From IMG/VR virus record IMGVR_UViG_3300033070_001565: 21,800 nt of DNA. One strand, written 5' to 3'. The notes beneath the pieces were generated by a model. The model ran no database searches. It was given only the letters and a program-made list of their open reading frames with translations, and was not told the DNA's origin. The stretch comes from a virus (Duplodnaviria; Heunggongvirae; Uroviricota; Caudoviricetes). A program made the position numbers and the translations under genes. Shown here piece by piece: positions 1 through 21,800 of the stretch; positions within the stretch are counted from its first letter, which is position 1; each line of letters begins with the position of its first letter.

Positions 1-3000
1 TCTGCAGGATTCGTTCTTGGATTTCAAAAAGCTCTCGGACTCACTGATGAACAGATGAAAGAGATGAGAGTGAGATCGATCGCTCTTGGAACATCTCTCG
101 TTCAACAACAAAAAGAGTTCGCAATAACATCTCGCACGATGTCTGAAAAATTCGGACTCTCCGCAAAGATGGTCTCGCGAGATATGGCTGCACTTGCGAA
201 GTCAATGTCTTCGTCAAATCTTTCGACAACTGCTCTTGCAACTGCCGCAACGTATATGCAAAAGCTGGGCATTGAGTCGAACAAGGTTGTCGAAGCAATG
301 AAAAAATTCGACACGCTTGAGGGAGGAGCAGAAGCAGCATCTCAGCTTGCTCAGGCATTCGGTGCATCTGTTGATGCGTTCGATCTCATGAATACAGATG
401 ATCTTACGGAGAGATTTGCAAAACTCCAGAAGCAGGTAGGTCAGTCTGGATATTCATTCGAGTCAATGAATCGTCAACAGAGAGAGGTTCTTAAGAGTAT
501 TACAGGTCTCGATGACGAAACAATCGCCCTCGGCTTCTCTCAAAAGGGCCTCGCAATGTCTTATGAAGACGTTCAGAAAGAGGCTGCAAAATCTGGCAAG
601 CAGCAGATGTCGACTGCTGACGCTCTGAAGAGAGTTGCTGATCAGATTGAAAGAATGATTCAGTCTGGTGGAAATCTGGGTTCTGGCAACTATGTTACGA
701 GATTCTTCCAAGGATTCGAGGCAGGAATCGAGAACTCGAGAGAGTTCATGAAGCTCCTCATGAATGTAAAGATCACTCTGAGGGACACGTACCTTGCTGG
801 TGCACAGGCTGGCAGAGCATTTGTTGCATCATTCCCGGGTGTTAAAGACGCATTCACATCGCTTGCAGCTCTCTTCGATCCAAAGAGATTTAAGGTGATG
901 CTGAATGGCATTGTCTCTGCGTTCGGAGAATTCTCGAAGAGCATCGGAGGTAAGGGAGAAAATTCTGTTGGAATGCTGTATCAGAATATAAGAGACAGCT
1001 TCTTGAAGTGGTTCGATCTCTCTTCTCCATCTGGTACGAAAACAGTTGAATCAATAAAGAAATTTCTTGAAACGTTTGCAAAGGTTGCTCTCCAGGGAGT
1101 CAAATTCCTAGGAGAGGGAATAGCAGATGGAATCGTAACGATTGGAGCTGCGCTAACGGGAAAGAATCTAGGAAAAGCAGGTGGAGCAACAAGTGCAGCA
1201 ATGGAATGGGTTTCAAACACTTTTGGACCTATTCTTACAGAACTTTGGAAACAAGTAAAAATAATCGTTCCTGTACTGATAGATGTAGGAATCGACTTGT
1301 TGAAAAGATTTGGTGAAGCGATCATGGAGGATCCTCTCAAGTCTTACACATACAAGATCGGAGGAGCACTGGCACTTGCGATCATGGGACCTGGTATGCT
1401 AAGAGGATTCGCTCAAGCGACTCCTTCCCTTATAATGTCATCAGCAAAGGGTATTATCTCTCTAGCTGGATCTGGTCTCACAAAAGCAGCAGCAGCGCAA
1501 GCTGCGGGAGCAGTCTCTGGGGTTGGGGCAGTTCAGGCTGCCGCTGGACAAGCAGCTACCATTGCATCGAAAACAACGGGCCAACAACTTGCGTCTTTCG
1601 GAAAGGGACTCGCTACACTCGGAGCTGTTCTGGTAGCTGTCGGTGCACTCGGATTCATAATGATCAAACTCGCTGAACAGGCGAAAGGACTTGAATTCTC
1701 TGATATTGCTAAGGTTGTCGGAGGCGTTGTTGCAATATCGGTCGCAATGATGCCGCTTGCGCTTGCAATGAAGATTGTCTCAGCGGTACCGCTTGGCGAC
1801 GTCGTAAAGGGAGGTGCTGCTCTCACGGTCATGGCTGCTGTGATTGGCGCAATGACTCTCGGACTCATGGTACTGTCGAAGATAGAGTTTGATCCAAAAG
1901 GAATCGCAGTCGTTGCTGATGTTGCAATGACGGTTACAAAACTTTCTCTTCTTGCTAGCGTTCTAGCTGCAGCTGCAGCTGGAATCGGTCTCATCGCTTC
2001 AAACCCTGCCGGGACAGCTGCAATGGCAACAGGGCTAGCTGTCATTGGGCTCATGGTCACTGCGATTGGAGCTTCAACTGTAATCCTGATCGAGACAGCT
2101 GCGCGGATGCCAGCCCCAGAATCCGTCAAAGGAAAACTTGAGATCATGTCGATCGCAACAGGTGTGATCAAGGACTTCGCCGGATCGATAGGCGGTATCA
2201 TGTCAGCTGCTGCACCGTCGCTTGCAGAGATGTTGAAGACGGGACCAAGTTTCACAGAGAAACTTAATTCGATGTCGAAGTTCATCTCAGGATTTGGCAA
2301 ATCGCTCATTGATATCACAACGCAAGTTATGGATATCGTTGTCGGCTTCAGTCCAAAGATGTCGACTCAGGTAAAGGAATCAGCATCACTGATATCATCA
2401 ATGCTCAGTGCGGTTGGCGGTCTTGCTATGGCACTGAGACCACCTCCTGAGCTTGTTTCGGCTGGATTGCTCGATCAAGTATTCAATGGAGGAGTCGTCG
2501 GAAATCTTGCTGCAATGTCTCAGTATATGACAATGCTTACAGAGAATTTGAAGAGCGTTCTCATTAACATCGTCAACAGAGTAAAAGAACTTGCAGCTGG
2601 ACTTCCGTCTGATCCAGGCAAGCTGAAGGGCATGGAGATTGTCACTCAGCTCATCGGATCAATAGGCTCAATCGCTCAATCTATTGTCCCGTCCGGAGAC
2701 GCAATCAAGTCTCTCTCTTCTGTTGTCGATGGAATTGCAGGAAAATTTGGAGCCGTTTCTGGTGACACAAAGAAATTCGACGCTCTTACTGCAATCATTG
2801 AGGCAAACGGAAACATCGTAAAGGCAGTCGTTCCAGAGCTTGTCAGTGGAACTCTTGCCGGCGCAATTGCAGCAGCTGGTCAAATGTCTCCAAAACAGCT
2901 TGAGGGTACGAAGGCTGTCATTTCCGTTGCATCTGGTCTTGCTGGTCTGTTCAATTCAATCTCCAGCGTCCTGAAGTCGACACCACAAGTGACTCTTGAA

Positions 3001-3999
3001 AAGAAAGATGGAGACAAGCTTACAAAGATAACGACTGCATCTGCAGGCCTAGGCGAGACACTGACAGACTTCGCTGTACAGCTTCCTGGAATTATCAAGT
3101 CTCTCGTTGGATTCGATGTTGGTGTCGACAAGGGTGCGCTTGAAAGAGCGAATGGAATCGGTCAGCTCGCAGGGTCTCTTTCGAAGGTTTTTGAAGCTGT
3201 TGGAAAGCTCTCTACTGCTGCTCCAGCGGATGGTGGAGCTGTTGCCGGAATTGCATCTGCTGCAAACACACTAAACACTCTCTTCTCTCAGTCTGAGGGT
3301 GCATTCGGAACGAATGTGGGGCCACTGAGGGCTGTTGTCAACGTGCTGACAAATGATTCTATCTCTTTTGACGCCGCAATACAATCAGGAGCAGCTGCAA
3401 ACGTTGGAATGGTCGACCTTACGACTGTGATATCCGGAATGAGCGCAAATCTTGTTGCGCTCTCAAGCGCAGCTCCACCGGCAGAGATACCATCCCAGCT
3501 CGCCGGAATAGCAACGACGATTGGAGCGTCAACAGAAGCAATCGAACAGATTGGTACTGCGATACAAGGTTGGGCGGCTGGATTTGCTGGAATGGCAGAT
3601 GCAGTAAACTCTAATGCAATCGCTCCCGCGATTGGTGCTATCGCAGATGTTGTCGCGAAGGTTAACGAACTGAATGACACTCTTGCAAACGCTGATGGTA
3701 ACAGAATCAGAATGACGACACGTCTTGAAAAATTTGCTGCGAACTCAGGCTTGGGATCGAAAGCAAAGTACGAGATCAAAAACAAGGACGTCAACATCTC
3801 GATCGATCTCAAGGTCGTGATGGAAGCTGGAAAGACAGAGCAAGTTCTCATTGAACGCAAGTCTTCTGTGATCAGACAGCATCTCGTTAATGCAACGTAC
3901 AGTGGTACGAATGGCGATGAGCAGGGCGGATCGACATTCCCGTCAAAAACTCTCACATCTCCAAATCTCCCTAACTTAGATTGCAAGTATGGACAATGA
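1..3999 (+). CDS. tail tape-measure-like giant structural protein, 5'-partial (frame open to nt 1)
   Basis: Frame 1 has no stop between nt 1 and the listed ATG at 55 (SAGFVLGFQKALGLTDEQ MKEM...), so the gene probably begins upstream of the window. It is over 1314 aa. The helical N-terminal part (GLSAKMVSRDMAALAKSMSSS...ATYMQKLGIES) resembles tape-measure core regions. A central block of about 280 aa (about nt 1370-2215) is Ala/Gly/Val/Ile/Leu-rich, nearly charge-free, and has several TM-length hydrophobic runs. Translationally coupled tail-type genes follow. The function is inferred from composition and position, not from verified homology. Confidence 0.7.
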   Translation, partial: SAGFVLGFQKALGLTDEQMKEMRVRSIALGTSLVQQQKEFAITSRTMSEKFGLSAKMVSRDMAALAKSMSSSNLSTTALATAATYMQKLGIESNKVVEAMKKFDTLEGGAEAASQLAQAFGASVDAFDLMNTDDLTERFAKLQKQVGQSGYSFESMNRQQREVLKSITGLDDETIALGFSQKGLAMSYEDVQKEAAKSGKQQMSTADALKRVADQIERMIQSGGNLGSGNYVTRFFQGFEAGIENSREFMKLLMNVKITLRDTYLAGAQAGRAFVASFPGVKDAFTSLAALFDPKRFKVMLNGIVSAFGEFSKSIGGKGENSVGMLYQNIRDSFLKWFDLSSPSGTKTVESIKKFLETFAKVALQGVKFLGEGIADGIVTIGAALTGKNLGKAGGATSAAMEWVSNTFGPILTELWKQVKIIVPVLIDVGIDLLKRFGEAIMEDPLKSYTYKIGGALALAIMGPGMLRGFAQATPSLIMSSAKGIISLAGSGLTKAAAAQAAGAVSGVGAVQAAAGQAATIASKTTGQQLASFGKGLATLGAVLVAVGALGFIMIKLAEQAKGLEFSDIAKVVGGVVAISVAMMPLALAMKIVSAVPLGDVVKGGAALTVMAAVIGAMTLGLMVLSKIEFDPKGIAVVADVAMTVTKLSLLASVLAAAAAGIGLIASNPAGTAAMATGLAVIGLMVTAIGASTVILIETAARMPAPESVKGKLEIMSIATGVIKDFAGSIGGIMSAAAPSLAEMLKTGPSFTEKLNSMSKFISGFGKSLIDITTQVMDIVVGFSPKMSTQVKESASLISSMLSAVGGLAMALRPPPELVSAGLLDQVFNGGVVGNLAAMSQYMTMLTENLKSVLINIVNRVKELAAGLPSDPGKLKGMEIVTQLIGSIGSIAQSIVPSGDAIKSLSSVVDGIAGKFGAVSGDTKKFDALTAIIEANGNIVKAVVPELVSGTLAGAIAAAGQMSPKQLEGTKAVISVASGLAGLFNSISSVLKSTPQVTLEKKDGDKLTKITTASAGLGETLTDFAVQLPGIIKSLVGFDVGVDKGALERANGIGQLAGSLSKVFEAVGKLSTAAPADGGAVAGIASAANTLNTLFSQSEGAFGTNVGPLRAVVNVLTNDSISFDAAIQSGAAANVGMVDLTTVISGMSANLVALSSAAPPAEIPSQLAGIATTIGASTEAIEQIGTAIQGWAAGFAGMADAVNSNAIAPAIGAIADVVAKVNELNDTLANADGNRIRMTTRLEKFAANSGLGSKAKYEIKNKDVNISIDLKVVMEAGKTEQVLIERKSSVIRQHLVNATYSGTNGDEQGGSTFPSKTLTSPNLPNLDCKYGQ

Positions 4000-4216
4000 A
4001 GTTAGAGTGTATCTTGAACAAATTTTTGGGTCCGGGGCTTGGAACATTCTTTCTGGTTCGATTCCACCAGATGAGGCAAAAAAAGTTGAGAAATCTACTG
4101 AGGACTTCGTTAGAAACTTTTGTATCCCATTCGAATCTGCAACAAAAAAGATAACAAATAATCCTGAATTGGTAGCTCAGCTGGCAAAAAAGTTGTCAGA
4201 AACAAAATTAGATTAA
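3989..4216 (+). CDS. small hypothetical protein (75 aa), translationally coupled between two structural genes
   Basis: The ATG overlaps the upstream gene end by 11 nt. Its TAA overlaps the next ATG (TAATG at 4214-4218). The sequence is charged and helical. I recognise no motif. Confidence 0.55.
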   Translation: MDNEVRVYLEQIFGSGAWNILSGSIPPDEAKKVEKSTEDFVRNFCIPFESATKKITNNPELVAQLAKKLSETKLD

Positions 4217-6654
4217 TGGCAACTCTGACAAATGATCCAGCGGTAAAACCTGCTCGCAGAGCCACGCTGGGAACTCTTCTAAAGGTCGGACCTACTGCTA
4301 TTGCACGTGGCGCTGCAGAGCTATCGTCATTTGATTCTGGATACAACGTAACTTCAGACGGTGCGAAACTTAAATCAGTACTTCCAGGATTCACAGAGCT
4401 GGCTCTAAAAAGAGTCGAGGCACGTGAACTTGAGGCTGGAAATATTCTTGAATCTCTCCTGTCGTCGCCGGATACTGGCGTTACAGAGATTTCGATCACA
4501 GATTCATGGGGAAATATCAACTCAGATTTGCAGCCGTATGATGGTCCTCTCGTTCCAGGAGGGATGCTTGTACTCGCAACCACTCTTACGCTGGCAGTTG
4601 GAACTTCTCTTACACTACTTTCAAACCTTGCAGGAATTGCAACTGGACGACAGGTTGAACGTACCGGGCCGAACGGACGAGGCTACAAGGGAAAAAGCTA
4701 TAAATTTGCAGATGGTAATGGAGGACTATTTTCAACAGATAGCATCAAATCGTACATCACGGACGCACTTGGTATTCGTCCGACAACTCGCGATTATTTC
4801 GAATGCGTGAAAGCAGGTTTTGCAACTGTCGTTGGAGCAGATATATCTGGAGGTGGTCTTCTACAACAGCTCACGCAATCTTTCAAAAAATTGGCAGAGT
4901 CTCCTGGATATTACGTTGTTCTGTTTCGTACTGTCACTCGTGATGCTGTTAGACTTGCTGACGTTGTAAAATCAATGGGGTCATCGCCTCTTCAAATCGT
5001 TGATGGCGTCGCAGACGTGATAAGATTTATTAGAGGATCGAAGATCATCGCAATGATGAATGTTTTTGCAATGATCGGCGATCTCGCGCTTGCTGCAAAA
5101 GATGCAAGGGAGCGTATTGGAAGTCTAGACAACGAAGAGTATCCAATCGATGCTCCAAAAGCAGAGTTTATAAGAGCATATGCTGGAAATTCTGGTAAGA
5201 AGCTCGCATGGGCCGGCGATCGTGCAAGATCACATCTTTTGCTTCCTGAGAGAATTCTTGCAGCGCATCAAACATTCGCAAGGGATCGATCATACATGGC
5301 TGCAACGTCTCTCAAACTACAGAGAATGTATAATCCTGCAATTGATCACGACTCTCTAACACTCACAGATCAAGATATCAGCAACCGTGGCAGAATCGCG
5401 GATGATTTGAGAATTGAAATTGAAAAGCAACTCGATTCTCAATACGTTCCATTTTACTTTCATGATGTTAGAACAAACGAAATAATCTCGTTTCATGCAT
5501 TTTTGACATCGCTCACTGACGATTATTCTCCATCGTGGGATGGTACAGATCCGTATGGAAGAATCGATCAAGTAAAAATTTACAAAAGCACTGGTAGAAA
5601 AATATCTGTCTCGTTCTATGTTGTCGCAACGAACGAAGAAGATATGGATGAGATGTATCTGAAGATTAACAAACTTGTCACGATGGTGTACCCTCAGTGG
5701 TCTCGCGGAGATATTTTTGCAACTTCGGATGGCAACAATCGATTCACTCAACCCTTTACTCAGACTCCAACTGCGTCTCCGCTTATCAGAATGAGACTGG
5801 GAGATTTGATTCAGTCGAACTATTCAAAATTCGCGCTAGCGAGATTGTTTGGTGCAGGAGAAATAGGCGCACTCAAAATCAATGGAAATGAACTCACTCA
5901 ATCTCAGGTTGACGAAGTTTCAAAAGACATTCAAAGAGATATCGTTTCTCAATCTGAGCGTTTGCAATCATCTGGTGGCACAAACAGAATCGTATTTCAA
6001 ATAAGACCATCGTACGGGGGTGTGCCTATCGAATCAATGAGATCTGGAGGGATAAAACTGTCAATTCCTCTGCCGATTCCATCTGCTGGAGGAGGAATTG
6101 ACACGATATCATTTCCCGCTCACGAGCTCGAGGCTTTGAAAGTTAAGGTCATATCTGTGAGCTCAGATGATATGGCTGAAATTCAGTTTCAGATCAGAGA
6201 TTCATATTCAGGAAAGATTCCAACTCTTGAAGACAAGATTAATACGATTGCATCGAAAACGTATGTTGTGCCGATTCACTATCTTCAAGAGATATCAGCA
6301 TCTGATGGCACGCTTAATCCATCATCGAGTCCATATGATACGTCTGTGATCGAATTTTTCTCTGAAGAGAAGAACACGATTGTGAGATCTTTTAAATCGT
6401 CTGGTGGTAGAGGAATCGCTTGTACAATAGACTCGCTGAACCTTGACTGGTGGGATGGTAATAAAATCGGATGGGAGACGTATTCAATTGGAAAATGCGC
6501 TCCAAAGATGTGTCTTGTAAAAATAGCTATAACGCCGATCCACGATATTGCACCGGGAATCGATCACCGCGGATTCAATAGAGCTCCAGTGTATCCTGTT
6601 GGTTACTTTGGTCACGATTCAATCAAATCAGGAGAATTAGATGGCATTCAGTAG
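4216..6654 (+). CDS. virion structural protein (tail/baseplate-associated), function unknown
   Basis: This 812-aa ORF is start-coupled to the upstream stop and overlaps the next gene by 14 nt. The internal segment YVPFYFHDVRTNEIISFHAFLTSLTDDYSPSWDG..GRIDQVKIYKSTGRKISVSFYVVATNEEDMDEMYLKINKLVTMVYP (about nt 5443-5700) loosely resembles the VPFY...GR...P pattern of Mu gp43 (DNA-circulation N-terminal) and tube-fold baseplate proteins. That resemblance is weak and unverified. Confidence 0.75.
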   Translation: MATLTNDPAVKPARRATLGTLLKVGPTAIARGAAELSSFDSGYNVTSDGAKLKSVLPGFTELALKRVEARELEAGNILESLLSSPDTGVTEISITDSWGNINSDLQPYDGPLVPGGMLVLATTLTLAVGTSLTLLSNLAGIATGRQVERTGPNGRGYKGKSYKFADGNGGLFSTDSIKSYITDALGIRPTTRDYFECVKAGFATVVGADISGGGLLQQLTQSFKKLAESPGYYVVLFRTVTRDAVRLADVVKSMGSSPLQIVDGVADVIRFIRGSKIIAMMNVFAMIGDLALAAKDARERIGSLDNEEYPIDAPKAEFIRAYAGNSGKKLAWAGDRARSHLLLPERILAAHQTFARDRSYMAATSLKLQRMYNPAIDHDSLTLTDQDISNRGRIADDLRIEIEKQLDSQYVPFYFHDVRTNEIISFHAFLTSLTDDYSPSWDGTDPYGRIDQVKIYKSTGRKISVSFYVVATNEEDMDEMYLKINKLVTMVYPQWSRGDIFATSDGNNRFTQPFTQTPTASPLIRMRLGDLIQSNYSKFALARLFGAGEIGALKINGNELTQSQVDEVSKDIQRDIVSQSERLQSSGGTNRIVFQIRPSYGGVPIESMRSGGIKLSIPLPIPSAGGGIDTISFPAHELEALKVKVISVSSDDMAEIQFQIRDSYSGKIPTLEDKINTIASKTYVVPIHYLQEISASDGTLNPSSSPYDTSVIEFFSEEKNTIVRSFKSSGGRGIACTIDSLNLDWWDGNKIGWETYSIGKCAPKMCLVKIAITPIHDIAPGIDHRGFNRAPVYPVGYFGHDSIKSGELDGIQ

Positions 6655-6934
6655 ATACGCTAGATCAGCCAGATTGGGCCAGGGATCTTATCTCGGCACA
6701 TCGGCCGCTCAGATAACGATCAGGAGAGCAGTAGAGCAGAGCGCGGTCGATTACAGACAGTTTGTCTCGAGAGAGGGAGACCGTCTTGAGACGCTTGCAA
6801 ATCAGTTCTATGGATCAGGTGATCTCTGGTGGGTCATAGCAGCTGCCAGTGGCATTGGCTGGGGGCTACAGATGCCTCCAGGAACACTCTTGAATATCCC
6901 TGATATAGGTCAGGTGGCTCAACTTGTCGGGTGA
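6641..6934 (+). CDS. LysM-like tail protein X family protein
   Basis: SREGDRLETLANQFYGSGDLWWVIAAASGIGWGLQMPPGTLLNIPD fits the GDTLDxIAxxxYG....AN......PxGTxLxIPD pattern of P2 gpX / LysM-like baseplate proteins. It has one of the few good Shine-Dalgarno sites in the window (AGGAG at 6630-6634, 6 nt before the ATG). Confidence 0.7.
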   Translation: MAFSRYARSARLGQGSYLGTSAAQITIRRAVEQSAVDYRQFVSREGDRLETLANQFYGSGDLWWVIAAASGIGWGLQMPPGTLLNIPDIGQVAQLVG

Positions 6935-6940
6935 TCTAAT

Positions 6941-9799
6941 ATGAACAGCGTATCGCCAGTATCGAAACTCTCTGAGATCTACAGGTACATCTCTCCGAAA
7001 GATTTTGCAGGAAATCTCGCAAACTATGATGTAACTCCATCTGGTCTCGTACCGAACAAATCTGAAGAGGTTACCGGAGACATTGTACCATTCCTTCAGG
7101 GACTTGTCGTAGAAACAAGCAACAATGGTGCTGCTTCAAATGCTGATATTATCGATTCAGTCACGGCATATCTTGCCGGCGCCTCTACTGATGTTGTCAA
7201 GGAGTTTACAAAAAGATTCCTATGCATATCTGACACGCCGGTACCATTCAACTCTGACATTCAAAAACTAAAGAATTTCAAACTTTCAACTCTTATGAAC
7301 GGAAGTGGAGAGAGAGTTGAGTGCTCTACGTACATGATCGGAACTCAGAAAGTAAACATCAATCTGAGAAACACGAATGATATCATGACATTCTCTCGTG
7401 CAATACCAACGCACGAGATGTCGAGATGTGTTCCACATCTAAGGGTACGATTTCTTTATCCATCCGACTCAAGCGGTAGAAATCCAGATGGAAAGCTGCT
7501 CTCACCAGGAATATTGAAATTTCTGAGAGGCGGGGTCAGCATCTCAGACAGATCTGCCGATCTTGCAATGACAGATCCCACGCTAAGACTCAGCGCTGAC
7601 TCTGAACTCGGTCTGACGGGCGCAGCTGCAATACGAGGGTCTTCGAACGGGGGCGGAATGGACATGTTCCTCATGCCGCAGACACTACAAAATTTCGAAG
7701 AGACTGGGCTCGTCGATGGCAGGTTCAACTCTGTAATTGATCCCACACGCCCGTTCATGTCTCTTGAGGAGCTCTCTGTGAAGTGTGTGACTCAGCAAGC
7801 AGGTATGGGTCAGTACAAGACTGCCGAGCTGTCTCTCGTTCTCCACGATAGATCACGTCTACCAGATATTGCTCATCTCATCAAGCCAGATGCTTACGGG
7901 AAGACAATGCTCGATATTGAGTACGGTTGGTCTCATCCCGACGGGATCGGAAGCGATAACATCTACGGTGAGTTTATCAACAGGATCAAATCGAGAGAGA
8001 TATACATGATCAGGAATGCTGGATACGGCATTACGAACACTGGCGAGATGAAGATAACGCTTCATCTCGCAATGAAAGGCGCGACTGAGATGCTGAGATC
8101 TCGCATAAGCCAGTTCGATTACGAGAAAGATCTGAGAGTTCTAACAAATACAATTAGCGAACTCAGGAGAGCGCTCAATCTCAGTGTGCCTGGAGATCCG
8201 AGAGTAACTCAGATTCTCGATGCAGCTGAGCGTGGTGAGAGACCTGCAGATAGTGCAAATTTTCAAAAAGAACTCGATGGACTCCTCTCTGCTCTGAGAT
8301 CGGGATCTTACGCCAGAAAAGGTACTGATGGTGCGTCTGCATCGATCGCTGGGTCTGCTGCGCAAAAACTTGCTGACAAGCTGAAAGAGTTGTATCTCAA
8401 TCCGGATCCTGGAAATACAAAATCGAAACTTACGTTCAAAGAGAGCAGACAAAAAATTGCCGTAGAGACGATCAGAAAGAAATTCGTTCAGTGCGAGACA
8501 GGAATCGACCCATTTTTCCCAGATCCCGCAGATAAGGAAAAATACCCTGCTTTTGCATACAGCCTCGACACTTATAACAAGGGTACAAAAGACGATCCAA
8601 ACGGTCGAAATTCGATCGTATCTTTTGGAAAGTTGTTCTGCACTTTCGCTCTTGGTTCCATAAGAGACACACTGAAGGAGGAGATTGATGAAATACAAGT
8701 TTTCTTTTACCCATTCAGTACCGGCGCCGGCCGTGCTAGTGGGTCTCCAATCGGAATGTTTCCGATTGAAACTTCTGTTATTGACAGAATCATGCAAGAC
8801 AGGGCTCAGAAAACGATGAACGCAGACATGAGCGTTTACGATTTTTTGAATCTCGTGAATGACAAGATTTTTTCCGATCCAAGAACATTTGCATATGGAC
8901 TCTCAGACCTCTACATGCCGAGAACTGCAGATGAAAAAGAAGCACAGCTGAATACAAAAGTTGTCAAGGATTATCCTGCGCTCTCTCGTGCTCTTGATGA
9001 GAGATTGAATCAGTTTGGTGGTACATTCAAGGCTCCTGTTATCAAGATCATTCCTGAGACATTCCCGAAGCGACTGGGTCAGTATGCAGTTGATCCTAAC
9101 AGATTGATTCTACGACTTCATGTTTTCGATGTGCAAGCTGATGCTAACGATGCTGCGATGTCAGTCCTCAAGTCGCTGTCTCTTTCACCGACTGCATTTG
9201 TACCTGGAGCATCATCTCAAGATGATAGCGTAAAGCAGTTCATCGAAAATTTCAAGACCGCAACTGCAAATCTTGTAGGTTTGGGATTCAAAGATATCTC
9301 AATTAATCAGTCATCTGTAGGAAAACAGAATTTTCTTTCCGTCGACGGAAATCCTGAGCTCATCAAGGCTGCAATTACGAAGCTACTGCCTACGATATCG
9401 ATCGGAGGAAACGCATCGATCGTTACAAACATACAGCTCAGTCCGCAGCAAAATGCTCTCATATCATCTGCAAATATGAGAGCAAACGGAGGAGGGCCCG
9501 GGTTCAGGCCCAACGGGTCAGCCGCAGGTGGCTTGCCACTCAGCGTCATACCTGGAGAGATGAGTCTGTCAACGCTGGGATGTACATGGGCGACGATTGG
9601 TCAGAGAATATTTGTCGACTTGAAAACTGGAACGCAGCTCGATAATGCATACGTGTGTACAGGGATCGATCACAAAATTGGTCCTGGAAAATTCGAAACG
9701 AACTGGAAGTTCGCGTGGTACGATGCGTACCCAGCGTATACTTCATTCGTAAGATCAATGCAACAAGTAAACAGATTGCTTGAAAAAGCTTCCGCGTGA
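6941..9799 (+). CDS. large virion structural protein, possible baseplate hub/tail-tip protein (function unverified)
   Basis: This 952-aa uninterrupted ORF lies directly after the gpX-like gene. In P2/Mu-type tails a gpD/hub-type protein sits in that position. I could not confirm any enzymatic motif by eye. Confidence 0.7.
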   Translation: MNSVSPVSKLSEIYRYISPKDFAGNLANYDVTPSGLVPNKSEEVTGDIVPFLQGLVVETSNNGAASNADIIDSVTAYLAGASTDVVKEFTKRFLCISDTPVPFNSDIQKLKNFKLSTLMNGSGERVECSTYMIGTQKVNINLRNTNDIMTFSRAIPTHEMSRCVPHLRVRFLYPSDSSGRNPDGKLLSPGILKFLRGGVSISDRSADLAMTDPTLRLSADSELGLTGAAAIRGSSNGGGMDMFLMPQTLQNFEETGLVDGRFNSVIDPTRPFMSLEELSVKCVTQQAGMGQYKTAELSLVLHDRSRLPDIAHLIKPDAYGKTMLDIEYGWSHPDGIGSDNIYGEFINRIKSREIYMIRNAGYGITNTGEMKITLHLAMKGATEMLRSRISQFDYEKDLRVLTNTISELRRALNLSVPGDPRVTQILDAAERGERPADSANFQKELDGLLSALRSGSYARKGTDGASASIAGSAAQKLADKLKELYLNPDPGNTKSKLTFKESRQKIAVETIRKKFVQCETGIDPFFPDPADKEKYPAFAYSLDTYNKGTKDDPNGRNSIVSFGKLFCTFALGSIRDTLKEEIDEIQVFFYPFSTGAGRASGSPIGMFPIETSVIDRIMQDRAQKTMNADMSVYDFLNLVNDKIFSDPRTFAYGLSDLYMPRTADEKEAQLNTKVVKDYPALSRALDERLNQFGGTFKAPVIKIIPETFPKRLGQYAVDPNRLILRLHVFDVQADANDAAMSVLKSLSLSPTAFVPGASSQDDSVKQFIENFKTATANLVGLGFKDISINQSSVGKQNFLSVDGNPELIKAAITKLLPTISIGGNASIVTNIQLSPQQNALISSANMRANGGGPGFRPNGSAAGGLPLSVIPGEMSLSTLGCTWATIGQRIFVDLKTGTQLDNAYVCTGIDHKIGPGKFETNWKFAWYDAYPAYTSFVRSMQQVNRLLEKASA

Positions 9800-9809
9800 T
9801 AAATTTCTG

Positions 9810-9843
9810 TAAATCTTAAATTCTTAATTGATCTTAAGATTTA
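9810..9843. repeat. AT-only inverted repeat in the 45-nt spacer between the structural and replication modules
   Basis: TAAATCTTAA (9810-9819) and TTAAGATTTA (9834-9843) are perfect reverse complements separated by 14 nt. The repeat ends 1 nt before the GTG start at 9845. There are no G:C pairs and no downstream T-run, so it is a poor intrinsic terminator. It could instead be a protein-binding palindrome or a structure at the translation initiation region. Confidence 0.4.
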
Positions 9844-9844
9844 A

Positions 9845-10948
9845 GTGAATCAATTCTTCATTGACTCAGATCTAACAAGCAAGATATCAAATATCAAAAT
9901 TCAAATTGATACTGAGCATGGGAAATTTAAGAGAGTACAAAATCCATCTGGTTATGCATACACACGTACGGATGCTCATGTACGTGCAAGCTTGCAAGCC
10001 CTGGCATGGTCTCATGGGGTACATGTCGATGTGACGTCACCTGTACCTGAGACTGTACTTGCCGGTCTTGGAGTATTTGATGTTTGTCCTGCACACGTGA
10101 TCAAACCATGGCTAGATTCAGTTCTGAAGCAAGTGAGAGAATATTCTGAGCTATCAAATGAGTATTGCGAAAATGTGTGGAAGCGACACATGCATTTTGC
10201 AAGCAAATTTGCTCAGCTACCCGGTCGACCATCTCCGGTTTACGATTTTATCTCATCAAAGACCGGTCGACCATCTGTGATATCCGGGCACAATTACACG
10301 AATGAGACGTGGTCATCTCGAGTACATGCAATTTCGAACAATGGATGCCTGTATTACGTCGATATGAGCGAGTTCGAGGCAAGAGTACTCGGCGCAAGAG
10401 TTGGAATCGATTTTGGGGGATCTGATGCGTATATGACTCTAGCTGAGATGGTTGGTATACCTGGACAGAGAGATGATGCCAAGCTGACAGTCCTGGCATC
10501 AGTTTTCGGAGCGGGAAAGAATTTCACTGAGTCGAAGAACCTGTCACTCAGTACTCTCGGTAGCGTAAGGAGCATCTTCAAAATCGATGAGCTAGCTCAC
10601 TCGTCCGGACCAATCGTGACTCCACACGGCAGAAAAATTGCAAAACCAGAAGCACGGCTCGTACCATCTTGGTACACTCAAGCAACGGCAGTAGACATTG
10701 CGTGGCAGAGATTTGAAAACACAGCAGAATTGTTTCCATCAAAATTCGATACGATCGCAATCGTGCATGATGCATGCATTATCGATGCTCCTGTCGGAGC
10801 AGAAAAGAGACTCACGAAGTATTTTGCTCAGACTCTCATCGATCCTGTTACTGGCGTTAGTTTCCCAGTCAAAATTAAAAAGTTGAGTGATGTAAAGAAT
10901 GTCAAGCGAGAAGTACAATCTGAACAAGATGGTACAATCTCTCAGTGA
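9845..10948 (+). CDS. minimal family-A (Pol I-like) DNA polymerase domain protein, no exonuclease domain
   Basis: GTG start; the next in-frame Met is at residue 115. TGRPSVISGHNYTN corresponds to TGRLSSxxPNLQNIP. Motif A is YYVDMSEFEARVLGA versus DYSQIELRxxAH (D173 at 10361-10363, E178 conserved). Motif B is RDDAKLTVLASVFGAG versus RRxAKxxNFGxxYG (K213 at 10481). GRKI..(N)..TQATAVDIAWQRF corresponds to GRRR...QGTAADIxKxAM. Motif C is IAIVHDACIID versus QVHDE (H308/D309 at 10766-10771). Confidence 0.75.
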   Translation: MNQFFIDSDLTSKISNIKIQIDTEHGKFKRVQNPSGYAYTRTDAHVRASLQALAWSHGVHVDVTSPVPETVLAGLGVFDVCPAHVIKPWLDSVLKQVREYSELSNEYCENVWKRHMHFASKFAQLPGRPSPVYDFISSKTGRPSVISGHNYTNETWSSRVHAISNNGCLYYVDMSEFEARVLGARVGIDFGGSDAYMTLAEMVGIPGQRDDAKLTVLASVFGAGKNFTESKNLSLSTLGSVRSIFKIDELAHSSGPIVTPHGRKIAKPEARLVPSWYTQATAVDIAWQRFENTAELFPSKFDTIAIVHDACIIDAPVGAEKRLTKYFAQTLIDPVTGVSFPVKIKKLSDVKNVKREVQSEQDGTISQ

Positions 10949-11585
10949 GAGTCAAATACTCAGCAATTATGCTGCATACAGCAAGCTGCTGATCGCAACT
11001 GCTCTTCCGAATCAAAAAGCTGGTGTCGAGTCTCTTCTCTCTCATCTTGAAAATCGATTGGCACTGTGTCCTGGATCGTCGAAGATTGCATATCATAATG
11101 CATTTCCCGGGGGTCTTGTCGATCACTCTCTACGAGTTGCGAAGCTTGCAAAGCAATTTGTTACTGGTATGCAGATGACTGGAATTCCTATCGCTCGTCT
11201 CATCTTTGCGTGTCTCTTGCACGATCTTGGGAAGGTCGGCGATGAACGAGATGAGTACTACATTCCTCAGACAAATGACTGGCTCCGCGGAAAGGGAGAA
11301 CCCTATCAGATTAATCCTGCAATTCGGTACATGGCAACACAGCAAAGAAGCGTGTACCTTTGTCAGTATTACGGTATTCAGCTCTCTCATGAGCAGTATC
11401 TTGCGATTCTCCTGAACGATGGTCAGTATTCGAAGGATAATGCTGCGTACGCAATGAAAGAGCCTGAACTTGCAACCGTGCTCCACACTGTGGATCTTCT
11501 TGCAACGAAGATTGAAAAGGGAGAATTTATGAAGTCACAAGATTCTGAATTTGACTCGACAGAGTTAGATATTATATGCAAGTGA
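10899..11585 (+). CDS. HD-domain metal-dependent phosphohydrolase
   Basis: YHNAFPGGLVDHSLRVAKLA ... LIFACLLHDLGKVGD ... LHTVDLLA gives the H...HD...D signature of the HD superfamily and looks like a YhaM-type HD domain. The listed ATG overlaps the polymerase gene by 50 nt. An alternative ATG at 10929 would overlap by 20 nt. Confidence 0.8.
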   Translation: MSSEKYNLNKMVQSLSESQILSNYAAYSKLLIATALPNQKAGVESLLSHLENRLALCPGSSKIAYHNAFPGGLVDHSLRVAKLAKQFVTGMQMTGIPIARLIFACLLHDLGKVGDERDEYYIPQTNDWLRGKGEPYQINPAIRYMATQQRSVYLCQYYGIQLSHEQYLAILLNDGQYSKDNAAYAMKEPELATVLHTVDLLATKIEKGEFMKSQDSEFDSTELDIICK

Positions 11586-11749
11586 AGCTTGAGGACCTCA
11601 TCAGAGAGATCATTATACAAGAGTTTGTAGCTCTTGCAGGTGGTGCGGTATCAGGTTTCATTGCTCCAGTAGAACAAACACAAAGCAAAAAATCGTCAGT
11701 AAAACCAAAAAAGAAAAAAGAAGATAAAAGCAATGGCAATCGACATTAA
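11576..11749 (+). CDS. possible small protein (57 aa), hydrophobic N-half with a Lys-rich tail
   Basis: This ORF is below the track's length cut-off. My translation is MQVKLEDLIREIIIQEFVALAGGAVSGFIAPVEQTQSKKSSVKPKKKKEDKSNGNRH. It fills the otherwise non-coding 147-nt gap, overlapping the HD gene end by 10 nt and the SSB start by 17 nt. Alternatively the A-rich stretch is simply the SSB leader. Confidence 0.3.
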   Translation: MQVKLEDLIREIIIQEFVALAGGAVSGFIAPVEQTQSKKSSVKPKKKKEDKSNGNRH

Positions 11750-12569
11750 CGCTCTCCGCGCTCGTCTGGCTGGTATCGAAAACGCTAACAAGAGGAAGTC
11801 GAACATCAAGTTCTTCCGTCCTGAGGTTGGTGAGTACACTCTCCGTGTTATTCCCTGGCTCGATACTCCCGATAACGATCCTTTCAAGAATCTCAAGCTT
11901 CACTACCTCGTGAAGCCACGCCTTGTCTCGCCGGCGTCTTTTGGTAAGACGGATCTCATCATCGAGCTAGCCAAGGAAATCAAAGCAGATCGTTCTGACC
12001 CCGATGGCTGGAAGAAAGCCCGTAAGCTCGAGCCGGCTGATACTTGGTATGCTGCTGTTCTCGATCGTGCAAAGGAGGCCGATGGTCTACATCTCTGGTC
12101 CTTTAACATCTACATCTGGAAACGTCTCGTGTCGTTCTTCCTCGAAGAGGACACACAGGAGTGGCTTGATCCCAAGAATGGCTTCGATCTGAAGCTGAAG
12201 GTCGCTCCTGGCAAGAAGATGTACAACGGTAAGCCTGTGAACGAGACAACGATCGATCTCGCCAGGAAGCCCTCTCCCGCCCTGAAGGATCCTGCCGCGC
12301 TGAAGAAACTTGTTGAGTCAATGACTCAGTTCACGGCTGACTTCTCTGCAGACAATCAGCCTGCAACAGACGCAGAGCTGCAGCATGCTCTCGATACGTT
12401 TTTGAGTGAGCAAGATGCAGCTGCTGGTCTGCCTGCGAAGGACAAGACTGATGAGGGTACGAGCTCCCGGGGTCCTGCAAAAGCTGCTCCTTCGGGTGGT
12501 TCGAATACGTCTTCTGCAGTTGATGCACTAGACAGCGCCGTCGATGATCTCTTGAACTTATTGGCTTGA
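11733..12569 (+). CDS. T4 gp32-like single-stranded DNA-binding protein
   Basis: The matches to T4 gp32 are collinear. LRVIPW corresponds to IRFLP. TWYAAVLD corresponds to SYWANILV. HLWSFNIYIWKRL corresponds to FKYRFGKKIWDKI. GFDLKLKV..GKKMYNG corresponds to GANFVLKVKQVSGFSNY. The low-complexity Ser/Ala linker and the acidic C-terminus SAVDDLLNLLA correspond to DLDDLLNDL. Codon choice is strongly C-ending and AAG-rich, as expected for a highly expressed gene. Confidence 0.75.
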   Translation: MAIDINALRARLAGIENANKRKSNIKFFRPEVGEYTLRVIPWLDTPDNDPFKNLKLHYLVKPRLVSPASFGKTDLIIELAKEIKADRSDPDGWKKARKLEPADTWYAAVLDRAKEADGLHLWSFNIYIWKRLVSFFLEEDTQEWLDPKNGFDLKLKVAPGKKMYNGKPVNETTIDLARKPSPALKDPAALKKLVESMTQFTADFSADNQPATDAELQHALDTFLSEQDAAAGLPAKDKTDEGTSSRGPAKAAPSGGSNTSSAVDALDSAVDDLLNLLA

Positions 12570-12586
12570 CCAGCAGATAATGCTGG
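12570..12586 (+). promoter_or_regulatory. small hairpin filling the SSB-recombinase spacer
   Basis: CCAGCA (12570-12575), loop GATAA, then TGCTGG (12581-12586). The stem ends 1 nt before the ATG at 12588. It may act as an RNA stability or translation-attenuating element. The stem is only 6 bp. Confidence 0.3.
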
Positions 12587-12587
12587 T

Positions 12588-13799
12588 ATGGCAGCCAAGA
12601 AAAAAGAATTCATCCCGGTTCTTAACGAAGCGGTCGACGGTATTGATGCCGCGTCGACCGCTGAGTTCGTTAAGCAGATTAACCGTGAGATGGGAGACCG
12701 TGTAGCATTCAATCTCGCGGAGGGAGAGGCACCAACAATCATCAAGCGTTGGATTCCGACCGGTTCCACTCTCATTGATTACATGATCGCGAATCGTAAA
12801 GGCGGAGGTCTACCAGAGGGAAGAATCATCGAACTCTCGGGCATGCCCTCAACTGGCAAGTCTCACATTGCGTACGAGATTGCAAAGAACGTGCAGAAAA
12901 TGGGCGGTCTCGTCGTGTACATCGACACTGAGAATGCGACTCAGATCGATAAACTCCATGAGATGGGTCTCGATGTCAGGAACCGTTTTATCTACTGCGA
13001 TACGCACTGCACGGAGGAGGTCTTCGAACTCATTGAGAAGACGATCACGAAAGCAAAGCAAGTCATTGGGAAGAAGAACGTTCCATTTCTTGTCATTTGG
13101 GACTCTGTCGCTTCGACATCACCAAAAGCAGAACTAGAGGGAAATTACGATAAGGACACAATCGGTCTCCAGGCGAGGGTTATCAGTAAATGCATGAGGA
13201 AAATTACGGGAGTACTCGGTGAGAATAATGTAACCCTTCTGTGTCTCAACCAACTCAGGACGAAGATTGGTGAGATGTTCGGAGATCCCATGTCATCTCC
13301 TGGAGGAAACGCTATTCCATTCCACTCAAGTGTGAGATTGAGACTTTCTTCTGGTCAGCCAGTCAAGAACAAGAAGGGCGAAATCATCGGGATCAAGGTG
13401 ATTGTCACTCTCAAGAAGAACAAGGTTGCATATCCTCACCGCAAGTGCGAATTCGAGATTCATTTCGGACGCGGAATCTATGAATCAGAAGCACTATTCG
13501 ATGTGCTCAGAGAGTGGTGCATTGAGCACACAGGAGCAAAGATCGGAGATGCGTACGTTTCGGTCAGCGGTGATGGTGCATGGAAAGAGCTCATTGTCGC
13601 AACAAAAGATGGAGAAGTACTTGTTGAAAAGAAGTTCTATAAACACGAGTTCAGCGAGGTAATGTCTGATCCGAAATACCTCCCCTACGTATCAGTACTC
13701 ATTGATGCTGCGCTTGTAATAAAGCCAGACCTAGGTACACAAACAAATAATGGAAGCCCATCAGAAGGTGAATCAGACACCACAGCAGCCCCAAACTAA
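12588..13799 (+). CDS. recA: RecA-family recombinase
   Basis: LPEGRIIELSGMPSTGKSHIAYEIA contains the Walker A motif. VVYIDTENA and FLVIWDSVASTSPKAELEG contain the Walker B motif. GLQARVISKCMRKITGVLGENNVTLLCLNQLRTKIGEMFGDPMSSPGGNAIPFHSSVRLRL is nearly collinear with the bacterial RecA core (GLQARLMSQALRKLTG...[32 protein letters not shown]). Confidence 0.9.
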   Translation: MAAKKKEFIPVLNEAVDGIDAASTAEFVKQINREMGDRVAFNLAEGEAPTIIKRWIPTGSTLIDYMIANRKGGGLPEGRIIELSGMPSTGKSHIAYEIAKNVQKMGGLVVYIDTENATQIDKLHEMGLDVRNRFIYCDTHCTEEVFELIEKTITKAKQVIGKKNVPFLVIWDSVASTSPKAELEGNYDKDTIGLQARVISKCMRKITGVLGENNVTLLCLNQLRTKIGEMFGDPMSSPGGNAIPFHSSVRLRLSSGQPVKNKKGEIIGIKVIVTLKKNKVAYPHRKCEFEIHFGRGIYESEALFDVLREWCIEHTGAKIGDAYVSVSGDGAWKELIVATKDGEVLVEKKFYKHEFSEVMSDPKYLPYVSVLIDAALVIKPDLGTQTNNGSPSEGESDTTAAPN

Positions 13800-14211
13800 C
13801 GTCAGGATTCAGCTCATAGACAGTGGCTGTGCTCTCGAAAAGGGAACACAGCAATCTAGCGGTTGGGATCTCAAATCTCGTGTTGACATTACGATTCCGA
13901 ACGGTTCAACTTGTAGAATTCCTGTTGGAATCTCTCTTGGACTCCCAAATTTTTGGGAGGCCCAAATCAGATCTCGCTCATCCTCGCGATCGAAAAGAAT
14001 GATTGTTGAGTGGGGAACGATCGATGCAGATTATAGGGGAGAGGTAGAAGTACAGGTAACCGCAGACAAGGGTCCCGTGAAGATAGAAAAATATCAGAGG
14101 ATCGCACAGCTTGTTTTTGTACCCGTTCCACCTGTAAATTTGCAGTATACAACTGACGTGATTGGTGAAGTTACAGAAAGAATTGGCGGTTTCGGTTCAA
14201 CTGGCTCGTAA
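13750..14211 (+). CDS. dut: trimeric dUTP pyrophosphatase (dUTPase)
   Basis: All five dUTPase motifs are present: SGWDLKS, IRSRSS, GTIDADYRGEVEV, YQRIAQLVF and ERIGGFGSTGS. The only ATG gives a 50-nt overlap with the recombinase gene. Confidence 0.9.
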   Translation: MEAHQKVNQTPQQPQTNVRIQLIDSGCALEKGTQQSSGWDLKSRVDITIPNGSTCRIPVGISLGLPNFWEAQIRSRSSSRSKRMIVEWGTIDADYRGEVEVQVTADKGPVKIEKYQRIAQLVFVPVPPVNLQYTTDVIGEVTERIGGFGSTGS

Positions 14212-14244
14212 GCCACTAATTTTATTCCACATTGCAGTTTGATC

Positions 14245-14277
14245 CCCATGCAGTGACTCTCGATAGTTGTGCATGGG
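14245..14277 (+). promoter_or_regulatory. hairpin in the dut-FEN intergenic region
   Basis: CCCATGCA (14245-14252) pairs with TGCATGGG (14270-14277) across a 17-nt loop. No T-run follows, so a terminator role is doubtful. Confidence 0.25.
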
Positions 14278-14298
14278 ATGGTAAAGATGAAGTGCACT

Positions 14299-14307
14299 TG
14301 TTATAAA
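14299..14307 (+). promoter_or_regulatory. candidate extended -10 promoter element (TGTTATAAA)
   Basis: TG-n-TATAAA matches the bacterial extended -10 consensus TGnTATAAT. It sits 8 nt upstream of the ATG at 14315, which would imply a near-leaderless transcript. No convincing -35 element is present. This is speculative. Confidence 0.25.
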
Positions 14308-14314
14308 ATTAACC

Positions 14315-15268
14315 ATGTCAGAACCCTCTCCTAGGCCGATTCTTCTCGTTGACGGTCTCAATCTGTTCATAAGATGCTGGTGCGCGTATCCTGCTGTCTC
14401 AACTCATGGTGGGCAGCTGGGAGGCGTTGTCGGGTTTCTGAAAACTCTCAACAGGCTCGTGTCTGATAATTCTCCACAGAGAGTCATCATCGCATGGGAG
14501 GCTGGCGGATCTCTGCGTCGCAGAGGAATAGACCCCAATTACAAGAACCAGCGCCGACCTGAGAAGCTCAACAGATTTTATGGAGATGATATCCCTGAGA
14601 CACACGAGAATTGGCAGCACCAGCTCACAAGTCTTGTGAAGATATCAGAGTGTCTCCCGGTCACTCAGGTTTATGTCGAGGACTGTGAGGGAGATGACGT
14701 AATATCGTACTGTGCAACATCGATCAGAGGAGTCAACAAGATCATTGTCTCATCAGACAAAGATTTTTATCAGCTCCTTGACTCAGAAACAAAACAGTAC
14801 TCTCCTCACAAAAAGTGTTTCATAACTCAGGATGACGTTCTGAGAGACTTTTCGATTCATCCTTGCAACTTTGCAATCGCGAAGGCAATCTGCGGAGATC
14901 CTGGAGATAACGTTTCAGGAGTCCCACGAGTGGGATTCAAGAGTCTCGCAAAACATTTTGACATTCTTAAATCGAGCACGCCACTCATTCTTCCCGACGT
15001 TGAAACTTGGGCTGCTGCTCATAGAGATGAGTCTGCAATCATCAAGAGAGTGTGGGAAAACTGGGATATTGTCCAGAAGAATTGGAAACTTGTCTTTCTT
15101 GGAATTGGCGCTCTATCTCCACAGCAGATAAAGAGGATTGATCAATGTTTGGGAGTGGTACCACAACCAAGTCTGGTCAAGTACTTCGGACTGCTAAAAG
15201 AGATCGGAACATCTGACATTGGAGTACATTCCACGTTCCAAACGCTGAAGCAAATAGGTGATAATTGA
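14315..15268 (+). CDS. 5'-3' exonuclease / flap endonuclease (Pol I N-terminal / T5 D15 / T4 RNase H family)
   Basis: ILLVDGLNLFIR shows the PIN-like acidic site. IIVSSDKDFYQLL is also present. AKAICGDPGDNVSGVPRVGFKSLAKHF fits the H3TH pattern GDxSDNIPGVxGIGxKTA. Confidence 0.85.
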   Translation: MSEPSPRPILLVDGLNLFIRCWCAYPAVSTHGGQLGGVVGFLKTLNRLVSDNSPQRVIIAWEAGGSLRRRGIDPNYKNQRRPEKLNRFYGDDIPETHENWQHQLTSLVKISECLPVTQVYVEDCEGDDVISYCATSIRGVNKIIVSSDKDFYQLLDSETKQYSPHKKCFITQDDVLRDFSIHPCNFAIAKAICGDPGDNVSGVPRVGFKSLAKHFDILKSSTPLILPDVETWAAAHRDESAIIKRVWENWDIVQKNWKLVFLGIGALSPQQIKRIDQCLGVVPQPSLVKYFGLLKEIGTSDIGVHSTFQTLKQIGDN

Positions 15269-16029
15269 CTGAGAATTTTGGTAAGTACGGTATCGATTTC
15301 CAAGAAAAGATTATGCAAGCTCTGCTCGTTGATCGAGCATGGGCTCAGCAGATGATGGAGGTGTTCAAACCAGATTTCTTTGAGAGAAAGCATCTCGTTT
15401 ACCTTTCGAACAGATACTTCGAGTACTGGAAGCAATACAAAGTCTTTCCGACATTTGAACTTCTCGTTGTCATCATCAAAGATGAGCTGAAGTCTGGTAT
15501 TGACGCTGAATTGAGAATTCAGATTGTCGATTATCTCAAGCGCATTAAAGATAATCCCAACTCTGAAGATCTTTCCTACGTGAAGGATAAGTCTCTCGAT
15601 TTCTGTAAGCGTCAGGGATTGAAGACTGCAATGCTCGAGGCAATCGAGCTGATCGAAGATCAGCGTTACGAGCCCGTTGTCGATATCATCAAGAAGGCTG
15701 TCTCTGCGGGTACATGCGAGTCTCTGGGACACGATTTCTTCGAAGACAGAGATGCTCGCTACGTTGAAGATTACCGTGAGTGCGTTCCAACCGGCATTCC
15801 GGAACTCGATTCAAAGGGTGTTTTCAATGGTGGATTGGGCAAGGGTGAACTCGGAATTGTCATTGGTGGCACCGGCGCAGGAAAATGCACTCAGAAGAAC
15901 GCCACTGTAAACATCAGGTATACAGCGATTGATATCGATGGTACGATTTACAATCCATGGGATATCGTATCAACGAGAAGAGGAAAGATTCTTGCAAAAG
16001 ATGTCACGTCAAGAGACGAACTCATCTGA
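15265..16029 (+). CDS. T4 gp41/DnaB-type replicative helicase, N-terminal fragment ending inside Walker A, fused to an intein N-segment
   Basis: The TTG start overlaps the FEN stop (aaTTGAct), with an alternative ATG at 15313. GHDFFEDRDARYVEDY resembles T4 gp41 GHDWMDDYEARW. The helicase sequence ends GELGIVIGGTGAGK (AAA at 15883-15885). It is followed by Cys (TGC 15886-15888), then TQKNATVNIRYTAIDIDGTIYNPWDIV... and TGA at 16027-16029. Confidence 0.85.
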   Translation: MTENFGKYGIDFQEKIMQALLVDRAWAQQMMEVFKPDFFERKHLVYLSNRYFEYWKQYKVFPTFELLVVIIKDELKSGIDAELRIQIVDYLKRIKDNPNSEDLSYVKDKSLDFCKRQGLKTAMLEAIELIEDQRYEPVVDIIKKAVSAGTCESLGHDFFEDRDARYVEDYRECVPTGIPELDSKGVFNGGLGKGELGIVIGGTGAGKCTQKNATVNIRYTAIDIDGTIYNPWDIVSTRRGKILAKDVTSRDELI

Positions 16030-17546
16030 ACAGATTCCGGAGTGTCAGATCTGCGGAATGACTTCACGCAATCTGATTACTCACATTACACGTACTCACA
16101 AGATCTCATGCAGTGAGTACGCTTCACAATATCCAGGTTCAAAAATTTTTCTTGTTAGGAAAAAAGAAAAGAAGCTTTCGCAGAGGCAGCAGCATGTAAT
16201 TGAACTCAAATCGCTTGGTACGAGTCCGCTTACGTGCAGACTGTGTGGATTCGAGTCTTACATGTCACTCACCTCGCACATTACGAAAATTCATAAATTT
16301 TCGATGGCTGAGTACAGAAAAAAGTTTCCAGAAGATGTTATTCAACGAGGCTGTCCGACAACAAATGAAAAGAACAGAATCGCACAAAAAGAACGTTTGA
16401 AAAATCCTGATTTGCGTGAAAAATGGGACAAGCAAAGATTTCTTCCTCCTACCATGAAGGAATTTTGGATAAAAAAGGGTCTGTCTGAGACAGACGCGGA
16501 AATAAAAGCGCGTGAAATGCGCGATAGAATATCAAAAATTCCTGTTAGCGCTTCAACACGATCAAAACTGTCAGAAAAATCGCGTGGAATTAAAAATCCA
16601 ATGTCGATTGAATCCATTGCGGCTCGTCATCATGTTACGCCCGATGAAGCGAGCGCATTCACTCCGTGTTATCGTCGCAGTGGAAGTTTGCATCCCATGT
16701 ACGGAAAACATCATACTGAAGAAAGTCTACAGAAAATTGCAAACGCAGATCATCTAAAACGTCCAAAATGGTCGTCGAAGGGTGAAAAAGAACTAGCGAA
16801 TTTTTGCAATTCTCTAGGCGTTACGTATGAAAACGTAAAAATTGGAAGATATAACGTAGATGTTCTATTCGCTGAAAAGAAATTGATCGTTGAGTACTTT
16901 GGAGATCTATGGCATATGTCTCCTAGGCGGTTCGAAAAAGATCAGTACCATTACTTGACACGAAAAACTGCATGTCAAGTATGGGAAAGAGATCACAAAA
17001 AGATGGAGAATTTTGTATCAATAGGATACAAAATTCTCGTAATCTGGGAATCAGATTGGAAAAATGATAGAGTTTCTTGCGAAGAAAAGATTACCGATGC
17101 CTACAATCAAGCACGTTGAAATTACTCGTACGGTTAGTCTCGAAGATCTTTTTGCTGAATTGGGATGTTCTGAGAAAGATGCACCTAACACTGAAGACGG
17201 TGACACGCTCATCAAATGCGATTATCCGATTGAAGTTGAATCTTCGAACGGCTATCAATTCATCAGTGCCGTGAGATGGACAAAACATGAACCGGTAATC
17301 AAACTAATCGTGAAATCCGAGATCGATGAAAAAAGTGTATCTCTCGGTTGCTCTCCTGAGCATCGTGTCATGACAAAACGCGGGTGGAAATATGTAAAAA
17401 ATCTTTTCGAAGATGATTACGTGTACACAAAGGACGAATGGATGAGAGTTGAGTCTTTGAAGGGACTCGATGAACTGGAACGTCTCTGTGATATGCAAGT
17501 TGATATTACTCACTGCTACTACACAAACGGGATCCTATCTCACAAC
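15886..17546 (+). mobile_element. composite selfish element: P-loop mini-intein interrupted by a free-standing homing endonuclease gene
   Basis: The element begins at intein Cys1 (15886) and ends at the terminal ...GILSHN (AAC 17544-17546), followed by the +1 Ser (TCG 17547). Block B is SLGCSPEHRVMT (His at 17361-17363). Blocks F/G are DMQVDITHCYYTNGILSHN. Removing 15910-17117 (1208 nt) leaves 453 nt, a 151-codon mini-intein. Confidence 0.8.
15929..17119 (+). CDS. free-standing homing endonuclease: two C2H2-like zinc fingers, NUMOD3-like modules and a C-terminal Vsr-like (PD-(D/E)xK) nuclease
   Basis: Frame 2 is open from the TAA at 15908-15910 to the TGA at 17117-17119. Candidate starts are TTG 15929, ATG 15938 and ATG 16001. 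The fingers are CQICGMTSRNLITHITRTH (about 16043-16099) and CRLCGFESYMSLTSHITKIH (about 16235-16294). NUMOD3-like modules include SGSLHPMYGKHHTEESLQKI and SEKSRGIKNPM. The nuclease region GEKELANFCNSLGVTYENVKIGRYNVDVLFAEKKLIVEYFGDLWH...VWERDHKK...GYKILVIWESDW is collinear with Vsr/DUF559-type endonucleases. Confidence 0.8.
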   Translation: MISMVRFTIHGISYQREEERFLQKMSRQETNSSEQIPECQICGMTSRNLITHITRTHKISCSEYASQYPGSKIFLVRKKEKKLSQRQQHVIELKSLGTSPLTCRLCGFESYMSLTSHITKIHKFSMAEYRKKFPEDVIQRGCPTTNEKNRIAQKERLKNPDLREKWDKQRFLPPTMKEFWIKKGLSETDAEIKAREMRDRISKIPVSASTRSKLSEKSRGIKNPMSIESIAARHHVTPDEASAFTPCYRRSGSLHPMYGKHHTEESLQKIANADHLKRPKWSSKGEKELANFCNSLGVTYENVKIGRYNVDVLFAEKKLIVEYFGDLWHMSPRRFEKDQYHYLTRKTACQVWERDHKKMENFVSIGYKILVIWESDWKNDRVSCEEKITDAYNQAR

Positions 17547-18404
17547 TCGCATCTTCTTGTTAACCTCGGTGCAAATGCAATCAAGGCAGGTCTCAATGTT
17601 CTTCACTACACATTCGAGCTCTCAGAGCACCAAGTATCTCGCAGATACGATGCAAACATCTGCGAGATCAATGCTGACGATCTTTCTGAGAAGAAAGCAG
17701 ATGTCTTTGCTCACTACGATGCTGGCACGAAGTACGGAAAGCTGAGAGTAAAGTACAAGCCAACCGGCACAGCAACGATTCTCACAATCAGAGCTCACGT
17801 AGAGGCGCTAGCTCTCCGTGGATTTGTACCTGATCTCATCATTATCGACTATGCAGATATCATGCGTTCGACGAGACAGTTCGACAGTCTCAGGCATGAG
17901 CTCAAGCAAGTCTATGAGGATCTCAGAGGGTACTCTGGTGAACTTGGCGTGCCCATCTGGACTGCTTCCCAATCGAATAAAGAGGGCGTCAACTCTGACT
18001 TCATCGATGAAACGAACATGTCTGAGGGTTACGCAAAGGCGTTTGTCGCTGACATTATCGTTACAATCTCAAGGAAGCCAGTTGAACGTCACTCCGGTCT
18101 GGGAAGGCTATACGTTGCCAAATCACGCGCAGGTAGAGATGGTCAGCTTTATCCCATCAAAATTGATACTGCGCAGTCTAGATTCGTAATCCTCGGCGAG
18201 GTACAGTCCCCATCTCAGGTGGCGACAGAGGATGACAAGAGTTTGAAAGCTTCCATTCGAGAAAAATGGAACAAGGTAAAGAAGGACGCTGAGTTGGCTC
18301 TCGGGCCAAATCTCAATGAAACCGTGGCTCAGCAACCGGCAGTGCAACAGCAATTAGGAAAAAGAAATGGAAAATACGATCTACACATACGCACAAGTGT
18401 ATGA
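17064..18404 (+). CDS. intein C-portion fused to the gp41/DnaB-type helicase C-terminal fragment (RecA-like ATPase core)
   Basis: ATG at 17064 or 17097, both inside the endonuclease gene's 3' end. Intein sequence runs to SHN, and the extein starts at 17547 with SHLLVNLGANAIKAGLNVLHYTFELS. Further matches to T4 gp41 are RRYDANICEINADDL (RIDANMLDVSLDDI), LRVKYKPTGTA (LIVKQYPTGGA), LIIIDYADIM (IIIVDYLGI, Walker B), IWTASQSNK (LWTAAQ), MSEGYAKAFVADIIVTI and VAKSRAGRDG (KSRYGD). Confidence 0.85.
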   Translation: MIEFLAKKRLPMPTIKHVEITRTVSLEDLFAELGCSEKDAPNTEDGDTLIKCDYPIEVESSNGYQFISAVRWTKHEPVIKLIVKSEIDEKSVSLGCSPEHRVMTKRGWKYVKNLFEDDYVYTKDEWMRVESLKGLDELERLCDMQVDITHCYYTNGILSHNSHLLVNLGANAIKAGLNVLHYTFELSEHQVSRRYDANICEINADDLSEKKADVFAHYDAGTKYGKLRVKYKPTGTATILTIRAHVEALALRGFVPDLIIIDYADIMRSTRQFDSLRHELKQVYEDLRGYSGELGVPIWTASQSNKEGVNSDFIDETNMSEGYAKAFVADIIVTISRKPVERHSGLGRLYVAKSRAGRDGQLYPIKIDTAQSRFVILGEVQSPSQVATEDDKSLKASIREKWNKVKKDAELALGPNLNETVAQQPAVQQQLGKRNGKYDLHIRTSV

Positions 18405-20868
18405 GAATGCATTGGCATACTACGGAAACGATCTTGCTGCAGATGCATATACATCGAAGTACGCTCTCAGAAATGTAGAAGGTGAGCTCATCGAGAGCGG
18501 TCCACTTGCCTCGTACATGCGTCAGGCAAGGGAGCTCGCAAGGATTGAGTCGAAATATCCGAAGTCCGCCTCTCTCGATGAGATCTATAAGGCTTTTATC
18601 GCCGGAGAGATCTCAATGCAGGGATCTCCATTCTCCGGTATTGGAAACGATCAACAGTATCAGTCTCTTTCAAATTGCTTCGTTATTGCCGGTCCAGAGG
18701 ACTCCTACGGGGGTATTTTCAGGGCCGACGAACAGCAGGCGCAGATCATGAAGCGTCGTGGAGGGGTTGGTCACGATCTTTCTGGCCTCCGCCCAAGGGG
18801 CTTTTTGACAACGAACGCAGCAAGGTCATCAGATGGTGTTACTCTGTTCATGCAGAGATTTTCGAACACAACGAGAGAGGTCGCGCAAGAGGGTCGAAGA
18901 GGCGCACTCATGATGACTGTGTCAGTACATCATCCCGATGTTGCTGAATTCATTACGATCAAACAAGATCGTAAGAAGGTCACAGGCGCAAACGTCTCAG
19001 TGAGAATTACTGACGAGTTCATGCAAGCTGTCATTTGCGATGGTTGTTATGAGCAGCGCTGGCCCGTTGAGGACACGGAACCAAAATTCAAACGTCTTGT
19101 GAGGGCTCGCGAGATTTGGGATCTCATTATCTCATCTGCACACAAATGCGCGGAACCTGGCGTTCTGTTCTGGGACACAATCATCAGGAACTCGCCGGCA
19201 GACGTGTATCCTGGCTTTAGAACTCGTTCGACGAATCCTTGCTCAGAACTTCCTCTATCTGTTGGAGACAGCTGCCGTCTTGCAATCACGAACAGTTTTG
19301 CATTCGTGAAAAACGCGTTCACAGACTCTGCTGAGTTTGACTGGGATCGTTTCAGGTCGGCTGCGGCTCTAACCCAGAGACTCATGGACGATCTCGTTGA
19401 TCTTGAAATCGAATCTGTCGATAGGATCATCGGTAAGGTTGAGTCAGATCCAGAGCCACTCAGTGTCAAAGAGAGAGAGCTTGCTCTATGGAAGGTTATC
19501 CGTCAGTCTGCACGTGATGGCCGTCGTACAGGGGCTGGTCTTACTGGAGTTGGTGATACAGTGGCTGCTCTGGGCCTGAGATATGGATCAGATGAGTCAA
19601 TCAAATTCATTGATGAGCTATACCGTGTCCTTTGTGTTGAGTCATACAGTGAATCAGTGAGGATGGCATCCCAGCGTGGATCATTCCCTGCTTGGAACGC
19701 CGAAACAGACTCGAAGTCAACTCACGTTAGGAAGATGCTTGAACAGATGACTGAAGAACTGAGAGACCTGTACGGTCAGTATGGCAGGAGGAACATCGCC
19801 TGCAATACAACTGCTCCCGTTGGCACAATCTCTCTGCTTCTTGGCACTACGTCAGGGATTGAGCCTGCATTCATGCTCTCTTACAAGCGTCGCAGAAAGG
19901 TGCAAGCTGGCGATCCGAATGTTAGGGTCGACTTCGTCGACGAGACGGGAGACTCATGGCAAGAGTATGTCGTCTATCACCCTGGATTTGAACTGTGGAT
20001 GTCCGCTTCAGGTAAGACAGAGGTGTCAGATTCCCCATATGCTGGTGCAACTGCTAATGAGATCGATTGGAAGAAATCGATCGAGCTACAGGCGGCTGCT
20101 CAGAAGTGGATTGATCATGCTATCTCGAGAACTGTCAACCTGCCAGCAGGAACTCCAGTAGAAGTTGTTGACGAACTCTACAGAACTGCATGGGCAAGCG
20201 GGTGCAAGGGATGCACAATCTACGTTGATGGATCACGTTCTGGCGTGCTCATCAGCACAGAGACTCCAAATCCGTGCTCATCTGGTCGTCCTGATGAACT
20301 TACTCACGTGCAAGCTACGAAGCGACCAGAGAAACTGCCATGCGTTCTTGGAAAGGTGAGAGTTTCAGTTCTCAGAGACGAGAGTACGAAGCGATCAGCA
20401 GAAACATGGTGCGTGCTTGTTAGCACTCTCGGTGGAAAACCCTATGAGGTCTTTGCAGGACTGGCAAAGGACTTCAGGGTTGGTGATTCGCACACAGATC
20501 TCAAGATCAGAAAAGTCAAATTGAAGACGACTGCCGGCGCCAGGTACGAGCTCATTGGAGATGGGAAGGTTCTCGTACGTGATATCACTGCAAAATTTGA
20601 CGACCCAACAGGGGGCTCATTCACACGCGTTGTTTCTCTATCTCTGAGACACGGTGTGCCCGTTCAATTCGTCGTTGAACAGCTCATGAAGGATCGCGAT
20701 AGCGATATGTTCTCTCTTGCAAAGGCGATTGCAAGAACTCTGAAGCAATTCATTCCTGATGGTACGGAATCAACTGAGAAGAAATGTCAAGAGTGCGGAT
20801 CTGACAAGCTCATCTATCAAGAGGGCTGTGTTAGCTGTACTCAGTGCTCATTCTCAAAGTGCGGTTAA
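18367..20868 (+). CDS. nrdJ: class II (adenosylcobalamin-dependent) ribonucleotide reductase
   Basis: The active-site finger is STNPCSELPL (19231-19248 = TNPCSE). ISRTVNLP is present. The C-terminal region has RPEKLPCVLGKV...GKPYEVFAG...SLSLRHGVP..VVEQL and the terminal zinc-ribbon CQECG...CVSCTQC. At 833 aa the gene has no room for an intein. The start overlaps the helicase gene by 38 nt, with AGGA 9 nt upstream. Confidence 0.9.
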   Translation: MENTIYTYAQVYENALAYYGNDLAADAYTSKYALRNVEGELIESGPLASYMRQARELARIESKYPKSASLDEIYKAFIAGEISMQGSPFSGIGNDQQYQSLSNCFVIAGPEDSYGGIFRADEQQAQIMKRRGGVGHDLSGLRPRGFLTTNAARSSDGVTLFMQRFSNTTREVAQEGRRGALMMTVSVHHPDVAEFITIKQDRKKVTGANVSVRITDEFMQAVICDGCYEQRWPVEDTEPKFKRLVRAREIWDLIISSAHKCAEPGVLFWDTIIRNSPADVYPGFRTRSTNPCSELPLSVGDSCRLAITNSFAFVKNAFTDSAEFDWDRFRSAAALTQRLMDDLVDLEIESVDRIIGKVESDPEPLSVKERELALWKVIRQSARDGRRTGAGLTGVGDTVAALGLRYGSDESIKFIDELYRVLCVESYSESVRMASQRGSFPAWNAETDSKSTHVRKMLEQMTEELRDLYGQYGRRNIACNTTAPVGTISLLLGTTSGIEPAFMLSYKRRRKVQAGDPNVRVDFVDETGDSWQEYVVYHPGFELWMSASGKTEVSDSPYAGATANEIDWKKSIELQAAAQKWIDHAISRTVNLPAGTPVEVVDELYRTAWASGCKGCTIYVDGSRSGVLISTETPNPCSSGRPDELTHVQATKRPEKLPCVLGKVRVSVLRDESTKRSAETWCVLVSTLGGKPYEVFAGLAKDFRVGDSHTDLKIRKVKLKTTAGARYELIGDGKVLVRDITAKFDDPTGGSFTRVVSLSLRHGVPVQFVVEQLMKDRDSDMFSLAKAIARTLKQFIPDGTESTEKKCQECGSDKLIYQEGCVSCTQCSFSKCG

Positions 20869-20875
20869 AACAACA

Positions 20876-20898
20876 CCGGCCGCTATCAAAGCGGCCGG
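20876..20898 (-). terminator. GC-rich hairpin terminator between convergent nrdJ and the reverse-strand orphan
   Basis: CCGGCCGCT (20876-20884), loop ATCAA, then AGCGGCCGG (20890-20898), a perfect 9-bp stem. On the minus strand it is followed by TGTTGTTTTA, a U-rich tract, directly after the orphan gene stop (20900-20902). On the + strand no T-run follows, so at most it acts as a hairpin barrier to nrdJ read-through. Confidence 0.7.
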
Positions 20899-20899
20899 G

Positions 20900-21331
20900 T
20901 TACCTGCACGGGTGGGGTCGTACTAATGCGAGGGAGCGGAGGTACCTTACCGCTGTTTTGCAGATGTTCTCATCGAGTCCCATGCTCTCAATGATCTGCA
21001 CTCCTTCGTCTACTCGCTTAGCAGTCTCCGACCACACTCCCTCTTGCATCTTTGACACAAGCATGTCAGAGTTCGCATGCTTGTACAGGTCTCTGTTTGC
21101 GAGATAAACGCATCCTGCGATTACGTCACCAAATGTATTGAACTCTGAATCACCCAAGCGTGTCATATTCATGGCACCCTCTTTGATGAGTTGTGCGGTC
21201 GGCTTGCGATTTTTCTTCGATTCGTTGATCGACGAAGCAGCTCTCTCAGCCTTCACTTCAGCAATTGCCGCGTGGGTTTCTCTGATGATGAGCTTGCGGA
21301 ATTGTTCAGCTGTTAGCTTCTTTGTTTCCAT
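20900..21331 (-). CDS. hypothetical protein (143 aa), the only reverse-strand gene
   Basis: This ORF spans essentially the whole gap between nrdJ and thyX. Its sequence is charged and helical (METKKLTAEQFRKLIIRETHAAIAEVKAERAAS...). Its codon usage (AAG, ATC, GAG) resembles that of neighbouring genes. A terminator hairpin lies immediately 3' on its own strand. The + strand ORFs here are shorter and fragmented. I recognise no family. Confidence 0.65.
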   Translation of the reverse strand: METKKLTAEQFRKLIIRETHAAIAEVKAERAASSINESKKNRKPTAQLIKEGAMNMTRLGDSEFNTFGDVIAGCVYLANRDLYKHANSDMLVSKMQEGVWSETAKRVDEGVQIIESMGLDENICKTAVRYLRSLALVRPHPCR

Positions 21332-21374
21332 TTGAATTGAAATTAGACCTTCTCCATATAACTATACCTCTGAC

Positions 21375-21800
21375 ATGTGGAATGTGCGCGATTATTTTGT
21401 TTCGAAACCTGTTCTTGACCACGGATACATTGAGCTCGTTGATGCGATGGTCGAGAATCCACTTCTAAAAGTCGTTAACTCTGCAAGGGTCTCTTTCGCA
21501 AAATCATCTGAAAATCTGCAACCAAAAGATGAGAAACTGATCAAGTATCTCTCTGATCACGGTCACTTCTCAACGTTCAGACACACTTACTTTTCGTTCA
21601 AGGTGAAAGCTCCCCTGTTTGTGTTCAGACAGTGGTGGAAGTATCAGATTGGTAGCGATTGGACGAATGCAGATGAACTAGGCTCGGCCGTTTCAATACC
21701 TGACACTGGATGGAACGAGGTATCAGGAAGATATGTTGAACATGCTCCAGAGTTCTACGTTCCTGATTGTTTCCACAAGCAGTCTGCCTCGAACAAGCAG
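21375..21800 (+). CDS. thyX: flavin-dependent thymidylate synthase ThyX-like protein, divergent, 3'-partial (runs off the window)
   Basis: This ORF is not in the ORF track because it has no stop inside the window. My translation is MWNVRDYFVSKPVLDHGYIELVDAMVENPLLKVVNSARVSFAKSS...LIKYLSDHGHFSTFRHTYFSFKVKAPLFVFRQWWKYQIGSDWTNADELGSAVSIPDTGWNEVSGRYVEHAPEFYVPD... It is collinear with canonical ThyX (GFVELVD..., ARVS, HGHxxxFEH, FxFxVKAPIFVxRQWxRHRxxS..NExSGRY). Confidence 0.85.
   Translation, partial: MWNVRDYFVSKPVLDHGYIELVDAMVENPLLKVVNSARVSFAKSSENLQPKDEKLIKYLSDHGHFSTFRHTYFSFKVKAPLFVFRQWWKYQIGSDWTNADELGSAVSIPDTGWNEVSGRYVEHAPEFYVPDCFHKQSASNKQ

Follow-up and report, generated by a model that had tools for sequence, protein, structure and literature searches.

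A short family-A DNA polymerase without a 3'-5' exonuclease domain heads the replication block of a lineage of large aquatic phages

A gene for a protein of 367 amino acids with the motifs of a family-A DNA polymerase (PolA) directly follows a structural gene in a stretch of tailed-phage DNA of 21,800 nucleotides (IMG/VR record IMGVR_UViG_3300033070_001565; the whole stretch is called the window below). The locus raises the question of what so short a polymerase does for the phage, and whether it is an active enzyme at all. A preliminary description, made from the sequence alone, offered three options: the catalytic half of a split polymerase, a minimal repair- or translesion-type enzyme, or an inactivated paralog. 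The analysis presented here fits best with a minimal repair-type or accessory enzyme, and speaks against both the split polymerase and the inactivated paralog. The gene, referred to as sPolA, encodes a divergent yet complete family-A polymerase core. The positions of the gene, its motifs and its neighbours are collected in Table 1.

Table 1. Features of the window around the short polymerase gene, in order of position
Feature	Position	Strand	Details
Tail/baseplate-type genes (812 aa, 97 aa, 952 aa) upstream of sPolA	4216..9799	+	97-aa protein matches baseplate PHROGs
AT-rich inverted repeat	9810..9843	.	Arms 9810-9819 TAAATCTTAA and 9834-9843 TTAAGATTTA; 10 nt, perfect, 14-nt loop
sPolA (short family-A DNA polymerase gene, divPolA1-like)	9845..10948	+	367 aa, GTG start
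sPolA, N-terminal ~130 aa	9845..10234	+	Predicted beta/alpha unit (strands 4-39), then helices 83-100 and 106-119 at the place of the thumb (AF2 secondary structure)
TGR motif (T140, G141, R142; R142 = Klenow R668)	10262..10270	+	Codons acc ggt cga; R in 154/155
Motif A YYVDMSEFEARVL (D173 = D705, catalytic; E178 = E710, steric gate; R180)	10352..10390	+	Aligned to Bst DYSQIELRVL
Motif B / O-helix RDDAKLTVLASVFGA (R209 = R754, K213 = K758, L217 = F762, F221 = Y766, G222)	10469..10513	+	Aligned to Bst RRQAKAVNFGIVYG
QATAVDI motif, residues 279-285 (Q279 = Q849)	10679..10699	+	Aligned to Bst QGSAADI; Q in 154/155
Motif C AIVHDACIID (H308 = H881; D309 = D882, catalytic; A310 for E883)	10757..10786	+	Aligned to Bst LQVHDELILE
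HD-domain phosphohydrolase gene	10899..11585	+	Pfam HD E=1.8e-6; 50-nt overlap with the 3' end of sPolA
gp32-like ssDNA-binding protein (SSB)	11733..12569	+	phrog_1192 E=3.7e-6; immuto SSB E=1.4e-29
RecA/UvsX-like recombinase	12588..13799	+	PF00154 E=2e-56
5'-3' exonuclease / flap endonuclease (FEN)	14315..15268	+	PF02739 E=1.3e-25
DnaB-type replicative helicase, in two halves owing to a split intein, a free-standing endonuclease gene lying between them	15265..18404	+	
Class II ribonucleotide reductase (RNR), last gene of the conserved block	18367..20868	+	PF02867 E=2.9e-86

As a single sequence, sPolA is too divergent to find a match in Pfam, NCBIfam or the PDB (phmmer), and 50,697 phage records searched by tblastn gave nothing useful. 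Its sole single-sequence match is PHROG 17 (E=1.4e-4). A family profile of 60 sequences, when compared with the PDB, matches Bst Pol I (E=8e-19) over profile positions 110-390 with the motifs collinear, and 52 of 60 family members match PF00476. A word-indexed search with the family profile recovered only 10 proteins, and the family was opened up only when 1.84 billion representatives were scanned exhaustively with HMMER. It comprises 214 representative clusters (50% identity), nearly all of 340-420 aa, and occurs in a broad lineage of large aquatic myovirus-like phages with contigs of up to about 280 kb. With more than 200 clusters in its family, the gene is not a lone oddity. A search of IMG/VR with the close-clade alignment recovered no other member of the clade to which sPolA itself belongs, the best match there having 31% identity.

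The AF2 model of sPolA, built on a 60-sequence alignment, has a pLDDT of 91 and a pTM of 0.88. An alignment of this depth was required, as four sequences gave a pLDDT of only 33.7. Foldseek pairs the model with KlenTaq and Bst (E~1e-11, probability 1.0, TMq about 0.48). The best 50 PDB matches are all PolA enzymes, and the structure matches in BFVD are phage PolAs. Pol nu and Pol theta are found among both the profile and the fold matches. These comparisons with known profiles and structures had been proposed in the preliminary description, and together with PF00476 they sustain its reading of a stand-alone PolA polymerase core that lacks a 3'-5' exonuclease domain; a search for exonuclease domain families in 60 family members gave 0 matches. 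In the model, palm and fingers are accompanied by an apparently much-reduced thumb and a small unit at the N-terminus. The N-terminal 130 residues contain no conserved acidic residues, and no column ahead of residue 133 is invariant in the family alignment. This part is also the most variable of the protein, with a pN of 0.165 versus 0.102 in the core. The thumb, judged by the secondary structure of the model only, appears as two short helices before the palm (residues 83-100 and 106-119), and the clade of the window is without ~27 family-profile positions in this region.

The landmarks of the polymerase domain (TGR, motifs A and B, QxTAxDI and motif C) are all located at the residues first reported for them, as confirmed codon by codon in the sequence. 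The register on Klenow proposed at the same time (K213 = K758 and so on) is upheld by the profile alignment, which pairs the family pattern R-xxx-K-xxx-l-xxx-Y-G with R-RQA-K-AVN-F-GIV-Y-G of Bst, and iHDA with VHDE, and puts L217 opposite Bst F710 (Klenow F762). Leu at the position of F762, Phe at that of Y766 and HDA in motif C are likewise borne out. Two further neighbours in the O-helix differ, with V216 in place of N761 and A218 in place of G763. The motifs lie closer together than in Klenow, with 40 versus 53 residues between A and B and 96 versus 124 between B and C.

A census of 155 family members, whose mutual identity is only about 29%, indicates which of these positions are fixed in the family. 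The D173 position is Asp in 154 and the D309 position in 153, and the equivalents of D173, D309, R209 and K213 are each present in at least 153 members. The E178 position, presumably the steric gate for the dNTP sugar, is Glu in 152 of the 155, and the equivalents of E710, R668, R754, K758 and Q849 are each kept in at least 152. Position 762 is mostly aliphatic (L 85, I 54, M 6, V 4, F 2), the residue at 766 aromatic (Y 127, F 27) and that at 883 usually Ala (A 124, E 12, S 6, G 6). In Klenow, the change of E883 to Ala lowers kcat. Because 12 members still carry HDE, the change at this position appears to be tolerated variation, and HDA in motif C together with Leu or Ile at 762 would be lineage traits compatible with activity rather than signs of decay. 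Retention of the equivalents of both catalytic aspartates, the steric-gate Glu, R668, R754, K758, Q849 and H881 suggests that sPolA is an active, dNTP-specific DNA polymerase. Conservation of the steric-gate Glu (152/155) also led to the rejection of a further idea, that of a single-subunit T7-like RNA polymerase.

Selection on the gene points in the same direction. Compared with an orthologue of 79% identity, sPolA has a dN/dS of 0.088, and the polymerase core is its most constrained region. A dN/dS of ~0.09 means that the gene is not decaying. Relatives at 79-89% identity keep both the GTG start and the N-terminus MNQFFIDSDL.

An AT palindrome had been noted beside the GTG. It is real and ends one base before the start codon. 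The inverted repeat is unique within the window, and the 71-nt intergenic stretch, folded as RNA, has a predicted energy of -13.5 kcal/mol (z = -2.25). In the 79%-identical relative, the intergenic stretch with the repeat hardly differs, despite the saturation of synonymous sites in sPolA. The repeat is probably a regulatory element.

The gene order around sPolA is well conserved. Tail/baseplate genes are followed by sPolA, the HD gene, in some cases a small ORF, the gp32-like SSB, RecA, in some cases a dUTPase, FEN, DnaB and RNR. This order is the same in 80 of 80 IMG/VR loci and in three further loci (L001, L005 and L007), and in about 100 loci sPolA is always the first gene of the replication/recombination block, directly after the tail/baseplate genes. 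The gene in front of it (6941-9799, 952 aa) had been taken to be structural, and indeed belongs to the tail/baseplate block. A homologue of the 952-aa protein occurs upstream of sPolA in those IMG/VR loci that include upstream sequence, but the protein has no tblastn match in cultured phages, and profile iteration did not link it to the 938-aa protein of Flavobacterium phage immuto.

Downstream, an HD homologue comes after sPolA in 69 of the 80 IMG/VR loci. The HD protein has only generic HD/HDIG similarity, the HDIG match being sub-threshold, and no sequence match in the PDB. The SSB of one relative matches PF08804 (gp32), and in a relative DnaB is uninterrupted (478 aa). The block in the window also has a dUTPase, between RecA and FEN, and no primase was found in the window. 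FEN is present in the block in all loci of sufficient length, and is a candidate partner of sPolA for Pol I-like processing.

No DnaE was seen within 10 kb on either side of sPolA, as it lies 12.7-20 kb away; it comes into view in loci centred on RNR. One contig (L012) represents the same population as the window, with 25 mismatches in 13,434 nt. It encodes a DnaE-type family-C polymerase at 18454-20790 (PHP, DNA_pol3_alpha and finger domains, E=4e-58), equivalent to window coordinate about 26820 onward and so outside the window, about 17 kb downstream of sPolA and about 6 kb past RNR. The contig ends inside DnaE. The second polymerase could be looked for in 25 loci, each with at least 9 kb beyond RNR. 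DnaE lies 12.7-20 kb downstream of sPolA in 15 of these, and in 10 of the 25 three queries found no polymerase within 10 kb beyond RNR. In another locus (L232) DnaE is full length at 1200 aa. In L012, DnaE is adjoined by ThyX, dUTPase_2 and two N6/N4 methyltransferases, and its neighbourhood, as far as the contig end inside DnaE, showed no chaperonin. Two cultured phages show the same doubling. Microcystis phage Mel-JY01 has a member of the sPolA family (WWT39333, hhalign 98.2%) as well as PolB and a clamp loader, the regular polymerase adjoining the clamp-loader genes, and immuto has gp1 as well as a regular PolA of 777 aa. The preliminary description had reasoned that a conventional polymerase elsewhere in the genome would make sPolA a degenerate duplicate. 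The conventional polymerase does exist, but it is a family-C DnaE and not a PolA, so sPolA is a conserved second polymerase and not a degenerate duplicate.

Phages with two polymerases of this kind have been described. The divergent PolA termed divPolA1 is carried beside a regular polymerase of family A, B or C; it keeps the catalytic residues of the palm, has a truncated thumb and an inactive or lost exonuclease, and is followed by an array of replication genes (Yutin et al. 2024). The phages concerned have genomes of 155-190 kb, with GroEL/GroES and nucleotide-metabolism or modification genes near the regular polymerase, which is exchanged among families A, B and C while divPolA1 stays; the genomic context of divPolA1 suggests a part in replication (Yutin et al. 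2024). In the literature, the class is treated only in that paper and its preprint. The likeness of sPolA is apparent in the retained catalytic residues of the palm, the N-terminal region with no exonuclease match and the company of DnaE. In immuto, the divPolA1 exemplar, the gene order on both sides of the polymerase matches the window. Upstream, the 812-aa protein of the window is homologous to gp235 of immuto (716 aa, E=5e-10) and the 97-aa protein to gp236 (101 aa, E=1e-11). Downstream, immuto has two ORFs, SSB, RecA, a 5'-3' exonuclease, DnaB and RNR, where the window has HD, SSB, RecA, dUTPase, FEN, DnaB and RNR. Motif C reads xDA in both sPolA and immuto gp1.

There are also differences. 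At 367 aa, sPolA is 74 aa shorter than immuto gp1 (441 aa) and has a much smaller N-terminal region, with TGR at residue 140 compared with about 221. An HD gene follows sPolA and none was detected in immuto, and the genome of a relative of sPolA, at 255.8 kb, is outside the 155-190 kb range. Pairwise, sPolA and immuto gp1 have no significant similarity. By hhalign, the A2 profile scores 92.9% against immuto gp1, 95.4% against the profile of the immuto clade and 96.1% against the regular PolA of immuto, and the A2 HMM gives 11.5 bits for gp1 versus 36.4 bits for the regular PolA. In this comparison, in which immuto stands for divPolA1 rather than the published CAB4155247 and QDP51333, sPolA is by sequence alone no nearer to gp1 of immuto than it is to ordinary PolA. 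Based on gene order and profile similarity, sPolA is most likely a strongly reduced divPolA1-like enzyme, and so of a previously known class. What is new is the strongly reduced family member; the divPolA1 class itself has been known since 2024.

Several other known systems resemble sPolA in part. Bacterial Pol I (Klenow, Bst, KlenTaq) has the same fold, with TGR, A, B, QxTAxD and C collinear and the steric-gate Glu kept, and the FEN-type 5'-3' exonuclease near sPolA gives the impression of a Pol I divided into separate genes. Unlike bacterial Pol I, sPolA has neither a 3'-5' exonuclease domain nor a vestigial one of normal size, its thumb appears reduced, and Klenow residues F762, Y766, E883, N761 and G763 are replaced by Leu, Phe, Ala, Val and Ala, respectively. 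A gene for the polymerase domain only is also found in T7-like cyanophages of the S-SBP1 type, where the exo gene is directly adjacent after fission by frameshift and the phage has no replicase other than this enzyme (Czernecki et al. 2023, NAR 51:4488); in about 100 loci no exo gene adjoins sPolA, which is moreover accompanied by a second polymerase. In staphylococcal SCC elements, the exonuclease-truncated PolA of CCPol-MP is encoded next to a helicase and a small partner, but the partner there is the MP beta-barrel and here an HD hydrolase. The divPolA2 of barbaviruses is a second divergent PolA, without exonuclease, beside a regular polymerase, with variable neighbourhoods, an unrelated globular N-terminal domain and RNA-polymerase-like structural matches (Yutin et al. 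2024). In contrast, the replication context of sPolA is fixed, and its dNTP steric gate is retained.

A tie to marine viral PolAs with Leu762 had been drawn in the preliminary description. The Leu itself is present, and the sPolA family resembles the Leu762 virioplankton groups in the aliphatic residue at 762 and in its origin from aquatic viral metagenomes (Schmidt et al. 2014; Nasko et al. 2018). The link to those groups does not hold, as they stand beside SF1/SF2 helicases (UvrD, RecB, SNF2) and are without RNR (Nasko et al. 2018), whereas the sPolA family adjoins DnaB (SF4) and a class II RNR and is accompanied by a second polymerase.

Taken together, these observations are best accommodated, with a probability of roughly 0.55, by a second, proofreading-less, divPolA1-like PolA that performs Pol I-like gap filling or recombination-associated synthesis. 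Such an enzyme would be without proofreading and probably of low processivity. Exonuclease-deficient PolA makes ~1e-5 to 1e-4 errors per base, which is too many for a 250-kb genome, and truncation of the thumb lowers processivity. Lacking proofreading and probably processivity, sPolA is most likely not the copier of the 250-kb genome. DnaE, or PolB or PolA in relatives, would serve as the processive replicase, and sPolA would make short patches together with the products of neighbouring genes. One option is the removal of primers and filling of gaps with the separate FEN, a 'Pol I in pieces'. The other is the extension by sPolA of recombination intermediates made by RecA and SSB.

The same gene order may be viewed differently. 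Since the short PolA is constant and the regular polymerase is swapped (DnaE here, PolB in Mel-JY01, PolA in immuto), sPolA is equally readable as the true core replicase at the fork with DnaB and SSB, with the regular polymerase as accessory and fidelity supplied by a trans factor such as the HD protein or another nuclease. Its invariant place at the head of the replication block (about 100 loci), the HD gene that overlaps its 3' end and follows it in most loci, and the role in replication seen by Yutin et al. 2024 from the divPolA1 context are in accord with this. Overall it seems rather unlikely, as no exonuclease domain was matched, the thumb appears reduced in the model and sPolA showed no motif for a clamp or processivity factor, while the regular polymerases have their full length (1200 aa for DnaE) and that of Mel-JY01 stands beside clamp-loader genes. 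The HD protein, for its part, has generic similarity only and no sign of nuclease function. A more specific form, in which sPolA and the overlapping HD protein make up an ancestral two-gene replicase core, the HD protein editing or sanitising dNTPs in trans and the full-length polymerases being accessory, must be considered quite improbable. A split PolA with its exonuclease/thumb half elsewhere in the genome, as first suggested, is more doubtful still. Although split exo and pol genes exist in T7-like cyanophages and sPolA has no exonuclease domain, in the known case exo is adjacent, and here a ~950-aa structural gene lies upstream and HD downstream in about 100 loci. The model is a confident, self-contained fold with its own N-terminal unit, and the whole family is 340-420 aa long, which together argue against a missing half. 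The only annotated stand-alone exonuclease of immuto was dropped as a trans-proofreader, being of the PD-(D/E)XK type and not DnaQ-like.

A lesion-bypass or damage-tolerance polymerase comparable to the exonuclease-inactive Pol nu and Pol theta, acting on phage DNA damaged by UV or oxidation in surface waters, would explain the compact form without exonuclease domain, the altered O-helix neighbours (L217, F221, V216 and A218), the co-occurrence with a replicase and with RecA in the same block, and the presence of both enzymes among the profile and fold matches. This seems unlikely, as the strictly conserved head position and very broad lineage suggest a housekeeping role, the steric gate and the minor-groove-sensing R668 and Q849 equivalents associated with accurate synthesis are retained, and sPolA is shorter than ordinary PolA and has no insertion loops of the Pol theta or Pol nu type. 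There is very little to recommend a primase-polymerase acting with a small neighbour in the style of CCPol-MP: the overlapping small gene, DnaB in the block and the lack of a primase in the window recall the truncated PolA, small protein and helicase of that system, but the HD hydrolase is unrelated to MP, and the idea was dropped when a DnaG primase was found in immuto. The inactivated paralog of the preliminary description, or a pseudo-enzyme kept for a structural role, might be suspected from HDA in place of HDE and from the failure of the single sequence to match PF00476. It is refuted as far as such data allow, and scarcely credible, given near-invariant D705 and D882 equivalents, other key residues kept in at least 152 of 155 sequences, members that still have HDE and a dN/dS of 0.09.

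If these interpretations are right, their meaning extends beyond one locus. Two DNA polymerases are maintained across a very widespread lineage of large aquatic phages, the sPolA family alone comprising more than 200 clusters at 50% identity and the immuto clade more than 1,400 at 90%. With 340-440 aa, the short enzymes rank with the smallest PolA polymerase domains in nature, and the small size, with naturally tolerated Ala at E883 and Leu or Ile at F762, makes them attractive for enzyme engineering. The cultured phages immuto and Mel-JY01 open the question to experiment. If the two-gene reading with the HD protein were true, it would be a new solution for accurate replication by a proofreading-less PolA, and if sPolA were the real replicase, the usual view of which polymerase matters in such genomes would be overturned. 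If sPolA is instead a Pol I-like gap filler working with a separate FEN, these phages would have rebuilt the bacterial division of labour between Pol III and Pol I from separate genes.

The gene considered here, sPolA, encodes a short family-A DNA polymerase. Reading of its codons confirmed the 367-aa frame, GTG start and motif residues initially described. The N-terminus (MNQFFIDSDL) is common to relatives at 99, 89 and 79% identity, and the GTG start is shared by the 79% relative, an orthologue on a 255,832-bp contig with gene order identical to that of the window. The intergenic stretch upstream is nearly identical in this relative, with few positions differing (pS is 0.67 in the gene). It contains the AT palindrome noted earlier, an inverted repeat that ends 1 base before the GTG, occurs once in the window and is probably a regulatory site or translational hairpin. 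As a single sequence the protein is too divergent for standard libraries, with no Pfam match even at E<=10, no NCBIfam match and nothing meaningful in the PDB; tblastn against 50,697 phage records was likewise negative. The sole library match was PHROG 17 'DNA polymerase' (E=1.4e-4, residues 169-224).

Features of the sPolA region (window coordinates unless a locus is named)
Feature	Position	Strand	Remarks
Tape-measure-like protein	55-3999		1314 aa
75-aa ORF	3989-4216
812-aa protein	4216-6654
97-aa protein	6641-6934		baseplate PHROG matches
952-aa protein	6941-9799
Intergenic stretch	9800-9844
AT-rich inverted repeat	9810-9819 / 9834-9843
sPolA	9845-10948	+	GTG start, 367 aa
T140-G141-R142	10262-10270	+	codons read in sequence
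D173	10361-10363	+	codon read in sequence
K213	10481-10483	+	codon read in sequence
H308-D309-A310	10766-10774	+	codons read in sequence
HD-domain protein	10899-11585		50-nt overlap with sPolA 3' end
gp32-like SSB	11733-12569		stop codon TGA, 12567-12569
RecA/UvsX	12588-13799
dUTPase	13750-14211		overlaps RecA by 50 nt, 13750-13799
FEN-type 5'-3' exonuclease	14315-15268
DnaB helicase, fractured	15265-18404
DnaB N part	15265-16029		ends ...GGTGAGK, then ~47-aa short N-intein starting CTQKNA
Free-standing endonuclease ORF	15929-17119		between DnaB halves; NUMOD3, ROS/MucR-type zinc fingers, Vsr/REase_MTES_1575-like nuclease domain
DnaB C part	17064-18404		starts with ~162-aa long C-intein ending ...GILSHN, then SHLLVNLGANA
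Class II RNR	18367-20868		833 aa, uninterrupted
DnaE-type family-C polymerase	L012:18454-20790		same population as window; PHP, Pol III alpha, finger; ~5 kb past window 3' end

When 1.84 billion representatives were scanned exhaustively with HMMER, 214 clusters matched at E<=1e-3, nearly all of 340-420 aa. The family alignment (60 sequences, mean identity 29%) is invariant at Y133, T140, G141, R142, G148, D173, D194, R209, K213, G222, Q279 and D309, with no invariant column before residue 133. Against the PDB, its profile matches the Bst Pol I large fragment best (E=8e-19), followed by Taq, Klenow, Pol nu and Pol theta. Profile and Bst align at motif A ('iDfsslEpRvl' and 'ADYSQIELRVL'), motif B ('RdkaKlavlsaLYGa' and 'RRQAKAVNFGIVYGM'), the Q motif ('YvQStavDv' and 'PIQGSAADI') and motif C ('viHDAlilDv' and 'QVHDELILEA'), which confirms the Klenow register first proposed from the sequence (K213 = K758, L217 = F762, F221 = Y766). 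PF00476 is matched by 52 of the 60 members and exonuclease families by none, in agreement with the reported absence of a 3'-5' exonuclease domain. AlphaFold2 gave a pLDDT of 33.7 with a 4-sequence alignment, and of 91.0 (pTM 0.88) with the 60-sequence alignment. In the latter model the palm and finger elements form a complete set, the thumb position is occupied by two short helices (83-100 and 106-119), and the N-terminus is a small beta/alpha unit with strands between residues 4 and 39. The top 50 PDB matches of this model in Foldseek are all PolA enzymes, among them KlenTaq, Bst and Pol nu (E~1e-11, TMq ~0.48, probability 1.0), and its BFVD matches are phage PolAs.

The catalytic residues are nearly invariant among 155 family sequences aligned to the profile. 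In Klenow numbering, the equivalents of D705, R668, K758 and Q849 are each kept in 154, D882 and R754 in 153, the sugar steric gate E710 in 152 and H881 in 146. The unusual residues that had been pointed out at 762, 766 and motif C recur in the family: position 762 is Leu in 85 members, Ile in 54, Met in 6, Val in 4 and Phe in 2; position 766 is Tyr in 127 and Phe in 27, including the window's clade; and position 883 is Ala in 124, Glu in 12, Ser in 6 and Gly in 6. HDA and Leu762 are thus lineage characters, with HDE persisting in a minority. Comparison of the window gene with its 79% orthologue gives a dN/dS of 0.088, with saturation at synonymous sites and the strongest constraint in the catalytic core. 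Together with the residue census, this selection rules out the inactivated paralog offered as one option in the preliminary description. An RNA polymerase is also unlikely, because the steric-gate Glu is retained.

The genomic context is well conserved. In all 80 sPolA loci from an IMG/VR scan (labelled by local phmmer/hmmsearch) the order is 952-aa homologue, sPolA, HD, SSB, RecA, FEN, DnaB and RNR, with the HD gene behind sPolA in 69; a ~195-aa ORF before SSB and a dUTPase before FEN each appear in some. The window's clade is a remote branch, with at most 31% identity to any IMG/VR member. Freshwater relatives with a polymerase identity of only 26% keep the order, with T4_baseplate genes upstream. 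Family proteins are annotated at source only as 'hypothetical protein', on contigs of up to 208 kb. Overlapping junctions in the block (sPolA/HD, RecA/dUTPase, FEN/DnaB and DnaB-C/RNR) suggest tight translational coupling across it. The HD/HDIG-type phosphohydrolase could be a functional partner of sPolA; a PDB sequence search with it gave no match, and no homologue was detected in the phages immuto or Mel-JY01.

None of the 80 loci has an exonuclease gene adjoining sPolA, which argues against the proposed split polymerase with its exonuclease half encoded elsewhere. In the split exo/pol PolA of T7-like cyanophages the exo gene is adjacent and a second polymerase is absent, unlike the arrangement here. 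The suggested link to marine virioplankton PolA holds for the shared Leu762, but those groups neighbor SF1/SF2 helicases and lack RNR, and membership is rejected on this basis. In the paper on those groups, Taq F667L is slower and more accurate. CCPol-MP, in which a small protein partners an exonuclease-truncated PolA, is only a loose analogy because immuto encodes a DnaG primase.

Other genes of the block differ between the window and its 79% relative. The fractured DnaB is arranged as described by Dassa et al. 2009 (PMC2677866), although its N-fragment is unusually short and its C-fragment unusually long by comparison. DnaB is uninterrupted in the 79% relative (478 aa, GAGK directly followed by SHFLV), whereas the class II RNR of this relative (L001:16867-20808, 1313 aa) contains an intein that includes an HNH endonuclease, so that mobile inteins occupy different replication genes in two close phages. 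In the same relative the SSB stop is the sense codon CAT, which places SSB and RecA in a single 683-aa ORF (L001:11904-13955, and L002; window equivalent 11733-13799). This ORF is present in two independent assemblies and may be a natural fusion.

sPolA fits the description of divPolA1, a divergent PolA reported from 14 phages that also encode a regular polymerase of family A, B or C; these phages have 155-190 kb genomes and comprise immuto and its relatives, uncultured freshwater phages and GOV bins. In divPolA1 the palm residues are conserved, the thumb is truncated and the exonuclease inactive, and a conserved replication-gene array lies downstream; a probable replication role was the only functional conclusion (Yutin et al. 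2024, PMC11348598). No later paper mentioning the class was found in a literature search. In Flavobacterium phage immuto_3-5A (160 kb), gene 1 encodes a 441-aa protein with the annotation 'DNA polymerase family A'. Behind it come two small ORFs, then SSB, RecA, 5'-3' exonuclease, DnaB and RNR; a 777-aa regular PolA adjoins GroES/GroEL. Upstream, the 812-aa and 97-aa proteins of the window match gp235 (716 aa, E=5e-10) and gp236 (101 aa, E=1.3e-11), and the slot before the polymerase holds a 952-aa protein in the window and a 938-aa protein in immuto; the SSBs match at E=1.4e-29. Pairwise comparison of sPolA with gp1 gave no signal. In hhalign the sPolA profile scored 92.9% against gp1, 95.4% against a 20-sequence immuto-clade profile and 96.1% against the regular PolA, and its HMM gave 11.5 bits for gp1 and 36.4 for the regular PolA. 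Judged by these scores sPolA is no closer to gp1 than to the regular enzyme, so membership in divPolA1 rests on positional orthology and architecture rather than sequence clustering. At 367 aa sPolA is also more reduced than gp1 (441 aa), and its TGR lies at residue 140 instead of ~221.

Microcystis phage Mel-JY01 (190 kb) has a family member in the same genomic position, the 408-aa 'hypothetical protein' WWT39333 (WWT39333.1, L010:397-1623; hhalign 98.2%, E=3e-14; HMM 62.7 bits), with PolB and clamp-loader genes 22 kb downstream. In WWT39333 the motifs are more strongly derived, with TSR replacing TGR and YDA replacing HDA. WWT39339 of this phage, annotated 'DNA polymerase I', occupies the FEN slot and matches FEN. 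Both cultured phages follow the same logic of a short PolA plus a conventional polymerase.

The window's own population also encodes a conventional polymerase. JGI contig Ga0212216_10000500 (25 mismatches in 13,434 nt) continues 7.4 kb beyond the window end, where RNR is followed by ThyX, dUTPase_2, a metallophosphatase, two N6/N4 methyltransferases and a DnaE gene cut by the contig end (PHP E=1.7e-28, DNA_pol3_alpha E=4e-58, finger E=9e-17), whose start lies ~17 kb downstream of that of sPolA. Among 80 IMG/VR loci re-centred on RNR, 25 had sPolA together with 9 kb or more of sequence past RNR, and DnaE was present in 15 of these, 12.7-20 kb from sPolA; the DnaE of locus L232 is a Pol III alpha of full length (1200 aa), with PHP, alpha, finger and HhH domains. 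A conventional polymerase had been anticipated as a sign that sPolA is a degenerate duplicate; the polymerase is there, but the low dN/dS does not support the duplicate. The preliminary description is partly right: the PolA core without an exonuclease domain is confirmed, the inactivated paralog is excluded and the split enzyme is not supported.

sPolA would be expected to be an active, dNTP-specific polymerase with a small thumb and no proofreading. Error rates of PolA enzymes of this kind are ~1e-5 to 1e-4 per base and their processivity is low, which would be unsuitable for copying genomes of 160-280 kb. The main rival explanation, which is less probable, would reverse the roles, with the invariant sPolA as core replicase and the swappable polymerase (DnaE, PolB or regular PolA) as accessory. 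However, the presence of full-length replicases, that of Mel-JY01 beside clamp-loader genes, favours an accessory role for sPolA in short-patch synthesis with its constantly co-located genes. This could be Pol I-like primer removal and gap filling with the separate FEN, or extension of RecA/SSB recombination intermediates. Given the 2024 paper the result is unsurprising: sPolA is an unusually reduced new example of the class described there. The class does, however, extend far beyond the 14 genomes of that paper, its active-site signature is now defined, and FEN and HD are indicated as candidate partners.

Follow-up and report, generated by a model that had tools for sequence, protein, structure and literature searches.

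Three overlapping reading frames in a phage helicase gene

The window analyzed here is the whole 21,800-nt stretch of IMG/VR virus record IMGVR_UViG_3300033070_001565, and all positions refer to it. Its plus strand carries three consecutive overlapping open reading frames at 15265–16029 (frame 1; ORF1), 15929–17119 (frame 2) and 17064–18404 (frame 3; ORF3), as had been described in an earlier, sequence-only reading. Judged by its sequence, the host gene is a DnaB/gp41-like replicative helicase of an uncultured large tailed phage. The N-extein, comprising the N-terminal 207 residues of the helicase (15265–15885), starts at a TTG codon and overlaps the stop of the upstream 5′-3′ exonuclease gene by 4 nt; L081, a 77%-identical relative in which the helicase is uninterrupted, possesses an identical TTG start context. 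The N-extein terminates in …GIVIGGTGAGK, that is, with the Walker A motif through its Lys, and the next residue, encoded at 15886, is Cys. The C-extein (17547–18404) opens with Ser+1, the P-loop Ser, and contains the C-terminal 285 residues of the helicase, including DnaB_C, and the stop codon.

The profile of PHROG 19 (DnaB-like replicative helicase) matches the two halves as adjoining parts, with profile positions 159–366 in ORF1 and 369–601 in ORF3; the C-extein also matches Pfam DnaB_C (8.2e-11), and the joined exteins (492 aa) align in a single piece with uninterrupted phage helicases. These results bear out the earlier claims that the helicase is broken at its P-loop, the break lying between Lys and Ser with intein halves on both sides, and that joining the exteins recreates GGTGAGK-SHLL and a complete T4 gp41-like helicase. 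Relative to L081, dN/dS is 0.018 for the N-half and 0.032 for the C-half, the low values deriving partly from the history before the fracture, and 0.032 for the neighboring exonuclease gene. Strong purifying selection acts on the two extein halves, as on the exonuclease. A DNA-level search of GenBank phages with the locus gave no match; the best relative at the protein level is Microcystis phage Mel-JY01 (36%).

Between the exteins lies an inserted element of 1661 nt (15886–17546), consisting of an N-intein fragment (IntN), an endonuclease gene and a C-intein fragment (IntC), which is missing from the collinear relative L081. IntN (15886–16029; 47 aa) consists of CTQKNATVNIRY and a 35-aa extension ending in RDELI, with a TGA stop at 16027–16029. 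The free-standing endonuclease gene (16001–17119; approximately 372 aa) is read in the +1 frame with respect to ORF1, and IntC (17097–17546; 150 aa) begins with MPTIKHVEITRTVSLEDLF. The mechanical starts at 15929 and 17064 hold as the limits of the open frames, but not as gene starts, since homologues place the endonuclease start near ATG 16001 rather than TTG 15929, and that of IntC at ATG 17097 (MPTIKH), in line with a conserved M[LP]xI beginning; the alternative upstream ATG 17064 would add 11 residues. Relative to the IntN stop, the endonuclease starts of the relatives lie at −13 to −28 nt. In the endonuclease frame, an ATG conserved at −91 was considered as a universal start and rejected, both because it arises as a by-product of the [DN]G codons that IntN conserves and because stops follow it in L008 and L011.

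At its 3′-end the endonuclease gene overlaps the IntC frame by 23 nt counted from ATG 17097, or 56 nt from ATG 17064, compared with 20–29 nt in the relatives. Most of the latter possess a Shine-Dalgarno-like AGGA/GAGG 7–9 nt before the IntC ATG, embedded in the conserved RIKDAF codons of the endonuclease. In the window this site is degraded (AAAAGAT, not AAAGGAT), and no convincing ribosome-binding site was found there ahead of ATG 16001, which leaves expression levels and true starts uncertain. Within the 3′-end of the endonuclease gene, a perfect 14-bp inverted repeat (hairpin; 17006–17038) precedes ATG 17097 by 58 nt. It is specific to this lineage, not being conserved among 13 related loci. 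Folding of 15960–16070 revealed no exceptional hairpin at the endonuclease start (z = −0.66), and no late-promoter element (TATAAATA) was seen in the sequence.

The endonuclease and the atypically split intein

The product of the middle frame possesses two Ros/MucR-like zinc fingers (approximately 16040–16330), a NUMOD3 motif (approximately 16679–16741) and a Vsr-like/EDxHD nuclease domain (approximately 16780–17116). Pfam recognizes NUMOD3 with 33.9 bits (cut-off 20.4) and ROS_MUCR with 27.1 bits (cut-off 25.4), and the PHROG search matched homing endonuclease families. Single-sequence Pfam matches to nuclease domains fell below threshold, and phmmer against PDB sequences returned nothing beyond a weak match to a Ros zinc finger. 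A nuclease profile built from 11 orthologues, by comparison, matched Vsr (1cw0; 1.2e-8) and I-Bth0305I (3r3p; 1.2e-4), and the D/E/H/D residues of the EDxHD core are conserved within NVD, IVEYFGDLWH and WERD. We therefore agree with the proposal that the middle frame specifies a nuclease with DNA-binding modules in a frame of its own, and regard it as a putative Vsr-like/EDxHD homing endonuclease gene. Between two strain variants, a 4.4-kb identical tract is centered on this gene and may indicate ongoing homing, to which the presence of the insert in some alleles and its absence from others lends further, likewise indirect, support.

The intein motifs are distributed over two reading frames. 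Cys1 follows GAGK directly, and none of the 14 split loci or of the 21 N-fragment proteins lacks it. IntC holds the remainder of block A together with blocks B (CSPEH), F (LCDMQVDITHCYY) and G (GILSHN); as had been read earlier, ORF3 contains SLGCSPEH and, further on, DMQVDITHCYYTNGILSHN running directly into SHLLV. The block B His is kept in every aligned relative, whereas Thr is replaced by Ser in this intein and by Ala in some relatives; the strict block B pattern is found in 80 of 99 C-fragments, and CSPEH aligns with CSEEH of the gp41-1 intein. The intein terminates in GILSHN, followed by SHLL, and Ser+1 occurs in 99/99 relatives with LSHN. In a single-sequence Pfam search Intein_splicing scored below threshold (24 bits vs. 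35.8), profiles built from relatives being needed for both the intein and the nuclease assignment. Such an intein profile matched gp41-1 (3.5e-10), VidaL (5e-8) and NrdJ-1 (1e-7) among PDB sequences with coverage that includes block B, so that the Hint domain earlier proposed for the N-terminal portion of ORF3 was indeed detected.

An alignment-based AlphaFold2 model of IntN plus IntC has a pLDDT of 95.9 and a pTM of 0.88, with a dip only at residues 41–50, which span the split; a single-sequence model of the joined intein (pLDDT 33) was discarded. All 50 PDB matches listed by Foldseek are inteins or other HINT/intein-like domains, the highest TM-score among them being that of the VidaL intein (TM 0.81, rmsd 3.1). 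With Cys1, the block B His, a terminal His-Asn followed by Ser+1, a modeled HINT horseshoe and the existence of intein-less alleles, the insert is, on motifs and predicted structure, an intein of class-1 type with the HINT fold.

The split is atypical and N-proximal, falling after the first intein strand and inside a conserved insertion of approximately 45 residues, which is why block B resides on the C-fragment. A canonical split lies between blocks B and F and gives an IntN of about 100 and an IntC of about 35–50 residues, whereas the parts here are of 47 and 150 residues. The sequence-only reading had placed block B in ORF3 without remarking on this. IntN length is conserved: among 14 split loci, 13 have 47 aa, and a length of 47–48 aa holds for 21/21 N-fragment proteins and for 34 of 35 relatives overall. 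In the model, a strand at 7–17 is followed by the split between residues 47 and 48, a strand at 51–61 and a helix at 62–68; the break thus falls after the first β-strands and before the first helix and block B, as in S1-type splits, with the strand pairing presumed. The extra 35 residues of IntN and approximately eight at the start of IntC make up the conserved, confidently modeled β-rich insertion. Contiguous relatives P0080 and P0120 lack it and read C…IRY-(turn)-…LGxLF, so that the split can be seen to separate the first strand from the remainder of block A. The insertion, to which both fragments contribute, may, on the secondary structure of the AlphaFold2 model, act as a docking module.

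Allele states among relatives and comparison with known systems

The earlier suggestion to look for uninterrupted alleles of this helicase was fruitful. The allele P0002/L081 shows 93.5% amino acid identity, with P0002 reading GGTGAGK-SHFLV, and the 1661-nt presence/absence difference from L081 is clean at 15885/17547; blastn collinearity breaks at window positions 15884/17543, corresponding to 8620/8618 of L081. The helicase is uninterrupted in approximately 60 of 80 IMG/VR relatives. The same three-frame layout, with the same +1/+1 frame offsets, recurs in 13 IMG/VR loci at approximately 50% amino acid identity, and 106 protein clusters among the 120 best-scoring ORF3 relatives are C-fragments with an N-terminal intein part. 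Besides empty alleles, the relatives include contiguous ones, in which IntN abuts IntC directly (P0010, P0026, P0052 and P0082), and split ones without an endonuclease gene (L007 and L016). The latter have a stop, a 60–200-nt spacer and a separate ATG, and are therefore workable solely in trans.

Fractured genes were first described by Dassa et al. (2009; PMC2677866), their examples including gp41-1 to gp41-9, NrdJ-1, IMPDH-1 and TerL, and our locus matches their definition, as had been suggested. As in those loci, a single strand carries the N-extein with IntN, a free-standing endonuclease gene and IntC with the C-extein; the interrupted gene specifies a gp41/DnaB-like phage helicase, and the endonuclease is Vsr-like with NUMOD3. 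The overlap of 23–56 nt between the endonuclease and IntC frames lies inside the 6–69 nt reported for 15 of their loci, and split alleles lacking the endonuclease gene are known there too (gp41-7). Their split inteins have N-parts of 88–105 and C-parts of 33–54 residues (PMC2677866), unlike the 47 + 150 residues found here with block B on the C-fragment; gp41-1 and gp41-8 are canonically split, being full-length pairs modeled on the DnaE split intein, and the terminase locus alone was atypical in that survey (PMC2677866). Here the frames overlap, whereas the Dassa et al. loci have a 27–51-nt non-coding spacer before the endonuclease gene, and no 5′ hairpin or late-promoter motif was detected here; such a spacer element is a frequent rather than a strictly defining feature of fractured genes. 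The gp41-1 to gp41-7 genes, furthermore, are fractured at residue 356 of P-SSM2 gp41 and not at the P-loop.

In the position of its split the intein resembles the atypical natural splits of VidaL (PDB 6vgv), PolB16 OarG (8cpo) and AceL/GOS TerL, all of which are divided N-terminal to block B into a short IntN and a long IntC; the S1 site that has been defined in VidaL and PolB16 likewise follows the first strands (PMC13014065). The 47-residue IntN is nevertheless longer than the 15–35 residues reported for VidaL, PolB16 and TerL and does not belong with the very short ones, sequence identity to VidaL is 17%, and the β-rich insertion sets it apart from solved inteins, the TM-score normalized to the query being approximately 0.6. 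The insertion site, between the Walker A Lys and Ser with the P-loop Ser as +1 nucleophile, is that of DnaB site b inteins such as Mycobacterium smegmatis DnaBi1 (PMC6195587). DnaBi1, however, belongs to class 3, interrupts a cellular DnaB and is a contiguous mini-intein (PMC6195587), whereas the present one is of class-1 type (Cys1), split, located in a phage helicase and accompanied by an endonuclease gene that is free-standing. The endonuclease shares with I-Bth0305I (PDB 3r3p; PMC3239194) a Vsr-like core with Asp, Glu (at the position of Vsr Phe62), His and Asp, and a modular architecture with N-terminal DNA-binding elements. The gene for I-Bth0305I lies in a group I intron of recA, while the present one sits between intein halves and specifies, besides NUMOD3, two Ros/MucR-like zinc fingers.

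Proposed mechanism and alternatives

We consider it highly probable that this is a fractured helicase gene in which a class-1 intein at the P-loop has been split by an endonuclease gene, the fragments acting by trans-splicing and the whole constituting a homing cassette. On this reading, a free-standing Vsr-like/EDxHD endonuclease gene would have broken the P-loop intein (GxxGxGK-S) into two separately translated pieces, the first polypeptide comprising the helicase N-half and the 47-aa IntN, and the second the 150-aa IntC and the helicase C-half. IntN and IntC would associate and rebuild the HINT fold, and splicing in trans via Cys1, the block B His, the terminal His-Asn and Ser+1 would presumably release a helicase of 492 residues whose Walker A motif, GAGK-SHLL, is intact. 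The endonuclease, in turn, could cut intein-less helicase alleles and so spread the whole cassette by homing. The three genes are probably translationally coupled, since the 3′-end of the endonuclease gene contains the IntC start codon (and, in relatives, the Shine-Dalgarno sequence) and this gene itself starts before the IntN frame has ended.

The helicase halves might instead form a non-covalent complex held by the intein fragments, as in the NrdA of Aeromonas phage Aeh1 split by mobE. Enzymes that come in fragments and assemble unspliced are on record (PMC3045599), Dassa et al. (2009; PMC2677866) report an SbcD-like locus without an intein, and we infer trans-splicing at our locus from its sequence. 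Mere association would not, however, require conserved nucleophiles and catalytic residues, and Cys1, the block B His, the terminal HN and Ser+1 are all kept across relatives diverged by approximately 50%, which favors splicing. Approximately 197 intein residues would, moreover, stay lodged in the Walker A loop between its Lys and Ser, and a RadA P-loop intein is reported to block ATPase activity (PMC6195587); we regard a purely non-covalent complex as unlikely. We think it improbable that the helicase is a decaying pseudogene struck by a selfish element, with the phage relying on another helicase. Parts of the cassette do decay, as the endonuclease gene of L010, broken across two frames, illustrates, and the ribosome-binding sites before the endonuclease gene and ORF3 are weak in the window. 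Against this, the dN/dS values of both helicase halves are low (0.018 and 0.032), 13 diverged loci and more than 100 C-fragment protein clusters have kept both frames intact, none of the helicase or intein motifs is lost, and the 21.8-kb window showed no second DnaB-like gene.

Two programmed +1 frameshifts within the overlaps would yield one maxi-intein with an internal endonuclease domain, splicing in cis. The +1/+1 offsets occur in every endonuclease-bearing locus, and in most loci the endonuclease frame is open for 90–180 nt upstream of the IntN stop. Conserved offsets are, however, to be expected anyway, because overlapping genes accept indels in multiples of three alone; the open overlap is just 32 nt in L008 and L011, while L007 and L016, which lack the endonuclease gene, have a stop, spacer and ATG of their own, and relatives conserve a Shine-Dalgarno sequence and ATG ahead of IntC. 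Neither a slippery or recoding motif nor an Rfam match was identified, and frameshifting appears very improbable. Repair at the RNA level was rejected on the same Rfam search, which found no intron or other RNA family. That the frame changes are sequencing or assembly errors in a continuous gene, a caveat raised by the sequence-only reading, has in its favor the metagenomic source and nothing else. We give it practically no credence, since 15265–18404 is identical at every base in five independent assemblies from five different samples and two pipelines (Logan and JGI); in addition, the layout is common to thirteen diverged loci, and the middle frame is a complete, conserved endonuclease and not a shifted copy of the helicase.

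The fractured-gene arrangement (Dassa et al., 2009), the DnaB P-loop insertion site and atypical natural splits were already known; what is unusual here is an intein split very near its start, with an IntN of 47 rather than the 15–35 residues of VidaL, PolB16 and TerL. If the preferred trans-splicing reading is correct, an essential replication enzyme relies on two polypeptides meeting and splicing, and the supply of helicase is thereby linked to a selfish element. Protein ligation makes use of naturally split inteins as key tools, the ones with a short N-fragment being both scarce and in demand. The helicase split inteins enlarge this stock by many diverged natural variants, for each of which contiguous and empty alleles are available as counterparts, and could hence serve protein engineering; they could likewise help to test how an intein is broken by a free-standing endonuclease gene and how that gene decays afterwards. 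More tentatively, and at somewhat less than an even chance, they constitute a large family, undescribed in the literature as far as we could find, in which the β-subdomain of approximately 45 residues is a dedicated docking module. Four states would then exist side by side in related phages, namely empty, contiguous mini-intein (with or without the insertion), split with endonuclease, and split with endonuclease remnants. Were this true, the gene-breaking model of Dassa et al. and the gain of fragment affinity by natural split inteins would become directly testable.

In related phages L070 and L071, UvsX is fractured by a 14-aa IntN and a Vsr-like endonuclease gene. The VidaL inteins are, we presume, named after their T4-like helicase and UvsX hosts.

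The interrupted helicase gene and its empty site

Three overlapping plus-strand ORFs lie in frames 1, 2, and 3 exactly where the sequence-only reading had placed them: ORF1 (15265-16029; 254 aa), a middle ORF (15929-17119; 396 aa), and ORF3 (17064-18404; 446 aa). The helicase part of ORF1 closes with GIVIGGTGAGK, followed by Cys at 15886, and ORF3 carries, as described, SLGCSPEH and DMQVDITHCYYTNGILSHN, then SHLLV. A profile search matched ORF1 to positions 159-366 and ORF3 to positions 369-601 of PHROG family 19 (DnaB-like replicative helicase); since these stretches adjoin, the two ORFs represent adjacent halves of one protein. The joined extein sequence, 492 aa in length, gives a single unbroken alignment to uninterrupted phage helicases; the homolog of Microcystis phage Mel-JY01 shows 36% identity over residues 1-449.

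Assembly error had been named as an alternative to a genuine break. Five contigs from five different samples (Logan SRR23702539 and SRR32380197; JGI 3300045313, 3300033066, and 3300045318), produced with two assembly pipelines, match the window at every nucleotide of 15265-18404; the frame changes are thus the same in all five assemblies, and the break is real. Nor was any Rfam-type RNA family detected at the locus, and hence no self-splicing intron.

Uninterrupted alleles, which the same reading had proposed seeking, are found in approximately 60 of the 80 related IMG/VR loci and in L081, a syntenic 255.8-kb contig with approximately 77% nucleotide identity to the window. The L081 helicase (P0002; 93.5% protein identity) reads GGTGAGK-SHFLV, and the DNA of its empty site ...GGCACGGGCGCCGGCAAG|TCACATTTTCTTGTG.... 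Collinearity of the two sequences stops precisely at 15885|17547, which marks the 1661-nt cassette as a clean insertion. The dN/dS values relative to L081, which are rough because dS is near saturation, are 0.018 and 0.032 for the two extein halves and 0.032 for the neighboring exonuclease gene; by this measure both halves are under strong purifying selection.

The intein halves and the position of the split

Single-sequence Pfam analysis matched the C-terminal splicing motif below threshold only. A profile built from relatives matched solved inteins exclusively, namely gp41-1 (3.5e-10), VidaL (5e-8), and NrdJ-1 (1e-7), followed by the DnaX, RecA, RadA, and DnaB inteins, with alignments to solved inteins spanning block B to block G. 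AlphaFold2 modeling of the N-terminal intein fragment (IntN) joined to the C-terminal fragment (IntC), from a 51-row alignment, gave a pLDDT of 95.9 and a pTM of 0.88, the sole dip (to 78) occurring at residues 41-50, across the split. Every one of the 50 PDB matches listed by Foldseek is an intein or another HINT/intein-like domain; by TM-score the VidaL intein ranks first among them (TM 0.81, rmsd 3.1). Cys1, the block-B His, the terminal His-Asn, and Ser+1 (the first C-extein residue) are catalytic residues kept across relatives. The profile matches, the HINT-like predicted fold, and these residues bear out the proposal that intein halves flank the break, from which we infer that the products of ORF1 and ORF3 would be joined by trans-splicing. 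The predicted outcome is a 492-aa helicase of about 55 kDa with the junction GAGK-SHLL, the 47-aa and 150-aa intein pieces being released.

With an IntN of 47 aa and an IntC of 150 aa, the latter carrying block B, the split is atypical, a consequence which the sequence-only reading had not drawn. In four relatives whose intein is contiguous at this site (P0010, P0026, P0052, and P0082) IntN and IntC are joined directly with no intervening residues; two further contiguous relatives, P0080 and P0120, are missing approximately 35-45 residues and read C...IRY-turn-...LGxLF, an ordinary block A. The contiguous relatives with and without this insertion therefore indicate that the split follows the first intein strand, a position described as "S1" in VidaL and PolB16 (PMC13014065). 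It falls inside a conserved β-rich insertion, made up of IntN residues 13-47 and IntC residues 1-8, that is confidently modeled by AlphaFold2 and may function as a docking module for the fragments. N-proximal natural split inteins such as this are already known, and Dassa et al. (PMC2677866) reported one atypical split, in a terminase gene. IntN is 15-35 aa long in the natural atypical splits known so far (PMC13014065), against 47 aa, with a conserved extension, in the window and 47-48 aa in 34 of 35 relatives.

In two related loci (L070 and L071; 1442-3891) the helicase is intact and the UvsX/RecA gene is fractured. The UvsX N-part, ...QRMKIG, is followed by CVSPETKIIFGKLE*, an IntN of 14 aa; after a Vsr-like endonuclease gene (2175-2960) come IntC...NNLLSHN|T and the RecA C-part. 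Unlike the window IntN, this S1-type split lacks the extension.

The endonuclease gene and the allele states

The middle ORF was confirmed as a nuclease with DNA-binding modules: a NUMOD3 motif scores above the Pfam cut-off, two Ros/MucR-like zinc fingers are present, and PHROG homing-endonuclease families are matched. A profile of the C-terminal domain (11 orthologues) matched E. coli Vsr (1.2e-8) and the EDxHD endonuclease I-Bth0305I (3r3p; 1.2e-4), placing the protein in the Vsr-like/EDxHD family. The Asp, Glu, His, and Asp of the nuclease domain are conserved, the Glu occupying the position of Vsr Phe62 that was singled out by Dassa et al. (PMC2677866). The product is presumably an active endonuclease.

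The endonuclease gene of relatives begins 13-28 nt upstream of the IntN stop, equivalent to ATG 16001 in the window. The C-fragment starts with a conserved M[LP]xI (ATG 17097 in the window), preceded in most relatives at 7-9 nt by AGGA/GAGG; motif and ATG are both embedded in conserved endonuclease codons, those for RIKDAF. The window has a weakened form of this Shine-Dalgarno sequence, and therefore translation of ORF3 may be coupled to the endonuclease gene. Exactly 1067 nt separate the IntN stop from the IntC ATG in the window (16029-17097), L001 (4966-6034), and L002 (4933-6001), despite endonucleases of the latter two being just ~36% identical to that of the window. The endonuclease gene contains, within its 3′-end, a perfect 14-bp inverted repeat (17006-17038; GAGAATTTTGTATC-AATAG-GATACAAAATTCTC), located 58 nt upstream of the IntC start. 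This repeat lacks conservation across 13 related loci; in L004 and L006, stems of just 6-7 bp occur at a comparable offset.

Of the 80 IMG/VR relatives, 13 share the three-ORF layout of the window, including its +1/+1 frame offsets, and 106 of the 120 best-scoring ORF3 relatives are C-fragment ORFs opening with the intein part. Across split relatives, identity to the window is approximately 50% for helicase and intein and 35-40% for the endonuclease. L007 and L016 are split and lack the endonuclease gene, of which L007 retains the 3′-end (~3061-3125; WK.D...RIKD, with Shine-Dalgarno and ATG) and L016 an open 5′ piece (2082-2465). These remnants imply that the gene was deleted there, leaving alleles that can only work in trans. 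In L010 (4759-5738) it is broken across two frames, and the three loci appear to represent stages of endonuclease decay.

Two strain variants of the phage (the window versus L082, L084, and L086) are 100% identical over 14414-18795, a 4.4-kb tract centered on the endonuclease gene, and diverge on both sides: 14067-14413 contains 12 differences, and from position 18796 the sequences are ~8% divergent. This pattern fits, without proving, recent recombination or co-conversion around the homing endonuclease.

In L081, which lacks the helicase intein, the class II ribonucleotide reductase (NrdJ; 9441-13382) is interrupted at STNP|C by an HNH-containing intein of 484 aa; the window NrdJ (18367-20868) is intein-free at the equivalent position, ~19240. 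Thus, the invaded replication gene differs between close relatives. In two ORF3 relatives, P0098 and P0100, the helicase C-domain is itself interrupted by another mini-intein, this one contiguous, at WTA|C...N|SQSNKEG, and therefore some helicases of the group host two inteins.

Relation to known systems and neighboring genes

The observation of a fractured helicase is confirmed and its interpretation supported, including the likeness to the fractured genes of Dassa et al. 2009 (PMC2677866): extein and intein half, endonuclease gene, intein half and extein. The intein occupies site b of the DnaB P-loop (PMC6195587), with the P-loop Ser as +1 nucleophile. Where the genes of Dassa et al. have a 5′ spacer, the window ORFs overlap, and the 5′ hairpin or late-promoter element was absent from the endonuclease start. 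The differences from known systems are modest. No description of this helicase intein family was found in the literature compared, and the family may already be catalogued. The locus could serve as a resource and as a test case for the gene-breaking model.

A single TGA (12567-12569) separates an SSB-like ORF (11733-12569) from a UvsX-like recombinase ORF (12588-13799) in the same frame. L081 has His at this codon and a single 683-aa ORF; the TGA could be a nonsense polymorphism or a readthrough site, or L081 could carry a fusion. Upstream of the replication module lie four large ORFs (55-3999, 1314 aa; 4216-6654, 812 aa; 6941-9799, 952 aa; and 9845-10948, 367 aa) for which neither Pfam nor PHROG yielded a hit. 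The four may be structural or tail genes, since a small ORF in their midst (6641-6934) shows a weak match to a baseplate wedge subunit.

Follow-up and report, generated by a model that had tools for sequence, protein, structure and literature searches.

A probable fractured phage helicase gene with an atypically split P-loop intein and an endonuclease gene between the intein halves

Fractured genes such as gp41-1 to gp41-9, NrdJ-1, IMPDH-1 and TerL were described by Dassa et al. in 2009 (PMC2677866), and in that study only the terminase case had an atypical split (PMC2677866). In the literature consulted, natural atypical splits have an IntN of 15 to 37 aa and are found at two positions only, the S1 and S2 sites (PMC13014065, PMC10189870). 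The PolB16 OarG intein, for instance, is atypically split into an IntN of 15 aa and an IntC of 168 aa (PMC10189870). Such natural splits are rare and sought after, split inteins being central to methods of protein ligation, labelling and dual-vector gene therapy.

In the window, that is, the whole stretch of 21,800 nucleotides of viral DNA that was analysed, we found what is very probably a "fractured" DnaB-like phage helicase, in which a P-loop intein is split atypically (47/150), a Vsr-like endonuclease gene lies between the halves, and the halves putatively trans-splice. The arrangement of a helicase broken in a split intein by an endonuclease gene is already known, and this is not a new kind of system. 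An earlier, sequence-only reading of the same DNA had presented the topology as more unusual than it is, given the natural atypical splits (IntN of 15-37 aa, sites S1 and S2) and the fractured-gene layout that have been published (PMC13014065, PMC10189870, PMC2677866). What the sequences of this locus and about 50 relatives do appear to show is a third natural solution, namely an S1-equivalent split placed after a conserved insert, with an IntN of 47 to 74 aa.

Layout of the helicase locus

ORF1 (15265-16029) probably starts at a TTG that overlaps the stop of an upstream 5'-3' exonuclease gene, and it ends ...GGTGAGK/C (Cys1 codon at 15886-15888) TQKNATV..., followed by 39 codons and a TGA. 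ORF3 covers 17064-18404, and a stretch open in frame 2 runs from 15911 to 17119, with a TAA before it (15908-15910) and a TGA at its end (17117-17119). The predicted features are as follows.

15265..15885, + strand: N-extein, the N-terminal part of a DnaB-like replicative helicase up to the Walker A/P-loop GGTGAGK (PHROG phrog_19)
15886..16029, + strand: IntN, 47 codons (CTQKNATVNIRYTAIDIDGTIYNPWDIVSTRRGKILAKDVTSRDELI) and TGA, with length and motif conserved in 22 distinct loci
15886-15921, + strand: IntN residues 1-12, the β1-β2 core and block A with Cys1
15922-16026, + strand: IntN residues 13-47, a conserved 35-residue insert homologous to the insert of contiguous inteins L114, L146 and L148
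16001..17119, + strand: putative free-standing homing-endonuclease gene (probable start ATG 16001; frame open from 15911)
about 16016-16330, + strand: two C2H2/Ros-MucR-like zinc-finger repeats (Pfam ROS_MUCR, 27.1 bits)
about 16679-16741, + strand: NUMOD3 motif (Pfam NUMOD3, 33.9 bits, above cut-off)
about 16742-17116, + strand: C-terminal Vsr-like (EDxHD) nuclease domain (profile match to 1vsr and 3r3p)
17097..17546, + strand: IntC, 150 codons from M12 (MPTIKHV…) to the terminal Asn (AAC 17544-17546), with conserved start and PDB profile matches; motifs β3/α1 (TVSLEDLFAELG), block B (CSPEH), block F (LCDMQVDITH) and block G (CYYTNGILSHN)
17547..18404, + strand: C-extein, the rest of the helicase ATPase domain, first residue Ser+1 (SHLLVNLGANAIK…) (Pfam DnaB_C, 8.2e-11)

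As in other fractured genes, the helicase is encoded in two same-strand ORFs that are colinear with an uninterrupted homologue. Residues 8-207 of the N-extein correspond to positions 159-366 of the phrog_19 (DnaB-like replicative helicase) profile and the C-extein to positions 369-601, abutting the end of the N-extein match at 366, so that both exteins are full length on a contiguous helicase-profile match. The insertion site is the helicase P-loop (GAGK/C…SHN/S), and intein-less alleles (L014-L022) are continuous across GK/SH, joined exactly at GK/S. All catalytic positions are kept, namely Cys1, the block B His, the penultimate His, the terminal Asn and Ser+1. Consensus scans for promoters and terminators gave chance-level results only. 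A 14-bp hairpin at 17006-17038 looked like a possible regulatory element for IntC, but it is missing from 12 relatives and was therefore rejected as a family feature.

Much of the sequence-only reading holds at this level. Its ORFs, coordinates and in-frame arithmetic can be read off the sequence and are right, it correctly recognised a helicase interrupted by an intein whose halves are separated by an endonuclease ORF, and deleting 15910-17117 does join ...ATV in frame to EITRTV..., since a codon of ORF3 begins at 17118. Less can be made of the "wall-to-wall" ORF limits to which it attached meaning, as the upstream stop in the endonuclease frame varies in position between -26 and +112 nt relative to the Cys1 codon in 12 related loci. 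The similar short strings it had noted at the two junctions, CACTGTAA at 15903-15910 and CACGTTGAA at 17112-17120, have few bases in common and are not junctions in relatives.

The two intein halves and the split site

The 47-aa length of IntN is identical, and its sequence strongly similar, in 22 distinct related viral loci, including those that lack the endonuclease. These share the motif C.x4T.I.V[KR]Y..I.I[ND]G..YKPW[DE].I.T[KR]RG.I[FY]ARD[IV]...DEL[ILV], followed directly by the stop, and a 13-sequence alignment contains six invariant residues (C1, W25, T30, R32, G33 and D44), five of which fall within the last 39. The tail is under purifying selection in the ORF1 frame, with a pN/pS of 0.30, and not in the endonuclease (+1) frame, where the value is 1.07. 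IntN is also unchanged in five alleles without endonuclease (L007, L016, L086, L112 and L153), and in sister clades it has 53 to 74 residues. We therefore regard the 47-residue tail of ORF1, by its conservation and selection, as a genuine IntN polypeptide. It is unusually long because of a conserved extra mini-domain, the 35-residue insert after β2; published S1 splits have a very short IntN of 15-16 aa, and all natural atypical splits one of 15-37 aa. The sequence-only reading had placed the intein break only about 8 codons in, which does not fit the conserved length and sequence of the 39 codons after V8 (22 loci) or their selection in the ORF1 frame. It had also suggested aligning homologous loci to see whether the ORF1 tail is conserved, and in the 22 loci it is, at the protein level and with frame-specific selection.

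For IntC, a start of the form M-[LP]-[STQ]-I is conserved in every clade member and in the database gene calls P0001 and P0002, whereas the upstream alternative ATG at 17064 is not conserved. The conserved start is ATG 17097 (M12; MPTI, similar to MLSI/MPTI in relatives) and not the position that follows the TGA of the endonuclease. From there, IntC begins about 10 residues ahead of β3/α1 and carries all remaining splicing motifs. With blocks B, F and G on IntC, the split is atypical, as the first reading had recognised, and the head of ORF3 (…VSLEDLFAEL) is likewise, as it had proposed, the canonical continuation of block A. Profiles from the PDB match IntC, with gp41-1 6qaz at 1e-9 to 4e-12, NrdJ-1, and VidaL 6vgv at 3e-8 to 4e-9, while Pfam Intein_splicing scores 24 bits for the single sequence, below its curated cut-off. 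The Thr of block B is replaced by Ser or Ala (S-P-E-H), which counts against a splicing-competent reading. Relatives of IntC are also found in terminases, with S2-type starts (P0013, P0014 and P0027).

Contiguous relatives at the same helicase site (L114, L146 and L148) have the order β1β2-insert-β3α1, with both segments in tandem, and L146 is colinear with the split L104 across the break. The insert is short in L126 and absent in L149. No contiguous intein was found within the 47-aa clade itself, the contiguous relatives all coming from sister clades. In a single alignment, the split site is one homologous column across all clades (IntN of 47-74 aa), and the split point is homologous in about 50 loci. 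When residues 13-47 are deleted in silico, the alignment of the family profile with the PolB16 intein starts at query position 2 and continues to the end. The motif "..[IV]K[IV].DLF..LG" is universal in the family, inteins without the insert included, and must therefore be a single β3/α1 element.

An AlphaFold2 model of IntN joined to IntC has the HINT fold, with a pLDDT of 89 and a pTM of 0.84. Its input was an artificial fusion with an unpaired, shallow alignment of 27 rows, of which only 5 covered the insert, and in five rows MAFFT had misaligned the last 15 IntN residues; from the single sequence, the fusion is modelled at a pLDDT of 37. Within the intein, confidence is lowest in two loops, that of the split site (73) and that between α1 and β4 (74), and the 39 IntN residues after V8 are modelled at a pLDDT of 84-97. 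The best Foldseek match is VidaL 6vgv, with an E value of 1.8e-7, a TM score of 0.77 normalised to the target and a full-length alignment, followed by gp41-1, NrdJ-1 and PolB16 (TM 0.71, target-normalised). Taken together, the tandem segments, the lack of similarity between tail and head (see below) and the HINT-fold model indicate that IntN consists of β1–β2 plus the 35-residue insert. Judging from the alignments and the model, the split lies directly after the insert and is topologically at the S1 position (after β2), as in VidaL and PolB16. As the split falls between β2 and β3, the β3/α1 element and blocks B, F and G stay on IntC.

Two other accounts of the split have to be weighed against this one. 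The true IntN could comprise only about 8 residues (CTQKNATV), the next 39 codons being fortuitous read-through brought by the endonuclease cassette. The conceptual fusion of CTQKNATV to EITRTVSLEDLF does look like a mini-intein block A, Dassa et al. propose that the invading element provides the stop codon of the upstream gene (PMC2677866), and the GOS-TerL IntN tolerates trimming from 37 to 27 aa (PMC11766414). Nevertheless, a fortuitous tail is highly improbable when its 39 residues are fixed in length and strongly conserved across loci with and without the endonuclease, are selected in the ORF1 frame, are homologous to the insert of contiguous inteins and are confidently placed in the model. 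The sequence-only reading also raised the alternative of a 47-aa IntN whose IntC partner retains a second, redundant copy of those strands; one of the copies would then have to be displaced, or would act as a built-in cap. The IntC head M-L-S-I-E-x-x-D-V-E is superficially like C-L-S-x-x-T-x-V, and MAFFT repeatedly drew IntC heads onto the IntN start when fragment rows were present, and also paired the IntN segment "G.IFARD[IV]...D" with the post-block-B segment "GWKYVKNLFEDD"; several alignments of fragments misplaced IntC heads or IntN tails. The "mirror" seen between the ORF1 tail and the ORF3 head is at the chance level, with a Smith-Waterman score of 19 where shuffled sequences average 19.1 and 986 of 2000 score at least as high, and hhalign of the two family profiles gives a probability of 0.3% over one aligned column. 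Moreover, the two segments are consecutive and do not overlap in the contiguous relatives, the β3/α1 element occurs in insert-free inteins too, and the model fits both segments confidently in a HINT fold that aligns to full-length VidaL. Thus, the genuine 47-aa IntN of that proposal stands, and the redundant copy is unlikely.

The endonuclease gene and its loss in related loci

The ORF between the intein halves is, as predicted from its domains, a free-standing Vsr-like/EDxHD homing-endonuclease gene. Its probable ATG (16001) is 28 nt upstream of the ORF1 stop, compared with 13-37 nt in relatives, and the ORF shares 29 nt with the IntN ORF and 23 nt with that of IntC, or 56 nt if the latter starts at ATG 17064. 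The protein matches PHROG homing-endonuclease families, and Pfam MTES_1575 and DUF559 match the single sequence below cut-off. Recognition of the nuclease domain needed a profile search, because a PDB search with the single sequence showed only one marginal match to a Ros zinc finger; a profile of 15 homologous C-terminal domains matches E. coli Vsr (1vsr, 2.3e-8) and the I-Bth0305I nuclease domain (3r3p, 2.8e-6). Of the Asp, Glu, His and Asp catalytic positions, D40, E51 and H58 of the nuclease domain are invariant and D84 is nearly so. Homologues of the endonuclease are found at the same position in >30 related loci.

Other loci have lost the gene. In endonuclease-less alleles, the last 38-69 nt of the endonuclease ORF are left, or 10-11 nt, or an ATGA overlap, and both intein halves remain intact with the stop, a short spacer and the Met. 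The halves can be translationally coupled after endonuclease loss, for example in L155 (ATGA), L110 and L157, and about 50 distinct loci that span 25-50% sequence divergence retain this split. The patchy presence of the endonuclease and the decay series of alleles are consistent with a homing cycle. Every stage of the endonuclease life cycle is retained among the related loci, first the full gene, then remnants, a short spacer and finally a stop/start overlap, a series that illustrates the "gene-breaking" model for the origin of split inteins.

Database searches found few further relatives. The protein homologue search with the concatenated IntN and IntC of the window gave no match, and a 13-sequence profile retrieved 7 proteins and a 25-sequence profile 42, none of them contiguous. 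There was no blastn match of the locus to GenBank phages, tblastn of IntC against phages gave two weak partial matches only, and a scan of 185k cellular genomes gave distant partial intein matches only. Since the searches of GenBank phages and cellular genomes gave at most such weak or distant matches, the clade is known from uncultured viral contigs only.

These loci also bear on two explanations in which no protein splicing takes place. The helicase could be dead, a pseudogene disrupted by endonuclease insertion from which no functional protein is rebuilt; the gene is indeed in pieces, splicing is a prediction, and the host DnaB can sometimes serve a phage. We nonetheless consider this quite improbable, as every catalytic position is kept, the exteins are full length and contiguous on the helicase profile, the split persists across the divergent loci, in some of them with coupled halves, and selection is purifying. 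Alternatively, the insert of about 1.2 kb might be removed from the RNA as a group I or II intron carrying the endonuclease, and Vsr-like endonucleases do occur in group I introns, as with I-Bth0305I in recA (PMC3239194, PMC2677866). An Rfam scan of 15400-17600 on both strands at E<=1, however, matched no family and gave no sign of an intron-borne gene, the intein motifs encoded in the flanks are complete, with conservation of both the stop behind IntN and the Met of IntC, and the stop, spacer and Met persist where the endonuclease is gone; removal at the RNA level is hardly credible.

Proposed mechanism and comparison with described systems

For the fractured helicase that we favour, the two products would associate post-translationally. 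The proposed partners are the long IntN strand (intein residues 7-17) and the first IntC strand (residues 4-14), which may form an out-and-back β-ribbon bearing the small insert sheet; this strand pairing across the split was derived from the secondary-structure string of the model alone. The reconstituted HINT domain would then trans-splice, from the Cys1 thioester through Ser+1 transesterification to Asn cyclisation, and the spliced product would be an intact helicase with GAGK-S in the P-loop. This trans-splicing activity is inferred indirectly, from conservation, purifying selection and the survival of the split where the endonuclease is lost. The endonuclease could spread the cassette by cutting endonuclease-free alleles and later decay to a spacer of 10-70 nt or to an ATGA stop/start overlap, the intein presumably remaining split. 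For annotation, the proposal explains a phage helicase that appears as two ORFs with an unrelated gene between them.

A broader proposal is more tentative, and we think it possible rather than probable. According to it, the conserved 35-residue IntN extension would join the first IntC strand in an accessory β-sheet "zipper" across the break, a built-in association module that offsets the tiny β1-β2 interface of S1 splits. The family would then be an undescribed natural class of atypically split inteins, with an IntN of 47-74 aa and a split inside or after the insertion domain, widespread in uncultured large phages and recurring in helicases, sometimes in three pieces. If true, this would make available a set of naturally evolved atypical split inteins that are new and probably mutually orthogonal, together with a natural case of an insertion loop turned endonuclease landing pad.

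[quoted passage not shown] The 3' end of the endonuclease overlaps the IntC ORF in both, by 6-69 bp in the published cases (PMC2677866) and by 23 or 56 bp here, and both have endonuclease-less alleles, gp41-7 there and L007, L093 and others here (PMC2677866). In contrast, gp41-1 to gp41-9 have the canonical split (IntN of 88-105 aa, IntC of 33-54 aa) at other helicase positions (PMC2677866), whereas the split here is 47/150 aa and in the P-loop. The inteins of DnaB insertion point b, also in the P-loop, are bacterial and contiguous, many with in-frame endonuclease domains (PMC4760082), while this one is phage-borne and split. With I-Bth0305I and the EDxHD endonucleases (PDB 3R3P; PMC3239194), the endonuclease shares the nuclease-domain match, the Asp/Glu/His/Asp positions and a NUMOD motif; its N-terminal part, however, consists of two Ros/MucR-like C2H2 zinc-finger repeats and NUMOD3 rather than NUMOD2/HTH, and it is free-standing between intein halves, with putative cleavage activity, whereas I-Bth0305I is intron-encoded.

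The natural atypical splits are closer in the intein itself. AceL-TerL and GOS-TerL (IntN of 25 and 37 aa; S2 split after α1) are also found in phage P-loop ATPases, and GOS-TerL, whose locus is a fractured one, carries about 10 extra IntN residues that are dispensable. Unlike the intein described here, they have no insert domain, and because they are split after α1, their IntC lacks the "..K[IV].DLF..LG" that IntC keeps here. PolB16 shares the S1-type split; the insert-deleted family profile aligns to it from position 2 to the end, and the model matches it with a TM of 0.71. It is, however, a cysteine-independent Ser1/Ser+1 intein of a PolB polymerase, without an extension of IntN, whereas the present intein is Cys1/Ser+1. 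VidaL (PDB 6VGV; IntN of 16 aa; S1 split after β2) is the best structural match and a profile match as well. Its host protein is presumably a "T4-like helicase". In both, β1-β2 with Cys1 are on IntN and β3/α1 with blocks B, F and G are on IntC; the identity between them is about 18%, and, unlike VidaL, the locus described here has an IntN of 47 aa, with its 35-residue insert after β2, and an endonuclease gene that still lies between the halves.

The split helicase and its N-terminal intein piece

The window reads overall as a phage replication module (RecA, dUTPase, 5'-3' exonuclease, split helicase, and ribonucleotide reductase), and three ORFs, all on the same strand, make up 15265-18404:

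15265-16029, + strand: ORF1, the N-terminal two-thirds of a DnaB-like replicative helicase, to the P-loop GGTGAGK (phrog_19 positions 159-366, PHROG)
15911-17119, + strand: open endonuclease frame between ORF1 and ORF3
17064-18404, + strand: ORF3, ~150-161 intein residues, then Ser and the remaining helicase ATPase domain

Beyond the P-loop, ORF1 continues with a Cys codon (15886-15888) and 46 further codons, ending in TGA; this is the N-terminal intein piece, IntN. The C-terminal piece in ORF3, IntC, carries intein blocks B (CSPEH), F, and G (…CYYTNGILSHN), and the helicase part that follows matches Pfam DnaB_C (8e-11) and phrog_19 positions 369-601 (PHROG). In intein-less alleles (L014-L022 and others, by tblastn and ORF extraction), GK|SH is uninterrupted. 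We found no Rfam intron at the locus, and no close relative of it among GenBank phage isolates or 185,579 cellular genomes.

The helicase N-fragment probably starts at a TTG (15265) that overlaps the TGA of the upstream 5'-3' exonuclease gene (ATTGA, 15262-15268), which suggests translational coupling of the two. The RecA gene (12588-13799) is intact, and the ORF at 10899-11585 has an HD domain. Four large ORFs upstream of the module (55-3999, 4216-6654, 6941-9799, and 9845-10948; 1314, 812, 952, and 367 aa) gave no Pfam match at E<=1e-4.

A sequence-only reading had placed the intein break at codon 8 of IntN, and one of its options was that the true IntN comprises about 8 residues followed by a fortuitous tail of 39 codons. 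Scanning IMG/VR, first with ORF3 and subsequently with aligned IntC sequences, returned 157 loci. The layout of the window, with an IntN of exactly 47 residues, recurs in 22 distinct loci (tblastn and ORF extraction), which share the motif C-x4-T-x-I-x-V-[KR]-Y-x2-I-x-I-[ND]-G-x2-Y-K-P-W-[DE]-x-I-x-T-[KR]-R-G-x-I-[FY]-A-R-D-[IV]-x3-D-E-L-[ILV]-stop; an alignment of 13 sequences shows no variation at C1, W25, T30, R32, G33, or D44, and in ~27 further distinct loci IntN is 53-74 residues long. The tail is also unchanged in five endonuclease-less alleles (L007, L016, L086, L112, and L153), and in 10 moderately diverged, phylogenetically non-independent pairs, pN/pS over codons 9-47 was 0.30 in the ORF1 frame vs 1.07 in the overlapping endonuclease frame. 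Since the tail is conserved, retained without the endonuclease, and apparently selected in the ORF1 frame, a fortuitous tail is rejected. IntC, for its part, has a conserved start at the Met of M-[LP]-[STQ]-I (ATG 17097 in the window), at which the database gene calls P0001 and P0002 also begin.

The ORF3 head and the predicted fold

The same reading had noted two alternative N-segments, and its other option was that the N-terminal region of ORF3 keeps a second copy of the strands in the tail. In the window sequences, however, the Smith-Waterman score of tail against head was 19, equal to the shuffle mean and reached by 986 of 2000 shuffles, and when a profile of the 22 tail sequences was compared with that of the head, hhalign gave a probability of 0.3%. 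Moreover, contiguous inteins that occupy this P-loop site of the helicase (L114, L146, and L148) have both segments in tandem: β1-β2 (CVGxNTxIxIxY), an insert of ~45-60 residues with the common signature …P[WF][DE]x[FI]…G…[YF]GW[QE][VIL], and then '..[IV]x[IV]xxLFxxLG'. The insert is reduced to a stub (…DINPWNES…) in L126, a relative in another host protein, and is missing from L149. When 53 sequences were aligned together with MAFFT, the split site fell in a single homologous column directly after the insert, and contiguous L146 and split L104 are colinear through the break with zero overlap. The '..K[IV].DLF..LG' element, found in every family member, is β3/α1, the element that follows β2 in ordinary inteins. 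With residues 13-47 removed in silico, the profile aligned with the PolB16 intein chain over its whole length from position 2 onwards, and with the TFIIB mini-intein starting at position 16. A second copy is therefore rejected; the tail/head resemblance likely arises both from generic β-strand/turn patterning of HINT domains and from the ORF3 head truly being the canonical continuation of block A. In keeping with the former, MAFFT mis-pairs the IntN stretch 'G.IFARD[IV]…D' with 'GWKYVKNLFEDD', its pseudo-symmetric counterpart after block B.

Some of the earlier description stands: deleting 15910-17117 does join …ATV to EITRTV… in frame, and CACTGTAA and CACGTTGAA lie where they had been placed. 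The frame-2 stop at 15908-15910, which had been proposed to bound the insert, lacks conservation: in relatives it lies anywhere from -26 to +112 nt relative to Cys1. The coordinates were sound; the codon-8 break and the alternative N-segments are not supported.

AlphaFold gave a pLDDT of 37 from a single sequence, and of 89 (pTM 0.84) for fused IntN47+IntC with a 27-row alignment of fragments (A8), confidence dropping to ~73 in the loop that contains the split. In this model, IntN forms a long strand (7-17) and short strands (20-22, 27-30, and 33-36), and IntC a long strand (4-14) leading into helix α1 (LEDLFAE), the remainder being a standard HINT core. The two long strands would form an out-and-back ribbon bearing the insert, an intermolecular β-ribbon that would bridge the split; as A8 was unpaired and thin over the insert, we infer this pairing rather than report it as a result. 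The top Foldseek match in the PDB was VidaL (6vgv; E 1.8e-7, TM 0.77 normalised to VidaL, 203 alignment columns), followed by gp41-1, NrdJ-1, DnaB inteins, and PolB16.

The endonuclease, its decay, and its relatives

The protein of the intervening frame combines a nuclease domain at its C-terminus with a NUMOD3 motif and two zinc-finger repeats of the Ros/MucR-like type. A profile built from 15 homologues, using their C-terminal 125 residues, matches Vsr of E. coli (1vsr, 2.3e-8) and the catalytic domain of I-Bth0305I (3r3p, 2.8e-6), with conserved Asp, Glu, His, and Asp positions, which places the enzyme in the Vsr-like/EDxHD family (PMC3239194). Its start is probably ATG 16001, because the ATG of relatives sits 13-37 nt before the IntN stop. 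In the 3' part of this ORF, ~60 nt upstream of the IntC start, there is a perfect 14-bp inverted repeat at 17006-17038 (GAGAATTTTGTATC…GATACAAAATTCTC; RNAfold z = -6.1 vs shuffles); it is missing at the equivalent position in 12 related loci and is thus lineage-specific or due to chance.

Among relatives, the intervening regions form a decay series in which both intein halves are intact at every stage.

Intervening regions between IntN and IntC in related loci
Full endonuclease gene: ~750-1110 nt from IntN stop to IntC Met
Internally deleted remnants: 504, 268, 241, 152, and 134 nt (L081, L083, L085, L098, and L145)
Only the last 38-69 nt of the endonuclease ORF: L093 (vs L092), L132 (vs L130), L007 (vs L084); also L086 and L112
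Spacer of 10-11 nt: L110 and L157
ATGA stop/start overlap of the IntN and IntC ORFs: L155

This intactness argues for a functional split helicase and for a split that outlives the endonuclease, which corresponds to step III in the model of Dassa et al. (PMC2677866); part of this evolutionary picture is our own reconstruction. P0037 (NCBI-sourced, 324 aa), an IntN-bearing helicase N-fragment that reads on into what is left of the C-terminal part of a Vsr-like nuclease (…GYDVLIIWELDWNKN…), represents an endonuclease in decay that is joined to IntN in the same frame.

The intein family extends to other host genes. In the viral contigs L070 and L071, the first part of a RecA/UvsX-like gene (800-1891) is a long IntC from this family (…ENTHCYYSNNLLSHN|T), and a remnant of a Vsr-like endonuclease (625-936) lies ahead of it; here the atypically split intein sits in a recombinase. 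Fragments of terminase large subunits, ABC-type ATPases, RecA, and other helicases (P0012-P0016, P0024, P0027, P0033, and P0043) likewise open with an IntC of this family (…H.[FY]YSNGILSHN), which in them begins after α1, the S2-type split of AceL-TerL and GOS-TerL. These relatives link the family to TerL inteins and suggest that a single intein lineage has come to occupy P-loops in different ATPases. The related helicases of L114 (2718-4598) and P0008 have another intein piece towards the C-terminal end of their ATPase domain, a canonical-type IntN (…QR|CLTLDTNV…, …NR|CLKFDSKV…) that reaches the ORF end; they are thus encoded in three pieces or bear two inteins.

Comparison with known split inteins

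The layout described here has already been published as the "fractured genes" of Dassa et al. 2009, in which the 3' end of the endonuclease overlaps the IntC ORF by 6-69 bp (PMC2677866); in their model, the invading element brings both the stop codon that ends the upstream piece and the Met that opens the downstream one. Here the overlap is 23 nt (from ATG 17097) or 56 nt (from ATG 17064). The insertion, right after GxGK, corresponds to the "b" position of DnaB inteins in the P-loop (PMC4760082). Recent papers give natural inteins with an atypical split an IntN of 15-37 aa, the split being either right after β2 (S1; VidaL 16 aa, PolB16 15 aa) or after α1 (S2; AceL-TerL 25 aa, GOS-TerL 37 aa, trimmable to 27) (PMC13014065, PMC10189870, PMC11766414).

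The locus belongs to this known fractured-gene and atypical-split-intein class, an identification of which we are highly confident, and its halves are presumably joined by trans-splicing. What is new is probably the 47-residue IntN, made of β1-β2 and a conserved insert with the split after it. This S1-plus-insert variant is undescribed in the literature searched, although related helicase inteins, such as the "VidaL T4Lh" loci, may have been listed earlier. Its value lies mainly in intein engineering and in a clean illustration of the endonuclease life cycle. We consider it likely that the window intein shares the S1 topology of VidaL and PolB16, from which it differs in that its IntN is not very short, owing to the conserved insert between β2 and the break.
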